NCBI RefSeq assembly: GCF_016026235.1
Contig: NZ_CP065613.1
Origin: Escherichia coli
Lineage (GTDB): Bacteria; Pseudomonadota; Gammaproteobacteria; Enterobacterales; Enterobacteriaceae
Direction: 5' to 3' (one strand)
Length of the DNA stretch: 64,000 bases
Shown here: one piece after another, positions 1 through 64,000 of the stretch
How the letters are laid out: each line of letters starts with the position of its first letter
Numbering within the stretch: position 1 is the first letter of the stretch
Made by a program: the position numbers and the translations under genes
The notes under the pieces: generated by a model
What the model was told of the DNA's origin: nothing
Databases searched by the model: none
The model's input: the letters and a program-made list of their open reading frames with translations, nothing else

Positions 1-375
1 CGTTTGATTATTGAAGAATTACTGGAAGATGGCAGCGATCCGGACGCGCTGTACACCATCGAACACCATCTTTCCGCAGACGATCTGGAAACCCTGGAAA
101 AAGCAGCAGTTGAAGCGTTTAAACTTGGTTACGAAGTGACCGATCCAGAAGAGCTGGAAGTTGAAGATGGTGATATCGTGATTTGCTGCGACATCCTCAG
201 CGAGTGCGCGTTGAATGCCGATCTGATCGATGCCCAGGTTGAACAACTGATGACGCTGGCGGAGAAATTTGACGTTGAGTACGACGGTTGGGGCACTTAC
301 TTTGAAGATCCTAACGGCGAAGACGGCGACGATGAAGATTTTGTCGATGAAGACGATGACGGGGTTCGCCACTAA
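1..375 (+). CDS. rraB: RNase E inhibitor RraB, 5'-partial (start lies upstream of window)
   Basis: ORF 4..375 translation matches RraB C-terminal 123 aa including acidic tail [14 protein letters not shown]; frame stays open to position 1. Confidence 0.85.
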
Positions 376-420
376 TTAATTGATTAAAATGCCCGATAGC
401 ACACACTAGCGGGCATTTTT

Positions 421-924
421 TTAGAGTTCGCGTAGCATCCGCACTTCACAATCTACATGGCCCGTGCAGCCAAGTGCATAGTCGATATGTTGAAAACCTA
501 AATGTTCATACAAACCAATCGCTTCTTTCAAAAAAGCGGTCGTTTCCAGATAGCAGCGTTTGAAGCCCATCTCTCGTGCCTGCTCCATCGCCATTAAGGC
601 CAGTTTTTTCGCCAGCCCTTTACCGCGAATAGCCGGAAGAAAATACATCTTCTGCAGTTCGCAAATGTCCGACTCACTCCCGGTTAATGGCGCAATCCCA
701 CCGCCGCCGACCACTTCACCATCGTACTCAACCACCCAATATGCATGACCCGGCTGACTATACACTTGATACAACTCGTCCAGGTTCGGATCGGCGACGG
801 TGTAGCCTTTATCAGCGGTAAGACCGTATTCGGCGGATACCTGACGAATGACGCGGGCGATGGCGGGATTATCCTGCTGCGTCAGGCGACGCATTACAGG
901 TGATTGCGGCGCAATGTTATTCAT
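421..924 (-). CDS. yjgM: GNAT-family N-acetyltransferase YjgM
   Basis: 167-aa ORF with acetyl-CoA binding motif (RGKGLAKKL); conserved position between rraB and yjgN. Confidence 0.85.
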
Positions 925-1116
925 AGTTTAACCCAATAAAAATAAAGTAATTATACATTTGTTTAATACCACTCTCTTCTTACGTGCGCAAGCATCTTAT
1001 AAAGCAATAAAGTTTTTGCCAGCCTATTACTGATAAGAGTATTGTAACGTGGCAGAACATTTTACTGTCTGTATCTATAAATTATATCAATGGATTTTTT
1101 AATTCAGGGGATTTTT

Positions 1117-2313
1117 ATGGCTCAAGTTATTAATGAAATGGATGTTCCGTCCCATTCGTTTGTTTTTCATGGTACAGGTGAGAGATATTTTCTTATTTGT
1201 GTGGTGAATGTGTTGTTAACGATTATAACGCTAGGTATCTATTTACCATGGGCATTAATGAAATGTAAGCGTTATCTCTATGCTAATATGGAAGTTAACG
1301 GACAACGATTTTCTTATGGAATTACCGGTGGGAATGTTTTTTTTAGTTGTCTTGTTTTTGTTTTTTTCTATTTCGCAATCTTAATGACAGTGTCAGCAGA
1401 TATGCCACTTGTTGGCTGTGTTTTGACTTTGTTACTGTTGGTTTTGCTTATATTTATGGCAGCAAAAGGACTGCGTTATCAGGCCTTGATGACCAGTCTC
1501 AACGGCGTAAGATTTAGTTTTAATTGCTCTATGAAAGGGTTCTGGTGGGTAACCTTTTTCTTGCCGATTTTAATGGCCATTGGGATGGGGACTGTTTTCT
1601 TTATCTCGACAAAGATGCTACATGCCAATAGTTCAAGTAGTGTTATTATATCTGTGGTTCTGATGGCAATAGTTGGTATTGTTTCCATTGGTATTTTTAA
1701 TGGTACTTTATATAGTCTGGTAATGGGTTTTCTCTGGAGCAATACCAGTTTCGGTATACATCGTTTCAAGGTGAAATTAGATACTACGTATTGTATAAAA
1801 TATGCCATTCTCGCATTTTTAGCTTTATTACCTTTTCTCGCTGTTGCTGGTTATATTATCTTCGATTAAATATTAAATGCGTATGATAGTTCTGTGTATG
1901 CAAATGATGATATTGAGAATTTACAGCAATTTATGGAAATGCAACGTAAAATGATAATCGCGCAGTTAATCTATTATTTTGGGATTGCTGTTAGCACCAG
2001 TTATTTAACGGTGTCGTTGCGAAATCATTTTATGAGCAACCTGTCACTGAATGATGGGCGTATTCGTTTTCGCTCAACTTTAACATACCACGGTATGCTT
2101 TATCGCATGTGTGCGTTGGTGGTGATATCCGGGATTACGGGCGGTCTGGCTTATCCACTGCTGAAAATATGGATGATTGACTGGCAGGCAAAAAATACGT
2201 ATTTGCTGGGCGATTTGGATGACCTTCCTTTAATCAATAAAGAAGAACAACCAGATAAAGGCTTCTTAGCCAGTATTTCACGGGGAATTATGCCTTCTTT
2301 ACCATTTCTGTAA
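1117..2313 (+). pseudogene. yjgN: inner membrane protein YjgN (DUF898) interrupted by in-frame TAA at 1867..1869
   Basis: ORFs 1090..1869 and 1894..2313 are in the same frame separated only by one TAA codon; combined length from MAQVINEMD matches the ~398-aa YjgN. Confidence 0.6.
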
Positions 2314-2339
2314 GAGATAAAAAAGGCCGGAGCATGCTC

Positions 2340-3634
2340 CTGAGGGATCCCCAGAAAATTTAGTAAACCATTATCATATTGGTATACCGTTGCTGTAGAA
2401 CTTTCAGCCCTGCGTCAAGTGACAGTGTGTTTAGTATGAGTGGAGAATGTCGAATCACATTCTCCGCCAGTTTTAATAACGAGATGACTCGCCTGTGCTT
2501 CACTGTATTTGCCTGATATTTATGATGTATCCCTTTGTTTTCCAGGCTGAAACCGCTTAACCACATAATGATACTGGCTAATGTTGCGATCAGACTCAAT
2601 ACCGTGACCCGCCCAGATGAATGACTGGCACCAAACCGTAGTCCAAATCCCCAGCGAGGATTTTTTTCATCCCTGAAATTTTGCTCAATTTGCATTCTAC
2701 GGCTGTATAATTTCATTACCTGTTTTGGCGAGAACTCAGTACTGTTTGTGAAAATAAACCATGGTGATTTCCCGGCAGTACGAGCTTTAGCCGTCACCGA
2801 TGGTCTGGTTGCTCTTTCCTTCGAGCGTTTAAATCTACGACCTTTAGGCTTACTTTTATAAAGATAAAAATGCCCTTCATGTTGTGCATTTTTATCTCGA
2901 CCCAGCAGGCCTTCACCTAAATAAATTGCTGTCGTTGATGCTTTTGTGCCTGAGTCCGACACCTTTTCCCAGCCATTACCAACATTGTAATAATGATTGC
3001 CCAGTACCCGGCAAATATAGGTCCAGCCACGGGAGCGGAGCTGTTGGAACCATCGCCCCTGAAAACCGGCATCTGTAATAACAATGACATCAGTCCCGGG
3101 GGAAAAGCACTCAGCAAGCGATTCCAGAAAACGCTCATGTACATCTGCATTCGCTGTCTGTGATGATGGAACGACACAACTCATCAACGGTAAAGAACGC
3201 CCGTCACATGCCAGGCTTGCCCGCAAAAGCTGAAAACGAGAGGCATGATAAGCACTCCAGTCAATGAGTATCACAACACGAGACATTCCCCGCGTAATCT
3301 TTTGGGTAATTCGCTGAAAAATGGTGGAAACCTCATTTTGCAAATGTCGATTCCCCAACAGTCGATCCACCCGCTTTATTTTGTTTTTAACTGATGCCGT
3401 ACCGGTTAAATGACGCCCGATACTGGTAAGTGTGAGGGAAGCGCCATTTATTACAGCATTAGTTGCGTCAATCAGTGATTTTTGACGGTAAAGATGCAAA
3501 GGGGCCAGTATGTTGTTAAGGAAATTTTGGCATAATGAACGTGCAGGCATAGTGGTGATCTCCTTGAAATTGTTAGCACAATCAATTAGATCACATCTCA
3601 CTATGCCTGTCTTGTTTTCTGGGGATTCCTCAGG
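2340..3634 (-). mobile_element. IS4-family insertion sequence (IS10-like), copy 1, ~1295 bp, flanked by 9-bp direct repeat AGCATGCTC
   Basis: Imperfect terminal inverted repeats CTGAGGGATCCCCAG / CTGGGGATTCCTCAG; duplicated 9-mer at 2331..2339 and 3635..3643; internal transposase ORF. Confidence 0.85.
2360..3550 (-). CDS. IS4-family (IS10-like) DDE transposase
   Basis: Motifs KRVDRLLGNRHL, DAGF, YSRRMQIEQNFRDEK, HKYQANTVKHR resemble the IS10 transposase; start placed at MPARSLCQ by alignment to the IS10 transposase N-terminus. Confidence 0.8.
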   Translation of the reverse strand: MPARSLCQNFLNNILAPLHLYRQKSLIDATNAVINGASLTLTSIGRHLTGTASVKNKIKRVDRLLGNRHLQNEVSTIFQRITQKITRGMSRVVILIDWSAYHASRFQLLRASLACDGRSLPLMSCVVPSSQTANADVHERFLESLAECFSPGTDVIVITDAGFQGRWFQQLRSRGWTYICRVLGNHYYNVGNGWEKVSDSGTKASTTAIYLGEGLLGRDKNAQHEGHFYLYKSKPKGRRFKRSKERATRPSVTAKARTAGKSPWFIFTNSTEFSPKQVMKLYSRRMQIEQNFRDEKNPRWGFGLRFGASHSSGRVTVLSLIATLASIIMWLSGFSLENKGIHHKYQANTVKHRRVISLLKLAENVIRHSPLILNTLSLDAGLKVLQQRYTNMIMVY

Positions 3635-3672
3635 AGCATGCTCCGGCCTTCGTTTTCATCACTGTGTTTTGA

Positions 3673-6528
3673 TTACAGCGCGGCGATAACAGCCTGCTGT
3701 TCAATCAGCTTCGCTTTCGCTTCTGCATAGCCTTCCAGCTTCTCACGCTCTTTCGCGATGACCGCTTCCGGTGCGCGGGCGACAAAGCCTTCATTCGCCA
3801 GCTTGTTCTCGATACGGCTGATTTCACCTTCAATCTTCGCCACTTCTTTCGCCAGACGCGCCAGCTCATCTTCTTTGTTGATGAGGCCAGCCATCGGGAT
3901 CAGCAGCTCTGCACCGTCGATGATCTTCGTAACGGAAACCGGACCTTTGTCATCGGCAGGCAGCACGGTGATGCTTTCCAGACGCGCCAGGGTTTGCAGG
4001 AAGCCACGGTTTTCATTTACGCGACGTTCTGCATCCGCGCTGCAACCACGCAGCAGCAGCTCCAGCGGTTTGCCCGGCGCGATGTTCATCTCTGCACGGA
4101 TGTTACGTACCGCAACGATCGCCTGTTTCAGCCACTCGGTGTCGGCCAATGCGGCTTCATCAACCTGAGATGCATCATACTGCGGGAACGGCTGCAGCAT
4201 GATGGTGTCGGCAGTGATACCGCAAAGTACTTTCACACGCTGCCAGATGGTTTCGGTGATGAACGGAATGATCGGATGCGCGAGGCGCAGCAGACCTTCC
4301 AGCACGGTCACCAGCGTATGGCGAGTACCGCGCAGTTCGGCTTCGGTGCCACCGTTCATTACCGGCTTAGTCAGCTCCAGATACCAGTCACAGAACTGGT
4401 TCCAGGTGAACTCATACAGAATGCCTGCGGCGATATCGAAGCGGAAGCTGTCCAGCGCTTCGCGGTACGCTTTGATGGTCTGGTTGAACTCCGCCAGAAT
4501 CCAGCGATCCGCCAGCGACAGCGTCATCTCGCCGCCGTTGAAGCCGCAATCCTGATCTTCGGTGTTCATCAGCACAAAGCGGCTGGCGTTCCACAGCTTG
4601 TTACAGAAGTTACGGTAACCTTCCAGGCGTTTCATATCCCAGTTGATATCGCGACCGGTAGAAGCCAGCGCCGCCAGGGTGAAGCGCAGCGCGTCAGTAC
4701 CGTGCGGTTCAATACCGTTCGGGAACTGCTTCTCGGTGCGCTTACGGATTTTGTCCGCCAGCTGTGGCTGCATCATATTGCCGGTGCGTTTTTCCAGCAG
4801 TTCTGGCAGCGAAATACCGTCAACCATATCCAGTGGATCAATAACGTTACCCTTGGATTTGGACATCTTCTGGCCTTCGTCGTCACGAATCAGGCCGGTC
4901 ATGTAAACAGTGTGGAACGGCACCTGCGGTTTGCCATTTTCATCTTTGATGAAGTGCATGGTCATCATGATCATGCGGGCAATCCAGAAGAAGATGATGT
5001 CGAAACCAGATACCATCACGCTGGTTGGGTGGAACTGACGCAGGGCGTCGGTATTTTCCGGCCAGCCAAGGGTAGAGAAGGTCCACAGCGCAGAAGAGAA
5101 CCAGGTGTCGAGAACGTCTTCGTCCTGACGCAGGACAACATCAGCACCGAGGTTATTTTCTTTACGCACTTCGTCTTCGTTGCGGCCAACATAAACGTTA
5201 CCCGCTTCGTCATACCATGCCGGGATACGGTGACCCCACCACAACTGACGAGAGATACACCAGTCCTGAATATCGCGCATCCAGGAGAAGTACATGTTTT
5301 CGTACTGCTTCGGTACGAACTGAATGTCGCCGTTCTCAACCGCTTCAACTGCCGGTTTCGCCAGGACATCGGCACGCACGTACCACTGGTCGGTCAGCAT
5401 CGGTTCGATGACCACGCCACCACGGTCGCCATAAGGAACGGTCAGGTCATGTGGTTTAATTTCTTCCAGCAGGCCGAGTGCGTCAACCGCAGCAACGACC
5501 GCTTTACGTGCAGCAAAACGCTCCAGTTTCTGGAATTCTGCGGGGATCTCGCTGGAATAAACGTCAGATTCGTTACCTTTGGTATCGAACACCTGGGCAC
5601 TTTCACGGATATCGCCGTCAAAGGTCAGGATGTTGATCATCGGCAGGGCGTGACGTTTACCGACTTCATAGTCGTTAAAGTCGTGCGCCGGGGTGATCTT
5701 CACGCAGCCGGTGCCTTTTTCCATGTCGGCGTGTTCGTCGCCAACGATCGGAATACGACGGTTAACCAGCGGCAGAATGACATATTTGCCAATCAGATCT
5801 TTGTAACGCGGATCTTCCGGGTTAACGGCCACGCCGGTATCGCCCAGCAGGGTTTCCGGACGAGTAGTCGCAACCACCAGATAATCTTTACCATCTGCGG
5901 TTTTCGCGCCGTCAGCCAGCGGATAGCGGATGTGCCACATCGAACCTTTCGATTCGCGGTTTTCCACTTCCAGGTCAGAGATAGCGGTGCGCAGTTTCGG
6001 ATCCCAGTTTACCAGGCGTTTGCCACGGTAAATCAGGTCTTCTTTATACAGACGAACGAAAACTTCTTTCACCGCATTGGACAGGCCTTCGTCCATAGTG
6101 AAGCGTTCACGCTCCCAGTCTACGGAGTTGCCGAGACGGCGCATCTGACGGGTAATGGTGCCGCCAGATTCCGCTTTCCATTCCCAGATTTTGTCGATGA
6201 AAGCTTCGCGGCCGTAGTCGTGACGGGTTTTACCTTCTTCTGCGGCAATCTTGCGCTCAACGACCATCTGGGTAGCGATCCCGGCGTGGTCAGTACCGAC
6301 CTGCCACAGGGTGTTTTTGCCCTGCATGCGCTGATAGCGGATCATGGTATCCATGATGGTTTGCTGGAAGGCGTGACCCATATGCAAACTGCCGGTGACG
6401 TTCGGCGGCGGGATCATGATGCAGAAACTTTCCTGGCTTTCATCGCCATTAGGCTTAAAGTAGCCCTGCTTTTCCCAGTGCTCGTAAAGCGGCTGTTCGA
6501 TATCTTGTGGGTTATATGTCTTTTCCAT
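3673..6528 (-). CDS. valS: valine--tRNA ligase
   Basis: 951-aa ORF with class I aaRS HMGH and KMSKS motifs and C-terminal coiled coil. Confidence 0.97.
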
Positions 6529-6971
6529 TATTTCCAGGTTGCCGTATTCAGGTTGAAACCAGCCACGCGGTAGGCTTTATAGCGTTCGCGCGCCAGTTGT
6601 TTCAGAGAATCTTCATAAGGAACGAAGTCTACCACTTCTGTGAAAGCGGTGGCAAAATCTGCAAAGCTTGTTCGCAGACTAATCAATATATCGCGCGGGC
6701 TGCTGCTGCGTTTTTGCGGCCAGGCGATCTCCACCGGCGCACCGCCGCGCGGTCCTTCTCCCGCTAAATTATGCGGAACAAAGCTTTCTGCCGGACGCGC
6801 CCACAGGGCTTCATCCAGCCGGTAAGCCTGATTTTCATCTTCACAGGCGATGAGCACGCGCTTACCACTGCGCCAACGTTCTGCGGCAATTTCACACACC
6901 AGTTGCTCAACGGCGCTTAAGCCATCGACGGTGGTGTCATTGTCCAGAAGGTAGAACGTCGCGTTTTTCAT
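6528..6971 (-). CDS. holC: DNA polymerase III chi subunit
   Basis: Translation from [12 protein letters not shown] matches HolC (147 aa); stop overlaps valS start. Confidence 0.9.
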
Positions 6972-7104
6972 ATATGGGGCTTCTTGTGGTGGATTTAAAT
7001 ATTGCTGCATTCCTCACCCTGAAAGATGAGCAATGAATTTCTATTGCGCTCGATCGGCACCCTCTCCCTTAGGGAGAGGGTTAGGGTGAGGGTAAAACGC
7101 AAAC

Positions 7105-8619
<1,515 letters not shown>

Positions 8620-8882
8620 CTACGCTCCTGAATCTTAAAGACAACGGCGGTGGCTACAGATAGAATTGCAAGCTTTCGTAACTCATGTCCGCTGTTGCGA
8701 TGACTTCGTGTTAATCTTAACGTTATTACGGCATTGGCACGTCAGAACAAAATCTGAGAGGTGAATCCGTTGAGTATAATTATCTTAGCGACGATTTCGA
8801 CGACTCAAGAGAATAAATGACGTTTAAGCCATGAAACAAGCTAAAATCCTGCAAAAGACGAGTTTTTACGGGCGTATTTAAA

Positions 8883-9983
8883 GTGATAATCATAAGATAT
8901 CTGGTGCGGGAGACGCTCAAAAGCCAGCTGGCGATACTTTTCATCTTGCTTTTGATCTTCTTCTGTCAAAAGTTAGTGAGGATCCTCGGCGCAGCGGTTG
9001 ACGGCGATATTCCGGCGAATCTGGTGCTCTCCCTTCTCGGGTTGGGTGTGCCGGAAATGGCGCAGCTTATCCTGCCATTAAGCCTGTTCCTCGGGCTGCT
9101 GATGACGCTGGGCAAACTGTATACCGAAAGTGAAATTACGGTAATGCATGCCTGCGGCCTGAGCAAAGCGGTTCTGGTGAAAGCGGCAATGATCCTTGCG
9201 GTATTCACGGCAATCGTCGCGGCGGTTAACGTGATGTGGGCGGGACCGTGGTCATCGCGTCATCAGGATGAAGTGTTAGCAGAAGCGAAAGCGAACCCTG
9301 GCATGGCGGCGCTGGCGCAAGGGCAATTCCAGCAAGCGACTAATGGCAGTTCGGTGCTGTTCATCGAAAGCGTTGACGGCAGCGATTTCAAAGATGTATT
9401 CCTCGCGCAAATTCGACCAAAAGGTAATGCACGTCCTTCTGTGGTGGTGGCCGATTCCGGACATTTAACCCAGCTGCGCGACGGCTCCCAGGTCGTCACT
9501 CTCAACCAGGGAACGCGCTTCGAAGGCACTGCACTGTTACGTGATTTCCGCATTACGGACTTCCAGGATTATCAGGCGATCATTGGTCACCAGGCGGTGG
9601 CGCTCGACCCGAACGATACCGACCAGATGGACATGCGCACATTGTGGAACACTGACACCGATCGTGCCCGCGCAGAACTGAACTGGCGTATCACGTTGGT
9701 ATTCACCGTGTTTATGATGGCACTTATGGTTGTACCGTTGAGCGTGGTTAACCCGCGTCAGGGACGCGTACTGTCGATGCTGCCAGCCATGCTGCTGTAT
9801 CTACTTTTCTTCCTGATCCAGACCTCCCTGAAATCGAACGGCGGTAAAGGTAAGCTGGACCCAACGCTGTGGATGTGGACCGTTAACCTGATTTATCTGG
9901 CTTTGGCGATTGTTCTCAACCTTTGGGACACCGTGCCGGTCCGCCGCCTGCGCGCCAGTTTTTCGCGTAAAGGAGCGGTGTGA
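8883..9983 (+). CDS. lptF: LPS export ABC permease LptF
   Basis: 366-aa membrane protein; overlapping stop/start with lptG. Confidence 0.93.
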   Translation: MIIIRYLVRETLKSQLAILFILLLIFFCQKLVRILGAAVDGDIPANLVLSLLGLGVPEMAQLILPLSLFLGLLMTLGKLYTESEITVMHACGLSKAVLVKAAMILAVFTAIVAAVNVMWAGPWSSRHQDEVLAEAKANPGMAALAQGQFQQATNGSSVLFIESVDGSDFKDVFLAQIRPKGNARPSVVVADSGHLTQLRDGSQVVTLNQGTRFEGTALLRDFRITDFQDYQAIIGHQAVALDPNDTDQMDMRTLWNTDTDRARAELNWRITLVFTVFMMALMVVPLSVVNPRQGRVLSMLPAMLLYLLFFLIQTSLKSNGGKGKLDPTLWMWTVNLIYLALAIVLNLWDTVPVRRLRASFSRKGAV

Positions 9984-11065
9984 TGCAACCTTTTGGCGTA
10001 CTTGACCGCTATATCGGTAAAACTATTTTTACCACCATCATGATGACGCTGTTCATGCTGGTGTCGCTGTCGGGCATTATCAAGTTTGTCGATCAGCTGA
10101 AAAAAGCCGGGCAGGGGAGTTACGACGCGTTAGGCGCAGGAATGTATACCTTGCTGAGCGTGCCGAAAGATGTGCAAATCTTCTTCCCGATGGCGGCTCT
10201 GCTTGGGGCGTTGCTTGGTCTTGGGATGCTGGCGCAGCGCAGCGAACTGGTGGTGATGCAGGCTTCTGGTTTTACCCGTATGCAGGTGGCGCTGTCGGTG
10301 ATGAAAACCGCCATTCCGCTGGTCTTACTGACGATGGCGATTGGTGAATGGGTCGCGCCGCAGGGCGAGCAGATGGCGCGTAACTACCGTGCCCAGGCGA
10401 TGTACGGCGGCTCGTTACTCTCCACTCAGCAAGGCTTATGGGCGAAAGATGGCAACAACTTCGTCTACATTGAGCGGGTTAAAGGTGACGAAGAGTTAGG
10501 TGGCATCAGTATTTATGCCTTTAACGAGAATCGTCGTCTGCAATCCGTACGCTATGCCGCTACCGCGAAGTTTGACCCGGAACATAAAGTCTGGCGTCTG
10601 TCGCAGGTTGATGAATCTGATCTGACCAATCCGAAACAGATCACCGGTTCGCAGACGGTGAGCGGCACCTGGAAAACCAACCTCACGCCGGACAAACTGG
10701 GCGTGGTGGCGCTGGACCCGGATGCACTCTCCATCAGTGGTTTGCACAACTACGTGAAGTATCTGAAGTCGAGCGGTCAGGATGCCGGACGTTATCAGCT
10801 CAACATGTGGAGCAAAATCTTCCAGCCGCTATCCGTGGCGGTGATGATGTTGATGGCTCTGTCGTTCATCTTTGGCCCGCTGCGTAGCGTACCGATGGGC
10901 GTGCGTGTGGTCACCGGTATCAGCTTCGGTTTTGTCTTCTACGTACTGGACCAGATCTTCGGCCCGCTGACGTTGGTTTACGGCATCCCGCCGATTATCG
11001 GCGCGTTGCTGCCAAGCGCCAGCTTCTTCTTAATCAGTCTGTGGCTGTTAATGAGAAAATCGTAA
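9983..11065 (+). CDS. lptG: LPS export ABC permease LptG
   Basis: 360-aa product starting MQPFGVLDRY. Confidence 0.93.
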   Translation: MQPFGVLDRYIGKTIFTTIMMTLFMLVSLSGIIKFVDQLKKAGQGSYDALGAGMYTLLSVPKDVQIFFPMAALLGALLGLGMLAQRSELVVMQASGFTRMQVALSVMKTAIPLVLLTMAIGEWVAPQGEQMARNYRAQAMYGGSLLSTQQGLWAKDGNNFVYIERVKGDEELGGISIYAFNENRRLQSVRYAATAKFDPEHKVWRLSQVDESDLTNPKQITGSQTVSGTWKTNLTPDKLGVVALDPDALSISGLHNYVKYLKSSGQDAGRYQLNMWSKIFQPLSVAVMMLMALSFIFGPLRSVPMGVRVVTGISFGFVFYVLDQIFGPLTLVYGIPPIIGALLPSASFFLISLWLLMRKS

Positions 11066-11079
11066 TCTGATGAACGAAT

Positions 11080-11108
11080 AAAGGGAGCGAAAGCTCCCTT
11101 TATTATTG
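11080..11108 (+). terminator. rho-independent terminator downstream of lptG
   Basis: Hairpin AAGGGAGC-gaa-GCTCCCTT followed by T-rich run. Confidence 0.55.
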
Positions 11109-11225
11109 TTAGCAAAGTGAGCTTCGTTCATGTCTGAAAAATCATGAAAATTCAATATATTGCAGTAGTGTAGGCATGATAAGGCGCGCCAGCGTTGCAT
11201 CAGGCAAAGACAAATCGCACCTGGC

Positions 11226-12728
11226 TTACCTTTTTCTCCCCCCCAGCAAACTCCCCAACATTCCACGCACAATCTGATTCGTCACCTGGCGGGCGGCGCT
11301 TTTCGCCATTGTTTGCACAACACCATCTTTCTTCCCGCCGCGTGGTCCGGTAGTGCCGAACAAAATATCCTTCAATCCACCAAGAATGCCGTCATCTACC
11401 GCTACCTCTTTCCCTTTCGCGGGGGGATTATTTTGCTGCTCGGTGCTTGCCTGTACGCCTTTTTGCAACATCTCATAGGCGGATTCCCGGTCCACGTCAT
11501 CCTCGTACTTGCCATACACCGGAGAGTGATTAATCAAGCCATTACGCTCATCTTCCGTCACCGGTCCCATCCGCGAACAAGGCGCAATCACCATCGCCCG
11601 TTCCACCACAGAAGGACTTCCTTTTGCATCGAGAAACGAGATTAACGCCTCGCCGGTCCCCAGTTCCTGGATTGCCTTTTCGGTATCAAATGCCGGATTG
11701 GCCCGCATGGTTTGCGCCGCTACCTTCACTGCTTTCTGATCTTTTGGCGTAAAAGCCCGCAAAGCGTGCTGAACGCGATTACCGAGCTGGCCGAGCACAT
11801 TATCCGGAATATCAGACGGGTTTTGCGAAACGAACCAGACGCCCACGCCTTTTGAGCGAATAAGCCTTATCACCTGCTCAATCTTATCCAGCAGTACCTG
11901 TGGCGCATCGTTAAACAGCAGATGTGCTTCGTCGAAGAAAAACACCAGTTTTGGTTTCTCCAGATCGCCCGCTTCAGGCAATTGTTCATACAACTCTGAA
12001 AGCATCCACAGCAGGCTGGCGGCGTACAGTTTCGGCATCTGATAAAGCTTCTCGGCGCTGAGGATATTGATAACGCCTTTACCGTTGGCATCGGTACGCA
12101 TCCAGTCTTTGATATCCAGCATCGGCTCACCAAAGAAGTGTGCTGCGCCTTGCTGTTCCAGCGATAACAGCCCGCGCTGGATGGCACCAACCGATGCGCT
12201 ACTGATATTACCGTACTGATTCTGGAAGGATTTGGCGTTATCGCCGATGTACTGGGTAATTGCCCGCAGATCTTTAAAGTCGAGCAGTAACAGCCCCTGA
12301 TCGTCAGCAATGCGGAAAATGATATTCAGCACGCCAGATTGCACATCGTTGAGATTCAACAGCCGCGCCAGCAACAGCGGCCCCAGATCCGAAACCGTCG
12401 CCCGCACCGGATGGCCCTTCTCGCCAAAGATATCCCACACCACCACCGGATTAGCATGCGGTTGCCAGTCATTTACGCCGATATTTTTAAGCCTTGCGAG
12501 CAGTTTTTCCGACGCCGTTCCTGCCTGCGCGATGCCGGTCAGATCGCCTTTCACATCGGCCATAAACACCGGAACACCGATTTCCGATAGAGACTCCGCC
12601 AGTTTTTGCAGCGTGACAGTTTTACCCGTCCCCGTTGCGCCAGTAATCAGCCCGTGACGGTTAGCCATTCTCGGCAGTAAAAATAGTTCTGTGTCCGGCG
12701 TGCGGGCAATTAACAGGGGTTCGCTCAT
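11226..12728 (-). CDS. yjgR: DUF853 P-loop NTPase YjgR
   Basis: 500-aa ORF with Walker A GATGTGKT. Confidence 0.9.
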
Positions 12729-12805
12729 GAGATATCCTCCAGTTTCCTGCCTGGAGTATAGGCAACGTCCGGCAAAGAGAATACGTGTAATGAAGAGAAA
12801 ATAAC

Positions 12806-13804
12806 CTAAAGCGTGTTGCCGTGATAAATCTGATACCCGAGGTCAACAGTGTTGTGGTTGTGATCGTTATTTTTAATTTTGCTCAGCAACATTTGGGCGG
12901 CCATCCGACCAATATCAAAACGGGGAGTAATTACGCTGGCGAGGCTTGGGATCATTTGCCTGCCAATCTCCAGCCCATGAAAACCCGCAATGGAAATTTG
13001 TTCTGGCACGGCGAGGTTTCGCTCGCGGCACAGCAGAAGCGCACCCATCGCAATATCGTCATTGGTGCAAAATACACCGTCTAAATCCGGGTTTGCGCTA
13101 AGGGCATCACGCATTAACTGCATTCCTAAATGAATGGATGAGATGGCGCGTGGATTCATGCGTAATGGGGAAAGATTATGCAGCATCATCGCATCGCAAT
13201 ACCCCTGATAACGCTGTTCATCGCGGGTGTCATCTTTGGAACCGAGATACAGAATTTTGTGCCTGACTCGCTTCTCCAGCATGGTACACACCATGTCAAA
13301 AGCGGCCTGCCGATTATCAAAACCGACCTCCATATCCAGCCGTTCTCCCTGTACATCCATCAATTCCACGACCGGAATGGTGGCTGAACGCAGAAATTTC
13401 ACCGTCCTGATGGTGTGATATTTTTCCGAAAGTATAATCCCGTCAATGTTATAAGAGAGCAGGTTAATCACCGACTCTTCTTCGGAATCGCGATCGTAAT
13501 TGTAATTAGCAATAAGGGTCTGATAATTATGCTCAGAGGTGACGGATTCTATTCCCACGAGAATGTCAGCGAAGAGTTGATTTTGAAATGACGGAATCAA
13601 GATACCGAGGGTATAACTTTGTGCATTCAACAACATGCCGGGAGCGCGATTAGGGATATAATTGATCTCTTCCATAATTTTGGCGATGCGCTCGCCTGTT
13701 TCCTTTGCCACCTTTTTCGGCGAGCGGATATAACGACTCACGGTCATTTTTGTTACGCCAGCCAGCGTAGCGATATCCTGTAAAGAAATTCTGTGATTGC
13801 GCAT
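12806..13804 (-). CDS. idnR: LacI-family regulator of L-idonate catabolism IdnR
   Basis: N-terminal HTH ([18 protein letters not shown]) plus periplasmic-binding-like domain; start at MRNHRISL. Confidence 0.9.
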
Positions 13805-13870
13805 AACTTCTCCCAACGTCGGGGGAATCTTCAATCTTCCCCCGAAACTACATCACAATATTTTATTCTT

Positions 13871-15190
13871 TCAGTGCAATACGGCGTTAATGGCTAACAC
13901 GCCCAGCAAACCCATAATAGAAATAAGGGTTTCCATCACCGTCCAGGTACGCAACGTTTCACCAACCGTCAGATTAAAATACCCTTTAAATAGCCAGAAG
14001 CCAGGGTCGTTTACGTGTGACGCGATCACGCTGCCCGCACCGGTTGCCAGTACCATTAAAGCGGGATCGGCATGGGTAACGTTGATAATCGGCAACACCA
14101 CACCCGCGGTGGTAATGGCCGCGACGGTGGCAGAGCCCAGAGCGATACGCAACAGCGCCGCAACAGTCCAGCACATCAATAACGGCGAAAGCGTAGTTCC
14201 GGTCATTAAGTGTGAAATATAGTGCCCGACACCGCTATCTACTAATACCTGCTTAAACGCGCCGCCGCCAGCGATAATAAACACAATCATCGCGATAGCG
14301 CCTATAGAATCCCCAATGATATCCATGATTTGCTCGATGGTGCGTCCATTACGTCGGCCCAGTGTGAAAATCGCAATAACAATGGCAATAAACAGCGCAA
14401 CGGCAGGGTTACCGACAAATTCAAAGAAGAGGCGCACGGTGTTAGTTTTCGGTAACGTAATTTCACAAACGGCGGCGATAGCCATCAGGATGACCGGGAT
14501 CACGGCAGCGAAAATACTGTTCCAGAAGGAGGGCATCTCCTCTTCGCTAAACAGATGAGGATTAAATAAGCCTTCCGGTGGTGCTTTCTCAAAGCGAGTT
14601 AGCAGTTTAGAAAACAGCGGTCCTGCGACAATAACTGTCGGAATGGTAATGATAAATCCATACAGTAAAGTCGTTCCGAGATTAGCCTCAAAGATAGTCG
14701 CGATGGCAGTAGGCCCTGGATGTGGCGGCAGAAAACAGTGGGTTACAGAGAGCGCTGCTACCATTGGTACGCCAACATACAACAGGGGTAATCCTGATGA
14801 TGCTACGATGGTAAATACCAACGGCAACAGCAGGACAAAACCCACTTCAAAAAACATGGCGAGGCCCACAACCAGACCAGTGATCACTAGCGCCCATTGC
14901 ACGCGTTTTTTACCAAAAGTAGCAATCAGCGTAGTGGCGATACGTTGTGCCGCACCCGTATCAGAAATCAGCTTGCCTAACATGGCCCCGAAACCGAGGA
15001 TCATTGCCAGCCCACCGAGCGTGCTGCCGATACCATTTTGTATAGAGTGCAGGACGGCCTGTGCATCCATCCCTTCGGCAAATCCGACGACGGCAGCTAC
15101 CAGAACGAGGGCAATAAAGCCGTTAACTTTAAAGCCGATCATCAGGATAAGAAGCAGCGCGACGCCTGCCGCAATAATGATTAATGGCAT
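13871..15190 (-). CDS. idnT: GntP-family L-idonate/5-ketogluconate transporter IdnT
   Basis: 439-aa polytopic membrane protein in idn operon context. Confidence 0.92.
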   Translation of the reverse strand: MPLIIIAAGVALLLILMIGFKVNGFIALVLVAAVVGFAEGMDAQAVLHSIQNGIGSTLGGLAMILGFGAMLGKLISDTGAAQRIATTLIATFGKKRVQWALVITGLVVGLAMFFEVGFVLLLPLVFTIVASSGLPLLYVGVPMVAALSVTHCFLPPHPGPTAIATIFEANLGTTLLYGFIITIPTVIVAGPLFSKLLTRFEKAPPEGLFNPHLFSEEEMPSFWNSIFAAVIPVILMAIAAVCEITLPKTNTVRLFFEFVGNPAVALFIAIVIAIFTLGRRNGRTIEQIMDIIGDSIGAIAMIVFIIAGGGAFKQVLVDSGVGHYISHLMTGTTLSPLLMCWTVAALLRIALGSATVAAITTAGVVLPIINVTHADPALMVLATGAGSVIASHVNDPGFWLFKGYFNLTVGETLRTWTVMETLISIMGLLGVLAINAVLH

Positions 15191-15254
15191 AGTCTTTATC
15201 TCTTATTAGTGCCAGAAAAGCAGCGCTTTCGCGCTGCACGTAGGGTAGTAGGTG

Positions 15255-16019
15255 TTAAACAGCCACTAACATGCCGCCATCAACAAACAACAGGTGGCCG
15301 TTTACGAAATCAGAGGCTTTTGAAGAAAGGAACACCGCAGCACCAATCAGTTCCTGCGGATCTCCCCAGCGTGCGGCGGGGGTCCGTTTGCACAACCAGG
15401 CGGTGAAGGCTTCGTCCTCAACCAGTGCTTTAGTCATTTCTGTTTTGAAATAGCCCGGCGCAATACCGTTGACCTGAATATTGTGGCGCGCCAGCTCGAC
15501 GCACATGCCGCGGGTGAGCATTTTTACCGCCCCTTTCGATGCGGCATAAGGGGTGATGGTGTCACGTCCCAGTTCGCTTTGCATCGAGCAAATATTAATA
15601 ACTTTACCTGCCTTGCGTTCAACCATGTGACGAGTTACCGCTTGCGATACCAGGAACACGGCGGTCTGGTTTACTGCGATCACATCATTCCACTCTTGTT
15701 CAGGGAACTCAGTAAAAGGATGACGGCGCTGGATACCGGCGTTATTCACCAGCACATCAATGGGGCCGATGTCCTTTTCGATATGTTCAACGGCGGCATC
15801 AATTTCATGTTTATGAGTAACATTAAAAGGTGCGGCAACGGCCTGAATATCCTCCTGGTGGAGTTTTTCTACAGCAAGTTCTGCGCGTTCGGCAGTAATA
15901 TCATTAATAATTATTTGTGCGCCATATTTACCCAGGCCGGTTGCCAGTAAAAAGCCAATGCCCTGTGCTGAACCGGTAATCAAGATATTTTTTCCTGCCA
16001 GTGAAAATAGATCGTTCAT
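15255..16019 (-). CDS. idnO: 5-keto-D-gluconate 5-reductase (SDR family) IdnO
   Basis: 254-aa SDR with TGSAQGIG cofactor motif. Confidence 0.92.
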   Translation of the reverse strand: MNDLFSLAGKNILITGSAQGIGFLLATGLGKYGAQIIINDITAERAELAVEKLHQEDIQAVAAPFNVTHKHEIDAAVEHIEKDIGPIDVLVNNAGIQRRHPFTEFPEQEWNDVIAVNQTAVFLVSQAVTRHMVERKAGKVINICSMQSELGRDTITPYAASKGAVKMLTRGMCVELARHNIQVNGIAPGYFKTEMTKALVEDEAFTAWLCKRTPAARWGDPQELIGAAVFLSSKASDFVNGHLLFVDGGMLVAV

Positions 16020-16042
16020 TGTATTATTCCTTTATTTATCTC

Positions 16043-17074
16043 TTAGAAAACAAGCTGGACTTTTGCTGCCTGGGTTTTATCACCGGCGAAACGTAGCGCC
16101 TCTTCCAGGTCAGTGAAGGGATATTCAGCACTCAGTAAAGGCAGTGGATTGATAACGCCATTCGCCAGCCATGACACTGCGGTATTAAATTCGCTGGTAA
16201 AACGGAAAGAGCCTTTGAGTGAAATCTCCTTACCAATCAATGTCATCATTGGGAATTCTGCCATCGCGCCTCCCATACCTACCTGCACCATTACGCCGCG
16301 TGCACGAGTGACCTCCAGACAGGTATTCACTGATGAAGGATGACCGGACACTTCAAAGCTGACATCGAAATAGCCTTTTTCCGCTTTCCAGTGATCCATG
16401 TCGTCGTTTTGTGGGTTTACGAGCACATCCGCCCCCATCTCTTTACCCAGCGAAAGGGAACGGGGACTCACATCGGCACAGACAATTTCCGCGGCCCCCA
16501 GTGTTTTCACAGCACTGACAATCAGGCAGCCAATGGGCCCAACACCAGAAATAAATACTCGCTTGCCCTGTAACTCGCCGGCCTGATGTGCGGCATGAAT
16601 CGCGACGGCTAAAGGTTCGGCAAAAGCCATAACCTTTTCGTCAGCTTTGGCCGGATAAGGGACACATTGCGACGTTTCGACCATTTTATAACGGGTAAAA
16701 CCACCATCAACATGAGGGAAATACATGGCACTGCCAAAAAAACGCATATCTGTACACTGATTCTCGTTATGTTCAATGCAGTATTTGCAGTGACCGCACG
16801 GTTTAGACGGATTAATGGCTACCGTTTGCCCTTCATGTAATTCTGATGAGTCGCTATGAATAACTTTACCGATAACTTCATGACCTAACACCATCGGTGC
16901 CTTTATCATGAAATTACCTACTTTTCCTTCCTGATAATAATGTAAATCGGAACCGCAAATTCCACCTCGGGTTATTTGTACTAATGTTCCATTATTATTC
17001 CAATCTATCGTCTGCTCGGTAACGGCAACAGTTTTCTTGCCCGCAACAACGCAGGACTGTGTTTTCACTTGCAT
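16043..17074 (-). CDS. idnD: L-idonate 5-dehydrogenase (zinc MDR family) IdnD
   Basis: 343-aa zinc-ADH fold (GHE, CxxCxxC motifs). Confidence 0.92.
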   Translation of the reverse strand: MQVKTQSCVVAGKKTVAVTEQTIDWNNNGTLVQITRGGICGSDLHYYQEGKVGNFMIKAPMVLGHEVIGKVIHSDSSELHEGQTVAINPSKPCGHCKYCIEHNENQCTDMRFFGSAMYFPHVDGGFTRYKMVETSQCVPYPAKADEKVMAFAEPLAVAIHAAHQAGELQGKRVFISGVGPIGCLIVSAVKTLGAAEIVCADVSPRSLSLGKEMGADVLVNPQNDDMDHWKAEKGYFDVSFEVSGHPSSVNTCLEVTRARGVMVQVGMGGAMAEFPMMTLIGKEISLKGSFRFTSEFNTAVSWLANGVINPLPLLSAEYPFTDLEEALRFAGDKTQAAKVQLVF

Positions 17075-17290
17075 AAATTCCTCACTGGTCAGGTAGACAC
17101 CTCGGAAGCATTTAAGCGGTTTTAATTGTTATTATTTGTGATGAAGATCACGTCAGAAAATTGTTACATTACTATGTTACGCATAACGTGATGTGCCTTG
17201 TAATTCTTATCAGCAGAAATAAAAAAACGTGAAATTATTATGCCACCAGGCGTAGTATCGCAGCAGGTAAGATGATTCAGGAGATTTTAA

Positions 17291-17854
17291 ATGGCGGGTG
17301 AAAGCTTTATTTTGATGGGCGTTTCAGGGAGTGGTAAAACATTAATTGGTAGCAAGGTTGCCGCGTTATTATCTGCTAAATTTATTGATGGTGACGATCT
17401 TCATCCAGCCAAAAATATAGATAAAATGTCGCAGGGTATTCCATTATCTGATGAAGATCGACTTCCCTGGCTGGAACGCTTAAATGATGCTTCATACAGT
17501 CTTTATAAAAAGAATGAAACAGGATTTATTGTCTGTTCATCATTAAAAAAACAGTATCGTGATATTTTACGCAAGGGTAGCCCCCATGTTCATTTCCTCT
17601 GGTTAGATGGCGACTATGAAACTATTCTCGCGCGAATGCAGCGTCGGGCTGGGCATTTTATGCCGGTAGCGTTACTAAAAAGTCAGTTTGAGGCACTGGA
17701 GCGTCCACAAGAAGATGAACAGGATATTGTGCGCATTGATATCAACCATGATATTGCCAATGTCACTGAACAATGTCGGCAGGCTGTGCTGGCGATACGA
17801 CAAAACAGAATATGTGCGAAAGAGGGCAGCGCCTCAGATCAGCGCTGCGAATGA
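17291..17854 (+). CDS. idnK: gluconokinase IdnK
   Basis: 187-aa P-loop kinase (GVSGSGKT), divergent from idnD. Confidence 0.92.
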   Translation: MAGESFILMGVSGSGKTLIGSKVAALLSAKFIDGDDLHPAKNIDKMSQGIPLSDEDRLPWLERLNDASYSLYKKNETGFIVCSSLKKQYRDILRKGSPHVHFLWLDGDYETILARMQRRAGHFMPVALLKSQFEALERPQEDEQDIVRIDINHDIANVTEQCRQAVLAIRQNRICAKEGSASDQRCE

Positions 17855-17857
17855 TTT

Positions 17858-18877
17858 TCAAAAATCGGCTTTCAACACCACGCGGTAACGCGCCTTACCG
17901 TCGCGCACATGCTGGATGGCGTCGTTAATTTTCGACATCGGGAACAATTCGGTAGTCGGCGCAACCTTGCTGCGGGCGGCAAAACGCATCAGCTTACGCA
18001 ACTCATAAGGCGTGCCAGTAGCAGAGCCAGAGACACTGCGATCGCCCGCAATTAACGTAAAGGCCGGAACAGACAGCGGCGTGAGAACCGCACCGACCGT
18101 ATGGAAATTACCGCCATACGTCAGCGCCTCAAAATAAGGCTGCCAGTCGAGGCTGACGTTCACAGTATTGATAATGAGATCAAACTGCCCCGCCAGAGTT
18201 TTCAGTGCCTGCGGATCGCGGCTATTCACCACTTTATCGGCACCCATCGCCAGTACTTCCTGCTCTTTCGCCGGATTTGAACTAAAGGCTGTCACCTCGC
18301 ATCCCATTGCGTGCAGAAGTTTTATAGCGATATGCCCCAGCCCGCCAATACCAATTACCCCAACGCGGCTGGTAGCAGTGATATGGTGCATCAACAGTGG
18401 TTTAAAGACCGTGATACCGCCGCACAACAGCGGCCCGGCGGACTCGATATCAATATTTTCTGGCAGTGGAATCACCCATTGCCAGTCCGCACGCAACTTC
18501 TCGGCAAAGCCACCGCGATTCATAATCGTCGGCACCGCACCTTGCTCGCAGTTGATCTGATTACCGCTAATACAGGCGTCGCAGTGACCACAGCTACGCG
18601 CCGTCCAGCCAATCCCGACACGCTGACCGACCTGCAAACCTTTATCCTGCGCGGCGCTCCCGAGTGCCACCACGCGCCCAATCACCTCATGCCCGGCAAC
18701 CAGCGGATACTGTGAAAATCCCCATTCGTTATCGATCATCGACAGATCGGAATGGCAGATCCCGCAGTAATCCACCTGCACTTCAATATCTTGTGGCTTC
18801 AGCTCACCGGGATCGTACTCATAAACTTCCAGTTCTCCGCCCGCTTCTTTTGCGGCATAGCTTTTTATCATCGACAT
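17858..18877 (-). CDS. ahr: NADPH-dependent aldehyde reductase Ahr (YjgB)
   Basis: Zinc-ADH family; start at [11 protein letters not shown] giving 339 aa. Confidence 0.9.
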
Positions 18878-19015
18878 TTTTTGGTCCTTCTCTGGTGTTG
18901 TCTGGGAAGTGTAGAGCATGGCAGGGCGGGGTGCCTGGAGTGTGACAAAGGTTACACATCGCGGTATGCAATGCTGAAAATTTCAGCACTTAGCGAGGTG
19001 CGAGCAAGCTGGCGC

Positions 19016-19043
19016 TTGCATGGTGGTGCGTGACAGGTATAAT
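19016..19043 (+). promoter_or_regulatory. putative sigma70 promoter of leuX (-35 TTGCAT, -10 TATAAT)
   Basis: TTGCAT and TATAAT hexamers with ~16-17 bp spacing about 30 bp upstream of the tRNA 5' end. Confidence 0.5.
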
Positions 19044-19072
19044 TCACAACGTTTTCCGCATACCTCTTCAGT

Positions 19073-19157
19073 GCCGAAGTGGCGAAATCGGTAGACGCAG
19101 TTGATTCAAAATCAACCGTAGAAATACGTGCCGGTTCGAGTCCGGCCTTCGGCACCA
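19073..19157 (+). tRNA. leuX: tRNA-Leu (anticodon CAA)
   Basis: 85-nt sequence GCCGAAGTGGCGAAATCGGTAGACGCAGTTGATTCAAAATCAACC...GGCACCA with CAA anticodon loop, long variable arm and 3' CCA. Confidence 0.9.
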
Positions 19158-19320
19158 TTAGTACTTCCAAGAACATCCGAGAAAGTCCAATTATTCCTTA
19201 AAAATCAATGCTTGCAGCGACTTTTACGTCCTGTGTCTTCCGAGGTTGTCCGTTGAAATCCGGATGTTATTGGGGGCATAATTGGGGGCATCTTAACTTC
19301 GATTAGAAATGTGCCCCCAA

Positions 19321-20577
19321 ATGAAGCTTAACGCCAGACAGGTCGAGACCGCAAAGCCAAAAGACAAAACCTACAAAATGGCCGATGGTGGCGGTTTGTA
19401 TCTTGAGGTTTCGGTCAAAGGTTCCAAATACTGGCGCATGAAATACAGACGTCCCTCTGACAAAAAAGAGGATCGCCTCGCTTTTGGTGTTTGGCCTACT
19501 GTGACGCTTGCTCAGGCAAGAGCAAAACGCGATGAAGCTAAAAAGCTTTTAGTACAGGGCATAGACCCAAAAGTCGTACAAAAAGAAGCTCAGGCCGAGA
19601 ATTCGGGGGCATATACTTTTGAAACTATCGCCCGAGAATGGCATGCCAGTAACAAGCGTTGGAGTGAAGACCATCGATCGCGTGTTCTTCGCTATCTTGA
19701 GCTTTATATCTTTCCTCATATTGGTTCGTCCGACATTCGGCAGCTTAAAACCAGCCACCTGTTAACCCCGATTAAAAAAGTTGATGCCAGTGGCAAACAC
19801 GATGTCGCTCAGCGCCTGCAACAGCGCGTCACGGCCATTATGCGTTATGCCGTACAGAACGATTACATCGACTCAAATCCAGCCAGCGATATGGCCGGTG
19901 CGCTATCGACAACCAAAGCGCGACATTACCCTGCTTTACCTTCTAGCCGGTTCCCTGAGTTTCTTGCACGTCTTGCTGCCTATCGCGGCCGCAAAATGAC
20001 GCGTATTGCAGTCGAGTTATCTCTACTTACCTTCGTTCGCTCTAGTGAGATGCGATTTGCCCGATGGGATGAGTTTGATTTTGATAACGCCTGCTGGCGG
20101 ATACCGGCGCGGCGTGAAGAAATCGAAGGTGTGCGTTACTCCTATCGTGGGATGAAGATGAAAGAGGAACATATTGTTCCATTGAGCACTCAGGCTCTAG
20201 CTTTGCTGGATGAGTTGAAGAAGCTTAGTGGAGATAATCCTAGACTGTTTCCCGGTGATCATGATCCCAATAAAGTTATGAGCGAAAACACAGTTAATAA
20301 TGCGCTCAGGACTATGGGCTACGACACACAAACGGAAGTATGTGGGCATGGTTTTAGAACAATGGCGCGTGGTGCTTTGGGGGAGTCGGGGCTTTGGAGT
20401 GATGATGCGATAGAACGTCAGTTAAGCCACTCGGAGCGCAATAATGTTCGTGCAGCTTATATCCATACTTCAGAGCATTTGGACGAACGTCGATTGATGA
20501 TGCAATGGTGGGCGGATTTCCTATCAGCAAATCGTGAGACTTTCGTAACACCATTTGATTTTGCAAAAAAATATTAA
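19321..20577 (+). CDS. intB: P4-type tyrosine integrase
   Basis: Begins MKLNARQVETAKPKDKTYK; C-terminal catalytic region with HGFR...R motifs; lies immediately 3' of a tRNA gene. Confidence 0.9.
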   Translation: MKLNARQVETAKPKDKTYKMADGGGLYLEVSVKGSKYWRMKYRRPSDKKEDRLAFGVWPTVTLAQARAKRDEAKKLLVQGIDPKVVQKEAQAENSGAYTFETIAREWHASNKRWSEDHRSRVLRYLELYIFPHIGSSDIRQLKTSHLLTPIKKVDASGKHDVAQRLQQRVTAIMRYAVQNDYIDSNPASDMAGALSTTKARHYPALPSSRFPEFLARLAAYRGRKMTRIAVELSLLTFVRSSEMRFARWDEFDFDNACWRIPARREEIEGVRYSYRGMKMKEEHIVPLSTQALALLDELKKLSGDNPRLFPGDHDPNKVMSENTVNNALRTMGYDTQTEVCGHGFRTMARGALGESGLWSDDAIERQLSHSERNNVRAAYIHTSEHLDERRLMMQWWADFLSANRETFVTPFDFAKKY

Positions 20578-20668
20578 TAATTGATTTTTTCTGTATGTTT
20601 TTGTTAGGTATTAATCAATTTCAGTTTTACTTTCATCTATAACAGACTTATACACGGAATGATGCGTT

Positions 20669-23409
20669 ATGATTACAAAAGATATAGTTGTTAGTGCATA
20701 TAATTGTCTTAAGTCATATGCTTACTACGAAAACTTAAATTTTTTCCTAAAGGAAGAAATCGCTCAATTTGAAGATTCTCTCTATGACGAAAAAATAGAA
20801 AAAGTGGTTGATTTTTTTGAAAATAATAATGACATTAACTTTAATGAGTGGCTAAATAAAATTGATGTTGAATTATTACCAAAAAAAATTGATAGCCATT
20901 TGGATATTGAGCAAACGAGCGGAGCTCTTTTTTTAAGTAATAATAAGACATCAGATGAATACAAAGTAGGTGCTGTAAATTATTTGATCGTTGCTCCTAT
21001 TGAAATATATTTAATAGAAACACTCTGGTCTATCTTTGTTGGTTCAATGCTAGATGACAAGTTTTCTGATTCGGTTTATGGAAATAGAATATCAAAAGTA
21101 ATAAAAAATATTCTAAGAATAGTTTCGATGCGCCAAAAAACTCCTCAAAAAATATCTTTGAAAGATACATTGATAATTATAATAAATGGCGAGATGGTGG
21201 TATCGATAAAGCGATAGAAGTTATAGAAAAAGAGCGAAATGATGTTGCAATTCTTTCTCTGGATCTTAAGGGTTTTTATTATAATATAGATATAGATTTT
21301 GATGCCATTGATAGAATTATTGACGAAGAACAATTAGAAGAAATTAAAGCTCTTTCTATGTTGTTGAATAGTAAATTGAGGTTGATGCATCAAAAATACA
21401 GAGAGAAAATATCTCCATATATTGGTGTGACACATTCAACTCCTTCATCAAAAGGCATTCCAATTGGATTTACTTCTTCTGCCATATTATCTAATTGGTA
21501 TTTAATGGGTTTTGATAAAGATATTAAATCAAAAATTAACCCATCGTACTACGGTCGCTATGTGGATGATATTCTTTTAGTTTTTTCATCCCCGGACATT
21601 AAAAAAGAAGATAAAGGTGAAGAAGTAATAAAATTCATAGAGCGAACCCTTAATGGATTCATTAAACAGGCAGCGAATGATGAGAAAGGCTTTACGTTGA
21701 CCGAGAGTTATCATGAATTACCAATTCAAAAGGATAAATTGATTTTTCATTATTTCAATAAAGATCATAGTTTGGCTGGTTTACAAGTCTTCAAACAAGA
21801 AATTGAGAACAGAAGCAGTGCATTTCGTTTTTTACCGGAAGAACATATATCTAGCGATCTCGATAAATTTGCTTATGATATATTACTTGATGGTTCGGCA
21901 AATAAATTTAGAAGTATTGTAGGTTTGGCAGAGAATGAAACTGAATTATCAAAATATATATCATCACATATCTTAGCTCATAGGCTTTGCAATCTTCCAT
22001 CGAATGAGAATACCTTAAAGCAAATAACGCTGTTTTTTAAAGGTGAAAATTCTCTAAGGTTCAGTCGGTTATGGGAGAAAGTTCTATCGTATACATTAAT
22101 TACAAGAAAATATGGATTTTCAATCGCCTTTTACAAACAAATTAAAGAATCAATTAATAAAATTAAGTGGAAGGAAGGTGATAGTGTTATATCTCCAAAA
22201 CTTAAAAATGGAATGCAGAAATACATTGATATTTCTCTTTGTTTGAATTTGGCTTTGTTAGATTTAAATGTCATTTTAGGTGATAAAGAGCCACAAAATA
22301 GAGCTTTGGAAGGTTTGAAATCTTTAATTAAACAGTCCGATGGAATGTCTGTTCTAATTGAAAGATTTAGAAGCAGTAATTTGATTCGTCATAATCTAGT
22401 GTCTTGGCCTTTAGCTAACTATACTAAATATAAAGGAGATCTTACTGAGGAGAATTTATACAGTAAGATGCATGGTATTCCACTTGATAATGATAAATTA
22501 AATAAAACCCCTAGATATATTCATGCTGATGAAAAGCAGCTTTTCGATTTGATTGATGCTCTTCATACAAGAAAACTACATAAGTTTACGCATGAAAATA
22601 AGCATCACTTAAAAAATTGCTCTGTTACTAAGATAAAAGATAATAAAGCTCTTGAAATAAAGGTAGGAATTGATGATAGAAGTGGTAATGACACAATAAA
22701 AGTTGCGTTGGCAAATATGAGAGTTGAACGTCGTAATATTGAAAGTGCTTGCAGAAAAGATCAGTCTCCAAATTTAAGTTATGAACGACAAAGAAACCTT
22801 TATCGTATTCTCAACTCGGCAACTGAAGAAAATGTGCAGATATTACTACTCCCTGAGTTATCAATTCCTGTGTCGTGGTTACCTTTTATGGCAGCACATT
22901 CAAGGAGAAAACAAATATCTTTGATTTTCGGATTAGAGCATTGGGTTATTAACGAACGCGCATATAATATTTTGGTTGAAATGCTGCCTTATACTTCAAA
23001 CTTTAAACACAAATCCAGTATGTTAGTTTTTCGAGTGAAAAATCATTACGCACCTAGTGAGATTACGATGCTGAATTCTTTAAGGTTAAAAATATCCTCT
23101 CCTAAACCTAGTAAACAACGGTATCATTTGATTAAGTGGAAAAACGTATCATTTTCTACATACAACTGTTTTGAACTGGCTAATATCGAGCATAGAGCAT
23201 TATTTCGTTCGCAGTTGGATATTTTATTTGCTTGCGTATGGAATCAAGATATAAATTATTATCAACATATCACTGAGTCAGCGACACGGGATTTACATTG
23301 TTATGTGGCTCAATCGAATACTTCGCATTATGGCGGTTCTTGTGTTCTACAACCGACCAGTAGCACTATTTCAAATAAGATATATGTAAAAGGTGGGGAA
23401 AACCACTGA
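20669..23409 (+). pseudogene. reverse transcriptase-nitrilase fusion (DRT1/UG1-like), with a -1 frame change near 21130-21155 and 3' end severed by IS insertion
   Basis: Frame switch between ORF 20669..21217 and the frame carrying RT motif A (AILSLDLKGFYYNID) and motif C (YGRYVDDILLVF); C-terminal nitrilase-superfamily triad motifs LLLPELSIP, FRVKNHYAPSE, STYNCFELAN; stop codon TGA supplied by the IS end. Confidence 0.7.
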
Positions 23410-24700
23410 GGGATCCCCAGAAAATTTAGTAAACCATTATCATATTGGTATACCGTTGCTGTAGAACTTTCAGCCCTGCGTCAAGTGACAGTGTGTTTAG
23501 TATGAGTGGAGAATGTCGAATCACATTCTCCGCCAGTTTTAATAACGAGATGACTCGCCTGTGCTTCACTGTATTTGCCTGATATTTATGATGTATCCCT
23601 TTGTTTTCCAGGCTGAAACCGCTTAACCACATAATGATACTGGCTAATGTTGCGATCAGACTCAATACCGTGACCCGCCCGGATGAATGACTGGCACCAA
23701 ACCGTAGTCCAAATCCCCAGCGAGGATTTTTTTCATCCCTGAAATTTTGCTCAATTTGCATTCTACGGCTGTATAATTTCATTACCTGTTTTGGCGAGAA
23801 CTCAGTACTGTTTGTGAAAATAAACCATGGTGATTTCCCGGCAGTACGAGCTTTAGCCGTCACCGATGGTCTGGTTGCTCTTTCCTTCGAGCGTTTAAAT
23901 CTACGACCTTTAGGCTTACTTTTATAAAGATAAAAATGCCCTTCATGTTGTGCATTTTTATCTCGACCCAGCAGGCCTTCACCTAAATAAATTGCTGTCG
24001 TTGATGCTTTTGTGCCTGAGTCCGACACCTTTTCCCAGCCATTACCAACATTGTAATAATGATTGCCCAGTACCCGGCAAATATAGGTCCAGCCACGGGA
24101 GCGGAGCTGTTGGAACCATCGCCCCTGAAAACCGGCATCTGTAATAACAATGACATCAGTCCCGGGGGAAAAGCACTCAGCAAGCGATTCCAGAAAACGC
24201 TCATGTACATCTGCATTCGCTGTCTGTGATGATGGAACGACACAACTCATCAACGGTAAAGAACGCCCGTCACATGCCAGGCTTGCCCGCAAAAGCTGAA
24301 AACGAGAGGCATGATAAGCACTCCAGTCAATGAGTATCACAACACGAGACATTCCCCGCGTAATCTTTTGGGTAATTCGCTGAAAAATGGTGGAAACCTC
24401 ATTTTGCAAATGTCGATTCCCCAACAGTCGATCCACCCGCTTTATTTTGTTTTTAACTGATGCCGTACCGGTTAAATGACGCCCGATACTGGTAAGTGTG
24501 AGGGAAGCGCCATTTATTACAGCATTAGTTGCGTCAATCAGTGATTTTTGACGGTAAAGATGCAAAGGGGCCAGTATGTTGTTAAGGAAATTTTGGCATA
24601 ATGAACGTGCAGGCATAGTGGTGATCTCCTTGAAATTGTTAGCACAATCAATTAGATCACATCTCACTATGCCTGTCTTGTTTTCTGGGGATTCCTCAGG
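23406..24700 (-). mobile_element. IS4-family insertion sequence (IS10-like), copy 2, flanked by 9-bp direct repeat GGAAAACCA
   Basis: Same element as copy 1 at a constant offset; duplicated 9-mer at 23397..23405 and 24701..24709. Confidence 0.85.
23426..24616 (-). CDS. IS4-family (IS10-like) DDE transposase
   Basis: Identical protein to copy 1; the ORF-track N-terminal extension crosses the IS boundary and is not part of the gene. Confidence 0.8.
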   Translation of the reverse strand: MPARSLCQNFLNNILAPLHLYRQKSLIDATNAVINGASLTLTSIGRHLTGTASVKNKIKRVDRLLGNRHLQNEVSTIFQRITQKITRGMSRVVILIDWSAYHASRFQLLRASLACDGRSLPLMSCVVPSSQTANADVHERFLESLAECFSPGTDVIVITDAGFQGRWFQQLRSRGWTYICRVLGNHYYNVGNGWEKVSDSGTKASTTAIYLGEGLLGRDKNAQHEGHFYLYKSKPKGRRFKRSKERATRPSVTAKARTAGKSPWFIFTNSTEFSPKQVMKLYSRRMQIEQNFRDEKNPRWGFGLRFGASHSSGRVTVLSLIATLASIIMWLSGFSLENKGIHHKYQANTVKHRRVISLLKLAENVIRHSPLILNTLSLDAGLKVLQQRYTNMIMVY

Positions 24701-24709
24701 GGAAAACCA

Positions 24710-24848
24710 TTGCATCCTAACTACTACTTTAAATATATATGCATTGAGAGAGGCTCAATATCGTTCATTCAGAATTAACTCCGATACTATTAAACACAAT
24801 CCTCCAGGGTTTGACTATAATGCTCTATTAGAGCGAGGTGAGAAATGA
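24710..24848 (+). pseudogene. displaced 3' end (last 45 codons) of the RT-nitrilase gene
   Basis: After removing the IS and one duplicated 9-mer the RT frame continues ...GGENH-CILTTTLNIYALREAQYRSF...ERGEK to TGA at 24846..24848. Confidence 0.65.
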
Positions 24849-25534
24849 GTAGCTTTTGGGAAGGTATTTTGTCATCAAGCATTTCATTTGCAATTATTGG
24901 ATTTGTTTGTAAGGCTTTTTTACAACATATTGATAAAAGAGAGTTAGAATCATTTAAAAATAAGTTGAAATATGAAAGTGAACAGAGAATTAAAGAGGAT
25001 GAACGTGCTTATAATTTTAAAAAAGCAAGAGATCTTGAAATCGGACGTTGGGGGTTAACATTACTTAGTGCTGCAAATGGTTTTTTAGGAAGGCTATGTT
25101 ATATTAAAGATCACAATGACCTATCGTCGGATCAATATTATATTGATAGTACAAGATTCTATCTATGCCAATATTTTTGCTGGGTACATCAATTCAGGAA
25201 AAATAGAGATTCATCTGTATTTTCACCAACTAATGATGAAATGTTAATAACTGAATTAATCAAAAATATTTCTATAGCCCTACGAGAGAACGATATTGGT
25301 TTTCCTTGTATTAGATCTCTTGAACAAAAGTATATAGGTGAAAGCCTTAGCATTGGTGCTGAATGTATGTCCTATAAAGATTTTATCGATTCTAAAGTAT
25401 TAGAAAACTATGCACCTCTAAATGATTTTGTTGAAGCAATTCTACAAAATAATAATAAAGATTATATCGATAAACTCGTTATCCCATTCCAAGATCTCAA
25501 GACCAGATTTGATGCGGCATTACAAAATAAATGA
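24845..25534 (+). CDS. hypothetical protein with N-terminal transmembrane helix, translationally coupled to the RT-nitrilase gene
   Basis: 229-aa ORF; ATGA start/stop overlap with the RT tail; hydrophobic segment ILSSSISFAIIGFVCKAFL; AT-rich like the RT gene. Confidence 0.6.
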   Translation: MSSFWEGILSSSISFAIIGFVCKAFLQHIDKRELESFKNKLKYESEQRIKEDERAYNFKKARDLEIGRWGLTLLSAANGFLGRLCYIKDHNDLSSDQYYIDSTRFYLCQYFCWVHQFRKNRDSSVFSPTNDEMLITELIKNISIALRENDIGFPCIRSLEQKYIGESLSIGAECMSYKDFIDSKVLENYAPLNDFVEAILQNNNKDYIDKLVIPFQDLKTRFDAALQNK

Positions 25535-25735
25535 TTTTTTTACCTGCGCGCAATGCTCTCCCCGCCTCGCCCGCCCGCTTTGCGGGGCGGTTTTAATGCA
25601 GTTGCACTGACACGCTCAGACCGCGCCGGGAATGGCGCGGTCTGCAGAAAATGAGGCAGGGAAACGCATGCAAAGCCATGCACCTTATCGATGCATGGCT
25701 TTTTTCAGTAAAAACAGGCGGATTTTCGGGGAATT

Positions 25736-26279
25736 TTACACAGACTGACGTGATGCCAGTTGCGCACTTTTACGCGAAAAAATCATGTTCTGCGCAGGGG
25801 TGAATTTTTCACGGCTGTCATCCACCGAAGCCGCGTCAGGCCTGAATCCGATGGTCGTTAAAATGTCGCTATCCTGTGCGGAATAATTAATTTTTTCACC
25901 CTTCGCAAGCCAGGACAGGAGGGCTTCACGCAGGGCATCTGTGGCACGCTGTATGGCACAGTTTCGGGCAATGGCCGTCAGCTCACTGTAGCCCATCAGC
26001 TCCGGTGCCAGTGCCGCCGCCAGTGCTGTGCCGTGCTGCTGCATAAAATCATTCAGCCGGTCGCGGATGCTGATGTGCTGAACGGCTTCATGCGAACGAA
26101 TATAACGACCGGCGGCCTGATTCACCTGCCATTTTCTGACTTCGATAATATTGCGTAATTCGTCCAGGCGACTGACGTTTCTGCCTTCTCCTGACAGAAG
26201 CCGCAGATATTCCTGTTCGGCCGCAGCCAGCTCATTTTTGCGTTGCAGCCATGCTGCTTTGTTATTCTGACAGGTGTCA
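25736..26279 (-). pseudogene. psu: P4 Psu-like (polarity suppression) protein, 5' end truncated by IS1
   Basis: 180-aa alpha-helical product recognised as P4 Psu-like; the first codons of ORF 25736..26293 are read from IS1 terminal sequence, so the native start is missing. Confidence 0.55.
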
Positions 26280-26334
26280 GGTAATGCTGCCAACTTACTG
26301 ATTTAGTGTATGATGGTGATTTTAAGGTGCTTGC

Positions 26335-26610
26335 GTGGCTTCCATTTCCATCAGATGTGCTTCCTGCTCCGCTACTGAAGGCGTGGTGCGTAACGGCAAA
26401 AGCACTGCCGGACATCAGCGCTATCTCTGCTCTCATTGCCGTAAAACATGGCAACTGCAGTTCACTTACACCGCCTCTCAGCCCGGTACGCACCAGAAAA
26501 TCATTGATATGGCCATGAATGGCGTCGGATGTCGCGCCAGTGCACGCATTATGGGCGTTGGCCTCAACACGGTTTTACGTCACTTAAAAAACTCAGGCCG
26601 CAGTCGGTAA
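26335..26610 (+). CDS. insA: IS1 InsA
   Basis: 91-aa product with zinc-finger CxxC...CxxC and HTH, matching InsA. Confidence 0.9.
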
Positions 26611-27032
26611 CCTCGCGCATACAACCGGGCAGTGATGTGATTGTCTGCGCTGAAATGGACGAACAGTGGGGCTACGTCGGTGCTAAATCACGTCAGCGCT
26701 GGCTGTTTTACGCGTATGACAGGATACGGAGGACGGTTGTGGCGCACGTCTTCGGTGAACGCACTCTGGCCACACTGGAGCGTCTTCTGAGCCTGCTGTC
26801 GGCCTTTGAGGTCGTGGTATAGATGACGGATGGCTGGCCGCTGTATGAATCACGCCTGAAGGGAAAGCTGCACGTTATCAGCAAGCGTTACACTCAGCGC
26901 ATTGAGCGACATAATCTGAATCTGAGACAACATCTGGCAAGGCTGGGACGGAAGTCACTGTCGTTCTCAAAATCGGTGGAGCTGCATGACAAGGTCATCG
27001 GGCATTATCTGAACATAAAACACTATCAGTAA
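26529..27032 (+). pseudogene. insB: IS1 InsB with internal TAG stop at 26820..26822
   Basis: InsB frame is split into ORFs 26529..26822 and 26823..27032 by one stop where IS1 normally has a Trp codon (VVIWMTDGW). Confidence 0.7.
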
Positions 27033-27345
27033 GTTGGAGTCATTACCCGGCGTGCGTGCCAGGTACAGTCGTTCGGCTGGAAAAATACGGGGGCTGAGCC
27101 TGCTGGCAACACTGAGCACAATAGTGCGGTGGCTTATTGGCTATCACGCTTAAAATAAAGGGGTAGATCTGAGACAGCAGGCCAACAGAATTAAAACGCG
27201 GCGGGTAATATCGTATCTGACATTAGCGAAGAATATCTTGCGATACTCCTCGCTAATTTTAAAACGAATGGTGCTGATCACCGTTCTTAATCACTTCGCC
27301 AGAACCGACCATAATATGGTGTTGGTTTATTAGCGCTGATTCATG

Positions 27346-27358
27346 GGGATCCCTCAGT
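27346..27358. repeat. solo 13-bp match (GGGGATCCCTCAG) to the terminal repeat of the IS4-family element
   Basis: Exact reverse-complement of the IS left terminus (CTGAGGGATCCCC) with no adjacent IS body. Confidence 0.4.
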
Positions 27359-27380
27359 GCTTTTGCGGTTTTTTATATCT

Positions 27381-28205
27381 TTAAAGCAGTAGCGGTAGGG
27401 TCGCGCTGGCAGTTTGCTGGCTCACATCGCTGTACTTATGATCCAGCGCAATCAGCGATGTGGTGAGTAACTCTACCAACAGCATAACTCCCACCTTGGC
27501 ATTCAGCGCGCCAGCGCTCAAGGGGCCTTCCGGTTTGGCCGCGACCAGTTGAATATCACTCAGCGAAGCTAACGGACTGCGCGGCGTATTACTCAGCGCC
27601 AGTACACGCACACCTTGCTTACGCGCTAGTTTTACGACATGCAGCAGATCGCGCGTGGATCCAGAACTGGAAATCGCCACCACGAACGTGTTTTTACTAA
27701 GTGTTGTGGCGTTCATGGCAGCACGATGCATATCGCTGAACAATTGTGCGGGTTTCCCCAGACGCAGGAGTTTGTAATGTAAATACTCCCCCAGAATAGC
27801 ACTGGCTGCTACGCCATAAATCTGTACTGACTGAGCCTGATGCAGTGCAAGCGTGGCTGCTTCCAGCAAGGTCCTATCGAGTAATTTTGCTGTGTCCTGT
27901 AGTGCTTGCACGGATTCATTGACCACATTGTCAATCTCATCACCGCCGTACTCTACAGACTGTACTTGTCGGAGATCGAGTGCAAGCGCCATTTTGAATT
28001 CGTTATAGCCCTTACACCCCAGCGTTCGGCACAGACGTGTGACGCTAGCCTCGCTGGTGCCGCTTTCACGCGCCAGTTCGGTAATCGTCAGGTAGACAAC
28101 TTTTGCCGGATCGCTAAGTACAAACTCTCCCAGCTTCTGTTGAGTTCGACTATATCCATCAACGCTCTGGCGCAATCTCAGCAGCAGGTTTTCATTTTCT
28201 GGCAT
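27381..28205 (-). CDS. RpiR/MurR-family transcriptional regulator (HTH + SIS domain)
   Basis: 274-aa ORF; N-terminal HTH (LTITELARESGTSEASVTRL) and SIS sugar-phosphate-binding region; divergent from the PTS gene. Confidence 0.8.
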   Translation of the reverse strand: MPENENLLLRLRQSVDGYSRTQQKLGEFVLSDPAKVVYLTITELARESGTSEASVTRLCRTLGCKGYNEFKMALALDLRQVQSVEYGGDEIDNVVNESVQALQDTAKLLDRTLLEAATLALHQAQSVQIYGVAASAILGEYLHYKLLRLGKPAQLFSDMHRAAMNATTLSKNTFVVAISSSGSTRDLLHVVKLARKQGVRVLALSNTPRSPLASLSDIQLVAAKPEGPLSAGALNAKVGVMLLVELLTTSLIALDHKYSDVSQQTASATLPLLL

Positions 28206-28370
28206 GCAAAATCCTTAATGCGTTTCTCTGCCGATAGTGTGGCGGAAAGTAGGGGAGAGATGCCAGTCATTTTAAAAAAGTATGATCGGTGTCTTGGTTT
28301 TTGATGGTAATTTTCATTTTTAAAATTAGTTATGGTAAAAATTTTTATCAATAATCGGGGAGATGAAAAA

Positions 28371-29927
28371 ATGATGCAAATATTTAGCGGCGCTTCGTCA
28401 GGCGCATGGTTTGAAAAAGCGCAGCGGTTCGGCAAATCGTTCATGCTGCCGATTGCGGTATTGCCCGCAGCGGGGTTGTTGTTGGGGATTGGTGGGGCTC
28501 TGTCGAATCCCAATACGTTGACGGCCTACCCATTCTTGAATGTCGACTGGCTGCAGGCAATCTTCACAATCATGACCAGCGCAGGTTCTATTGTGTTTGC
28601 CAACCTGTCGGTACTCTTTGCGGTCGGCGTCGCCGTGGGGCTGGCGAAATCGGATAAAGGCACTGCCGGGCTTGCGGCATTGCTAGCGTTTCTGGTGATG
28701 AATGCTACCATCAACGCCTTATTAACGCTAAATGGAACGTTGGCGCACAAGAACCCCGGTTCAGTTGGCCAGGGGATGACGCTTGGTATTCAGACACTGG
28801 AAACTGGTGTGTTTGGTGGGGTGGTGATTGGTCTCGTCACCTGCACGTTACATAGCCGTTTCAATAAAGTCTCACTACCTCAGTTTCTCGGTTTTTTTAG
28901 TGGTTCTCGTTTTGTACCCATTATCAGCTCCCTTGCCGCGATAGTAGTGGGTGCGGTTATGACGGTGGTGTGGCCGCATTTCCAGAAACTCATTTTTGGA
29001 CTGGGCGGCCTGGTGGATGCGACGGGCTATCTGGGGACGCTGTTGTACGGCTTCATCCTGCGTATGCTTGGTCCACTGGGTTTACACCATATCTTTTATT
29101 TGCCGTTCTGGACGACGGCGCTGGGCGGCAGTGAAATCGTCAACGGCCAGTTGGTTGAAGGTACGCAGCGGATTTTCTTTGCCCAACTTGCCGATCCGAA
29201 TACGCAGCAGTTCTACGCGGGTACCGCTCGCTTTATGTCCGGGCGCTTTATCACCATGATGTTTGGCCTGCTTGGCGCATGTCTGGCAATGTACCATACG
29301 GCAAAGCCGGAGAATAGAAAGGTTGTCGCCGGACTACTTTTGTCGGCAGCCTTGACCTCTTTCCTGACGGGAATCACTGAGCCTGTTGAGTTCTCCTTCC
29401 TGTTTGTCGCGCCCGTATTATACGTAATTCACGCCTTCTTCGATGGTCTGGCGTTTATGGTCGCCCATATTTTACATATCACTATTGGGCAAACCTTTTC
29501 GGGCGGGCTTATCGATTTCCTTCTCTTCGGCGTGTTGCAGGGGGAATCTAAAACAAACTGGATGTATGTCCCCATAGTGGGAATACCGTGGTTCTTCCTT
29601 TACTACTTCACTTTCCGCTATTTGATTAACCGCTTTGGCTGGCTGACGCCGGGTCGTGAGAACGTAACCCTGGTTGAATCCGGCCAGCCTCAGAGTGAAC
29701 GCGCAGCGGCAGTCATTGCCGGGCTGGGAGGCAAAGAGAATCTGGAAGAGGTGGACTGTTGCGCCACGCGCCTGCGCGTGACGGTTAAAGAGAGCAGTAA
29801 GGTAGATGAAGCTGCGCTGAAAGTGACCGGAGCGCGTGGCGTGATTATTCGCGGCAACGGCGTTCAGGTGATTTATGGCCCTCATGTCACCATCATTAAA
29901 AACGAAGTCGAAGAGATTTTATCGTAA
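28371..29927 (+). CDS. PTS glucose-family EIICB component
   Basis: Polytopic EIIC followed by EIIB motif CATRLR; GGGGAG Shine-Dalgarno ahead of ATG at 28371 (ORF track starts at 28332). Confidence 0.8.
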
Positions 29928-30616
29928 TGAAAACTGTACTGGATTCCCTGAAAGGTAAATTAATCGTCTCCTGTCAGGCTCTGGAAAATGAGCCTCTACA
30001 TAGTCCGTTTATTATGTCACGTATGGCGCTGGCGGCAGCACAAGGTGGTGCTGCAGGTATCCGTGCCAACAGCGTGGCGGATATTAGTGCTATCAAAGAG
30101 ATTGTCTCCCTTCCGATGATAGGGATTATCAAACGCGATTACCCTGGCAGTGAGGTGTTTATCACGGCCACTCTCCGGGAAGTGGATGAGTTGATGACCG
30201 TTGAGCCGGAAATTATTGCCCTGGATGCTACTGCGCGCCCGCGCCCTGGTGGTCAGACGCTGGAAGAACTGGTCACGCAGATCCGCGCTCGCTACCCGTC
30301 CGTACTTCTGATGGCAGATATAGCAACAGTAGAAGAGGCGGTGACAGCTGAACGTCTGGGTTTTGACTGTGTGGGCACTACGCTCTACGGCTATACCGCA
30401 GAAACTGCCAGGCATGTGCTGGCGGAAAATGACTGTGGATTCTTACGTGAGGTCCTGGCAGCGGTCAGCGTTCCGGTTGTGGCGGAAGGGAACGTCGATA
30501 CCCCGGAACGTGCCGCACGTTGCCTAACATTAGGCGCTCATACCGTGGTGGTTGGGGGGGCAATCACTCGTCCGCAGCAGATAACGACACGCTTTATCGC
30601 GGCGATCGCCTCGTAA
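29927..30616 (+). CDS. putative N-acetylmannosamine-6-phosphate 2-epimerase (NanE family)
   Basis: 229-aa TIM-barrel-like product; start overlaps the EIICB stop (TAATG). Confidence 0.75.
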
Positions 30617-30643
30617 AGCACCGATGGGGTATGATACTTTGGT

Positions 30644-30673
30644 GGGGATAAGCGATAATTATCGCTTATCCCC
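30644..30673. repeat. perfect 30-bp palindrome GGGGATAAGCGATAATTATCGCTTATCCCC
   Basis: Exact dyad symmetry directly downstream of the NanE-like gene, without a T-run. Confidence 0.6.
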
Positions 30674-31856
30674 ATATTGAGAGTGTTATGCAGTACCCGA
30701 TTAGCTAGATTTTCCAGACCCTGCAAGGTGAGGGGGACTATTGACGCGCTGGACGAACTATTCGCCACGCTGAGCTACGACAAACCGCGGGTGATTGCGC
30801 TGCACTTTAAAATTTCCGAAGGTTATACCCTGTTGATGCTGATTACCACCTTCACCAGCTGCCTGATATTGTGCAAAAACTACGGCTGGTGAAGGTTGGT
30901 TTTACCATTACTGCTGTATATACCCTGCAACTGTTATGGCTGAATGGCGAGCAGTACATCCTTCCGTGTCTTATCAACACCATTATTGGTTGTTTAATTG
31001 CTTCGGCGGTACCGTCTGGTTGTGGTCACAGTGGTATAACGGGTTATTGCGTAAGAATGCCCATGACGCTTCAGAAGCCTATCAGAAAGTGATATTGGCT
31101 CAGCAGCACTTTACAAACGGCGGTACAGTGGCTGGGAGATTATTGCCGATCCGATATGCCGCATTAATGAGAGAGTTCATCATAGGAGAACGCTTTTGCC
31201 AAATAAACCACCTGCCTGTCGTCCAGAATCGCCGCGTAGCTGGTTTTCCCAACCGTTTGCTCAGAAATGAGATCAATAGCCGCAAATCGCGGGCCTGATC
31301 GATGCTTTCAATATAGTTAGCCGCCATTTTTTGCAGCGCCAGGCCCACGTGATACAAGCGTGTATCCGGCATATAGAGCGGATAGTCGTTATCGAGAAAC
31401 TCCTGAGTCAGGCAGTGGGCGGAGCTTCTGGGAATATAGAGGTAATCTGCGAGGCGATCTGATGTATAATCTGTTTAGTAAGAGTAGCGTTTTTAACGCT
31501 ATTACGTCCATGGTGTAGCCTATATGCAGGCAAAGTTCATATCCTTGAGTTTTATGTCAGCCTCTTCCTTTAAGCATCTACTTGGTGTCTATCGTTACTT
31601 CGCACACAAGCATCATGTATATGATGTAACGAAATTAGTTAACGCCCTTATAAGAATCAAGACGTTATCGGGACGCTGTTAACCTGGCTATCCATCCCAA
31701 AACCGGTGCTGACTGGCAATAGCGCGGACAGCAAAATCGGGTGATGACACCGGGGCAGAATGAAAAATATTATCTTGCTGGCGCGTTACATAGCTGAACG
31801 GGCAAAGTCTGCTACGTGGGCAGTAACCGCAAAGTTCAGCCTTATTTATCAGTCTG

Positions 31857-32090
31857 TTGAAGCAACTGAAGTCTGTGTACCGGCGGGCAAAAACGATGCC
31901 CCTCATCGTGGATAATTACATTATTCACAAAAGCCGGGAAACGCAGCGTTGGCTGAAGGAAAATCCGAAGTTCAGGGTGATTTATCAGCAAGTTTACTCG
32001 CCATGGGTAAATCATTTTGAACGGCTATGGCAGGCGCTTCATGAAACGATAACGCGCAATCATCAGTGCCGGAGATGTGGCAGTTGCTGA
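31857..32090 (+). pseudogene. C-terminal fragment of a DDE transposase (IS630-like motif YSPWVNHFERLW)
   Basis: 77-aa ORF with no N-terminal catalytic domain; surrounding frames broken. Confidence 0.4.
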
Positions 32091-32176
32091 AAAAAGTCCA
32101 ACACTTTATGGAAACTGCCAGTCCGTTCCCCGGCGGGAGACATGGTCTGGCAAAAGTGTAGCGGTATTAGGCGCAG

Positions 32177-32470
32177 CTATTTAGCGACATATTCCTTTGT
32201 TTTATCGTCAGTTCGTAAACGTCCGATAGCGATGATGTGAAGTGCACTATTTGCAGCACGCTCCCCACCCCGATTAAGTCGGTAACGGTTCATTTTTTTA
32301 GAAGATACGGTAACCGAGTTGACACCACACAGCACCGCAAAACCTGATTCTATTCTTAGCCGTTGGGGATTATCTCCGGCAGTGATGAGCAACTGCGAAG
32401 CGCTTTCGTATCCAACAGCATTACGTTTAATCAGTTCAGGTGCCAGTTCATCGACAATTGCCGCAATCAT
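32177..32470 (-). pseudogene. C-terminal fragment of an IS110-family-like transposase
   Basis: 97-aa ORF whose pattern (GVNSVTVSSKK...RGGERAANSALHIIAIGRLR) parallels the C-terminal region of the intact IS110-family protein at 36419..37546. Confidence 0.35.
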
Positions 32471-32861
32471 GACATCAAGGTCGGCGATTTCATCATGTAA
32501 CTCGAAATAGCGTCAGGCAAGTGATTTCAATGCAATGCGATAAACGTTGGTAACATTACGATATTCACTGGCACTAGGCTTCCAGGATCCCGGAGTCCTG
32601 ATAAGTTGCATACGTGTCATATTTCTGAGTGGTTCGCGTAATTCATCCGGTGCAGAGATAATATAGGAATGGATAATCTGGAGAGCGACTCTGCAGGCTG
32701 ATATTGCGGTTTTGCGGCAAGTTTTTGGCATCCGCTTCTACGCCAAATACCTGAAGTAGGAATGGATGCGTTAGCAGCATACATCCGGATCTGCGCGGGG
32801 AATAGCCGGAAACGGCTATCCCTACCACAATAGCTAACTTTGTAATAGTGCCCTTTTAGGC

Positions 32862-33893
32862 TCATGTACTCTGACGTAATTCTATCTGGTAGTTGAATTG
32901 CACGATACGCGACTCTTCTGATTCATCATGATTATTATTCAATAGCCCAATCAGTAACTTACCCGTCTCTATCCCCATTTTTTTGTAGTCAATACGGATG
33001 GATGTCAAGGTTGGGTGTGTTTGATCGCAATTGTCTGAACCATCAAGACAAGCTACAGCGATATTTTCAGGAATTTTTAACAAACGCCGCTGGCACTCAA
33101 ACATGATACCCAGCGCAATCTCTTCGTGGCTGCAAATCACAGCATCCAGCTCTGGTTGTCGCAGTAATATCTCGTTTAATGCGTAACGCCCCAATTGCAG
33201 ACTTGCGGCATCCGGCATGGTGATAACAAGATCAGAGTTCTGGTAATGGCTCAACATTGCTTTATGCCAGCCGTTCAGTTGCTGACGTTGCAGGCGGTTG
33301 TCCATATGCGCACCGATAAATCCGATATTCTTATAACCCTGTTCCAGCAGATGTTCGGTCAGTTTATGTGATGCTTCAAAAAATGCTGTTTCGATGGTAA
33401 TTTGAGCCGGACTGAAAGGGGAACCGACAACGTTAATGGTAGGTATATTTGTTTTCTCGAGTATCTGGTGAGTTTTATCAGCCAACTGAGAACCAAAAAT
33501 AACTAACGCCGCCGGGTTGCCTTGAAGAAGCGTCATCAGAATTTCAGCTTCTTTGAGCTGATTATACTCATGACACCCAAGCAGTAGCTGGAATTCATTT
33601 TTATTAAGCACCTGCTGCAACGACTGCATAAAGCGGGAGCTGGCTTTATCTGTCAGGGAAGGAACCAGTACGGCGACTGTATCACTGTGACCAGATGCAA
33701 GGGCGCCAGCAGTTCTGTTGGGAATATAACCCAACTCTTCTACGGCCTGTTCTATCTTTTCCCTCAGCTTGTCAGATACCTGTTCCGGTGTTCTCAGCGC
33801 ACGGGAAACGGTCATGGTTCCGACACCTGCAAAGTTAGCGACCTCCTGCAGCGTCACCCGTCCGGTACCACGGCGCTTACGTGTTTTTTCCAT
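32862..33893 (-). CDS. LacI-family transcriptional regulator
   Basis: 343-aa ORF with N-terminal HTH (TLQEVANFAGVGTMTVSRAL) and sugar-binding domain; divergent from the PTS operon. Confidence 0.8.
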   Translation of the reverse strand: MEKTRKRRGTGRVTLQEVANFAGVGTMTVSRALRTPEQVSDKLREKIEQAVEELGYIPNRTAGALASGHSDTVAVLVPSLTDKASSRFMQSLQQVLNKNEFQLLLGCHEYNQLKEAEILMTLLQGNPAALVIFGSQLADKTHQILEKTNIPTINVVGSPFSPAQITIETAFFEASHKLTEHLLEQGYKNIGFIGAHMDNRLQRQQLNGWHKAMLSHYQNSDLVITMPDAASLQLGRYALNEILLRQPELDAVICSHEEIALGIMFECQRRLLKIPENIAVACLDGSDNCDQTHPTLTSIRIDYKKMGIETGKLLIGLLNNNHDESEESRIVQFNYQIELRQST

Positions 33894-34163
33894 TTCGACT
33901 CCATGGATAATTACAACCAGCTGTTTTCATTACTGTTATTTCACCATTACTCTTTCCAGTTTTTGCCCACGGTAGCAAATATCCTGTTGCATTGTATATG
34001 CAGGAACCGAATATAGCCAAAGCATGGCGGCAGAGAAATGATAGCGCTATCACAAAGATTGGTAGCGTTATCAGATAGCGCTATCAAATGCGACAATCAT
34101 CACATTAATTAATGCGTAAAATATCTACTCTCCTGTTAATTATCATCGGGAGTTATCAGTAGC

Positions 34164-34607
34164 ATGTTAAAAAATCTATTAAATACAGAGGTCGTTCAGG
34201 TCGTGGAACAGGCCAAAGACTGGCGGGAAGCCGTGGCGATTTCATGCCGGCCGTTGATTGAAAACGGTTCTATCGAACCGCGTTATGTTGATGCGATCTA
34301 TCGCTCGCACGACACTATCGGTCCGTACTATGTGGTTGGCCCTGGTATTGCGATGCCTCATGCGCGCCCGGAAGAGGGAGCTAACAAGCTGTCATTAGCA
34401 CTGACCCTGATCCCTTCAGGTGTGAATTTTGATGCCGATGAAAACGATCCAGTGAAATTACTGATTGTGCTGGCTGCAACCGACAGTACCAGCCACATTG
34501 AAGCGATTTCTCAACTCGCCAAGTTATTCGATAACGAAAAAGACATACAGGCCATTTTGATGGCCAAAACGACGCAGGACATTTTGTCTGTTATTGCGCG
34601 CTATTAA
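34164..34607 (+). CDS. PTS EIIA component (ascorbate/mannitol-type)
   Basis: 147-aa ORF with phosphorylatable His region GIAMPHAR. Confidence 0.75.
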   Translation: MLKNLLNTEVVQVVEQAKDWREAVAISCRPLIENGSIEPRYVDAIYRSHDTIGPYYVVGPGIAMPHARPEEGANKLSLALTLIPSGVNFDADENDPVKLLIVLAATDSTSHIEAISQLAKLFDNEKDIQAILMAKTTQDILSVIARY

Positions 34608-34622
34608 TCCAGAGGAACATTT

Positions 34623-34910
34623 ATGAAAATTACAGTGGTTTGCGGTAACGGCTTAGGCACCAGCCTGATGATGGAAATGAGCATTAAAAGCATTTTGAAG
34701 GATTTGTCCGTCAGCGCTGATGTTGATCACGTCGACCTGGGCTCCGCGAAAGGGACGCCGAGTGATATCTATGTCGGCACCAAAGACATTGCCGAGCAGT
34801 TAGTCGCGCAGTCTGTCGCAGGCAAAATCGTCGCACTGGAAAATATGATTGATAAGAAAGCCATGAGAGAACGTTTATCCGTGGTATTAAACGAATTAGG
34901 CGCACTGTAA
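34623..34910 (+). CDS. PTS EIIB component (ascorbate-type)
   Basis: 95-aa ORF with N-terminal Cys motif VVCGNGLGTS. Confidence 0.75.
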   Translation: MKITVVCGNGLGTSLMMEMSIKSILKDLSVSADVDHVDLGSAKGTPSDIYVGTKDIAEQLVAQSVAGKIVALENMIDKKAMRERLSVVLNELGAL

Positions 34911-34922
34911 GCTGGGGGCGAT

Positions 34923-36179
34923 ATGGATTTCTTTCGTTTTTTGATGAGCGATGTACTTTCCGAACCCGCAGTGCTGGTCGGTTTAATCGCCCTGATTGGC
35001 CTGATTGCACAGAAAAAACCGGTAACCGAATGCATTAAAGGTACCGTCAAGACCATTATGGGGTTTGTGATTTTAGGCGCAGGGGCGGGTTTAGTTGTGT
35101 CGTCACTGGGTGACTTCGCAAACATTTTCCAGCATGCCTTTGGTATTCAGGGTGTAGTGCCGAACAATGAAGCCATTGTTTCCGTAGCGCAGAAAAGCTT
35201 CGGGAAAGAAATGGCGATGATTATGTTCTTTGCGATGGTTATCAACATTATGATTGCCCGTTTCACACCGTGGAAATTTATCTTCCTGACCGGTCATCAC
35301 ACGTTGTTTATGTCGATGATGGTAGCGGTAATTCTGGCAACAGCAGGCATGACCGGCATTACGCTTATAGCCGTTGGCTCTTTGGTTGTTGGCGTGGCAA
35401 TGGTCTTTTTCCCGGCTATTGCGCATCCGTACATGAAGAAAGTGACCGGTTCTGATGACGTTGCCATCGGCCACTTCTCAACATTATCTTATGTATTGGC
35501 CGGTTTCATCGGCAGCAAGTTTGGTAATAAAGAGCACTCGACTGAAGACATGAATGTGCCGAAAAGTCTGCTGTTCTTGCGCGACACGCCGGTTGCTATC
35601 TCTTTTACCATGAGCATAATTTTCCTGGTGACGTGCCTGTTTGCGGGTGCAGATGCGGTGAAAGAGCTTAGCGGTGGTAAAAACTGGTTCATGTTCTCTA
35701 TCATGCAATCCATTACCTTCGCAGCTGGCGTGTACATCATTCTGCAGGGTGTGCGCATGGTGATTGCGGAGATTGTCCCGGCATTCAAAGGTATTTCAGA
35801 CAAGCTGGTTCCGAATGCCAGACCTGCTCTCGATTGCCCGGTCGTCTTCCCTTACGCACCTAACGCTGTACTGGTTGGTTTCCTGAGTAGCTTTGCTGCA
35901 GGTTTAATCGGTATGTTCACGTTGTATCTGCTGAACATGATCGTGATTATTCCTGGTGTGGTGCCGCACTTCTTCGTAGGTGCAGCTGCAGGGGTATTCG
36001 GTAATGCAACGGGTGGACGTCGTGGTGCGATTTTGGGTGCCTTCGCTCAAGGCTTGCTTATTACCTTCCTGCCAGTATTCTTATTGCCGGTGCTGGGTGA
36101 TATTGGTTTTGCTAACACCACCTTCAGTGATGCTGACTTTGGCGCACTGGGTATTTTGTTAGGGATTATCGTTCGCTAA
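34923..36179 (+). CDS. PTS EIIC component (ascorbate-type, SgaT/UlaA-like)
   Basis: 418-aa polytopic membrane protein following EIIA and EIIB. Confidence 0.75.
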   Translation: MDFFRFLMSDVLSEPAVLVGLIALIGLIAQKKPVTECIKGTVKTIMGFVILGAGAGLVVSSLGDFANIFQHAFGIQGVVPNNEAIVSVAQKSFGKEMAMIMFFAMVINIMIARFTPWKFIFLTGHHTLFMSMMVAVILATAGMTGITLIAVGSLVVGVAMVFFPAIAHPYMKKVTGSDDVAIGHFSTLSYVLAGFIGSKFGNKEHSTEDMNVPKSLLFLRDTPVAISFTMSIIFLVTCLFAGADAVKELSGGKNWFMFSIMQSITFAAGVYIILQGVRMVIAEIVPAFKGISDKLVPNARPALDCPVVFPYAPNAVLVGFLSSFAAGLIGMFTLYLLNMIVIIPGVVPHFFVGAAAGVFGNATGGRRGAILGAFAQGLLITFLPVFLLPVLGDIGFANTTFSDADFGALGILLGIIVR

Positions 36180-36418
36180 TATTTTGATGACATTAATATC
36201 CTCCAGGATTTCAGGAACGTGGAGGATATTAATTCCTCTTATTTTCTCCATTTTTCTTTCTTCCAGTCAGGACTGCATCCGATTAATCGTAAGGCAGTAT
36301 GACTTTCTGTGAGACAGATGCTGGCCAACGTGGGATATTTAACGCGGGTTAACATCGTTGTCAGAGCCGCATGGGTGAGCTGTTGCTACACCCCGGTATT
36401 TCCACCACGGAGGCCAGC

Positions 36419-37546
36419 ATGAACAACAATAACACATTGTACGTCGGGTTAGATGTTCACAAAGAATCGATTACTGTCGCTTATGCTATCAATTCAGAAC
36501 CTGTTGAACTGATGGGTAAAATTGGCACATCACCTACTGATATTCAGAATCTTTGTAAACGTCTCAGGTCAAAGTCATCGCAGGTCAGTATCGTTTATGA
36601 AGCGGGGCCCTGTGGTTATGGACTTTATCGTCGGCTGGTGAAATCCGGTTTTGACTGCATGGTCTGCGCCCCCTCACTTATCCCGAAAAAACCGGGGGAG
36701 CGGGTTAAAACCGATCGCCGTGATGCCATCAGACTTGTGCGTTCACTGCGTGCAGGAGATCTTTCTGCTGTCTACGTACCCGGCATTGAAGATGAGGCAT
36801 TCCGGGATTTGGCCCGGGCATGGGCATCTGCCCGCGATGATTTACGGCATGCAAGGCAACGTCTGAAATCGTTTCTTCTGGTTCATGGGGTCCATTATGT
36901 CGGGCGAGCAGATTGGGGCCCTGCACACCGACGCTGGCTCAGCAAATACTCATTCGAAAGTCCCTGGCGACAATTAGCTTTTGACGAACACCGTCGTACA
37001 ATAGAAGACCGGCAGGCACAATGTGAACGGCTGGAATCCGCCCTGAAGGAGGCCGTTACCGAATGGAGGCTGTATCCGGTAGTAGAGGCGCTGCAAGCCA
37101 TGCGAGGGATTCAGTTTATTACTGCGGTTGGATTAATTTCTGAACTGGGTGATCTGACCCGTTTTGAACATCCACGACAACTGATGTCATGGTTTGGTAT
37201 CACGCCATCAGAATATTCATCGGGTGGAAGCAGACATCAGGGCAGCATTACCAAAGCCGGAAACAGCTATGCCAGAAAGCTATTGGTCGAGGCAGCGTGG
37301 AGTTACCGTCATCCGGCACGCATCAGTCCGGCAATACAAAAAAGGCAGGAAAATTTACCCCGCCCCGTCATTGACAGAGCATGGGATGCTCAACTCAGGC
37401 TTTGTAAGAGGTATCGAAAACTTCAGGCCAAAGGAAAGAATGTCAATATTACAATTGTTGCTGTTGCACGTGAGCTGGCGGGTTTTATCTGGGATATGGG
37501 CCGAATAGCAATATCTGTCGCACAACAACCACAATGTCACAAATAA
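36419..37546 (+). CDS. IS110-family transposase/recombinase (DEDD N-terminal domain)
   Basis: Start at MNNNNTLYVGLDVHKESI after GGAGG; C-terminal motif GITPSEYSSGGSRHQGSITKAGNSYARKLL typical of the IS110 family. Confidence 0.8.
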   Translation: MNNNNTLYVGLDVHKESITVAYAINSEPVELMGKIGTSPTDIQNLCKRLRSKSSQVSIVYEAGPCGYGLYRRLVKSGFDCMVCAPSLIPKKPGERVKTDRRDAIRLVRSLRAGDLSAVYVPGIEDEAFRDLARAWASARDDLRHARQRLKSFLLVHGVHYVGRADWGPAHRRWLSKYSFESPWRQLAFDEHRRTIEDRQAQCERLESALKEAVTEWRLYPVVEALQAMRGIQFITAVGLISELGDLTRFEHPRQLMSWFGITPSEYSSGGSRHQGSITKAGNSYARKLLVEAAWSYRHPARISPAIQKRQENLPRPVIDRAWDAQLRLCKRYRKLQAKGKNVNITIVAVARELAGFIWDMGRIAISVAQQPQCHK

Positions 37547-38138
37547 AAAATGAGAATAACCAGTTCCCTGAAGGCGACGTAGCCCGGTACAAGAGTAACC
37601 CACGTTAGCGCTTGGCGACGGCGGAACAAAGCTGATTCGCGACGTAAGAAAGTGGCAGGCTCATATGACGGACCTCTGTAATGCGGTATCCAACCCGCGA
37701 ATATCAGCGTGATTCACCGTCGGATTTACTGCTACGTCGCCCTCAGGGAATTAAACCTAAAAAGAAAATCGTCAAAATTAGAGATTCCGGTTTGACACGG
37801 AAAGTCATATCAGCGCTGACGGGTGACCCTAAGCCCTGATAATCATAGCTTAAGGTGAGGATTTATGAGGGATTAATTAGGAAAAGTAATAATTAATTTG
37901 TTGTCAGTCGGCGATGTTTGTTAGGCCAATATTTCAAAAATAATCCAGCTTGTCGTCAATAATTGCGATAAAGAGATAAATTAAAGTTAAATAATTAAAT
38001 CATTAAAAAATTACGCCATTAAAATGCGAGGCGTCTTCCGGATTAGAATCGATAAAACAGAATGGGTTAAAGAGAGCGATATAATAGCGGCGGGTGCTTG
38101 AGGCTGTCTGTCTCAGGCATTAGCTGAACGGCAGATAG

Positions 38139-38193
38139 AGAAAAGCCCCGAGTGATATTTTACCATCAACCCGAGGCCCCCTATATGCTGAAC
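38139..38193 (-). ncRNA. sokC: putative Sok-type antisense RNA of the hok/mok locus (position inferred, not seen)
   Basis: Inferred from the canonical hok/sok layout, in which the antitoxin RNA is antisense to the mok start region; no promoter or terminator verified. Confidence 0.3.
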
Positions 38194-38394
38194 ACATGTA
38201 GAGTGCCTCTTACTGACCGTAAGGTCAAGGAGAAGAGAGCAATGAAGCAGCATAAGGCGATGATTGTCGCCCTGATCGTCATCTGTATCACCGCCGTAGT
38301 GGCGGCGCTGGTAACGAGAAAAGACCTCTGTGAGGTTCACATCCGAACTGGCCAGACGGAGGTTGCTGTTTTCACGGCTTACGAATCCGAGTAA
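38185..38394 (+). CDS. mokC: Mok-type translational coupling frame overlapping hok
   Basis: 69-codon frame starting MLNTCRVPL that ends at the same stop as hok. Confidence 0.6.
   Translation: MLNTCRVPLTDRKVKEKRAMKQHKAMIVALIVICITAVVAALVTRKDLCEVHIRTGQTEVAVFTAYESE
38242..38394 (+). CDS. hokC: Hok/Gef-family type I toxin (50 aa)
   Basis: MKQHKAMIVALIVICITAVVAALVTRKDLCEVHIRTGQTEVAVFTAYESE, a single-TM Hok family peptide. Confidence 0.85.
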   Translation: MKQHKAMIVALIVICITAVVAALVTRKDLCEVHIRTGQTEVAVFTAYESE

Positions 38395-38417
38395 GAGCAA
38401 CGGCGGGGAGTGATCCC

Positions 38418-39712
38418 CTGAGGGATCCCCAGAAAATTTAGTAAACCATTATCATATTGGTATACCGTTGCTGTAGAACTTTCAGCCCTGCGTCAAGTGA
38501 CAGTGTGTTTAGTATGAGTGGAGAATGTCGAATCACATTCTCCGCCAGTTTTAATAACGAGATGACTCGCCTGTGCTTCACTGTATTTGCCTGATATTTA
38601 TGATGTATCCCTTTGTTTTCCAGGCTGAAACCGCTTAACCACATAATGATACTGGCTAATGTTGCGATCAGACTCAATACCGTGACCCGCCCGGATGAAT
38701 GACTGGCACCAAACCGTAGTCCAAATCCCCAGCGAGGATTTTTTTCATCCCTGAAATTTTGCTCAATTTGCATTCTACGGCTGTATAATTTCATTACCTG
38801 TTTTGGCGAGAACTCAGTACTGTTTGTGAAAATAAACCATGGTGATTTCCCGGCAGTACGAGCTTTAGCCGTCACCGATGGTCTGGTTGCTCTTTCCTTC
38901 GAGCGTTTAAATCTACGACCTTTAGGCTTACTTTTATAAAGATAAAAATGCCCTTCATGTTGTGCATTTTTATCTCGACCCAGCAGGCCTTCACCTAAAT
39001 AAATTGCTGTCGTTGATGCTTTTGTGCCTGAGTCCGACACCTTTTCCCAGCCATTACCAACATTGTAATAATGATTGCCCAGTACCCGGCAAATATAGGT
39101 CCAGCCACGGGAGCGGAGCTGTTGGAACCATCGCCCCTGAAAACCGGCATCTGTAATAACAATGACATCAGTCCCGGGGGAAAAGCACTCAGCAAGCGAT
39201 TCCAGAAAACGCTCATGTACATCTGCATTCGCTGTCTGTGATGATGGAACGACACAACTCATCAACGGTAAAGAACGCCCGTCACATGCCAGGCTTGCCC
39301 GCAAAAGCTGAAAACGAGAGGCATGATAAGCACTCCAGTCAATGAGTATCACAACACGAGACATTCCCCGCGTAATCTTTTGGGTAATTCGCTGAAAAAT
39401 GGTGGAAACCTCATTTTGCAAATGTCGATTCCCCAACAGTCGATCCACCCGCTTTATTTTGTTTTTAACTGATGCCGTACCGGTTAAATGACGCCCGATA
39501 CTGGTAAGTGTGAGGGAAGCGCCATTTATTACAGCATTAGTTGCGTCAATCAGTGATTTTTGACGGTAAAGATGCAAAGGGGCCAGTATATTGTTAAGGA
39601 AATTTTGGCATAATGAACGTGCAGGCATAGTGGTGATCTCCTTGAAATTGTTAGCACAATCAATTAGATCACATCTCACTATGCCTGTCTTGTTTTCTGG
39701 GGATTCCTCAGG
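38418..39712 (-). mobile_element. IS4-family insertion sequence (IS10-like), copy 3, flanked by 9-bp direct repeat AGTGATCCC
   Basis: Same termini as copies 1 and 2; duplicated 9-mer at 38409..38417 and 39713..39721; target lies in GGGGAGTGATCCCC. Confidence 0.85.
38438..39628 (-). CDS. IS4-family (IS10-like) DDE transposase
   Basis: Identical protein to copies 1 and 2. Confidence 0.8.
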   Translation of the reverse strand: MPARSLCQNFLNNILAPLHLYRQKSLIDATNAVINGASLTLTSIGRHLTGTASVKNKIKRVDRLLGNRHLQNEVSTIFQRITQKITRGMSRVVILIDWSAYHASRFQLLRASLACDGRSLPLMSCVVPSSQTANADVHERFLESLAECFSPGTDVIVITDAGFQGRWFQQLRSRGWTYICRVLGNHYYNVGNGWEKVSDSGTKASTTAIYLGEGLLGRDKNAQHEGHFYLYKSKPKGRRFKRSKERATRPSVTAKARTAGKSPWFIFTNSTEFSPKQVMKLYSRRMQIEQNFRDEKNPRWGFGLRFGASHSSGRVTVLSLIATLASIIMWLSGFSLENKGIHHKYQANTVKHRRVISLLKLAENVIRHSPLILNTLSLDAGLKVLQQRYTNMIMVY

Positions 39713-39801
39713 AGTGATCCCCGCCACTTTACAGGTGCTCGCATATCTTCAACGCACCCTATTTTTACCCAGGCCTGCCCACGGGCAGGCTTTTGGGGAG
39801 G

Positions 39802-40932
39802 TTAGCGGGTCAGGTCGTCAAAAAACTTCTTCACACCATCAAAGAAGCTCTTTGAGCGCGGGCTGTTGTGCTCGCCGGTTGGGCCACCGAAGCTTTCTTG
39901 CAGCTCTTGCAGCAGCTGTTTCTGCTTCTCGTTCAGGCCTACCGGTGTTTCGACGACAACGCGGCACAGCAAATCACCCTGTGCGCCACCGCGGACAGAC
40001 TTGACGCCTTTACCGCGCATACGGAATAGCTTACCGGTCTGGGTTTCGCCAGGCACTTTCAGTTTGACGCGACCATCAAGGGTCGGTACTTCGATTTCGC
40101 CACCCAGCGCCGCCATAGCGAAGTTGATCGGGACTTCGCAATACAGGTTGTTGCCTTCACGCTCGAAAATCGGGTGCTGTTTAACCTGAACCTGAACGTA
40201 CAGATCGCCTGCCGGTGCGCCATGCTCGCCCGCTTCACCTTCGCCCGCAAGACGGATGCGGTCTCCAGTGTCCACCCCTGCCGGGATTTTAACGGACAGC
40301 GTTTTGCTGCGCTCAACACGACCATGACCATGACATTTGTTGCACGGATCTTTGATCAGCGTACCGCGGCCCTGACAGTGTGGACAGGTCTGCTGCACGG
40401 CAAAGAAACCCTGGCGCATCTGCACCTGACCAGAACCATGACAGGTCGGACAGGTCTGCGGCTGTGTACCTGGTTTTGCACCGCTACCGTGGCAAACGTC
40501 ACACTCTTCCAGAGTCGGAATGCGGATCTCTTTGGTCACGCCACGTACAGCTTCTTCGAGGGTGAGCTCCATGTTATAGCGTAAATCAGCACCGCGCGCC
40601 GCACGTTGACGACCACGTCCGCCGCCAAAAATATCGCCGAAAACGTCACCAAAAATATCGCTGAAGTCTGCGCCGCCGCCAAAACCGCCGCCGCCCATGC
40701 CACCTTGCTCAAACGCAGCATGACCATACTGATCGTATGCCGCACGTTTTTGCGAGTCGGTCAGAACTTCATAAGCTTCCTTGATCTCTTTAAATTTCGC
40801 CTCGGCCTCTTTGTCACCCTGGTTACGGTCTGGGTGGTATTTCATGGCCAGGCGTTTGTAGGCCTTTTTGATTTCACGCTCTTCCGCTGTTTTGGAAACG
40901 CCTAAAATCTCGTAATAATCTTGCTTAGCCAT
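39802..40932 (-). CDS. dnaJ: chaperone DnaJ (Hsp40)
   Basis: J-domain with HPD, G/F-rich region and four CxxCxGxG zinc motifs; start at [11 protein letters not shown]. Confidence 0.97.
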
Positions 40933-41020
40933 CTTTTTTAAATTGCCCCTAGATGAATGCACGGGCGGAGAGGAAATTCCCCTTCGCCCGTGTCAGTATA
41001 ATTACCCGTTTATAGGGCGA

Positions 41021-42937
41021 TTATTTTTTGTCTTTGACTTCTTCAAATTCAGCGTCGACAACATCGTCATCTTTCGCGTTGTTTGCAGAAGCATCAGCAC
41101 CGGCAGTCTGCTGCTGGGCATGTTGCTGCTGGGCGATTTCCATCAGTTTCTGGGAAACCTGTGCCAGTTCCTGCATTTTCGCTTCGATAGCGGCTTTGTC
41201 TTCACCTTTCAGAGCAGTTTCCAGTGCAGTCAGCGCAGACTCGATAGCAGTTTTGTCGTCAGCCGGCAGTTTGTCGCCTGCTTCTTCAACCTGCTTACGG
41301 GTGCTGTGCAGCAGATGGTCGCCCTGGTTGCGAGTCTGTACCAGCTCTTCAAACTTACGGTCAGCTTCGGCGTTAGCTTCTGCGTCGCGTACCATTTTCT
41401 GGATTTCATCTTCGTTCAGACCAGAAGAAGCCTTGATGGTGATCTTCTGCTCTTTACCGCTGTTTTTATCTTTCGCGGAAACGTGCAGGATACCGTCAGC
41501 ATCGATATCGAAGGTAACTTCGATCTGCGGCATGCCGCGCGGTGCCGGGTTGATACCATCCAGGTTGAACTGACCCAGAGATTTGTTATCAGCCGCACGT
41601 TTACGTTCACCCTGCAGCACGTGGATGGTTACCGCAGACTGGTTGTCTTCAGCGGTAGAGAACACCTGGCTGTGCTTGGTCGGGATAGTGGTGTTTTTCG
41701 CGATCAGCGTCGTCATCACACCGCCCATGGTTTCGATACCCAGAGACAGCGGGGTAACGTCCAGCAGCAGTACGTCTTTTACGTCACCAGTCAGAACACC
41801 ACCCTGAACAGCAGCACCGATTGCTACAGCTTCGTCCGGGTTAACATCTTTACGCGGCTCTTTACCAAAGAACTCAGCAACTTTCTTCTGAACCATTGGC
41901 ATACGAGTCTGACCACCAACGAGGATAACGTCGTCGATATCAGATACGGACAGGCCAGCGTCCTGCAGTGCAACTTTCAGCGGCTCAATGGAACGGTTTA
42001 CCAGATCTTCAACCAGGCTTTCCAGTTTCGCACGAGTCACTTTGATGTTCATGTGTTTCGGACCGGTCGCGTCTGCAGTGATGTACGGCAGGTTAACGTC
42101 GGTCTGCTGAGCGGAAGACAGTTCGATTTTCGCTTTTTCTGCCGCTTCTTTCAGGCGCTGCATTGCCAGCGGATCGTTGCGCAGGTCAATGCCCTGATCT
42201 TTCTTGAATTCTTCAACCAGATAGTTGATCAGACGGCTGTCGAAGTCTTCACCACCCAGGTGGGTATCACCGTTGGTTGCCAGAACTTCGAAGGTTTTTT
42301 CGCCGTCAACTTCGTCGATTTCGATAATAGAAATATCGAAAGTACCACCACCCAGGTCATAAACCGCGATAGTACGGTTGCCAGTACCTTTGTCCAGACC
42401 GTAAGCCAGCGCAGCTGCGGTCGGTTCGTTGATGATACGTTTTACTTCGAGACCAGCGATACGGCCTGCGTCTTTGGTTGCCTGACGCTGAGCATCGTTA
42501 AAGTATGCCGGTACGGTGATAACAGCTTCAGTTACCGGTTCACCCAGGTAATCTTCAGCGGTTTTCTTCATTTTTTTCAGCACTTCAGCAGAGATCTGCG
42601 GCGGTGCCATTTTCTGGCCTTTAACTTCGACCCATGCGTCGCCGTTATCAGCAGCAATAATTTTGAACGGCATGATGGAAACATCACGCTGTACTTCTTC
42701 GTCCTGGAAGCGGCGGCCAATCAGGCGTTTAATCGCAAACAGGGTGTTTTGCGGGTTCGTCACTGCCTGACGTTTAGCCGGCTGACCAACCAGAGTTTCA
42801 CCATCCTGGGTATAGGCAATAATAGAAGGCGTGGTGCGATCGCCTTCGGCGTTCTCCAGCACGCGAGGAGTGGTGCCATCCATAATCGCTACACAAGAGT
42901 TGGTAGTACCCAGGTCGATACCAATTATTTTACCCAT
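41021..42937 (-). CDS. dnaK: chaperone DnaK (Hsp70)
   Basis: 638-aa Hsp70 with signatures IDLGTTNS and DLGGGTFD. Confidence 0.98.
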
Positions 42938-43054
42938 CTAAACGTCTCCACTATATATTCGGTCATCATGTGGTTGTGAGTCTGTAATAGGGGCGAAACG
43001 TCTGGTTTCAACTGCCCAATTTCATTTTTTTGCAGACTCACTCACTGCGGTTGA

Positions 43055-43100
43055 CTACTAAATGGGGTCGTAACCCACGTCATCAAGGGGGAGATGCAAA
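43055..43100 (-). promoter_or_regulatory. putative sigma32 heat-shock promoter of dnaK
   Basis: Minus-strand reading CCCCCTTGATGACGTGG...CCCCATTTAGT resembles the sigma32 -35 (CTTGAA) and -10 (CCCCATNT) consensus. Confidence 0.5.
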
Positions 43101-43313
43101 AATTTTTTGTGCTTTTGCTCAGAAATTTCGCGATATGGCAGGACAAGACGTAAAATTGACAGCAATTTTATTCATATAAAGAATGAATCGCAGCCAAGGT
43201 ATTCATCAAAAAATTGTAATAAAAAGAAAAGATTACGTGCCTGAATCTTCTCTTTATCAGCAGTAAACTAGTGGGTATTCATCCCCCTACCTCTTCCCAC
43301 TAAGAGAATCCTT

Positions 43314-43718
43314 ATGAAATCCGTTTTTACGATTTCCGCCAGCCTGGCGATTAGCCTGATGCTGTGCTGCACGGCGCAGGCAAACGACCATAAACTCCTC
43401 GGCGTCATTGCAATGCCGCGTAACGAAACCAACGATCTGGCGCTGAAACTTCCTGTTTGTCGCATTGTGAAACGCATACAACTCTCTGCCGACCATGGCG
43501 ATTTACAGTTAAGCGGTGCATCGGTTTATTTCAAAGCCGCCCGTAGCGCCAGTCAGAGCCTGAATATTCCTTCAGAAATAAAAGAAGGGCAAACCACTGA
43601 CTGGATCAACATTAACAGTGATAACGACAATAAACGCTGCGTCTCAAAAATCACCTTTTCCGGTCATACGGTGAACTCATCGGATATGGCCACGCTGAAA
43701 ATTATCGGCGACGACTAA
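43314..43718 (+). CDS. yaaI: DUF2541 periplasmic protein YaaI
   Basis: 134-aa ORF with signal peptide; conserved position next to dnaK. Confidence 0.85.
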
Positions 43719-43743
43719 CGCCAGAATATAGAAGCCACAAAAA

Positions 43744-44457
43744 ATGAATGTTAATTACCTGAATGATTCAGATCTGGATTTTCTCCAGCATTGTAGTGAG
43801 GAACAGTTAGCAAATTTCGCCCAGCTGCTCACCCATAATGAAAAAGGCAAAACTAGCCTCTCCAGCGTACTGATGCGCAACGAACTGTTTAAATCGATGG
43901 AAGGACATCCCGAGCAACATCGCCGCAACTGGCAGCTGATTGCTGGAGAATTACAGCATTTTGGTGGCGATAGTATCGCCAACAAACTGCGCGGACACGG
44001 TAAATTGTATCGGGCCATTTTGCTCGATGTTTCAAAACGATTGAAGCTGAAAGCCGACAAAGAGATGTCTACGTTTGAAATTGAGCAACAGTTACTGGAA
44101 CAATTTCTGCGTAATACCTGGAAGAAAATGGACGAGGAACATAAGCAGGAGTTTCTGCACGCGGTCGATGCCAGGGTGAATGAGCTGGAAGAGCTGCTGC
44201 CGCTGCTGATGAAAGACAAATTATTGGCAAAAGGCGTGTCGCATTTGCTTTCCAGCCAATTGACCCGCATTTTACGCACCCACGCAGCAATGAGCGTGCT
44301 TGGGCATGGTTTGCTGCGCGGCGCGGGTCTGGGAGGCCCTGTGGGCGCAGCATTAAATGGGGTTAAAGCGGTCAGCGGCAGCGCCTATCGCGTGACGATT
44401 CCAGCCGTACTGCAAATCGCCTGCCTGCGCCGGATGGTTAGCGCCACTCAGGTCTGA
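43744..44457 (+). CDS. yaaW: UPF0174 protein YaaW
   Basis: 237-aa ORF in conserved synteny. Confidence 0.85.
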   Translation: MNVNYLNDSDLDFLQHCSEEQLANFAQLLTHNEKGKTSLSSVLMRNELFKSMEGHPEQHRRNWQLIAGELQHFGGDSIANKLRGHGKLYRAILLDVSKRLKLKADKEMSTFEIEQQLLEQFLRNTWKKMDEEHKQEFLHAVDARVNELEELLPLLMKDKLLAKGVSHLLSSQLTRILRTHAAMSVLGHGLLRGAGLGGPVGAALNGVKAVSGSAYRVTIPAVLQIACLRRMVSATQV

Positions 44458-44605
44458 TACCGGAAACCGGGGAAAATTTTCATTTTCCCCTCAAAAGATC
44501 GTAGACACTGCCCCACTGGCTGATTATTATGCCGCGCCCTGAAAACACTACAGTTATTCAGGGAAATTATTTCACCATTCATTCGATGATGATTTTTGAG
44601 GAATT

Positions 44606-45172
44606 ATGGGCAACACTAAGTTGGCTAATCCGGCACCGCTGGGCCTGATGGGCTTCGGCATGACCACCATTCTGCTTAACCTGCACAACGTGGGTTATTT
44701 CGCTCTGGACGGTATTATTCTTGCCATGGGCATTTTCTACGGCGGCATCGCGCAAATTTTTGCCGGTCTGCTGGAGTACAAAAAAGGCAACACTTTCGGT
44801 TTAACCGCATTCACCTCTTACGGTTCTTTCTGGCTGACGCTGGTTGCGATTCTGCTGATGCCGAAACTGGGTCTGACCGATGCGCCAAATGCACAGTTCC
44901 TTGGTGTCTACCTGGGTCTGTGGGGCGTATTTACGCTGTTTATGTTCTTCGGCACTCTGAAAGGCGCACGCGTCCTGCAATTCGTTTTCTTTAGCCTGAC
45001 CGTGCTGTTTGCCCTGCTGGCGATCGGTAACATTGCCGGTAATGCCGCGATCATCCACTTTGCCGGCTGGATTGGTCTGATCTGCGGTGCCAGCGCAATC
45101 TATCTGGCGATGGGTGAAGTGCTGAACGAGCAGTTTGGTCGCACCGTTCTGCCGATTGGTGAATCCCACTAA
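44606..45172 (+). CDS. satP: succinate-acetate/proton symporter SatP (YaaH)
   Basis: 188-aa six-TM product, GPR1/FUN34/YaaH family. Confidence 0.9.
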   Translation: MGNTKLANPAPLGLMGFGMTTILLNLHNVGYFALDGIILAMGIFYGGIAQIFAGLLEYKKGNTFGLTAFTSYGSFWLTLVAILLMPKLGLTDAPNAQFLGVYLGLWGVFTLFMFFGTLKGARVLQFVFFSLTVLFALLAIGNIAGNAAIIHFAGWIGLICGASAIYLAMGEVLNEQFGRTVLPIGESH

Positions 45173-45182
45173 TTGTTTTGAG

Positions 45183-45208
45183 ATCCCCCCGCTCGGGGGG
45201 ATTTTTTT
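45183..45208 (+). terminator. rho-independent terminator after satP
   Basis: Hairpin ATCCCCCCGCTCGGGGGGAT followed by TTTTTTT. Confidence 0.6.
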
Positions 45209-45797
45209 ATTCGCTAACGTCGCGTCTTGCACTCTTCGGTCTGAATGCAGCAACCACTTCTGGTGCCGTTTCAACGTATGGCCCTTCCAGCAACTGAATG
45301 CAGTACGGTACGCTGGCAAAAATACCGTGTACCACAACGTTACCCTCAGCGTCCTTCACACCTTCCAGCGTCTCTTTAATAGACTTCGGCTGACCGGGTA
45401 AGTTAAGGATCAGCGCCTGTTTGCGAATCACACCCACCTGACGCGAAAGGATCGCAGTTGGTACAAAATGCAGGCTGATCTGACGCATCTGTTCACCAAA
45501 GCCAGGCATCTCGCGGTCCGCTACTGCCAGCGTCGCATCGGGCGTTACGTCACGACGCGCCGGGCCAGTTCCGCCCGTGGTGAGCACCAGATGGCAACTC
45601 ATTTCATCCACCAGCTCACACAACGTTTGTTCGATGATCGCCTGCTCATCGGGGATTAAGCGGGTTTCCAGTTCAAACGGCGTGGTTAGCGCCGATGTCA
45701 GCCATTCTTCCAGCGCAGGGATGCCTTTATCCTGATAAACGCCGCTGGATGCGCGATCAGAGATGGAAACTAAGCCAATACGTAAAGTATTCATCAA
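45207..45797 (-). CDS. mog: molybdopterin adenylyltransferase Mog
   Basis: 196-aa MoaB/MogA-fold product (TTGGTG motif). Confidence 0.92.
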   Translation of the reverse strand: MMNTLRIGLVSISDRASSGVYQDKGIPALEEWLTSALTTPFELETRLIPDEQAIIEQTLCELVDEMSCHLVLTTGGTGPARRDVTPDATLAVADREMPGFGEQMRQISLHFVPTAILSRQVGVIRKQALILNLPGQPKSIKETLEGVKDAEGNVVVHGIFASVPYCIQLLEGPYVETAPEVVAAFRPKSARRDVSE

Positions 45798-45908
45798 GAT
45801 TTTTCCGTTTAAACAGTCTCGTTAAACAGAATGATACACTGCGAAGGGAGTGACAGACAGGCTTCAGAAGAGGTAGCGTGACCGACTTCCCGGTCACGCT
45901 AAGAATGA

Positions 45909-46862
45909 TTACAGCAGATCGCCGATCATTTTTTCCAGTTTTTCCTGGTCAATAGCAAACTTACGGATACCTTCCGCCAGTTTATCTACTGCCATTGGAT
46001 CCTGGTTGTGCTGCCACAGGAACTCGGACTCAGTGATACGCGCCGGACGCGCTTTCACTTCGCCGGTGTAAGACAGTTTACGTTCGATAGCCCCTTCGCT
46101 CTCCGCCAGCTCTTTCAGCAGTGCCGGTGCGATGGTCAGACGGTCGCAGCCTGCCAGTTCCAGAATTTCGCCGATGTTACGGAAGCTTGCGCCCATAACC
46201 ACGGTTTCATAACCGTGCTCTTTGTAGTACTGGTAGATTTCAGATACAGAAACCACGCCCGGATCTTCTGCCGGAGCGTACTCTTTCTTATCGGTATTCG
46301 CTTTGTACCAGTCAAGAATACGGCCAACAAACGGCGAGATCAGGAACACGCCCGCTTCCGCACAAGCACGAGCCTGAGCGAAGGAGAACAGCAGGGTCAG
46401 GTTACAGTTGATGCCTTCTTTTTCCAGCTGTTCTGCAGCACGGATACCCTGCCAGGTAGAAGCCAGTTTGATCAGAATACGATCGTTGCTAATACCTGCA
46501 TCGTTGTAAAGTTTGATCAGGCGTTTTGCTTTCGCAATTGACGCTTCGGTGTCATAGGAAAGACGCGCATCAACTTCAGTTGAGATACGGCCCGGAACCA
46601 GTTTCAGGATTTCCAGACCAATATTTACTGCCAGTTTGTCGGTCGCGTCCACGATCTGCTGCGCGCGATCGTTGCTCTGCTGTTTCGCCCAGGCGACAGC
46701 ATCATCAATCAACTTACGATATTCCGGAATCTGCGCTGCGTTAAGAATGAGAGAAGGGTTGGTTGTGGCATCCTGCGGTTGATACAGCTTCATTGCCGCG
46801 ATGTCCCCAGTGTCGGCCACTACGGTGGTGTACTGACGAAGGGAGGTCAATTTGTCCGTCAT
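45909..46862 (-). CDS. talB: transaldolase B
   Basis: Start at [13 protein letters not shown] giving 317 aa. Confidence 0.95.
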
Positions 46863-47140
46863 GATAGTATTTCTCTTTAAACAGCTTGTTAGGGGGATGT
46901 AACCGGTCTGCCCTGATGATATCACGACGCAACGTCAGCGCAACCGCCGACAAGACGGTTATCGCCAGGCGAGACTGTTTCGGATTTCTGACACTGCGTT
47001 GATATCGCCCGCCATTTTTATACAAAACCTCATGTATGCTACGCAGAAGTTATCAAGTACCTCGTAGCGTATATACTTCTTAAACAATTGGTAACGTTTA
47101 CACAGGAAAGTCATCGCGACCGGCAATAAGAGGGATATGC

Positions 47141-48571
47141 ATGCCAGATTTTTTCTCCTTTATTAACAGCGTCCTTTGGGGATCGGTAATGATTTACCTG
47201 CTCTTCGGCGCAGGTTGTTGGTTCACTTTTCGCACCGGATTTGTGCAGTTTCGCTACATCCGCCAGTTTGGCAAAAGTCTTAAAAATAGCATTCATCCAC
47301 AGCCAGGCGGTTTAACCTCATTTCAGTCATTGTGTACCAGTCTTGCGGCGCGCGTGGGTAGCGGCAACCTGGCCGGCGTTGCGCTGGCAATTACCGCCGG
47401 TGGACCTGGAGCCGTCTTTTGGATGTGGGTTGCCGCGTTTATCGGCATGGCGACCTCGTTTGCCGAATGTTCTCTGGCACAACTTTATAAAGAACGTGAC
47501 GTCAATGGACAGTTTCGTGGCGGACCGGCATGGTATATGGCGCGCGGGCTGGGGATGCGTTGGATGGGCGTTCTGTTCGCCGTCTTTTTGCTCATCGCCT
47601 ATGGCATAATTTTCAGCGGAGTTCAGGCGAACGCCGTTGCCCGCGCCCTAAGTTTTTCTTTTGATTTTCCTCCGCTGGTGACAGGCATTATTCTCGCTGT
47701 CTTTGCTCTGCTGGCAATCACTCGCGGTCTTCATGGCGTCGCCCGGCTCATGCAGGGGTTTGTCCCGTTGATGGCGATAATCTGGGTGCTGACCAGCATG
47801 GTGATTTGCGTAATAAATATCGGGCAACTTCCCCACGTCATTTGGTCTATTTTTGAGAGTGCTTTTGGCTGGCAGGAAGCGGCAGGCGGCGCGGCGGGAT
47901 ATACCTTAAGCCAGGCGATTACTAACGGTTTTCAGCGCAGTATGTTTTCCAATGAGGCGGGAATGGGTTCGACGCCAAACGCGGCAGCGGCAGCGGCGTC
48001 CTGGCCTCCGCATCCGGCAGCGCAAGGGATTGTCCAGATGATTGGCATTTTTATCGACACCCTGGTCATCTGTACGGCAAGCGCCATGCTGATATTACTG
48101 GCGGGTAACGACACAACCTACATGCCGCTGGAAGGTATTCAGCTTATCCAGAAGGCGATGCGGGTGCTAATGGGTTCCTGGGGTGCTGAGTTTGTTACCC
48201 TCGTGGTTATTCTGTTTGCCTTCAGCTCCATCGTTGCCAACTACATTTATGCCGAAAACAATCTCTTCTTTTTACGCCTGAACAACCCTAAAGCGATCTG
48301 GTGTTTGCGGATCTGCACCTTCGCAACGGTCATCGGCGGCACCTTGCTAAGCCTTCCGCTGATGTGGCAATTGGCAGATATCATAATGGCCTGCATGGCT
48401 ATTACCAATTTGACCGCCATTTTACTGCTCTCGCCTGTGGTTCATACCATTGCCAGTGATTATCTACGCCAGCGTAAACTCGGCGTGCGCCCGGTGTTTG
48501 ATCCGTTGCGTTATCCGGATATCGGTCGCCAGCTTTCTCCGGACGCGTGGGATGATGTTTCGCAGGAGTAA
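47141..48571 (+). CDS. yaaJ: sodium:alanine symporter family transporter YaaJ
   Basis: 476-aa polytopic membrane protein. Confidence 0.9.
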   Translation: MPDFFSFINSVLWGSVMIYLLFGAGCWFTFRTGFVQFRYIRQFGKSLKNSIHPQPGGLTSFQSLCTSLAARVGSGNLAGVALAITAGGPGAVFWMWVAAFIGMATSFAECSLAQLYKERDVNGQFRGGPAWYMARGLGMRWMGVLFAVFLLIAYGIIFSGVQANAVARALSFSFDFPPLVTGIILAVFALLAITRGLHGVARLMQGFVPLMAIIWVLTSMVICVINIGQLPHVIWSIFESAFGWQEAAGGAAGYTLSQAITNGFQRSMFSNEAGMGSTPNAAAAAASWPPHPAAQGIVQMIGIFIDTLVICTASAMLILLAGNDTTYMPLEGIQLIQKAMRVLMGSWGAEFVTLVVILFAFSSIVANYIYAENNLFFLRLNNPKAIWCLRICTFATVIGGTLLSLPLMWQLADIIMACMAITNLTAILLLSPVVHTIASDYLRQRKLGVRPVFDPLRYPDIGRQLSPDAWDDVSQE

Positions 48572-48640
48572 TCACAACTATCGATCAACTCATTCTCTTT
48601 TTTTGCTAAAGTCGGCATAAATTTCCTGCAAGGACTGGAT

Positions 48641-49417
48641 ATGCTGATTCTTATTTCACCTGCGAAAACGCTTGATTACCAAAGCCCGTTGACCACCACG
48701 CGCTATACGCTGCCGGAGCTGTTAGACAATTCCCAGCAGTTGATCCATGAAGCGCGGAAACTGACGCCTCCGCAGATTAGCACGCTGATGCGCATCAGCG
48801 ACAAACTGGCGGGTATCAACGCCGCTCGCTTTCATGACTGGCAGCCAGATTTCACGCCGGAGAATGCCCGCCAGGCGATTCTGGCGTTTAAAGGTGATGT
48901 CTACACCGGCTTGCAGGCCGAAACCTTCAGCGAAGACGATTTCGATTTTGCCCAACAGCATTTGCGAATGCTTTCCGGCTTGTATGGCGTACTGCGCCCG
49001 CTCGATTTAATGCAGCCTTATCGTCTGGAAATGGGGATCCGTCTTGAGAATGCCCGAGGGAAAGATCTGTATCAATTCTGGGGAGATATCATCACCAACA
49101 AGCTGAACGAGGCGCTCGCAGCACAAGGCGATAATGTGGTGATTAATCTGGCGTCAGATGAGTATTTTAAATCGGTGAAGCCGAAGAAATTGAATGCCGA
49201 GATTATCAAGCCGGTGTTCCTCGATGAGAAGAACGGCAAATTTAAGATAATCAGCTTCTACGCTAAGAAAGCACGCGGTCTGATGAGTCGTTTTATTATT
49301 GAAAATCGGCTGACCAAACCAGAGCAACTGACAGGTTTTAATAGCGAAGGTTACTTCTTTGATGAAGCTTCCTCCAGCAATGGCGAACTGGTGTTTAAAC
49401 GCTACGAGCAGCGTTAA
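48641..49417 (+). CDS. yaaA: peroxide stress protein YaaA (DUF328)
   Basis: 258-aa ORF in conserved synteny. Confidence 0.9.
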
Positions 49418-49424
49418 GTTTGCA

Positions 49425-49560
49425 GTCAATGCCGGATGCGGCGTGAACGCCTTATCCGGCCTACAAAAGCATGCAGATTCAATATATTGCAGAATTCACG
49501 TAGGCCTGATAAGACGCGCCAGCGTCGCATCAGGCGCTGAATGCCGGATTGTTACCCGGC
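49425..49560. repeat. REP/BIME palindromic repeat cluster
   Basis: GCCGGATGCGGCGTGAACGCCTTATCCGGCCTAC and an inverted partner GTAGGCCTGATAAGACGCGCCAGCGTCGCATCAGGC. Confidence 0.65.
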
Positions 49561-49569
49561 ATTTGTCAT

Positions 49570-49866
49570 TTAGCGGTGATGTTTGCCTGGACCATGACCG
49601 CCGTGATGATCATGAGGAGCTTTCTTATGGTGGCGCGGCGGTGGCGGCGGTCCGTGTGGGTGCCAGCGATTGCCTCGCCATTCATAATGTTGTTTCCACC
49701 AGCCGTGGTCGCGCCAGTGACCGCCATCCCAGTAATAGCCACGATTATCACGATCGCCTATCTGTAATTTTACTGACGGGACTAACGTAATTTCCGCAGC
49801 CTGTGCTGCCATGGGAGCGACCAGAACCAGGGAAAGTGCGAGTACGATAGATTGCATCTTTTTCAC
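49570..49866 (-). CDS. yaaX: DUF2502 secreted protein YaaX
   Basis: 98-aa ORF with signal peptide and His/Gly/Trp-rich repeats. Confidence 0.8.
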
Positions 49867-50079
49867 AGGTTACTCCTTTTATCATTGCCCGTTATGGGTC
49901 GATATCTGGAGATTACGCGATGAGAACGACGGTTGTTATTCTCCGCAATCCTAATCTCTAAGTTACCGCATTTATTGAGAATTTCTCCTTTTTCCCTGCC
50001 GTTTTTCTCCATAATTTCTTCATAAAAAAGCCGGGCTGCATAAAAGCAAACCCGGCCTGATTGAGATAATGAATAGATT

Positions 50080-51366
50080 TTACTGATGATTCATCATCAA
50101 TTTACGCAACGCAGCAAAATCGGCGGGCAGATTATGTGAAAGCAAGGGTAAATCAGCACGTTCTGCCAGCTCTTTTGGCAGATCCAACGTTTCACCGAGA
50201 ATCGCTTCCACGCTCTCTTTAAATTTCGCCGGATGCGCGGTGCCGAGGAACAAGCCATATTCGCCTGGATTCAACTGGTCACGCAGCGCACGATACGCTA
50301 CGGCAGCGTGCGGCTCCGAGGTGTAGCCCAGTTCTTTTAACTCACGCATTGTCTGTTGCGTGGTTTCATCATCCACGGCTGCATAACCCAGCTCTTTCAG
50401 TTGCCAGATTTTGCGGCGGAACAACTCTTCCACACGCGGCCAGTTGTTCGGCTGACTCACGTCCATCGCGTTGGATAACGTCGCCTGAGTCGCTTTGGGT
50501 GACCACTGACCGTCGTGCAGGAAACGTGGCACGGTATCGTTCACGTTGGTCGCAGCAATAAAACGTTTCACCGGCAGACCGAGTGACTTCGCCAGCAGAC
50601 CCGCCGTCAAATCGCCGAAGTTTCCGCTTGGCACCGAGACAACCAGCTGGTTGCGCGCTTCCTGCGGCAGCTGCGCAACTGCTTCAAAGTAGTAGCAAAT
50701 CTGCGCCAGCAAACGGCTGATGTTAATCGAGTTAGCCGAGTTTAACCCCAGCGCCACTTTCAGTTCTTCATCATCAAACGCCTGCTTCACCAGCGCCTGA
50801 CAGGCATCGAAATCGCCGTCGATGGCAACAGTTTCGATATTGCCGCCCAACGTACAGAACAGTTTTTCTTGCAGTGGACTGATTTTGCCTCGTGGATAGA
50901 GGATAACCACTTTCACATTCGGCAAACCGTAGAAAGCATGAGCCACTGCCGCTCCGGTATCACCGGAGGTCGCGGTCAGAATGGTCACTGGCTTATCGCC
51001 CGCAATATGGGTCAGCATTTGTGCCATAAAGCGACCGCCGAAATCTTTAAATGCCAGCGTTGGCCCGTGGAACAATTCCAGACAACCGACATCGCTTTCA
51101 ACATTGGCGACCGGAGCCGGGAAGGCAAACGCCGCGCGCACGCGCTCTTCCAGGATTTCCTGCGGGATTTCATCACCAATAAACGCCGAGAGGATCTTCG
51201 CACTGCGGGTGACAAAATCCAGCTTCAGCATCTCATCAATTTCAGTCAGGCTGAATTCCGGCAGGTCATGCGGAAAAAACAGCCCCTGATTTTTGCCCAA
51301 CCCCTGGGTTACGGCTTGCGCAAAGCTGACCTGCTCGTTGTGATCTTTCAGATTGTAGAGTTTCAT
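50080..51366 (-). CDS. thrC: threonine synthase
   Basis: 428-aa PLP enzyme; last gene of thrLABC. Confidence 0.97.
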   Translation of the reverse strand: MKLYNLKDHNEQVSFAQAVTQGLGKNQGLFFPHDLPEFSLTEIDEMLKLDFVTRSAKILSAFIGDEIPQEILEERVRAAFAFPAPVANVESDVGCLELFHGPTLAFKDFGGRFMAQMLTHIAGDKPVTILTATSGDTGAAVAHAFYGLPNVKVVILYPRGKISPLQEKLFCTLGGNIETVAIDGDFDACQALVKQAFDDEELKVALGLNSANSINISRLLAQICYYFEAVAQLPQEARNQLVVSVPSGNFGDLTAGLLAKSLGLPVKRFIAATNVNDTVPRFLHDGQWSPKATQATLSNAMDVSQPNNWPRVEELFRRKIWQLKELGYAAVDDETTQQTMRELKELGYTSEPHAAVAYRALRDQLNPGEYGLFLGTAHPAKFKESVEAILGETLDLPKELAERADLPLLSHNLPADFAALRKLMMNHQ

Positions 51367-52299
51367 TTAGTTTTCCAGTACTCGTGCGCCCGCCGTATCC
51401 AGCCGGCAAATATGAACAAAACCTTCCTGATTTTGCAGGTAGTTCTTACCCAACCAGTCGGCAACGCGCTGGGCGGTATCCGGCTTGTCACATAGAGCGA
51501 ACAAGGTCGGGCCGGAGCCGGAGATACCGCTCGCTACCGCGCCGATTTCCGCGACCGCCTGCCGCGCCTGCCGGAAGCCAGGCAGTAACCGTTCACGGTA
51601 GGGTTCAGCGATAACATCTTTCATCAGCTTCGCGGCAAGCTCAGGCTGACGGGAATAGCAGGCGTGAATGAAGCCAGCCAGATGTCGCCCGTGCGCAATG
51701 CAATCCTGGCGGCGATACTGCGCCGGTAAAATAGCCCGGGCTTCTGCCGTCGAGACTTTAATTCCCGGATACGCCAGCACCCACAGCCACTCATCAAACC
51801 CTGGCACTTGCTGGCTGATGATGTCGTTTTCTTCGATCATCAACTGCATACCACCAAGAAAACACGGTGCCACGTTGTCGTAATGAATGCTGCCGGAGAT
51901 ACGTCCTTCCAGCTCGCCCATCAAAGCCAGCAAACGGGTGTCATTAAGTGGCTTGCCGCAGTGTTCATTCATCGCCATCAGCGCCGCGACCACCGAACAG
52001 GCGCTGGAGCCTAAGCCCGAGCCGATCGGCATATTCTTTTCCAGAGTCATCGCCACTGGAATTTGCTTGCCCAGCTCCAGGCAAAAACGCTCCCAGCACT
52101 GATAAACGATATTTTCCCGTGGTTCTGACGGCAGCTTATCGGCAAAGCGTCCGAGGTTGTTGAGACTGAATGTCTCTGCCGCCTCAACCGTGACTACATC
52201 TCCGAGCAATGCACCATCAACGGGTGTCACCGCCGCCCCGAGCACATCAAACCCGACGCTCATATTGGCACTGGAAGCCGGGGCATAAACTTTAACCAT
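51367..52299 (-). CDS. thrB: homoserine kinase
   Basis: 310-aa GHMP kinase ([10 protein letters not shown] motif). Confidence 0.97.
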
Positions 52300-52300
52300 G

Positions 52301-54763
52301 TCAGACTCCTAACTTCCATGAGAGGGTACGTAGCAGATCGGCAAAGACACCAGCAGCGGTAACGTCATTGCCCGCACCATATCCGCGCAGCACCAACGGC
52401 AGCGGCTGATAATAGTGGCTATAAAAGGCCAGGGCGTTTTCGCCATTTTTCACTTTGAACAGCGGATCATTCCCATCCACTTCGGCAATCTTCACGCGGC
52501 AGACACCATCTTCATCAATATTGCCAACATAGCGCAAAACTTTTCCTTCATCACGGGCCTTCGCCACGCGCGCGGCAAAGAGATCGTCGAGCTGTGACAG
52601 ATTCGCCATAAAAGCGGCAACATCACCCTCGGCGTTAAACTCTGCGGGCAGCACAGGTTCAATTTCAATATCCGCCAGCTCCAGTTCACGTCCCGTTTCA
52701 CGAGCGAGAATCAATAGTTTACGCGCCACATCCATACCAGAAAGATCATCTCGCGGGTCCGGTTCGGTATAACCCATTTCCCGCGCCAGCGTGGTCGCCT
52801 CGGAGAAACTCATGCCTTCGTCTAACTTGCCGAAGATATAAGAAAGCGAACCTGAAAGAATGCCGGAGAACTTCACCAATTCATCACCTGCATTGAGCAG
52901 ATTTTGCAGGTTCTCAATAACCGGTAATCCAGCCCCAACGTTGGTGTCATAGAGGAATTTACGCCGCGATTTTTCCGCCGCATAACGCAACTGATGATAG
53001 TAATCCATCGACGAGGTGTTGGCCTTTTTGTTCGGCGTGACAACGTGGAAACCTTCGCGCAGGAAGTCGGCATATTGATCCGCCACTGCCTGGCTGGAGG
53101 TGCAGTCAACAATGACCGGGTTCAGCAGATGATATTCTTTCACGAGGCGAATTAAGCGCCCGAGATTAAACGGCTCTTTGGCTTGTGCAAGTTCTTCCTG
53201 CCAGTTTTCCAGATTAAGGCCATGCACACTAGTGAGCAGAGCCTTCGAGTTGGCAACGCCGCAGACACGTAAGTCGATATGTTTATTCTTCAGCCAGCTT
53301 TGCTGACGCTTCAGTTGCTCCAGCAGCGCACCGCCAACGCCACCGACGCCAATCACAAACACTTCGATAACCTGATCGGTATTGAACAGCATCTGATGAG
53401 TAACGCGCACGCCAGTGGTCGCATCATCGTTATTTACCACGACAGAGATTGAGCGTTCAGAAGATCCCTGAGCAATGGCGACAATGTTGATATTGGCGCG
53501 GGCCAGCGCGGCAAAGAATTTCGCCGAGATCCCACGCAAGGTGCGCATACCATCACCTACCACCGAGATAATGGCCAGCCGTTCCGTCACCGCCAGCGGC
53601 TCCAGTAAGCCTTCTTTCAGTTCCAGGTAGAACTCTTCCTGCATTGCCCGTTCAGCCCGCACACAGTCGCTTTGCGGAACGCAGAAACTGATACTGTATT
53701 CGGAAGATGATTGCGTAATCAGCACCACGGAAATACGGGCGCGTGACATCGCGGCAAAGACGCGCGCCGCCATGCCGACCATTCCTTTCATCCCCGGGCC
53801 GGAAACGCTGAACATTGCCATGTTATTCAGATTGGAAATGCCCTTGACCGGTAATTCGCCTTCATCACGACTGGCACCAATGAGCGTACCTGGTGCTTGA
53901 GGATTTCCGGTATTTTTAATCAGGCAAGGGATCTGGAACTGGGCGATGGGGGTAATGGTGCGGGGGTGAAGAACTTTAGCGCCGAAGTAGGAAAGCTCCA
54001 TCGCTTCCTGGTAGGACATCGACTTCAACAACCTCGCATCGGGCACCTGACGCGGGTCGCAGGTATAGACCCCGTCAACGTCCGTCCAAATCTCGCAACA
54101 ATCGGCGCGTAAACAGGCAGCCAGCACCGCCGCGGAGTAGTCGGAACCGTTGCGTCCAAGTACCACCAGTTCGCCTTTTTCATTACCGGCGGTGAAGCCT
54201 GCCATCAGCACCATGTGATCAGCCGGAATACGACTTGCCGCAATACGGCGGGTGGACTCAGCAATATCGACGGTAGATTCGAGGTAATGCCCCACTGCCA
54301 GTAGTTTTTCGACCGGATCGATAACGGTAACGTTGTGACCACGCGCTTCTAACACGCCGGCCATAATGGCGATCGACATTTTCTCGCCACGGCAAATCAG
54401 CGCAGCGTTAATGCTATCCGGGCACTGCCCTAACAAACTAATGCCATGCAGGACATGTTTTATTTGGGCAAATTCCTGGTCGACGAAAGTTTTCAATTGC
54501 GCCAGCGGGAATCCCGGCTGGGCGGCGGCGAGTCCCGTCAAAAGTTCGGCAAAAATACGTTCGGCATCGCTGATATTGGGTAAAGCATCCTGGCCGCTAA
54601 TGGTTTTTTCAATCATCGCCACCAGGTGGTTGGTGATTTTGGCGGGGGCAGAGAGGACGGTGGCCACCTGCCCCTGCCTGGCATTGCTTTCCAGAATATC
54701 GGCAACCCGCAGAAAACGTTCTGCATTTGCCACTGATGTACCGCCGAACTTCAACACTCGCAT
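52301..54763 (-). CDS. thrA: bifunctional aspartokinase I / homoserine dehydrogenase I
   Basis: Start at [17 protein letters not shown] giving 820 aa. Confidence 0.97.
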
Positions 54764-54791
54764 GGTTGTTACCTCGTTACCTTTGGTCGAA

Positions 54792-54828
54792 AAAAAAGCC
54801 CGCACTGTCAGGTGCGGGCTTTTTTCTG
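54792..54828 (-). terminator. thr operon attenuator terminator
   Basis: Minus-strand hairpin AAAAGCCCGCACCTGACAGTGCGGGCTTTTTTTT between thrL and thrA. Confidence 0.75.
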
Positions 54829-54843
54829 TGTTTCCTGTACGCG

Positions 54844-54912
<69 letters not shown>

Positions 54913-55122
54913 TGTTGTGTACTCTGTAATTTTTATCTGTCTGTGCGCTATGCCTATATTGGTTAAAGTATTTAGTGACCTAAGTCAATAAAATTTTAAT
55001 TTACTCACGGCAGGTAACCAGTTCAGAAGCTGCTATCAGACACTCTTTTTTTAATCCACACAGAGACATATTGCCCGTTGCAGTCAGAATGAAAAGCTGA
55101 AAAATACTTACTAAGGCGTTTT

Positions 55123-55809
55123 TTATTTGGTGATATTTTTTTCAATATCATGCAGCAAACGGTGCAACATTGCCGTGTCTCGTTGCTCTAAAAGCCCCAG
55201 GCGTTGCTGTAACCAGTCGACCAGTTTTATGTCATCTGCCACTGCCAGAGTCGTCAGCAATGCCATGACTCGTTCGCGTAAAGCTTGCAGTTGATGTTGG
55301 TCTGCCGTTGTGTCACTTTTCGCCGGTTGTTGTATTAATGTTGCTAATTGATAGCAATAGACCATCACCGCCTGCCCCAGATTGAGCGAAGGATAATCCG
55401 CCACCATCGGCACACCAGTAAGAACGTCAGCCAACGCTAACTCTTCGTTAGTCAGCCCGGAATCTTCGCGACCAAACACCAGCGCGGCATGGCTCATCCA
55501 TGAAGATTTTTCCTCTAACAGCGGCACCAGTTCTACTGGCGTGGCGTAGTAATGATATTTCGCCCGACTGCGCGCAGTGGTGGCGACAGTGAAATCGACA
55601 TCGTGTAACGATTCAGCCAGTGTTGGGAAAACTTTAATATTATCAATAACATCACCAGATCCATGTGCGACCCAGCGGGTGGCTGGCTCCAGGTGTGCCT
55701 GACTATCGACAATCCGCAGTTCGCTAAAACCCATCGTTTTCATTGCCCGCGCCGCTGCCCCAATATTTTCTGCTCTGGCGGGTGCGACCAGGATAATCGT
55801 TATACGCAT
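55123..55809 (-). CDS. yjtD: SpoU-type tRNA/rRNA methyltransferase YjtD (LasT)
   Basis: Start at MRITIILVAPARAENIGA giving 228 aa. Confidence 0.88.
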   Translation of the reverse strand: MRITIILVAPARAENIGAAARAMKTMGFSELRIVDSQAHLEPATRWVAHGSGDVIDNIKVFPTLAESLHDVDFTVATTARSRAKYHYYATPVELVPLLEEKSSWMSHAALVFGREDSGLTNEELALADVLTGVPMVADYPSLNLGQAVMVYCYQLATLIQQPAKSDTTADQHQLQALRERVMALLTTLAVADDIKLVDWLQQRLGLLEQRDTAMLHRLLHDIEKNITK

Positions 55810-56444
55810 ATTGCCACTCTTCTTGACCAAATAACCGCGAACAGGGTGATCACTGTCAACTTATTACGCGGTGCGAATTTACAAATTCTTAACGTAAGTC
55901 GCAGAAAAAGCCCTTTACTTAGCTTAAAAAAGGCTAAACTATTTCCTGACTGTACTAACGGTTTAATTGTTAAAAAATGCTACATATCCTTCTGTTTACT
56001 TAGGATAATTTTATAAAAAATAAATCTCGACAATTGGATTCACCACGTTTATTAGTTGTATGATGCAACTAGTTGGATTATTAAAATAATGTGACGAAAG
56101 CTAGCATTTAGATACGATGATTTCATCAAACTGTTAACGTGCTACAATTGAACTTGATATATGTCAACGAAGCGTAGTTTTATTGGGTGTCCGGCCCCTC
56201 TTAGCCTGTTATGTTGCTGTTAAAATGGTTAGGATGACAGCCGTTTTTGACACTGTCGGGTCCTGAGGGAAAGTACCCACGACCAAGCTAATGATGTTGT
56301 TGACGTTGATGGAAAGTGCATCAAGAACGCAATTACGTACTTTAGTCATGTTACGCCGATCATGTTAATTTGCAGCATGCATCAGGCAGGTCAGGGACTT
56401 TTGTACTTCCTGTTTCGATTTAGTTGGCAATTTAGGTAGCAAAC

Positions 56445-57161
56445 ATGCAGACCCCGCACATTCTTATCGTTGAAGACGAGTTGGTAACACGCAACACGTT
56501 GAAAAGTATTTTCGAAGCGGAAGGCTATGATGTTTTCGAAGCGACAGATGGCGCGGAAATGCATCAGATCCTCTCTGAATATGACATCAACCTGGTGATC
56601 ATGGATATCAATCTGCCGGGTAAGAACGGTCTTCTGTTAGCGCGTGAACTGCGCGAGCAGGCGAATGTTGCGTTGATGTTCCTGACTGGCCGTGACAACG
56701 AAGTCGATAAAATTCTCGGCCTCGAAATCGGTGCAGATGACTACATCACCAAACCGTTCAACCCGCGTGAACTGACGATTCGTGCACGCAACCTGCTGTC
56801 CCGTACCATGAATCTGGGTACTGTCAGCGAAGAACGTCGTAGCGTTGAAAGCTACAAGTTCAATGGTTGGGAACTGGACATCAACAGCCGTTCGTTGATC
56901 GGCCCTGATGGCGAGCAGTACAAGCTGCCGCGCAGCGAGTTCCGCGCCATGCTTCACTTCTGTGAAAACCCAGGCAAAATTCAGTCCCGTGCTGAACTGC
57001 TGAAGAAAATGACCGGCCGTGAGCTGAAACCACACGACCGTACTGTAGACGTGACGATCCGCCGTATTCGTAAACATTTCGAATCTACGCCGGATACGCC
57101 GGAAATCATCGCCACCATCCACGGTGAAGGTTATCGCTTCTGTGGTGATCTGGAAGATTAA
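56445..57161 (+). CDS. arcA: aerobic respiration control response regulator ArcA
   Basis: 238-aa OmpR-family response regulator beginning [12 protein letters not shown]. Confidence 0.97.
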
Positions 57162-57182
57162 TCGGCTTTTCCACCGTCAAAA

Positions 57183-57216
57183 AAAACGGCGCTTTTTAGC
57201 GCCGTTTTTATTTTTC
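57183..57216. terminator. bidirectional rho-independent terminator between convergent arcA and creD
   Basis: Hairpin AACGGCGC-TTTTTA-GCGCCGTT flanked by A-run and T-run. Confidence 0.6.
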
Positions 57217-57220
57217 AACC

Positions 57221-58573
57221 TTATTTCCAGATACGTAATTCATCGTCCGTTGTAACTTCTTTACTGGCTTTCATTTTCGGCAGTGAAAACGCATACCAGT
57301 CGATATTACGAGTCACAAACATCATGCCGGCCAGCGCCACCACCAGCACACTGGTTCCCAACAACAGCGCGCTATCGACAGAGTTGAGCAGTCCCCACAT
57401 CACTCCATCCAGCAACAACAGCGCGAGGGTAAACAACATGCTATTGCGCCAGCCTTTCAATACCGCCTGCAAATAAATACCGTTCATTAACGCCCCAATC
57501 AGACTGGCGATTATCCATGCCACGGTAAAACCGATATGTTCAGAAAGCGCCAGCAAGAGCAAATAAAACATCACCAATGAAAGCCCCACCAGCAAATATT
57601 GCATTGGGTGTAAACGTTGCGCGGTGAGCGTTTCAAAAACAAAGAACGCCATAAAAGTCAGTGCAATCAGCAGAATGGCGTACTTAGTCGCCCGGTCCGT
57701 TAATTGGTATTGATCGGCTGGCGTCGTCACTGCGACGCTAAACGCGGGGAAGTTTTCCCAGCCGGTATCATTGCCTGAAGCAAAACGCTCACCGAGATTA
57801 TTAGCAAACCAGCTGCTTTGCCATTGCGCCTGAAAACCTGACTCGCTAACTTCCCGTTTGGCTGGCAAAAAATCACCTAAAAAACTGGGATGCGGCCAGT
57901 TGCTGGTTAAGGTCATTTCGCTATTACGCCCGGCAGGCACCACAGAAAGATCGCCGGTACCGCTTAAATTCAGGGCCATATTCAGCTTCAGGTTCTGCTT
58001 CCGCCAGTCCCCTTCGGGTAAAGGGATATGCACGCCCTGCCCGCCTTGCTCTAACCCGGTGCCGGGTTCAATGGTCAGCGCCGTTCCGTTAACTTCAGGC
58101 GCTTTCACCACACCAATACCACGCGCATCCCCGACGCTAATCACAATAAATGGCTTGCCAAAGGTGATATTTGGCGCGTCGAGTTCGCTAAGACGCGAAA
58201 CATCGAAATCGGCTTTTAGCGTTAAATCACTGTGCCAGACCTGACCGGTATAAATCCCTATCTTGCGTTCTTCCACGTTCTGATTGCCATCAACCATCAA
58301 TGACTCAGGTAACCAAAAATGGATAAAACTTCGTTTCCGCTCCACGGTTTTATCCTCTTCCTGTACCGTATAAAGCTCGGTCACAGGAATAGCGATAAGC
58401 GGCCCAACGAGTTTTTGCGGCCCGCTGGTACTTTGGCGAATCGCATCTTCCACATCGCTACGGTAATCGGCACGTTCGACAATCACCTGCCGAATCAGCA
58501 TTATCGGAATCAACAACAGCAATACTGCACCAAACAGGGTGGTCATTTTCCAGAACAGGGGGGATTTCAACAT
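57221..58573 (-). CDS. creD: inner membrane protein CreD
   Basis: 450-aa ORF, last gene of creABCD. Confidence 0.92.
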   Translation of the reverse strand: MLKSPLFWKMTTLFGAVLLLLIPIMLIRQVIVERADYRSDVEDAIRQSTSGPQKLVGPLIAIPVTELYTVQEEDKTVERKRSFIHFWLPESLMVDGNQNVEERKIGIYTGQVWHSDLTLKADFDVSRLSELDAPNITFGKPFIVISVGDARGIGVVKAPEVNGTALTIEPGTGLEQGGQGVHIPLPEGDWRKQNLKLNMALNLSGTGDLSVVPAGRNSEMTLTSNWPHPSFLGDFLPAKREVSESGFQAQWQSSWFANNLGERFASGNDTGWENFPAFSVAVTTPADQYQLTDRATKYAILLIALTFMAFFVFETLTAQRLHPMQYLLVGLSLVMFYLLLLALSEHIGFTVAWIIASLIGALMNGIYLQAVLKGWRNSMLFTLALLLLDGVMWGLLNSVDSALLLGTSVLVVALAGMMFVTRNIDWYAFSLPKMKASKEVTTDDELRIWK

Positions 58574-58630
58574 AGTCTTCTCCTTTGCAATGGCAGCAGG
58601 ATACGAAGGCTATGTGGGAAGAATTTGAAG

Positions 58631-60055
58631 CTATGTGAAGTGACGGTGAAGTCGAAGCGAGGCCAGCACGCCACCTTCCTGCACGTTGCGCAGCGTGACT
58701 TCGCCGTTAAACAAACGGGCGACCTCACTGACGAACGCCAACCCCAGACCGCTGCTTTTTTGCCCATTTGCACGCGGCAAAGAGTAAAAGCGTTCAAAAA
58801 TACGTGACAGCGCGTAGTCAGGAATACCACTACCGGTATCCAGCACCTTAAGCGTGACGTGTTCCTGATCCACTTCGGCGCTTAGCGTTATACGACCGCT
58901 CTCGGGGGTAAAATCGATGGCGTTATCCAGTAAATTCCCCAGCGCCTGATCCAGTAACGCCGGTTCAGCAGCAACATTAACCTCGGTGGGCGTAACATGT
59001 AGAGTGATGTTTTTTTCTGCCAACTGCACGGTGCGCGCTTCGCTGACGCGGCGGAATAATGCCGCCACATCAACAGCAGTCAAAACGACTTCCTGACGAT
59101 TCTCCAGTCTTGCCTGGCGTAGTAACGTTTCCACCAGTGCCTGCATTCGCGCATTTTGCGTCAGAATGTTGTCAGTAAAACGAGCCACTACTTCAGGCGG
59201 CGGACCTTCGCGTAAAATTTCCGCCGCGCCACGAATCGCCGCCAGTGGGCTTTTTAGCTCATGGGTTAACGCATAAACATACTGCTCAATATAGTTTTTC
59301 CCTTCCAGCTTCACGCGCATACTTTCCAGCGCCTGCGCGAGTTTACGCAGCTCGCTACTACCGAGATCGGGAAGAGGAACGGGCTTATTGTCAGTGACGG
59401 AATCAGCATAGCGAGTGAGCCGGGCAATGGAGCGGTTGATCCACCAAACCATGCCTGCGCCAATCACCAGTGCGATCCCCAACAAAATGGCGCTGGCCCA
59501 TAAAATTCGCCGCTCGCTGCGTTTAATGACCGGAGCCATCGCCGCGTTCGGTTTGCCTACGCTCAAAACGCCAATAAGCCGCGAGCCGTCCATAATCGGC
59601 GCGGCAACATACATCACCGAACTTTCGGGATCGGCAGGATTTTGCAACGTGCTACGCGCACCATACTGACCACGCAACGTTAGCCAGACGTCATTCCAGC
59701 GCGAATAATCCTGCCCAACGGCTTTATTTGCCGAATCGAACAATACTTTGCCCTGCGCATCGGTCATATAGACATGATATTCATTGCGCACTTTGTTAAT
59801 GCCACCGATATTGGCGCGAAACGGGCGGTGTTGTAGCTGATTAAACGCCTGCGCCAGTTGCCCATGCGTTGGGTCCCCAGAGAGCAAATCGGGACGCGCC
59901 AGCTCCGCCAGCAACGTTGCGGTATCGATTAACGTCCCCTCCGTTGCTCTTCGCACGCCCGGTTTAACTTCTTTGACAAAAATAGCCAGTACGAACCAGG
60001 CCGCCACCGCCACCAGTAAAAAATAGCCCAGCAGCAACCGCATGCCGATACGCAT
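58631..60055 (-). CDS. creC: sensor histidine kinase CreC
   Basis: 474-aa kinase with H-box (HELKSPLAAIRG) and ATPase domain. Confidence 0.93.
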   Translation of the reverse strand: MRIGMRLLLGYFLLVAVAAWFVLAIFVKEVKPGVRRATEGTLIDTATLLAELARPDLLSGDPTHGQLAQAFNQLQHRPFRANIGGINKVRNEYHVYMTDAQGKVLFDSANKAVGQDYSRWNDVWLTLRGQYGARSTLQNPADPESSVMYVAAPIMDGSRLIGVLSVGKPNAAMAPVIKRSERRILWASAILLGIALVIGAGMVWWINRSIARLTRYADSVTDNKPVPLPDLGSSELRKLAQALESMRVKLEGKNYIEQYVYALTHELKSPLAAIRGAAEILREGPPPEVVARFTDNILTQNARMQALVETLLRQARLENRQEVVLTAVDVAALFRRVSEARTVQLAEKNITLHVTPTEVNVAAEPALLDQALGNLLDNAIDFTPESGRITLSAEVDQEHVTLKVLDTGSGIPDYALSRIFERFYSLPRANGQKSSGLGLAFVSEVARLFNGEVTLRNVQEGGVLASLRLHRHFT

Positions 60056-60744
60056 TACAGGCCCCTCAGGCTATATCCCATGCCGCGATGAGTATTAATC
60101 GGAGAAAGATCGGGGTTGATGGCGCGCAGCTTGGCACGCAACGTTTTAATGTGGGTATCGACGGTGCGATCGTAGGTGTCCTGCGCATCTTCCCACACGC
60201 TATCCATTAGTTGCTGGCGGGACCAGACGCGGCCTGGCGACTTGAGTAACGTCTTCAGCAATAAAAACTCATACCGCGTCAGCGTTAATGGCGTGTCAAA
60301 CCAGCTGATCTGCGCCGCGGGTTCATTCAATTCAAAATGACCAATACGGATGACGGGAGACGGCGACGAGAACTTCTTCACCCGACGCAGTAAGGTGCGC
60401 ACCCTGGCGCACACTTCGCGGGGTGAAAACGGTTTAGCCACATAGTCGTCAGCGCCAATTTCCAGCCCAAGCAGGCGATCGACCTCTTCACTTCGGGCCG
60501 TCAGGAACAGTACAGGTAACGCCGGATGGAGCGCCAGTAACTGGCGGCACAATTCAAAGCCGCTGATATCAGGCAAACCAACATCGAGAATCATGACGTC
60601 GGGAACCTGCTGGCGAGCTTTATCCAGCACCGGCAAGCCTCGCTCAAAGACCTCGACGGCAAAACCTTCCTGCTGCAACATGTAGACCAGCGTGTCGGCT
60701 ATCCCTTGCTCATCTTCCACTAACCAGACCGTTTCCCGTTGCAT
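60055..60744 (-). CDS. creB: response regulator CreB
   Basis: 229-aa OmpR-family regulator; overlaps creC start. Confidence 0.93.
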   Translation of the reverse strand: MQRETVWLVEDEQGIADTLVYMLQQEGFAVEVFERGLPVLDKARQQVPDVMILDVGLPDISGFELCRQLLALHPALPVLFLTARSEEVDRLLGLEIGADDYVAKPFSPREVCARVRTLLRRVKKFSSPSPVIRIGHFELNEPAAQISWFDTPLTLTRYEFLLLKTLLKSPGRVWSRQQLMDSVWEDAQDTYDRTVDTHIKTLRAKLRAINPDLSPINTHRGMGYSLRGL

Positions 60745-60756
60745 AAATCGCCTCTG

Positions 60757-61230
60757 TTATTGCCGCCACGGCATGACAGGAACCGCGCTAATCGCGTTTT
60801 TCGGCGAACCTTCTACAACTTTGTCGGAGTAAGCCAGATAAGCGAGCGCGTTGCGTTTGGCGTCATAAAAGCGCACGACCTGTAACGACTTAAAGACCAG
60901 GGACGTGCGTTTTTTGAATACTACCTCGCCCTGAGCTTTGCCGTTTTTAATACGATCCGACAGTTCAATCGGCCCGACTTGCTGACAAGAAATAGCCGCA
61001 TCGGAGGTATCTTCCGCCAGACCCAATCCCCCTTTAATACCACCTGTTTTCGCCCGGCTCACATAACAGGTGACATTTTTCACATCGGGATCGTCAAAGG
61101 CTTCCACAACAATTTTGTGATCCGGGCCGATCATTTTAAATACGGTGTCGACCGAACCAATCTCTTCTGCATGAGCCAATGGCCCCAGCATTATCAGGCT
61201 TAAAGACAGGATCAAATGCTTGTATTTCAT
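60757..61230 (-). CDS. creA: periplasmic protein CreA
   Basis: 157-aa ORF with signal peptide. Confidence 0.9.
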
Positions 61231-61440
61231 ATTGTTACCATTTTTATCTATTACACGAGCAATTAGTTCGTCACGGTAAATAACATATTGATTAAGAACA
61301 AAATCTCAATACTTTTATTTCCGTCAAGCCCTAAAACATACTCTACTAAGAAAAAAACACTGAATGCTAAAACAGCAAAAAATGCTATTATCCAATTACC
61401 TGATGTCAGGTGCTCGTTGTTGAAAGGATGAGGATATTTT

Positions 61441-62310
61441 ATGGATCAGGCCGGCATTATTCGCGACCTTTTAATCTGGCTGGAAGGTCATCTGGATCAG
61501 CCCCTGTCGCTCGACAATGTAGCGGCGAAAGCAGGTTATTCCAAGTGGCACTTACAGAGAATGTTTAAAGATGTCACTGGCCATGCTATTGGCGCGTATA
61601 TTCGTGCTCGTCGTTTGTCGAAATCGGCGGTCGCACTACGCCTGACTGCGCGTCCGATTCTGGACATCGCGCTGCAATACCGCTTCGACTCTCAACAGAC
61701 ATTTACTCGCGCATTCAAGAAGCAGTTTGCCCAGACTCCTGCACTTTACCGCCGTTCTCCTGAATGGAGCGCCTTTGGTATTCGCCCGCCGCTACGTCTG
61801 GGTGAATTCACAATGCCAGAGCACAAATTTGTCACCCTGGAAGATACGCCGCTGATTGGTGTTACCCAGAGCTACTCCTGTTCGCTGGAGCAAATCTCTG
61901 ATTTCCGCCATGAAATGCGTTATCAGTTCTGGCACGATTTTCTCGGCAACGCGCCGACCATTCCGCCAGTGCTCTACGGCCTGAATGAAACGCGTCCGAG
62001 TCAGGATAAAGACGACGAACAAGAGGTATTCTATACCACCGCGTTAGCCCAGGATCAGGCAGATGGCTATGTACTGACGGGGCATCCGGTGATGCTGCAG
62101 GGCGGCGAATATGTGATGTTTACCTATGAAGGTCTGGGAACCGGCGTGCAGGAGTTTATCCTGACGGTATACGGAACGTGCATGCCAATGCTCAACCTGA
62201 CGCGCCGTAAAGGTCAGGATATTGAGCGATACTACCCGGCAGAAGACGCCAAAGCGGGAGATCGCCCAATTAATCTGCGCTGTGAACTGCTGATTCCTAT
62301 CCGCCGTTAA
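61441..62310 (+). CDS. rob: AraC/XylS-family right-origin-binding protein Rob
   Basis: 289-aa product with N-terminal dual HTH and C-terminal GyrI-like domain. Confidence 0.95.
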   Translation: MDQAGIIRDLLIWLEGHLDQPLSLDNVAAKAGYSKWHLQRMFKDVTGHAIGAYIRARRLSKSAVALRLTARPILDIALQYRFDSQQTFTRAFKKQFAQTPALYRRSPEWSAFGIRPPLRLGEFTMPEHKFVTLEDTPLIGVTQSYSCSLEQISDFRHEMRYQFWHDFLGNAPTIPPVLYGLNETRPSQDKDDEQEVFYTTALAQDQADGYVLTGHPVMLQGGEYVMFTYEGLGTGVQEFILTVYGTCMPMLNLTRRKGQDIERYYPAEDAKAGDRPINLRCELLIPIRR

Positions 62311-62954
62311 CGCTGCAGCTCATCTAATGCAGGGGCGTCCAGATGCGAGATGTCCCCTGCGGTTTCAACGACCCAGCCAGACGCCAGCCACAGGCTTTCC
62401 TGATAATCCACGCGCGAAATAGAACAGTTACGCAGACGTAAGCGGCGCTCTGCCCATGCTGGTAATCCGAGAATCGTACTCACCAGACATCCCAGTGCAA
62501 TACCATGGCTCACCAGCAGCGGTCGGCTTCCCTGCGGTAAGTCCCGGCAAGATTCCAGTGCCGCATTGACGCGATCGCTGAGCTCCTGCATTGACTCGCC
62601 TTCAGGAATACGCCCGTCAACGGTGCCATTGACCAGCTGCCGACGCCAGTTCTCTTCTTCTTCGGTCAGAGAATCGATATGTCTTTTTTCCAGCACACCC
62701 ATGTTTAATTCACGCAGGCGAGAATCAAAGATGATGTCACAGCCGCAGGCCTGGGCGATGATTTCCGCCGTACGCCGGGTGCGTCCTAAATCGCTACTGA
62801 TAATATGCGTAATGCCAAGCTCTTTGGCACGGGTTGCCACCTGCATCGCCTGTTGCTCACCTTTGGCGGTCAGCGGGCTGTCAGACTGGCCCTGAATACG
62901 TCGCTCGGCGTTCCACTGCGTTTCACCGTGGCGGACTAGGTATACCTGTAACAT
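62307..62954 (-). CDS. gpmB: probable phosphoglycerate mutase GpmB (YtjC)
   Basis: 215-aa histidine phosphatase (LVRHGETQWN). Confidence 0.93.
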   Translation of the reverse strand: MLQVYLVRHGETQWNAERRIQGQSDSPLTAKGEQQAMQVATRAKELGITHIISSDLGRTRRTAEIIAQACGCDIIFDSRLRELNMGVLEKRHIDSLTEEEENWRRQLVNGTVDGRIPEGESMQELSDRVNAALESCRDLPQGSRPLLVSHGIALGCLVSTILGLPAWAERRLRLRNCSISRVDYQESLWLASGWVVETAGDISHLDAPALDELQR

Positions 62955-62993
62955 GCTTTTTTTCCGTATACTGCTGTAACGTTAATTTTCTGA

Positions 62994-63527
<534 letters not shown>

Positions 63528-63606
63528 GACGGATAAGGCGTTCACGCCGCATCCGGCATTCGGTGCACGATGCCTGATGCGACGCTGCCGCGTCTTATCA
63601 GGCCTA
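63528..63606. repeat. REP palindromic element
   Basis: GGCGTTCACGCCGCATCCGGCA...GCCTGATGCGACGCTGCCGCGTCTTATCAGGCCTAC. Confidence 0.6.
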
Positions 63607-63611
63607 CAAAA

Positions 63612-63953
<342 letters not shown>

Positions 63954-64000
63954 TTAGCGGGGGAAGCAAAATGCCTCCCCCGGTTGTACTCGCTAAAGAG

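Follow-up and report, generated by a model that had tools for sequence, protein, structure and literature searches.

The region between the two PTS modules of the window is very probably a non-functional, multilayered IS scar, which forms the seam of two independently distributed PTS modules in the leuX island of E. coli. The window, that is the whole stretch of 64,000 nucleotides (64 kb) of Escherichia coli DNA analysed here, represents a leuX (tRNA-Leu-CAA) genomic island of the E. coli type. Gene relics alone were found between modules 1 and 2, namely a YccS/YhfK fragment, an IclR-GntR fusion, two pieces of an IS110-family element and one half of an IS630-family element. The preliminary description had already noted the two transposase relics (IS630-like and IS110-like) between the modules, and Pfam, blastn and tblastn showed them to be real and far beyond chance. 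In our analysis, the dead IS630-type element appears to be nested within the dead IS110-type element. The scar is of an ordinary, already known kind, with neither a new mechanism nor a new function, and its significance beyond annotation housekeeping is small. The features are given below; the RefSeq locus coordinates of near-identical genomes were converted to window coordinates by adding 10599.

27381–30616: PTS module 1, three genes, all intact (open reading frame list and RefSeq annotation of near-identical genomes)
27381–28205, minus strand: MurR/RpiR regulator, module 1
28371–29927, plus strand: maltose/glucose-type PTS EIICB, module 1
29927–30616, plus strand: N-acetylmannosamine-6-P 2-epimerase-like (NanE-like) gene, module 1
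30794–31094, plus strand: YccS/YhfK-family membrane-protein fragment, frameshifted, both termini missing (PGAP pseudogene)
31091–31441, minus strand: IclR-family regulator relic, about codons 33–148 of a gene of about 245 codons, frameshifted
31438–31552, minus strand: GntR/FCD-family regulator relic, upstream region and first 24 or so codons, ATG at 31511
31642–31689, minus strand: 3' terminus (right end) of the IS110-family (ISEc21-like) element, displaced (blastn)
31690–32183, plus strand: 3' half of the IS630-family (ISEc33-like) element (blastn, Pfam DDE_3, tblastn, PGAP pseudogene 31696–32161)
32184–32735, minus strand: central part of the IS110-family (ISEc21-like) element (blastn, tblastn, Pfam PF02371)
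32736–32861, no strand: palindrome-rich intergenic repeat, a spacer of 126 bp from the IS110 breakpoint to the LacI-family stop codon
32862–36179: PTS module 2, four genes, all intact (open reading frame list and RefSeq annotation)
32862–33893, minus strand: LacI-family regulator, module 2
34164–34607, plus strand: PTS IIA, module 2
34623–34910, plus strand: PTS IIB, module 2
34923–36179, plus strand: ascorbate-type IIC, module 2

The transposase cluster, which had been placed at 31400–32860, was thus narrower at both sides; 31400–31641 contained no transposase but the junction of the IclR and GntR relics (GntR start at 31511) and 89 bases without an assignment, and 32736–32861 was the palindrome-rich spacer and not IS sequence.

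The IS630 piece contained the stop codon at 32159–32161, the right inverted repeat at 32162–32181 and a TA at 32182–32183. Its nearest known relative was ISEc33, an IS630-family element with a DDE_3 transposase and a TA/CTAG target. In blastn, nucleotides 31694–32184 were 82.6% identical to the intact ISEc33 of L009 (2501–2993; E 1e-142), the match covering the 3' 493 bp of the element, and no difference was present in the last 43 aligned bases, which take in the stop codon together with the right inverted repeat (...GGTATTAGGCGCAGCTATT) and TA. The open reading frame at 31857–32090 on the plus strand matched Pfam DDE_3 with an E-value of 9.5e-10, and the stitched translation of 165 amino acids matched PF13358 (DDE_3) with an E-value of 2.9e-19 over profile positions 4–141 of 146. 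The piece corresponded in tblastn to amino acids ~187–343 of the 343-amino-acid transposase, spread over three frames, so that the N-terminal 186 amino acids were missing and the C-terminal 46% was kept. The frame was broken by two in-frame stops, TAG at 31720–31722 and TGA at 31795–31797, and by 1-bp deletions at ~31830 and ~32071. The relic had no counterpart to the left 665 bp of ISEc33, where the left inverted repeat and the sequence for the N-terminal DNA-binding region lie. Intact ISEc33 contains the inverted repeat CTAAATAGCTGCGC at each end; the right inverted repeat of the relic was identical to that of ISEc33, and the left-repeat motif CTAAATAG had no occurrence in the whole window. 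As the right repeat was kept and the left repeat absent, the piece is a remnant and not an element. With ~17% nucleotide divergence, it was a different isoform from ISEc33. A second IS630-family element, ISEc40 of the SE15 island, was rejected as the parent, since it showed no DNA similarity.

The central IS110 piece was related to ISEc21, an element of the IS110 subgroup of the IS110 family with a seekRNA/bridge-RNA-guided DEDD transposase. Nucleotides 32184–32726 were 88.8% identical to ISEc21 in a gap-free blastn alignment, and 32184–32735 were 92% identical to closer plasmid-borne relatives, L012 and L013 (92.2% for the intact copy L013). In tblastn (E 5e-112), the piece corresponded to amino acids 133–317 of 358, with 88.6% amino-acid identity to ISEc21, and spanned the coiled-coil region and the C-terminal Transposase_20 domain. 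The open reading frame at 32177–32470 on the minus strand matched Transposase_20 with an E-value of 3.6e-7, the values for PF02371 in the piece being 3.6e-7 and 1.7e-6. One in-frame stop was present at 32513–32515, and direct comparison showed that the homology breaks off at 32735/32736, after ...CATCCGC. Both relics had been described as C-terminal pieces only, which does not hold for IS110, as its true 3' terminus of 48 bp sits apart at 31642–31689. This terminus contained the final 9 codons with their stop codon (31657–31659) and 15–16 terminal non-coding bases, and was 85–90% identical to the right end of four ISEc21-type copies (E down to 3e-13); the matches included L008 2356–2403 and L010 and L012 2501–2548. 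ISEc21 in L008 extended over 2355/6–3728 (1373–1374 bp).

The relic lacked the left end of ISEc21, its seekRNA-encoding upstream non-coding region and, within the transposase, amino acids 1–132 and 318–349. The DEDD domain (RuvC-like, PF01548; amino acids 1–132) had no match anywhere in the window when the full transposase was used in tblastn. The ~280-bp upstream non-coding region of ISEc21 had no blastn match in the window either, the full-length query hitting just the two pieces. An Rfam scan of 30500–34200 detected no seekRNA/bridge RNA, a negative that shows only the lack of a usable model, since this RNA was also undetected in an intact ISEc21 copy. The mobility of ISEc21 requires the seekRNA (bp 8–179 of the upstream non-coding region) and the target flanks (PMC11187229). 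The IS110 relic is a dead, diverged relative of ISEc21 and not ISEc21 itself.

Only the right-end terminus of the IS110 element survives (31642, within 1 bp), and its flank, AAATTAGTTA, was unlike the ...CCCTGG / QGSHY-coding flank of L008, L010, L012 and L013. Elements of the ISEc21 group target the codons that surround the second D in the DDE motif of the IS3 family, and the flank of the relic differed from this target. The IS110 ancestor may have been an off-target or a re-targeted insertion. Because the right-end terminus is preserved within 1 bp yet abuts non-IS3 DNA, the ancestor could be read as a naturally re-targeted ISEc21 relative (cf. ISMch6) with a seekRNA for a site upstream of the GntR/IclR pair. 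We consider this reading unlikely; if true, dead copies of this kind would document natural re-programming of the seekRNA. In a weaker variant of it, likewise unlikely, the scar would be a recurrent recombination joint that favours the exchange of PTS modules among islands.

The arrangement of the pieces points to nesting, which refines the earlier picture of adjacent relics; non-IS genes (YccS/YhfK, IclR, GntR) have decayed there too. The IS630 piece lies between the IS110 terminus at 31642–31689 and internal IS110 sequence that starts at 32184, and only 97 bp of IS110 are missing between these two parts. The right end of IS630 (...GGCGCAGCTATT plus TA) adjoins internal IS110 sequence at 32181–32184, as an insertion junction would, and the TA is followed by GCGAC of IS110; the left IS630 junction is deleted. 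Elements of the IS630 family insert at TA, often within CTAG, and duplicate the TA. At the insertion point, the four IS110 relatives contained CTGG or TTGG, so that a single substitution would give a TA target and, in the copies with CTGG, also CTAG. An uninterrupted copy of the exact IS110 variant, with CTAG at this site, was not found; the nearest copies were 92% identical and contained CTGG. The PGAP annotation as two adjacent pseudogenes, tail to tail, and the length of just 48 bp of the match at 31642–31689 would also fit two independent neighbours, separately inserted and truncated and never nested. We regard this as very improbable, since the 48 bp correspond exactly to the right-end terminus in four ISEc21-type copies, with the identity and E-values given above, and are colinear with the main IS110 piece, whose strand they share, and since the right inverted repeat and TA of IS630 stop exactly on IS110 internal sequence. 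In addition, the copy of Z1323MEC0001, which was 2% diverged, had all three junctions and both frameshifts in common with the window. As the IS110 terminus lies colinear at the 5' side of the IS630 piece, a single deletion of ~760 bp would explain the losses from both elements.

The distribution of the region among genomes was in accordance with a module seam. At least 80% of 30600–33000 was carried by 295 complete E. coli genomes, with 99.9–100% identity among the matches listed, and both transposase relics were called pseudogenes by RefSeq/PGAP at equivalent positions in near-identical genomes. Four pseudogenes were present between equivalent PTS modules, as in the window, in the leuX islands of SE15 (NC_013654.1), ST131 strains and O104:H4 2011C-3493, the island of SE15 being colinear with window 27225–36293 at 99.9% identity, whereas the upstream island content varied from strain to strain. 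In ~150 genomes, module 1 was present while both the scar and module 2 were absent, and the homology of module 1 in other chromosomal contexts stopped at window position 30706. Z1323MEC0001 contained module 1 and the scar without module 2. Module 2 was found with the LacI-side IS110 remnant in many other contexts, with left cuts at 32197, 32209, 32410, 32632 and 32660. Some part of 32176–32870 was matched in 1518 of the 5426 genomes, a count that includes stand-alone ISEc21-type copies; for 29900–31700, 475 genomes gave a match. Since the modules were found separately, with differently truncated scars, the scar is a seam between modules, and the reassortment within the island that had been proposed from the sequence alone was supported. 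The leuX island is therefore a mosaic in this part, with a separate history for each of the two PTS modules, and the exact breakpoints could be used as lineage markers. Among E. coli complete genomes and PLSDB, the best intact parents were 92% (IS110) and ~83% (IS630) identical to the relics; an apparent 90–95% identity band seems, from the two such matches listed, to consist of short matches to the inverted repeat only.

In most genomes, the IS110 remnant lies to the left and a small 'transposase' open reading frame (WP_001327567.1) to the right of module 2, and the module so bracketed occurs in varied contexts, as might be expected if module 2 had once been mobile as a whole within a composite transposon, with the IS remnants as its former ends. 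Such an origin is very improbable: the two flanking relics carry different annotations, the right-hand relic is absent from the window, where an ISSso6 element is in its place, and in the IS110 family, where each element travels as a single circle that its seekRNA guides to one specific target, composite transposons are not known (PMC11187229). The role of the scar is very probably historical only, as a breakpoint where later IS or recombination events have cut the modules and joined them anew in different lineages. The island of the window was cut at 36293, where ISSso6 joins it to the dnaJ-dnaK-tal region; a search of 5426 genomes did not find this junction.

Nothing in the scar is predicted, from its sequence, to be able to transpose or to encode a working protein. 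The ratio of nonsynonymous to synonymous substitutions (N:S) was 21:15 on the window lineage, whereas intact ISEc21 had 6:24 on its own lineage (Fisher p=0.0024), and the substitutions point to relaxed constraint. In the Z1323MEC0001 copy, the first stop was absent and additional indels of its own were present. A promoter/terminator scan of the region detected no terminator-like site, and promoter-like sites were not above the shuffled expectation; Rfam gave no significant match in the scar region. Co-option of the remnant, for example of the 97-amino-acid frame at 32177–32470, which begins with ATG and contains the IS110 C-terminal domain, or of a scar RNA, would account for more than a thousand genomes having kept the scar beside the LacI-PTS module and for the LacI-side IS110 remnant and junction accompanying module 2 in many contexts. 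It is highly improbable, as the retained IS110 portion varies freely between lineages from 552 bp to 76 bp, Z1323MEC0001 has a 2-bp deletion within the 97-amino-acid frame, the N:S ratio signals relaxed constraint, and neither the promoter scan nor Rfam gave any excess or match. The remnant is retained because it hitch-hikes by linkage with module 2.

There is practically no chance that the frames were broken by sequencing or assembly errors and that intact transposase genes are really present, although the two 1-bp deletions lie beside short runs (A3; G2 after C2), a known class of platform error, since the 295 genomes that share the region were independently sequenced and assembled and carry the same lesions, the repaired frames give only amino acids ~187–343 of 343 for IS630 (46%) and 133–317 plus 350–358 of 358 for IS110 (~54%), not an intact gene, and the missing transposase parts were nowhere in the 64-kb window.

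The non-IS relics lie on the side of module 1. The stitched translation of the YccS/YhfK fragment showed a weak Pfam FUSC_2 match (E 8e-4), under the gathering score. The stitched IclR relic (31100–31511) had no Pfam or NCBIfam match of its own; a PDB sequence search gave only KdgR (E 0.87), and a word-indexed protein search gave E. coli fragments only. In an exhaustive HMMER search, its translation was 64% identical to the intact 245-amino-acid protein P0005 (E 8e-34), which contains HTH_IclR and IclR_C domains. Both domains were present in every one of its nearest intact homologues (E 8e-34 to 1e-6), through which the relic is placed in the IclR family as a probable, truncated and frameshifted member. 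At the nucleotide level, it was 79% identical to L019 1058–1403, and the GntR relic was 72% identical to L019 203–318 (E 1e-12), where a GntR/FCD gene begins at 244, directly before the IclR homologue. The GntR relic is joined to the IclR relic by a deletion. The stretch 'MDVIALKTLLLLN' (ATG at 31511) was considered as the IclR N-terminus, which the nucleotide comparison with L019 proved wrong, assigning it to the start of the neighbouring GntR/FCD gene. The IS110 gene beside the IclR homologue of L019 was unrelated to the IS110 relic (23% amino-acid identity) and was rejected as its ancestor.

The junction of IS630 with IS110 and the split of the IS110 element into two pieces support the earlier view that successive IS insertions and deletions shaped the island, and we infer the following order of events. 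An ISEc21-like IS110-family element would first have been present beside the LacI-PTS module. From the known behaviour of ISEc21, its host was probably an IS3-family transposase gene, since lost; this host is hypothetical, because the flank at 31630–31641 is not the IS3-type target of ISEc21. An ISEc33-like IS630 element would then have entered a TA, probably within CTAG, in the 3' part of the IS110 transposase gene. One deletion of ~760 bp, with microhomology of at most 4 bp, may have taken the left 665 bp of IS630 and 97 bp of IS110. Illegitimate recombination would subsequently have removed the IS110 5' third (DEDD domain, seekRNA/bridge RNA region and left end), by which the remaining IS110 was presumably joined to the palindromic spacer downstream of the LacI gene. 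Deletions on the other side could have fused the YccS/YhfK, IclR and GntR relics, followed by a putatively neutral build-up of point mutations. The region is a clean, small case of what appears to be nested IS insertion, then deletion and neutral decay. The annotation is corrected to an IS110 pseudogene split by, and apparently host to, an IS630 pseudogene, with the addition of a previously unannotated IclR/GntR relic beside the IS pseudogenes.

The spacer at 32736–32861 was 84% identical to an intergenic stretch in the O157:H7 CDI locus, and the junction of IS110 with the spacer was kept in all module-2 carriers examined. An 11-bp direct repeat, TAGGAATGGAT, was present at 32664 and 32757 and was considered as a recombination substrate; its flanks gave no support to a simple repeat-mediated event. 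The breakpoint of SCU-112 was found close to the first copy of this repeat (32664).

In the decayed DNA between two intact PTS modules (hereafter the scar), an IS630-like element is nested inside an IS110-like element. Up to position 36293, the window was colinear, at 99.9% identity, with the leuX genomic islands of the complete E. coli genomes SE15, 3359 and FDAARGOS_943. The annotated features were as follows:

19073-19157: tRNA-Leu(CAA), leuX
27381-28205, minus strand: module 1, MurR/RpiR regulator
28371-29927, plus strand: module 1, PTS EIICB
29927-30616, plus strand: module 1, NanE-like epimerase
31696-32161: RefSeq/PGAP pseudogene, IS630 relic
32180-32734: RefSeq/PGAP pseudogene, IS110 relic, "transposase, internal stop; missing N- and C-terminus"
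32862-33893, minus strand: module 2, LacI-family regulator
34164-34607: module 2, PTS IIA
34623-34910: module 2, PTS IIB
34923-36179: module 2, PTS IIC

The two unrelated transposase fragments reported here in the preliminary description, IS630-like and IS110-like, were real and correctly placed, far beyond chance according to the Pfam E-values and the RefSeq/PGAP pseudogenes, and modules 1 and 2 flanked them as it had stated. Its span of 31400-32860 contained both relics; nucleotides 31400-31641, however, were not transposase, and those up to 31552 belonged to a GntR/IclR relic.

The Pfam DDE_3 domain (IS630-type) was matched in the ORF 31857-32090 of the plus strand (E 9.5e-10), and the E-value was 2.9e-19 once the frames of the relic were stitched. 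To determine the anatomy of the relics, intact reference copies were taken from E. coli genomes and aligned with the window by local blastn. The final 493 bp (3' side) of ISEc33, an IS630-family element, matched nucleotides 31694-32184 at 82.6% identity; the homology stopped exactly at the ISEc33 right inverted repeat (...GGTATTAGGCGCAGCTATT), and TA came next (32182-32183). The relic covered amino acids ~187-343 of 343 in three frames, and was thus the C-terminal piece described. The broken frames were also present: two in-frame stop codons (31720-31722 and 31795-31797) interrupted the relic, and single bases had been deleted near 31830 and 32071.

The IS110 C-terminal domain (Transposase_20) was matched in the ORF 32177-32470 of the minus strand (E 3.6e-7; 1.7e-6 after stitching). 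Nucleotides 32184-32726 aligned ungapped with the interior of ISEc21 (IS110 family) at 88.8% identity, and two plasmid-borne relatives were 92% identical across 32184-32735. This relic was not a simple C-terminal piece: it covered amino acids 133-317 of 358, with one stop at 32513-32515, and the last nine codons were found displaced at 31642-31689. This displaced piece, unexpectedly, was the very 3' end (right-end terminus) of that same element, with 85-90% identity to four independent copies. ISEc21 measured 1373-1374 bp in reference locus L008 (2355-3728), in agreement with the published coordinates (PMC11187229); this places the true element end at 31642, give or take 1 bp. The IS110 relic lacked amino acids 1-132 (DEDD catalytic domain) and 318-349, and with them the left end of the element and its upstream non-coding region. 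The fragments did not form an intact gene, and the missing halves of the IS110 and IS630 relics were present nowhere else in the 64-kb window.

The IS110-like remnant consisted of two colinear, same-strand pieces on either side of the IS630-like piece, with just 97 bp of IS110 missing between them, hence the nesting. At the left junction (31686-31690), IS110 homology gives way to IS630 homology within at most 4 bp of common sequence, the pattern that an illegitimate deletion is expected to leave. The right junction (32181-32184) looks like the original insertion junction: the window reads (T)TAG, against CTGG or TTGG in the four IS110 relatives compared. The classical IS630 target is CTAG. By inference from these alignments, one substitution would restore the TA target at 32181-32184, and the classical CTAG in the CTGG copies. 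The 5' truncation of the IS110 relic at 32735/32736 (...CATCCGC|TTCTACG), with ~3 bp of common sequence at the joint, was joined to a palindrome-rich spacer of 126 bp.

Circle formation and transposition of ISEc21 require the seekRNA (bp 8-179, upstream non-coding region) and target flanks (PMC11187229), none of which were left in the window. The right end of all ISEc21-type reference copies (L008, L010 and the plasmid copies L012 and L013) adjoined ...CCCT(G/A)G. Both flanks were readable for L008 and L013 and translated to the IS3-family orfB motif MFHSD|QGSHY, the published ISEc21 target (PMC11187229); these copies are thus IS elements inserted into the catalytic-site codons of another IS. 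The sole feature pointing to a naturally re-targeted ISEc21 relative as the IS110 ancestor was the non-IS3 flank at 31641, and we consider such an ancestor unlikely. Compared with ISEc33 and ISEc21, respectively, the IS630 and IS110 relics were dead, diverged relatives, recognized by the family domain test but failing every test of a complete or active element.

Substitutions in the IS110 relic were polarized by two intact IS110 relatives. The window lineage contained 21 non-synonymous and 15 synonymous substitutions, against 6 and 24 in the intact ISEc21 lineage (Fisher p = 0.0024). The scar copy of strain Z1323MEC0001, 2% diverged overall, agreed with the window in all three of its junctions, its two frameshifts and the second stop, but lacked the first stop and contained extra indels of its own; the rearrangements are therefore old and point decay is ongoing. 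Scans of the scar region revealed neither a terminator-like site nor a significant Rfam hit, and promoter-like sites were not in excess. The substitution counts, the ongoing lesions and the missing signals speak for decay and against function.

When the stitched minus-strand translation of the IclR/GntR relic was searched exhaustively with HMMER, intact homologues of ~250 amino acids were recovered (best 64% identity, E 8e-34), all containing HTH_IclR and IclR_C. A metagenomic contig (L019; ENA ERZ27298654 k119_163137), which encodes the best of these homologues, matched 31091-31441 inside its IclR gene (79% nucleotide identity) and, over the first codons of the neighbouring GntR/FCD gene and the DNA upstream of them, 31438-31552 (72%). 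The window thus holds a GntR-start/IclR-middle fusion from a ~740-bp deletion, and the fusion adjoins a YccS/YhfK fragment (30794-31094). Of the sequences found, L019 came nearest to a source of 31091-31552; at 244-2999 it carries the GntR/FCD-IclR gene pair, then an IS110-family transposase unrelated to ISEc21 (23% identity).

Of 5426 complete genomes, 295 contained 80% or more of the composite region 30600-33000; SE15, ST131, O104:H4 and O55:H7 strains belonged to these, with 99.9-100% identity among the matches listed. Module 1 alone was present at another locus in ~150 genomes (97% identity, homology ceasing at window 30706). Z1323MEC0001 contained module 1 and the scar up to 32491, followed by mgtU-mgtR-mgtA, and no module 2; in strain Ec-2977, module 1 was removed by an IS1-associated deletion. 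Module 2, with a constant 32735/6 junction, was found in other neighbourhoods (IS66/ISEc45, reverse transcriptase, IS3 beside a P4-type primase, an enterotoxin fragment and a CDI locus), where the left of the IS110 remnant was cut at 32197, 32209, 32410, 32632 or 32660. These separate distributions and varied cuts make the scar a seam at which modules of separate history were joined and re-cut. The successive IS insertions and deletions proposed earlier are supported by the nested relics, the junctions and the varied module arrangements. Hundreds of RefSeq genomes already list the scar pseudogenes in their annotation, and it is textbook knowledge that tRNA-linked islands are IS-mediated mosaics; the nested IS630 relic, the displaced IS110 right-end terminus and the IclR/GntR relic are new details, as annotation-level refinements.

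The 126-bp spacer matched, at 84% identity over 32733-32830, intergenic DNA of a contact-dependent-inhibition (cdiA) locus of O157:H7. It lies downstream of the LacI-family gene and contains hairpin-forming palindromes, e.g., GGGAATAGCCG-GAAA-CGGCTATCCC. In SCU-112, the LacI-PTS module directly adjoins a cdiBA locus. An exact 11-bp direct repeat, TAGGAATGGAT, was present at 32664-32674 (inside the IS110 remnant) and 32757-32767 (spacer before the LacI stop); homology to SCU-112-type genomes starts at 32660, beside its first copy. A perfect 32-bp palindrome without a loop (TGGGGATAAGCGATAA/TTATCGCTTATCCCCA, 30643-30674), a possible hairpin or protein-binding site, is located 27 bp past the NanE-like stop codon, within module 1 but close to its right boundary (30706), and is kept in Z1323MEC0001.

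The leuX-island colinearity ends at 36293, just after PTS IIC, and is followed (to 47000) by an intact ISSso6 (IS110 family) and then mokC, ISEc60, dnaJ, dnaK, yaaI, msyB, satP, mog and tal. The leuX island lies at 97 min on the K-12 map, and an IS thus connects it here to the region at 0 min. A search of 5426 complete E. coli genomes turned up no sequence spanning this junction, which is probably a large IS-mediated rearrangement or deletion in an IS-rich strain. IS relics at 26335-27333, for which the annotation of near-identical genomes gives an IS1 pseudogene and a fragment of the IS4 family, border the left edge of module 1, so that each module of this island segment is bracketed by IS debris. 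Compared with strains 3359 and FDAARGOS_943, an insertion of ~1.3 kb at 23405-24699 splits the large reverse-transcriptase gene (RVT_1) of the island and encodes a 429-amino-acid DDE_Tnp_1 (IS4-type) transposase (23426-24715, minus strand).

What the first reader, a model, noticed from the sequence alone, without database searches (positions are those of the whole stretch)
36180..37700. IS110-family element with non-coding flanks that could encode a bridge/guide RNA
Seen: an intact 375-aa IS110-family recombinase with ~240 bp of non-coding sequence upstream (containing a long hairpin AATATCCTCCAGG...CGTGGAGGATATT) and ~600 bp downstream before hok. Established: IS110-family elements lack terminal inverted repeats and encode a structured non-coding bridge RNA in a non-coding end that specifies target and donor. 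Inference: one flank may hold such an RNA; the element also sits at the synteny breakpoint.
Basis: partly seen in the sequence, partly recalled or inferred. Interest (0 to 1): 0.5.

Follow-up and report, generated by a model that had tools for sequence, protein, structure and literature searches.

The report
ISSso6 insertion sequence with bridge RNA

Summary
The element is ISSso6, window 36294-37813 (1520 bp, plus an AG shared with the target). Nine independent copies and two empty sites define its ends. It has 14-bp subterminal inverted repeats, a 375-aa DEDD transposase, a 125-nt leader and a 265-nt 3' non-coding end.

The 3' end encodes a conserved 191-nt structured RNA (37562-37752). A covariance model built only from relatives in other genera (mostly Burkholderiaceae) finds it at 199 bits (E 7e-51).

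Two hypervariable patches in one internal loop are guides:
- UUAGCGCUU (37605-37613) is complementary to the top strand right of the insertion point.
- ACGUAAG (37642-37648) equals the top strand left of it.

Across relatives each patch tracks its own element's flanks: 98/120 matches against 40±6 permuted, and 46/57 against 23±4. A third segment, AUAUCAG (37701-37707), equals the right end plus core.

The upstream hairpin (36195-36230) is host DNA. It is present in genomes without the element.

The copy joins the left flank of one insertion site to the right flank of another, so it does mark a rearrangement breakpoint.

Durrant et al. 2024 already list ISSso6 as carrying a bridge RNA in its right end. 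The finding is correct in substance but already known. RNA expression and activity were not testable here.

The parts
36195..36230 (+). Host hairpin after the PTS IIC gene, terminator-like with a T-rich tail. It is NOT part of the element.
   Evidence: Present unchanged in IS-free E. coli CFSAN061772 (L088 1895-1930). Folds at -21.3 kcal/mol, z -3.1.
36289..36293 (+). Left half of the target: GTA plus the shared core AG (36292-36293).
   Evidence: All 9 copies have GTAAG here, with unrelated DNA further left. Both empty sites read GTAAG|CGCT.
36294..37813 (+). ISSso6, 1520 bp. The AG at 36292-93 or the one at 37812-13 can equally be assigned to the element.
   Evidence: PGAP names the gene 'IS110-like element ISSso6 family transposase'. 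Ends come from 9 copies and 2 empty sites. K-12 homology stops at 37812.
36298..36311 (+). Left subterminal inverted repeat, TATGACTTTCTGTG. This copy has T at 36308 where the other copies have C.
   Evidence: Reverse complement of 37796-37809 apart from that one base.
36294..36418 (+). Left end, the structured tnp leader. The helix GCUGGCC (36320-26) / GGCCAGC (36412-18) abuts the Shine-Dalgarno sequence GGAGG (36409-13) and the AUG.
   Evidence: Conserved in 24 relatives: 23 pairs, 7 with compensatory changes. No patch tracks the flanks.
36419..37546 (+). tnp, a 375-aa DEDD/Ser transposase (recombinase).
   Evidence: NF033542 at 274 bits; PF01548 and PF02371. The motif GITPSEYSSG is visible in the translation.
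37562..37752 (+). Predicted bridge RNA / long seekRNA, 191 nt, closed by a 20-bp stem (37563-83 / 37732-51).
   Evidence: Covariance model from relatives only: 198.8 bits, E 7e-51, against 32 bits on the minus strand. 98.7% of cells paired; 8 compensatory pairs against 3.2±0.9 in shuffles. Single-sequence fold z -4.7.
37605..37613 (+). Right target guide, UUAGCGCUU. Its reverse complement is A-AG-CGCUA(A), covering target positions -3 to +5 (+6).
   Evidence: In 24 distinct guides among relatives, positions +1 to +5 match each element's own right flank 98/120 times, against 39.7±6.0 permuted. ISSso6 sites read AG|CG(C/T)....
37642..37648 (+). Left target guide, ACGUAAG. It has the same sense as the left flank plus core, so it would pair with the bottom strand.
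   Evidence: Positions -5 to -3 match each element's own left flank 46/57 times, against 22.7±3.7 permuted. ISSso6 left flanks read (C)GTAAG.
37701..37708 (+). Left donor guide, AUAUCAG, identical to the right end plus core. The next base (C at 37708) equals the first base of the right flank.
   Evidence: Matches 37807-37813 at 7 of 7 positions and is near-invariant in relatives. The next base equals flank +1 in 31 of 35 distinct guide sets, against 16.6±2.6 permuted.
37792..37797 (+). Outward-facing TTGACA in the right end. Inferred to be the -35 box of a promoter formed at the circle junction (TTGACA, 17 nt, CAGTAT).
   Evidence: Conserved in nearly all relatives. Junction sequence assembled. 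By analogy with ISEc11 (PMC11187229). Not tested.
37796..37809 (+). Right subterminal inverted repeat, CACGGAAAGTCATA.
37814..37820 (+). Right half of the target (CGCTGAC), from the nhaA-hokC site.
   Evidence: The same flank follows ISSso6 in 4 E. coli genomes where nhaA lies on the left. The K-12 empty site reads GTAAG|CGCTCAC.

Best explanation
This is a near-consensus copy of ISSso6, an IS1111-group member of the IS110 family.

Shown from sequence:
- It encodes a DEDD/Ser recombinase.
- Downstream of the gene, on the same strand, it encodes a 191-nt structured RNA.
- One internal loop of that RNA (the target-binding loop) holds two guides that overlap at an AG core. The 5' guide is complementary to the top strand of core plus right flank. 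The 3' guide is identical to left flank plus core, so it would pair with the bottom strand. Together they specify 5'-(C)GTA-AG-CGCUA-3', which is where ISSso6 copies sit.
- A further single-stranded segment, AUAUCAG, is identical to the element's right end plus core (the donor guide).

Inferred by analogy with ISEc11 and IS621:
- The element excises as a circle, and the abutted ends create a TTGACA-17-CAGTAT promoter.
- The RNA is made by transcription through tnp and is then processed.
- The recombinase-RNA complex pairs the circle junction with a GTAAG|CG site and exchanges strands at the AG without duplicating the target.

This particular copy is a hybrid. Homologous recombination between an ISSso6 copy downstream of the PTS operon and another between nhaA and hokC joined the two loci.
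For: Identity and ends:
- Megablast finds copies at 98-99.9% identity annotated as ISSso6.
- Nine copies with unrelated flanks share the sequence from GTAAG|GCAG... to ...CATATCAG.
- Two empty sites read GTAAG|CGCT.

Protein.

RNA:
- 46 distinct homologous 3' ends align into one structure: 45 pairs, 98.7% paired, 8 compensatory pairs against 3.2±0.9 in shuffles and 0-3 when partners are slid.
- A model built without the window sequence scores 198.8 bits on the plus strand and 32 bits on the minus strand.
- Many conserved G-U pairs make the fold strand-specific.

Guides: right guide against own right flank, 98/120 versus 39.7±6.0 (maximum 63 in 10,000 permutations). Left guide against own left flank, 46/57 versus 22.7±3.7.

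Donor guide: 7 of 7 identity to the right end plus core.

Literature:
- Durrant 2024, Supplementary Table 5, lists ISSso6 with bridge RNA end 'RE' and group 'IS1111'.
- In IS1111-type seekRNAs the top-strand match lies 5' of the bottom-strand match (PMC11187229). The same order is seen here.

Hybrid copy.
Against: - There is no expression data, so the RNA, its ends and its processing are inferred.
- No Rfam family matched the region (E up to 1). This may only mean that no such family has been curated.
- The guide for the left end of the element (right donor guide) could not be assigned with confidence. The best candidate, ACUGCU at 37728-37733, needs a skipped base and is invariant, so it cannot be tested by covariation.
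- Most helices are invariant among these fairly close relatives, so covariation support rests on 8 pairs.
- ISSso6 sites in E. coli match the right guide only partly (core plus 2-4 of 5).
- This copy has a private C-to-T change in the left inverted repeat (36308), whose effect is unknown.
Confidence: 0.9

Rival explanations
1. The conserved 3' end works as DNA rather than RNA. Either it is a set of transposase-binding sites, or a single-stranded DNA guide pairs with the target, as in IS200/IS605 elements.
For: Flank-tracking patches show recognition by base pairing but do not say which nucleic acid carries the guide. No transcript data are available here.
Against: The fold contains many conserved G-U pairs that would be A-C mismatches on the other strand, and it scores 199 against 32 bits by strand. 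In four IS1111-type relatives, RNA from this same region co-purifies with the transposase, and for ISEc11 the region is required in cis or in trans (PMC11187229). NCBIfam names the protein family 'RNA-guided transposase'.
Confidence: 0.04
2. The guide RNA lies in the upstream flank: either the hairpin at 36195-36230 or the element's left end, as in IS110-group elements such as IS621.
For: The hairpin is stable. The left end also folds better than shuffles (z -3.7) and is conserved.
Against: The hairpin is host sequence, present without the element, and lies 60 bp outside the element's boundary. The left end has no hypervariable patches that follow the flanks. Its conserved closing helix abuts the ribosome-binding site and start codon, which fits a translational leader. 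All flank-tracking patches are in the right end.
Confidence: 0.02
3. The copy is an inactive relic. The RNA gene and tnp look intact, but the element no longer moves, so it matters only as a substrate for homologous recombination.
For: It has a private mutation in the left inverted repeat (36308) and one in tnp (37513). Its two flanks come from different insertion events, so homologous recombination has acted on it.
Against: It differs from the majority sequence at only 2 of 1520 positions. The RNA region is identical to the other copies. Both present flanks still match the guides (CGTAAG on the left, CGCTG on the right).
Confidence: 0.2

Closest known systems
ISEc11, ISKpn4 and ISPa11 seekRNAs (IS1111 family; Siddiquee et al. 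2024, PMC11187229)
   Same: - Subterminal inverted repeats.
- The longer non-coding region lies downstream of tnp.
- The RNA has a top-strand match 5' of a bottom-strand match, and the two overlap at the insertion point.
- Relatives are naturally redirected by changes in these patches.
- No target duplication.
- A -35 box in the right end faces outward.
   Different: - The ISSso6 transposase is only about 20-24% identical to most other IS in that paper's identity table.
- It is longer (375 aa, against the 330-350 aa quoted for the family).
- The target is different (GTAAG|CG...).
- The RNA has not been studied experimentally.
IS621 bridge RNA (IS110 group; Durrant et al. 2024, PMC11208160; Hiraizumi et al. 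2024, PMC11208158)
   Same: - A two-part RNA that reads both target and donor.
- Each guide includes the core dinucleotide.
- The left guides pair with the bottom strand and the right guides with the top strand.
- The recombinase has the same two domains.
   Different: - In IS621 the RNA is in the left end, with the guides in the opposite order; here it is in the right end.
- The core is AG (A, then G or A), not CT.
- The donor segment sits in a multi-branch region rather than a simple internal loop.
- The cross-talk position found here extends the left donor guide and tracks right-flank base +1. The IS621 handshake guides extend the right guides and read positions left of the core.
ISSso6 entry in ISfinder and NCBI PGAP, and its row in Durrant 2024 Supplementary Table 5
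   Same: It is the same element: 98-99.9% nucleotide identity to annotated copies. The transposase sequence matches the ISSso6 sequence given in both papers' supplements. The table lists it as IS1111 group with the bridge RNA detected in the right end.
   Different: The table gives only the end in which an RNA was detected. The structure, guide positions, target and core worked out here are not in the texts I could search.

Membership tests
IS110 family, IS1111 group insertion sequence | Transposase with an N-terminal DEDD (RuvC-like) domain and a C-terminal domain carrying the G-x-x-P-x4-S-G serine motif | tested here: met
   PF01548 (residues 9-153) and PF02371 (223-297); NF033542 at 274 bits against a cut-off of 140. 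GLDVHK, YEAGP, KTDRRDA and GITPSEYSSG can be read in the translation.
IS110 family, IS1111 group insertion sequence | Subterminal inverted repeats of 7-17 bp, set in from both ends | tested here: met
   14 bp, TATGACTTTC(C/T)GTG / CACGGAAAGTCATA. They lie 4-6 bases in from the left end and 2-4 bases in from the right end.
IS110 family, IS1111 group insertion sequence | The longer non-coding end lies downstream of tnp | tested here: met
   The right end is about 265 nt (37547-37811/13) and the left end about 125 nt (36294-36418).
IS110 family, IS1111 group insertion sequence | Sequence-specific insertion without target-site duplication | tested here: met
   Two empty sites (K-12 nhaA-hokC; CFSAN061772 downstream of PTS IIC) read GTAAG|CGCT. 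Only the AG is shared between element and target. Eight distinct occupied sites share GTAAG, and seven of them are followed by CG.
IS110 family, IS1111 group insertion sequence | Circular intermediate whose junction forms a promoter | not testable with these tools
   The sequence is compatible: TTGACA (37792-97), 17 nt, then CAGTAT across the abutted ends. The TTGACA is conserved in relatives.
Bridge RNA / seekRNA | A structured RNA gene in the non-coding end, conserved among relatives with pairing maintained | tested here: met
   46 sequences, 45 pairs, 98.7% paired, 8 compensatory pairs. A model built from relatives alone hits the window at 198.8 bits.
Bridge RNA / seekRNA | One loop with two guides: one complementary to the top strand right of the insertion point, the other to the bottom strand left of it, overlapping at the core | tested here: met
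   37605-37613 and 37642-37648 overlap at A-AG. The order is top-strand match first, as reported for IS1111 types (PMC11187229).
Bridge RNA / seekRNA | Guides co-vary with the insertion sites of related elements | tested here: met
   98/120 against 39.7±6.0, and 46/57 against 22.7±3.7, using one representative per distinct guide and 10,000 permutations.
Bridge RNA / seekRNA | Donor-binding segments matching both ends of the element | tested here: inconclusive
   Right end plus core: AUAUCAG matches at 7 of 7 positions. Left end: only a weak candidate (ACUGCU, 37728-33, with one skipped base). It is invariant, so it cannot be tested by covariation.
Bridge RNA / seekRNA | The RNA is expressed, binds the recombinase and is required for transposition | not testable with these tools
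   Shown for ISEc11, ISKpn4, ISPa11, ISPst6, ISEc21 and IS621 in the cited papers, but not for ISSso6.
Rfam-curated RNA family | A match to a curated covariance model | tested here: not met
   Only sok (RF01794, 38092-38244) matched within 35000-39500 at E up to 1. This says nothing against the RNA if no family has been curated for it.

The most novel reading that the evidence does not exclude
In this ISSso6 clade the donor-reading segment is extended by one base that follows the first base of the target's right flank (31 of 35 distinct guide sets). So the RNA spells out the integrated right junction (right end, AG, flank +1). The target loop also carries a second copy of the '-3 plus core' triplet.

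This could mean that IS1111-type RNAs read the integrated junctions for excision, or that they use a bottom-strand 'handshake' different from the top-strand handshake of IS621. It would also explain why the DNA encoding this segment acts as a pseudo right end. Two unrelated elements (L004, L052) carry a tandem duplication running exactly from that internal site to the true right end.
Probability: 0.3. Interest if true: 0.45.

Novelty: already known. Interest (0 to 1): 0.27.

Why it matters
For annotating this genome:
- It fixes the element's true limits.
- It removes the host hairpin from consideration.
- It identifies the copy as the joint of a rearrangement between the PTS locus and the nhaA-hokC locus. 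IS-mediated rearrangement of this kind is typical of Shigella and enteroinvasive E. coli genomes.

For the field it adds little that is new. ISSso6 was already listed as an IS1111-group element with a bridge RNA in its right end.

The guide map, the AG core and the target GTAAG|CG(C/T) give a ready design for testing ISSso6 experimentally. The large set of naturally reprogrammed relatives (24 distinct guides) is a useful comparative resource for IS1111-type RNAs.

Tried and rejected
- **Rfam scan of 35000-39500 at E up to 1.** Only sok matched; no bridge-RNA family.
- **Other ISSso6 copies in the window.** None found.
- **Reciprocal junctions in the window** (the nhaA side, and the right side of the PTS site). 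Absent, so the type of rearrangement (inversion or translocation) cannot be decided.
- **Upstream hairpin as RNA candidate.** Rejected because it is host DNA.
- **Left end as guide RNA.** Rejected because it has a conserved leader structure with no flank-tracking positions.
- **GGCAG (37654-58) as a guide for the left end.** Rejected. It is in the same sense as the left end, lies in or next to helices, and does not follow the variable first base of the left end (G/T/A).
- **The variable patch at 37663-37667 (AUAUG here).** It shares mutual information with target position -3, but no consistent pairing rule emerged. The signal may be only phylogenetic, so it is left unexplained.
- **The base after the left target guide against the first base of the left end.** No relation.
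- **Simple promoter scan.** No convincing internal promoter for the RNA.

Full report
**Observation**

The region holds an intact 375-aa ORF at 36419-37546, preceded by GGAGG. It matches NCBIfam NF033542, 'IS110 family RNA-guided transposase', at 274 bits (cut-off 140), and Pfam PF01548 plus PF02371. The catalytic motifs GLDVHK, YEAGP and KTDRRDA and the serine motif GITPSEYSSG can be read in the translation.

Downstream, sok/hok begins at about 38092 (Rfam RF01794, 119.5 bits).

**Identity and limits**

Megablast against complete E. coli genomes finds copies at 98-99.9% identity whose gene is annotated 'IS110-like element ISSso6 family transposase'. I fetched nine copies with different surroundings. 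The shared sequence always runs from GTAAG|GCAGTATGAC... to ...GGAAAGTCATATCAG, and the flanks beyond are unrelated.

Two empty sites fix the boundaries:
- E. coli K-12 between nhaA and hokC reads GACGGCTGTAAG|CGCTCAC.
- Strain CFSAN061772, downstream of the PTS IIC gene, reads CCGATTAATCGTAAG|CGCTCCGAG.

The element is therefore 1520 bp, window 36294-37813. An AG is shared between element and target (36292-93 and 37812-13), and there is no target duplication. The target is GTA-AG-CG(C/T).

The element has 14-bp subterminal inverted repeats (36298-36311 and 37796-37809). The left non-coding end is about 125 nt and the right about 265 nt. These are the features of the IS1111 group (PMC11187229; PMC11208160).

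**The hairpin**

The hairpin lies 60 bp outside the element and is present unchanged in the IS-free genome. It is host DNA, most simply the terminator of the PTS operon.

**The breakpoint**

In four E. coli genomes the same right flank (hokC side) is paired with nhaA on the left of ISSso6. In the window the left flank is instead the left half of the PTS site.

K-12 homology ends exactly at 37812. Neither nhaA nor the right half of the PTS site is in the window. The copy is therefore a recombinant of two ISSso6 insertions and marks a rearrangement joint.

It differs from the majority ISSso6 sequence at only two positions: 36308 in the left repeat, and 37513.

**The RNA**

The 3' end folds far better than shuffles (-88 kcal/mol, z -4.7). 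A scan of one genome per species found 77 loci encoding relatives at 64-88% amino-acid identity, mostly 70-81%. Most are in Burkholderiaceae; a few are in Variovorax, Acerihabitans and a Natronospirales genome.

Their 3' ends align over a 191-nt block (window 37562-37752), with strongly conserved stretches interrupted by short hypervariable patches.

RNAalifold gives 45 pairs:
- a 20-bp closing stem;
- a stem-loop arm containing a large internal loop;
- a multi-branch region with two small hairpins.

On 46 distinct sequences, 98.7% of cells are paired. Eight pairs show compensatory changes, against 3.2±0.9 in shuffles and 0-3 when partners are slid.

A covariance model built from 35 relatives, without the window sequence, hits the window once. 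The hit is at 37562-37752 on the plus strand, at 198.8 bits (E 7e-51). The minus strand scores 32 bits.

**Guides**

In the internal loop, the 5' patch is UUAGCGCUU in ISSso6 (37605-37613). Its reverse complement is A-AG-CGCUAA. The 3' patch is ACGUAAG (37642-37648).

For each relative I compared these patches with that element's own flanks, using one representative per distinct guide:
- The 5' patch is complementary to right-flank positions +1 to +5 in 98 of 120 cells, against 39.7±6.0 after permuting flanks (maximum 63 in 10,000).
- Per position, the match falls from 22/24 at +1 to 16/24 at +5 and 8/24 at +6.
- The 3' patch equals left-flank positions -5 to -3 in 46 of 57 cells, against 22.7±3.7.

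The two guides overlap at position -3 plus the AG core. The top-strand match is 5' of the bottom-strand match, the order reported for IS1111-type seekRNAs.

For ISSso6 the guides specify (C)GTA-AG-CGCUA. The eight distinct occupied sites all have GTAAG, and seven of the eight have CG after it. They match the remaining positions only in part.

**Donor side**

AUAUCAG (37701-37707) is identical to the right end plus core and is almost invariant. The next base equals right-flank base +1 in 31 of 35 distinct guide sets, against 16.6±2.6.

I could not assign a guide for the left end with confidence. Durrant et al. note that in many IS1111 elements the donor-binding nucleotides lie in a multi-loop, which fits the position of AUAUCAG here.

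**Left end**

The left end is conserved and structured. A helix, GCUGGCC (36320-26) / GGCCAGC (36412-18), has compensatory changes and abuts the ribosome-binding site and start codon. No position follows the flanks. I read it as a tnp leader, not a guide RNA.

**Mechanism**

Shown here:
- the anatomy of the element;
- the structure of the RNA;
- the match between guides and flanks.

Inferred from ISEc11 and IS621:
- excision to a circle;
- a junction promoter, TTGACA-17-CAGTAT;
- synthesis of the RNA by transcription through tnp, followed by processing;
- RNA-guided synapsis and strand exchange at the AG.

No internal promoter was evident.

**What is already known**

ISSso6 is a catalogued element. 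Its transposase was included in the phylogeny of Siddiquee et al.. Durrant et al., Supplementary Table 5, lists 'ISSso6 | Detected Bridge RNA End: RE | IS1111'. No paper in the searchable library describes its RNA in detail.

The finding is therefore right in substance and already known in kind. The guide map is a modest addition.

Noticed in passing
L004:2912-3129 and L052:1445-1666 (equivalent to window 37701-37813): Two unrelated elements carry a tandem duplication of their last 106-108 bp: ISSso6 in E. coli SCAID WND1-2022, and a relative in Paraburkholderia domus. The duplication runs exactly from the internal ATATC|AG (the DNA encoding the donor guide) to the true right end ATATC|AG. The RNA gene therefore contains a mimic of the right junction that seems to be used as a pseudo-end, or as an 8-10-bp repeat for slippage. 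Compare the modular circles of ISPpu9 (PMC12288879).
   Followed up: partly
Relatives L016, L017, L019, L021/L028, L031, L037, L039, L054, L058: In elements whose right target guide specifies AA rather than AG at the core, the right junction reads AA. Their left junction, their left target guide and their donor guide still read AG. Either only the first A is truly shared, with the crossover between -2 and -1, or core mismatches are tolerated through rG-dT and rU-dG wobble and are always resolved the same way.
   Followed up: partly
window 37649-37652 (AAAG) and the equivalent positions in relatives: Immediately after the left target guide there is a second copy of the '-3 plus core' triplet (AAG-A-AAG, or TAG-A-TAG). 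Its variable base follows target position -3 in 19 of 23 elements. Its function is unknown.
   Followed up: partly
window 36320-36326 with 36412-36418: A conserved helix in the tnp leader pairs the bases between the Shine-Dalgarno sequence and the AUG with an upstream segment. Three relatives have compensatory changes. It looks like translational control of the transposase.
   Followed up: partly
window 38418-39710 (ORF 38438-39727, minus strand): At the position where K-12 carries IS186A, between dnaJ and hokC, the window has a different insertion of about 1.29 kb encoding a 429-aa ORF. In FDAARGOS_943 the gene at this position is annotated as an 'IS4-like element ISEc60 family transposase'. 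The hokC/sokC locus is therefore flanked by insertion sequences on both sides.
   Followed up: no
window 38092-38244: An intact sok/hok regulatory RNA region (Rfam RF01794, 119.5 bits) lies next to the hokC/mokC reading frame.
   Followed up: no
L005/L006 (E. coli C51 and SWYHX138.261ft): These are ISSso6 variants with a frameshifted tnp, a 5-bp insertion and a changed guide base (UUAGCGCCU). They sit at a site whose right flank (TGAATGT) hardly matches the guide. It may be an off-target or an ancient insertion.
   Followed up: no

Follow-up and report, generated by a model that had tools for sequence, protein, structure and literature searches.

A leuX-island/hokC junction in Escherichia coli as a probable product of inversion between two ISSso6 copies

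The joint between leuX-island DNA and the hokC region in the 64,000-bp stretch of Escherichia coli DNA analyzed in this study (contig NZ_CP065613.1 of assembly GCF_016026235.1; hereafter, the window) is best read, at a probability of approximately 85%, as one recombinant junction of a ~125-128-kb inversion produced by homologous recombination between inverted copies of the insertion sequence ISSso6. The single nonancestral joint in the window was located at 36293/36294, at the left end of an ISSso6 copy. A first-pass annotation of this DNA had proposed a large inversion or other rearrangement, possibly through the mobile element next to it; a large inversion through this element was supported by relatives that provide the uninverted order and by a second, inverted ISSso6.

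The gene order of the window changes orientation once. The segment from rraB to leuX and the leuX island (1-36293) have the K-12 orientation, and valS, holC, pepA, lptFG, yjgR, and the idn genes lie 5' of leuX, oriented as in K-12. The tRNA-Leu(CAA) gene leuX, identified by ARAGORN (19073-19157, plus strand), is the boundary at which the K-12-oriented core gives way to the island, of which ~17 kb is still joined to leuX (19158-36293, plus strand). According to the ORF list, this part contains an integrase (19309-20577), a disrupted DRT system, IS copies, nanE/PTS genes, a LacI regulator (32862-33893, minus strand), and the PTS IIA/IIB/IIC genes (34164-36179), which are the last of the island segment. 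From 37814 to 64000, the nhaA/hokC spacer, hokC, dnaJ, dnaK, thr, arcA, cre, rob, and trpR are reversed relative to K-12. The opposed orientation of the rraB-leuX and hokC-trpR blocks, as claimed in the first-pass annotation, was thus borne out by the gene positions and by comparison with K-12. A 4-kb GC-skew profile did not make the orientation switch visible, being too noisy at this scale.

The reversed segment opens with a type I toxin locus, mokC/hokC (38185-38394, plus strand), within which hokC occupies 38242-38394 (plus strand); both were assigned from the RefSeq annotation of the FDAARGOS_943 sequence, which is identical here, from K-12 mapping, and from the Pfam HOK_GEF family. The sokC antisense RNA (38135-38193, minus strand) was placed through K-12 annotation mapped by alignment, and the Rfam sok family (RF01794) matched 38092-38244 with 119.5 bits against a gathering score of 59. 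Rfam, Pfam, and K-12 mapping together identified a Hok ORF, an overlapping mok, and a sok/hok leader structure, the features of a hok/sok type I locus. Between hokC and dnaJ lies ISEc60 (IS4 family, IS186-like; 38415-39714, minus strand), whose K-12 equivalent at the same place is IS186A; in GCA_901482675.2, the transposase gene at this place runs in the opposite orientation. The first core gene of the inverted segment is dnaJ (39802-40932, minus strand), followed by dnaK (41021-42937, minus strand), and the inverted core runs on to trpR at the window end.

In K-12, nhaA directly follows hokC, as had been stated at first pass, with no IS between them. In the window, the absence of an nhaA-like coding sequence before hok was confirmed and extends to the whole stretch: neither nhaA nor nhaR was found, and bases 1-8000 of the FDAARGOS_943 locus, which hold both genes, matched the window through an IS1 copy only. 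That IS1 copy lies inside the leuX island (26276-27047), and FDAARGOS_943 has a 99.6% identical IS1 near nhaR. The leuX-hokC distance in K-12, initially given as ~150 kb, is presumably ~162 kb by the K-12 leuX coordinates, and it is ~144 kb in FDAARGOS_943 as calculated from alignments.

The breakpoint had initially been placed inside 37547-38184, but no breakpoint was found there. This interval comprises the 267-bp 3' noncoding region of ISSso6 and 371 bp of native hokC upstream DNA; the exchange falls within ISSso6 (36294-37813), and the new joint lies at its left end. The native nhaA-hokC intergenic DNA (37814-38184, plus strand), which starts with the right half-target CGCTGACGGG, is not rearranged: the alignment with K-12 positions 16,729-17,334, reversed, was colinear and 97.9% identical, and FDAARGOS_943 was also colinear. 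Across 36289-46400, the window and FDAARGOS_943 were colinear, with eight substitutions and no gaps. In the island, the left half-target GTAAG (36289-36293, plus strand) forms the outer tip of an inverted repeat belonging to a degenerate IS66-family element. The flanks of the window copy are therefore hybrid, with a left half-site from the leuX-island IS66 remnant and a right half-site from nhaA/hokC.

The element itself is a member of the IS110 family with an IS1111-type layout (36294-37813, 1520 bp, plus strand), 99.9% identical to annotated ISSso6 copies, and is the only ISSso6 copy in the window. We searched 5,426 complete E. coli genomes with 36180-38400, and the ISSso6 copy spanned 36289 to ~37815-37825; its boundaries were set against the empty sites in K-12 and FDAARGOS_943, the ends being ambiguous by the shared dinucleotide AG. 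The empty nhaA-hokC site of K-12 reads ...GACGGCTGTAAG/CGCTCACGAGTGACCC, and the empty island site of FDAARGOS_943 reads ...GATTAATCGTAAG/CGCTCCGAGAAG (slashes in sequences mark the insertion point). The inverted repeats are 14 bp long, TATGACTTTC(C/T)GTG, and begin 4 nt inside each end; the left subterminal repeat, read from the sequence as TATGACTTTCTGTG (36298-36311, plus strand), pairs with CACGGAAAGTCATA at 37796-37809. The IS110-family gene that had been noted before the hok interval is present at 36419-37546 (plus strand) and encodes a 375-aa DEDD transposase (Pfam PF01548 and PF02371) that matches the NCBIfam model NF033542, "IS110 family RNA-guided transposase," with 273.9 bits (cut-off, 140). 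Noncoding DNA amounts to 267 bp after the transposase stop versus 125 bp before its start. Comparison of empty and filled sites in K-12, FDAARGOS_943, and 55989 revealed no target duplication at ISSso6 insertions, a sequence-specific target, and a fixed orientation. The DEDD domains, subterminal repeats, downstream noncoding region, and lack of target duplication identify ISSso6 as an IS110/IS1111-type element.

The target is short and recurrent. GTAAG stands directly to the left of ISSso6 in 14 of 14 insertion sites (12 loci), with CG(C/T) to the right in most. Beside one ISSso6 copy, an IS66-family element has the inverted repeats GTAAGCGTAAACTGACC... and GTAAGCGTCAACGGAGC..., both tips of which read GTAAGCG, and several ISSso6 copies sit exactly 5 bp inside IS66-family tips of both the IRL and IRR types. 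ISSso6 also occurs at look-alike sites, such as the nhaA-hokC spacer and a paralogous hok-like site. At the empty island site, an 84-aa ORF represents a truncated IS66 TnpA, as judged from 62% identity to an intact TnpA over 82 aa and from matches to NCBIfam models of IS66 TnpA. The constant left flank, together with an uninterrupted island site, GTAAG/CGCTCC, that fits the consensus GTAAG/CG, indicates that 36293/36294 is not a chance join, and by these sequence features the left junction of the window is a genuine, correctly oriented ISSso6 insertion junction at the IS66 remnant. The window also contains six unoccupied bare GTAAGCG heptamers (1265, 7356, and 62438 on the plus strand; 4739, 6859, and 33874 on the minus strand); recognition by ISSso6 must therefore extend beyond the heptamer or be inefficient.

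The noncoding region downstream of the transposase gene (37547-37813, plus strand) may encode the guide for this specificity and was listed as a candidate seekRNA/bridge-RNA gene on the basis of its fold and target matches. Its fold energy is -88 kcal/mol (z = -4.7 versus shuffles). AGCGCTT at 37607-37613 is complementary to the target top strand AAGCGCT, and CGTAAG at 37643-37648, ~30 nt 3' of it, is identical to the target top strand. IS1111-family seekRNAs carry two overlapping target matches in a fixed order (PMC11187229), and a post hoc test found paired matches in the published order in 0.6% of shuffles. An Rfam scan of 36000-38700 returned sok only, and no family matched the ISSso6 noncoding region. 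These findings support, short of proof, a candidate guide RNA of ISSso6 encoded in 37547-37813.

The uninverted arrangement is preserved in close relatives. The closest complete genome, FDAARGOS_943, is ~99.9-100% identical to both halves of the window, and the two halves lie there on opposite strands ~125 kb apart, the right half at 2,929,171-2,954,141 (plus strand) and the left half at 3,054,254-3,078,716 (minus strand). The island segment (19158-36293) is 99.96% identical to FDAARGOS_943 positions 3,054,251-3,062,000 (minus strand), and many other E. coli carry the island DNA at 100% identity as far as 36293. In FDAARGOS_943, nhaR-nhaA lies to the left of the same ISSso6/hokC joint, with ISSso6 157 bp upstream of nhaA. 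Its island site is empty: deoR, rbsK, fucP, the epimerase gene, and the IS66 remnant run straight into PTS IIC. The order nhaA-ISSso6-hokC was also observed in CFSAN029787 and is kept in GCA_901482675.2, and the same IS-mokC match was found in RMDEC364 and VL46; K-12 has nhaA-hokC without the IS. The linkage of PTS IIC, IS66 remnant, and epimerase is the rule in many E. coli. The first-pass annotation had considered that the window adjacency might be the common arrangement in related genomes; the PTS/ISSso6 joint was carried by 0 of the 5,426 complete E. coli genomes. An exact-protein look-up did not find the FDAARGOS-specific rbsK allele in the inverted clone.

Both ends of the inverted segment were observed in a sister assembly. 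An exact look-up of the transposase with the rare variant I365 identified contig JARKNJ010000001.1 (3.45 Mb, GCA_031665325.1), which has PTS-ISSso6(+)-hokC at 2,408,963-2,410,482 in a context matching that of the window (PTS-ISSso6-hokC-ISEc60-dnaJ) and differs from the window by one SNP in 21,128 bp at this locus; the same look-up returned three further similar places on contigs >1 Mb. On the same contig, a second ISSso6 in the opposite orientation (2,538,304-2,539,823, minus strand) adjoins, through a ~161-bp 3' IS remnant, the half of the island that the window lacks: CGCTCCGAG (CGCTCCGAGAAG...), followed by the IS66 remnant, the epimerase gene, fucP, rbsK, and deoR. The segment between the two inverted copies measures 127.7 kb, and the arrangement is characteristic of inversion between inverted repeats. 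The same IS, in opposite orientations, therefore bounds both ends of the segment in GCA_031665325.1, and the window shows one end. In GCA_900449985.1 (a 4.56-Mb contig), the reciprocal joint is simple, nhaA...GTAAG/ISSso6/remnant/CGCTCCGAG. The location of nhaA and of the reciprocal junction, which had been named at first pass as a check, was thus supplied by this assembly as nhaA-ISSso6-island half, and these sister assemblies suggest that the genome of the window has a corresponding reciprocal junction. An inversion involving a single IS with an IS-free reciprocal joint was rejected because the sister assemblies carry the IS at the reciprocal joint. An ORF that runs from the right end of the IS across the joint into the island was also found in several draft assemblies, including that of the enteroinvasive E. 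coli (EIEC) O143:H26 strain 4608-58, which places the lineage among enteroinvasive E. coli.

From the observed IS boundaries, target, hybrid flanks, ancestral linkages, and second inverted IS copy, we infer RecA-type recombination and the following order of events. The ancestor shared with FDAARGOS_943 would already have carried ISSso6 in the nhaA-hokC spacer at GTAAG/CGCT, 157 bp upstream of nhaA. Once the lineage of the window had diverged from FDAARGOS_943, another ISSso6 would have entered the same short target, GTAAG/CGCTCC, in the leuX island, at the tip of a degenerate IS66 element between PTS IIC and epimerase-fucP-rbsK-deoR; because the insertion orientation is fixed, the new island copy would have been inverted relative to the nhaA/hokC copy. 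Recombination between the two copies would then have flipped hokC, dnaKJ, thr, arcA, and trpR through to deoR, yielding PTS-ISSso6-hokC, as in the window, and nhaA-ISSso6-island right half. Judging from K-12 coordinates, the inversion should lie within one replichore, with both the origin and the terminus outside it.

In at least one member of the clone, a further exchange, with a third ISSso6 located beside sigA at another IS66 tip, would have moved nhaA. In GCA_031665325.1, the second ISSso6 and the island half adjoin the sigA flank ...ATGGGTAAG rather than nhaA, and nhaA/ISSso6, ~1.49 Mb away, continues into CGTAAACTGACC..., which comes from within an IS66 element. The ATGGGTAAG and CGTAAACTGACC flanks are contiguous in E. 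coli 55989, and the three ISSso6 sites have therefore swapped right flanks in two steps. By this comparison of flanks, nhaA appears to have been moved again by a second IS-IS exchange in GCA_031665325.1, and GCA_900449985.1 appears to preserve the intermediate stage of the two-step exchange.

The nucleotide markers within ISSso6 bear on how the exchange occurred. In an SNP table of 12 copies, the window copy alone has T at 36308, the 11 others having C; as part of the left inverted repeat, this T disrupts one of the 14 pairs and might reduce the mobility of this copy. The I365 variant corresponds to A at 37513, which is common to the window copy and the ubiC-sopA copy of the same clone only; the ubiC-sopA copy of FDAARGOS_943 has G. 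At the positions equivalent to 36308 and 37513, the copies linked to nhaA and to sigA carry C and G, respectively. If A at 37513 predated the inversion, the crossover fell within the final 300 bp of the IS, a location that is compatible with homologous recombination and to which a uniform crossover model assigns a prior of ~20%. With 37513 as the one informative site, the SNPs constrain the crossover point weakly.

These markers are also where an unlikely alternative to homologous recombination draws part of its support, namely that the RNA-guided DEDD recombinase of ISSso6 performed a site-specific exchange at the right-end/target boundaries. IS110-family recombinases are programmable to invert DNA. 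All three shuffled sites (nhaA/hokC, leuX island, and sigA island) are bona fide ISSso6 targets, and the exchanges look like swaps of the right flank, in which each IS keeps its left flank and internal markers: T15 and A1220 stay with the island flank, C15 and G1220 stay with nhaA, and if A1220 is older than the event, the crossover must have fallen 3' of position 1220. Elements of the IS1111 family read both flanking target halves (PMC11187229), which also counts in favor of such an exchange. Nevertheless, the known reaction joins the left end with the right end to form a circle, and a left-end by right-end reaction between inverted copies predicts tandem IS copies at one junction and an empty nhaA-island joint at the other, whereas the observed joints carry the IS on both sides. 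Furthermore, a single informative SNP provides at most ~5:1 support, and inverted repeats of 1.5 kb are classic RecA substrates. A recombinase origin, if true, would constitute a natural chromosomal inversion driven by a seekRNA/bridge-RNA recombinase.

A still less probable explanation is an assembly artefact, in which the true genome is uninverted and the segment lying between two real, inverted 1.5-kb copies of ISSso6 was flipped during assembly. A flip at an inverted repeat is self-consistent at both ends and, by sequence alone, indistinguishable from a real inversion, and ISSso6 copies are numerous (14 places on the FDAARGOS_943 chromosome). However, the arrangement recurs on the 3.45-Mb contig and at the three similar places on contigs >1 Mb, and assembling contigs of such length from an IS-rich genome implies reads spanning 1.5 kb. 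Moreover, the separate assembly GCA_900449985.1 holds the reciprocal joint, and the three shuffled sites form an internally consistent pattern across the clone. A break in the unique DNA before hokC (37814-38184), through illegitimate recombination or a deletion that removed nhaA with the IS as a bystander, has nothing in its favor except the absence of nhaA from the window, was rejected because this DNA is colinear with K-12 (37814-38417) and FDAARGOS_943 and the sole discontinuity lies exactly at the IS left end, at the target motif, and has a negligible probability.

The reciprocal-side junctions exhibited an additional feature that inversion by homologous recombination must accommodate. 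Every such junction examined in long contigs carries a ~161-bp extra IS 3' remnant between the full IS and the island flank, and the inversion model therefore needs one additional event; the 1602-bp contig of strain 4608-58 is uninformative about the remnant, whose sequence is the same as that of the IS end. A 106-bp ISSso6 3' remnant was found at another copy (L011). The remnants lie at L022 8163-8325, L048 5436-5598, L041 435-601, and L011 ~1819-1931; the ~161-bp remnant starts after the internal sequence ...GTAAGAAAG, and the 106-bp remnant starts after the internal sequence TATCAG/CG. These positions suggest that tandem 3' remnants result from aberrant excision at internal pseudo-ends followed by reinsertion (at GTAAG/TG in the case of the ~161-bp remnant), or from nested insertion followed by collapse.

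The rearrangement resembles systems that have already been described. IS-mediated chromosomal inversions in IS-rich E. coli and Shigella-type genomes are a general phenomenon (PMC7373316), and the inversion inferred here is a new instance of this well-known kind of event. Like the IS inversions of Shigella and EIEC, it has two inverted copies of one IS as its breakpoints, mismatched flanks, an uninverted close relative, and a host from an IS-laden enteroinvasive-type lineage. Unlike those inversions, which occur through the abundant IS1, IS600, and IS2, it involves ISSso6, a low-copy, target-specific IS110/IS1111-type element, and because there are no target duplications to compare, the evidence here comes from half-target sequences. 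Among IS1111-type elements, IS4321 and IS5075 target the inverted repeats of the Tn21 family, and ISEc11 and ISKpn4 use a seekRNA (PMC11187229). ISSso6 shares with IS1111-family elements the DEDD transposase, the subterminal repeats, the noncoding region downstream of tnp, the lack of target duplication, and the fixed orientation. Similar to IS4321 and IS5075, it targets the terminal inverted repeat of another transposable element; in contrast to them, its target is GTAAG/CG at IS66-family tips and look-alike sites. As in ISEc11 and ISKpn4, two overlapping target matches are present, with the top-strand match 5' of the bottom-strand match. The hokC/mokC/sokC locus is the same as that in the K-12 arrangement dnaJ-IS186A-hokC-sokC-nhaA, with an IS186-type element between dnaJ and hokC; unlike in K-12, ISSso6 lies beyond hokC, at the position 157 bp upstream of the nhaA start in relatives, followed by leuX-island DNA in place of nhaA.

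We found no description of this rearrangement in the literature on ISSso6 or FDAARGOS_943. Since IS-mediated inversions in Shigella- and EIEC-like genomes are well known, the case opens no new biological question. The only less ordinary aspects are the homing of ISSso6 on IS66 tips and a low probability that the exchanges were the work of the ISSso6 recombinase. The inversion by homologous recombination would be a traceable case in which a target-specific IS reshaped a pathogen chromosome: an insertion into the tip of a dead transposon created an inverted repeat, and the ensuing ~125-kb flip carried dnaKJ, the thr operon, arcA, and nearby genes and parted nhaA from its usual neighbor. The joint is usable as a lineage marker for the enteroinvasive-type clone and serves as a warning for reference-based assembly and synteny analyses.

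Several further observations concern the surrounding elements. The low-GC part of the leuX island holds a degraded defence-associated reverse transcriptase (RT) system (PADLOC RT_UG5-nitrilase and RTasTM; 20669-25534). Its RT is split into two ORFs, 20669-21217 covering profile positions 1-150 and 21358-23409 covering positions 231-913 of 958; an ISEc60 copy (23403-24700) cuts off the 3' end of the RT, and the membrane partner (24845-25534) is intact. The window contains three ISEc60 copies (2339-3636, 23403-24700, and 38415-39714), which are 99.8-100% identical and all in the same orientation, and are potential substrates for large deletions. In GCA_001907545.1, an ISSso6 copy (L041 107-218) has 19 substitutions in ~105 bp (IS positions 1191-1295), a cluster that spans the end of tnp and the start of the noncoding region and represents either a mosaic variant or an assembly artefact of this short-read draft. 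The lone difference between the window and GCA_031665325.1 in the 21 kb compared is at 44121, in an msyB-like ORF (43744-44457) that is intact in the window, with TGG (Trp), and truncated in GCA_031665325.1, with TGA (stop).

Follow-up and report, generated by a model that had tools for sequence, protein, structure and literature searches.

The closest known relatives of the locus examined here include the plasmid-borne hok loci, among them hok/sok (parB) of R1. They encode a Hok/Gef toxin, overlapped by a mok frame, behind a tac/ucb leader (Rfam RF01794), and their GC-rich 3' stem-loop is followed about 20 nt on by fbi, the fold-back inhibition element, which is complementary to the 5' end (PMC9841398). 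The full-length R1 mRNA is inert and stable through pairing between tac at its 5' end and fbi at its 3' end. Slow trimming of the 3' end to the 3' stem-loop removes fbi, after which the 5' end refolds (tac/ucb) and the mRNA becomes open to mok/hok translation and to Sok binding (PMC9841398). Pairing between ucb and dcb is also part of the hok mRNA model, and mutations that weaken the final 3' stem-loop of processed hok mRNA abolish toxicity (PMC9841398).

The chromosomal counterpart is the hokC (gef)/mokC/sokC locus of Escherichia coli K-12 (b4412/b0018/b4413), which carries IS186A. The passage of PMC7232551 that cites Pedersen & Gerdes 1999 describes the K-12 hok loci as rendered non-functional by IS insertion and by other lesions, and for those loci it agrees with our original prediction that chromosomal hok loci are often inactivated by IS elements. 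In K-12, the hokC fbi is presumed to be disrupted by IS186 and gef mRNA is reported to end inside the IS, and the allele is still transcribed and regulated by antisense RNA (PMC3562002). The word "inactive" may mean altered, not silent, for this allele. The target of IS186/IS421 is GGGG(N6/N7)CCCC (PMC5009759).

We analyzed a window of 64,000 nucleotides of E. coli DNA, which contains a chromosomal hokC/mokC/sokC type I toxin–antitoxin locus situated, as in K-12, between nhaA and dnaJ (Table 1). The hok-family features present are a Hok/Gef toxin ORF, an overlapping mok frame and a structured tac/ucb leader, all of which are shared with the plasmid loci. The hokC ORF (38242–38391, with the stop codon MKQHKAMIVALIVICITAVVAALVTRKDLCEVHIRTGQTEVAVFTAYESE at 38392–38394) encodes a product that matches Pfam HOK_GEF (PF01848) over the full model with an E value of 5.5e-24; its match to the NCBIfam Hok family (E 2e-12) is under the curated cut-off. 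At the DNA level the gene is identical to that annotated WP_000809168.1 in E. coli 042. The ORF reading and the Pfam match thus bear out the original prediction of an intact 50-aa Hok-family ORF with an overlapping mok frame. This frame matches K-12 mokC (b0018), and translational coupling of mok and hok is predicted here.

Table 1. Positions of the features of the interrupted hokC/mokC/sokC locus within the window.
Feature	Position	Strand	Basis or remark
TATAAT, likely -10 box of the hokC/mokC promoter	38080-38085	+	Read from sequence
hok mRNA 5' leader	38092-38244	+	Rfam RF01794 match
tac	38092-38103	+	Leader element
ucb	~38143-38149	+	Leader element
mok SD (GAGG)	38173-38176	+	Leader element
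Sok target region		+	Leader element
Putative sokC antisense RNA gene	38135-38193	-	K-12 b4413 coordinates mapped onto the window
mokC frame, 69 aa	38185-38394	+	ATG at 38185; in frame with hokC, common stop
hokC toxin gene, 50 aa + stop	38242-38394	+	Intact
Left part of split 3'-UTR stem-loop, GGCGGGGAGTGATCCCCGCC	38402-38417	+	Last 10 bp (38408-38417) are duplication copy 1
ISEc60 (IS4 family, IS10-like), 1294 bp	38418-39711	-	99.9% identity to annotated ISEc60 copies over 1294 bp
ISEc60 terminal inverted repeats, 19 bp	38418-38436 and 39693-39711		18/19 positions match
ISEc60 transposase, 396 aa, intact	38438-39628	-	NCBIfam NF033591
Terminator-like hairpin with U-rich tail inside the IS, hokC strand	38518-38555	+	Pattern scan; -17.0 kcal/mol
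Duplication copy 2 (39712-39721) and right arm of split stem-loop	39712-39725	+	Empty-site comparison
fbi element, CTTCAACGCACCC	39747-39759	+	Pairs with tac in the reconstructed IS-free mRNA
Native intrinsic terminator of hokC mRNA (GCCTGCCC-ACG-GGCAGGC TTTT)	39773-39794	+	Sequence reading; fold -22.5 kcal/mol
dnaJ	39802-40962; annotated 376-aa DnaJ, 39802-40932	-	Longer form as listed from upstream GTG

The leader scored 119.5 bits against RF01794, for which the gathering score is 59, and it covered model positions 1–157 (full-length); pairing partners within the leader were taken from partition-function folds. TATAAT likely represents the -10 box, as it precedes the 5' end of the mRNA by 6 nt, a spacing that fits the start of the Rfam leader. 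A simple promoter scan did not list this hexamer, nor did it return a match for the sokC promoter. The sokC stretch differs from that of K-12 by one base, with C in the window (GGCCCCCT) and T in K-12 (GGCCTCCT). The toxin ORF is the same as in K-12, and the hok mRNA region has one base different in the stretch compared.

The IS that interrupts the locus was identified as ISEc60. Its transposase matched NF033591 (IS4-family DDE transposase) with 360.5 bits against a cut-off of 152. All three copies in the window encode the same protein as the annotated ISEc60 copy with transposase WP_001111632.1. The inverted-repeat sequence CTGAGG[G/A]ATCCCCAGAAAA occurs six times in the window, where none would be expected. 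IS186 was considered and rejected on the basis of its termini and transposase; the InsL-type transposase and the CATAAGCGCTAACTTAAGGGTTG terminal repeats of the IS186/IS421 group are lacking in this IS, and a BLASTP comparison with IS186 InsL returned only a 22-aa motif match in the YREK region (E 0.008). The K-12 IS186 is 1345 bp long and encodes a 370-aa InsL, in contrast to the 1294 bp and 396 aa found here. IS10 itself was rejected on account of the 99.9% identity to annotated ISEc60. The original prediction that K-12 carries IS186 at this locus and that the element here is a different one was therefore correct. Because identical IS junctions are present in an independent complete genome (NZ_CP065615.1), the insertion is not an assembly artefact. 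The window and NZ_CP065615.1 agree at 99.9% from position 36289 rightwards and are divergent to the left of ISSso6; the window's left junction at ISSso6 was absent from all complete E. coli genomes searched.

Comparison with the empty site of E. coli 042, which reads GGCGGGGAGTGATCCCCGCC, placed the left end of the IS 23 bp beyond the hokC stop codon, within GGGGAGTGATCCCC, as had been proposed from the window itself. The insertion is in the loop region of a GC-rich 3'-UTR stem-loop that spans 8–27 nt past the stop codon. The target duplication, which had initially been read as 9 bp, is 10 bp (GAGTGATCCC); 14 of the 17 ISEc60 copies examined have a duplication of this length, and in the remaining three, all in one plasmid hairpin, it reads as 11 bp. 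K-12 IS186A occupies the same 20-nt 3'-UTR stem-loop with an offset of 1 bp, and it also has a 10-bp duplication, GGAGTGATCC in place of GAGTGATCCC. From position 38021 through the native terminator, the locus with the IS set aside matches the IS-free locus of E. coli 042 at 100% identity; the three mismatches are all upstream of 38021, and this comparison revealed no extra point mutations in the hokC regulatory elements. As judged by alignment, the IS is the sole lesion of the locus.

Alignment with IS-free hokC showed that the fbi sequence is intact but that it resides beyond the IS, 1304 bp farther from the hok stop codon than in IS-free alleles (the 1294-bp IS and the 10-bp duplication). 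The original prediction had left room for a complete 3' regulatory element upstream of position 38409; none lies there. The native terminator, located between hokC and the end of dnaJ, has been moved to the far side of the IS together with fbi, just as in K-12. Whereas fbi is contiguous with the transcript in the hok family, and in plasmid R1 hok/sok in particular, the 3' module of this chromosomal locus is physically uncoupled by the IS. The locus is thus a disrupted member of the hok/sok family. Comparative support for the assignment of fbi comes from four intact, diverged loci: in the three plasmid hok loci among them, the partner of the 5' end is positioned 48–51 nt after the stop codon, and one of these has a compensatory U4-A to C4-G change in the pairing between the 5' end and fbi.

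RNA folding was performed for the reconstructed IS-free mRNA and for transcripts of the interrupted allele. In the full-length IS-free mRNA, tac pairs with fbi with a probability of ~1.0, while ucb is base-paired to the mok SD. When the same mRNA was ended at its 3' hairpin, tac instead paired with ucb (P ~0.97). A transcript of the IS allele that ends at position 38555 has no fbi partner, and its tac/ucb pairing reaches a probability of ~0.64 while the mok SD is partly unpaired, with unpaired probabilities of up to 0.5. Such a transcript is therefore predicted to fold into an open, processed-like form. The 3' stem-loop, the expected protected end of processed mRNA, is also affected, as the IS shortens it from 8 to 5 base pairs and its energy changes from -18.5 kcal/mol when intact to -9.3 kcal/mol for the remnant. 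What survives at the left junction is a 5-bp GNRA-type hairpin (GGGGA-GUGA-UCCCC), which persists because the IS begins with C, and which might continue to shield the 3' end of a processed mRNA.

The chimeric hokC transcript probably ends at the terminator-like hairpin inside the IS. Note that the terminator-pattern matches (4 found, with 1.8 ± 1.5 expected) and promoter-pattern matches are near chance in number, and both scans were treated as weak leads only. Following the R1 model, hokC transcripts would run into the IS and probably stop at this hairpin, ~125–160 nt in. They would then never gain fbi and would fold straight into the open form, which would be bound by SokC and destroyed by RNase III. 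Because fbi would never be acquired, the stable reservoir of inert mRNA for delayed killing would be lost, leaving the locus crippled despite its intact toxin ORF. The same crippling has been reported for K-12 hokC with IS186. From the sequence and the thermodynamic folds we infer a loss of hokC regulation, and both the displacement of fbi and the folding results support the original prediction that insertion of a different IS probably alters or inactivates this regulation. We consider it probable that the hokC/mokC/sokC locus is intact except for ISEc60 in its 3' stem-loop, that fbi is uncoupled and the locus functionally crippled as a result, and that the position of the insertion was set by target preference.

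The predicted folds could also be read in the opposite direction. An mRNA that is without fbi might always be translatable, resulting in leaky or stress-inducible HokC that acts, for example, in membrane depolarisation or persistence when SokC falls. The open tac/ucb fold of the truncated transcript, its partly exposed mok SD, and the intact hokC ORF and coupling frame are all consistent with such de-repression. However, Sok binds this same open form and thereby exposes it to RNase III decay (PMC9841398), and the sokC region is intact. Moreover, selection would act against a strain that constantly leaked toxin, yet ~30% of complete E. coli genomes carry comparable IS186 alleles. We therefore regard de-repression as unlikely.

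A neutral insertion, which we judge to be slightly less likely still, would require that transcription reads through to the native terminator and that tac finds fbi from 1.6 kb away, such that hok/sok stays regulated. There is a thermodynamic route to the closed form, since tac (nt 1–12) remains paired with fbi in the minimum-energy structure predicted for the 1703-nt read-through RNA, and what points to a terminator within the IS is a consensus match of a kind whose counts are near chance. Nevertheless, ~1.3 kb of extra transcription would give tens of seconds for tac/ucb refolding or for binding by SokC or ribosomes, whereas the short-lived metastable 5' structure of the R1 model only bridges a transcript of ~400 nt (PMC9841398). 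Trimming of the 3' end would in addition need to clear 1.3 kb of RNA, only to stop at the weakened hairpin, and termination inside the IS has been reported for the IS186 allele of K-12 (PMC3562002).

Silencing by an RNA antisense to the hokC coding region, made by read-through from the transposase gene (opposite strand to hokC, ending 20 bp from the IS end) or from a weak outward-facing promoter at the left IS end (a promoter-like match at 38477–38448 on the minus strand that points out of the IS toward hokC), is very improbable, as this match is only 9/12, such matches are not above chance (6 found, with 3.4 ± 1.7 expected), transposase expression would be expected to be very low by analogy with IS10, and the mechanism is superfluous for explaining the loss of fbi.

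The hokC site is uninterrupted in 3815 of 5426 complete E. coli genomes, and the hokC hairpin is interrupted in the other ~30% (~1610 alleles). IS186 alleles account for roughly 30% of complete genomes and are seen in both orientations; the junction counts of 820 and 939 genomes for the two orientations together exceed the number of interrupted hokC alleles, as the queries also catch IS186 beside other hok paralogues, and the split by orientation is thus not specific to hokC. The ISEc60 allele was found in one of the 5426 genomes. The event is of an ordinary, already understood kind, and ISEc60 at hokC is a new allele, through which a second, independent IS family joins IS186 as a known occupant of precisely this hairpin. 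It leaves the current understanding of hok/sok regulation unchanged. When such strains are annotated, the intact hokC ORF should not be counted as a functional toxin–antitoxin module.

The coincidence of two elements at one hairpin has a simple mechanistic reason, which is that the G-run, loop and C-run of the hok 3' hairpin satisfy the target preferences of both transposases. Strong GC hairpins (dG ≤ -12.5) carried nine of 12 ISEc60 copies in their loops, whereas 2.9% of random positions reach dG ≤ -10 (Mann-Whitney p = 4e-6 versus ISEc60 sites). The pattern GGG-N3-8-CC was present at 11 of the 12 copies compared with 1.4% of the background, and one further distinct ISEc60 site fits the target motif. 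This small sample, from ~9 distinct loci in related strains, yields a consensus target of approximately GGG-WWWW-CCC with duplications of 10 bp (occasionally 11 bp), insertion in both orientations, and re-use of sites. ISEc60 and IS186 thus both insert at short G-run/C-run palindromes, even though their transposases are only distantly related. They differ in that the G and C runs are inside the ISEc60 duplication, whereas the GGGG and CCCC of IS186 flank a 6–7-bp core.

Hence, the position of the insertion is better explained by target preference than by selection alone. More broadly, we lean toward the view that at least two distantly related elements of the IS4 family find a natural landing pad in the hok 3' stem-loop, with the palindrome and hairpin-loop targeting of the previously uncharacterised ISEc60 converging on that of IS186, and that the IS inactivation often seen at hok loci, chromosomal and plasmid-borne alike, arises mainly through transposase target choice at this one RNA-structural element. 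On this view, the targeted hairpin happens to be one that neither the inert nor the active form of the mRNA can do without, so toxin counter-selection would not have to be the main cause. A literature search by element name, in which two papers mention ISEc60 four times and once, found no published description of ISEc60 targets, and the sites collected here offer a first sketch of its choice of hairpin loops and terminators. This choice may explain how the element rose to ~38 copies, the number in NZ_CP065615.1, in one lineage with limited gene disruption. Among the hairpin-loop and terminator targets of ISEc60, one adjoins an ibs toxin gene.

The interval 38080–39800 contains a complete hokC/mokC/sokC locus that is split by a single insertion sequence (IS). 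As originally noted, an intact 50-aa Hok-family ORF overlaps a mok frame, and the HokC protein matches the whole Pfam HOK_GEF model (E = 5.5e-24). The region from 38092 to the hok AUG is an end-to-end match to the Rfam hok-leader model RF01794 (119.5 bits versus a gathering score of 59), and the TATAAT ahead of it is probably the −10 box of the hokC promoter. RF01794 is named 'sok antitoxin' in Rfam, yet its match (38092–38244, +) lies on the hok-mRNA strand rather than the Sok strand, and RefSeq PGAP labels the 50-aa hokC ORF 'toxin MokC' (NZ_CP065615.1 and others). Both names can misguide automated readers.

Features of the hokC region and Rfam matches elsewhere in the window
Feature	Position	Strand	Remarks
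ISSso6 (IS110 family)	36289–~37820		
ISSso6 transposase	36419–37546	+	RNA-guided transposase model NF033542, 273.9 bits
TATAAT	38080–38085	+	6 nt ahead of leader; read from sequence
sokC	38135–38193	-	mapped from annotated K-12 sokC
mokC ORF	from ATG 38185	+	69 aa, in frame with hokC
hokC	38242–38391, stop 38392–38394	+	intact 50-aa ORF
ISEc60	38418–39711		1294 bp
ISEc60 transposase	38438–39628	-	intact, 396 aa, IS4-family; NF033591, 360.5 bits (cut-off 152)
fbi (tac partner)	39747–39759		far side of IS from hokC
Native terminator	39773–39794		downstream of fbi
tpke11	40933–41010	-	between dnaK and dnaJ
Ysr276	7864–8058	+	
thr operon leader	54789–54908	-	
naRNA4	63527–63604	+	
ES036	49465–49507	+	

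The inserted element is ISEc60, being 99.9% identical to copies annotated as such, with terminal inverted repeats (CTGAGG[G/A]ATCCCCAGAAAA) that agree at 18 of 19 positions. Its ends bear out the predicted start at 38418, 23 bp past the hok stop codon. The observation is confirmed except on one minor point: the flanking repeat, given before as 9 bp, is a 10-bp direct repeat (GAGTGATCCC at 38408–38417 and 39712–39721), a length shared by 14 of the 17 ISEc60 copies examined (11 bp in the other three, all in one plasmid hairpin). Two more copies in the window (2340–3633 and 23406–24699) are oriented like the hokC copy and encode identical transposases.

In E. coli 042 the uninterrupted sequence reads ...GAGTAAGAGCAACGGCGGGGAGTGATCCCCGCCACTTTACAGGTGCTCGCATATCTTCAACGCACCC...GCCTGCCCACGGGCAGGCTTTT, which places the insertion in the loop region of a stem-loop of 20 nt (GGCGGGGA-GTGA-TCCCCGCC). 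From 38021 to the end of the native terminator, the window and 042 are 100% identical once the IS is set aside, and the alignment contains three mismatches, at 37865, 37970, and 38020; thus the IS is the sole lesion in the hokC locus. K-12 carries IS186A within the same stem-loop, its duplication (GGAGTGATCC) being shifted leftward by one base relative to that of ISEc60; as proposed, a different IS has acted here. The insertion represents a new allele in a familiar class, in which an IS disrupts the 3′ control module of a hok locus on the chromosome. Our analysis adds modestly to this class by identifying ISEc60, by showing that it converges exactly with IS186 on one stem-loop, and by giving a first account of how ISEc60 chooses its targets.

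To assess the 3′ control element, the IS-free mRNA was reconstructed by joining 38092–38417 to 39722–39794 (399 nt). In both minimum-energy and ensemble folds, nucleotides 1–12 (GGGUGCUUGAGG, the 5′ tac element) pair with CUUCAACGCACCC, the fold-back inhibition element (fbi), with P about 1.0, and the mok Shine-Dalgarno sequence pairs with the upstream box (ucb). When this RNA is cut at the 3′ stem-loop, the 5′ end shifts to tac/ucb pairing (P about 0.97), which reproduces the closed-to-open switch known for hok of plasmid R1 (PMC9841398). For comparison, we folded three diverged intact plasmid hok loci with 5′ ends set by the Rfam model, one from E. fergusonii (~75% identical to hokC) and those of Salmonella Typhi pHCM1 and S. 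sonnei, which align over part of the leader only. In all three, the pairing partner of the 5′ end is an element 48–51 nt past the stop that always follows a GC-rich stem-loop, and one tac/fbi pair is altered on both sides among the loci compared (U4-A in hokC to C4-G). Given this arrangement and the location of fbi beyond the IS, no complete 3′ element precedes 38409, and the original interpretation passes the test set for it.

Transcripts from the hokC promoter would now continue into the IS in the antisense direction relative to the transposase gene. A pattern match places a terminator-like hairpin with a U-rich tail at 38518–38555 (ΔG −17.0), and an RNA ending there is predicted to take the open tac/ucb form (P about 0.64) without an fbi partner. 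The IS also shortens the 3′ stem-loop from 8 to 5 base pairs (−18.5 to −9.3 kcal/mol); in R1, toxicity is abolished by mutations that destabilise the final stem-loop of the processed mRNA, presumably through the action of 3′ exonucleases (PMC9841398). The stable inert mRNA pool would be lost, and continuous SokC/RNase III-dependent decay of hokC mRNA would be expected. The toxin gene is intact, but the delayed-killing circuit would be expected to fail. This predicted outcome agrees with PMC7232551, which, citing Pedersen & Gerdes 1999, describes the K-12 hok loci as rendered non-functional by ISs and lesions of other kinds, and with PMC3562002, in which IS186 is considered to disrupt the hokC fbi, the gef mRNA ending within the IS. 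However, the minimum-energy fold of the full 1703-nt read-through RNA still has tac/fbi pairing, and a 5-bp GNRA-type hairpin remains at the left IS junction. As far as sequence, folding, and comparison reach, the insertion probably alters or inactivates hokC regulation, as proposed.

IS186 requires GGGG(N6/N7)CCCC targets, of which K-12 has only 19 N6 sites (PMC5009759); the hokC hairpin contains GGGG-AGTGAT-CCCC. ISEc60 empty sites were reconstructed to read the duplications: GGGAATTTCC, GGGATTTTCC, GGGAAAATCC, GGGATAACCA, GGGATAACCT, GGGGAAACCC, GGGAAAACCA, GGGCTACCCC, GGTAAATCCC, GAGCATGCTC, and GAGTGATCCC. Of the 12 copies examined first, nine fall within the loop of a strong GC hairpin (30-nt ΔG ≤ −12.5), whereas ΔG ≤ −10 occurs at only 2.9% of random window positions (Mann-Whitney p = 4e-6), and GGG-N3-8-CC is present at 11 of these 12 versus 1.4% of background positions. 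Five further copies yielded one new site, which is motif-compatible. Similarity between the IS186 and ISEc60 transposases is confined to the YREK-region motif. Convergent preference for palindromes of the G-run/loop/C-run type best explains why two different ISs occur within 1 bp; the position can be accounted for without selection against the toxin, which may nevertheless contribute to IS retention.

Across sister strains and plasmids, the same hairpins hold ISEc60 in both orientations (comparison loci L008 versus L010/L023; L009, L011, L012, L024; L005) with 10- or 11-bp duplications, and one plasmid carries two copies just 10 bp apart. Such patterns point to repeated use of hot spots, as seen for IS186. 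The window copy at 2340–3633, whose duplication is the palindrome GAGCATGCTC, interrupts a bidirectional terminator-like hairpin (AAAAAAGGCCGGAGC-AT-GCTCCGGCCTTCGTTTT). In EIEC strain CFSAN029787 (L006, NZ_CP011416.1 298122–299535), a copy of ISEc60 interrupts the hairpin GGCGGGGGAAACCCCGC 23 bp past an ibs-family type I toxin gene, making this the second 3′ hairpin of a small toxin gene in which the element has landed.

Among 5426 complete E. coli genomes, the hokC-dnaJ interval is uninterrupted in 3815 and split at the hokC hairpin in roughly 1610. IS186/IS421 junctions occur in both orientations (820 and 939 genomes, counts that include some other hok paralogues), and therefore IS186 has hit the hokC site at least twice. 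ISEc60-hokC junctions occur in one genome only (NZ_CP065615.1). Two distinct plasmid hok paralogues (CP056627.1 and NZ_CP082281.1), one in E. coli and the other in Enterobacter cancerogenus, likewise have IS186/IS421 in the homologous 3′ stem-loop. On Salmonella plasmid CP074638.1 (L016, 864–1011), a group II intron (RF02012, 111.6 bits) begins 18 nt past a hok gene.

ISSso6 lies ~265 bp upstream of the hokC −10 sequence, and its junction with hokC is shared by the EIEC strains. To its left is a PTS ascorbate-type IIC gene in the window (flank 34923–36179) and nhaA in FDAARGOS_943. The window's left ISSso6 junction is absent from all complete E. coli genomes, which suggests an IS-mediated rearrangement. 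The Rfam matches elsewhere in the window are ordinary, and the thr leader match confirms that the window spans, in reversed orientation, the point where the standard E. coli map begins.
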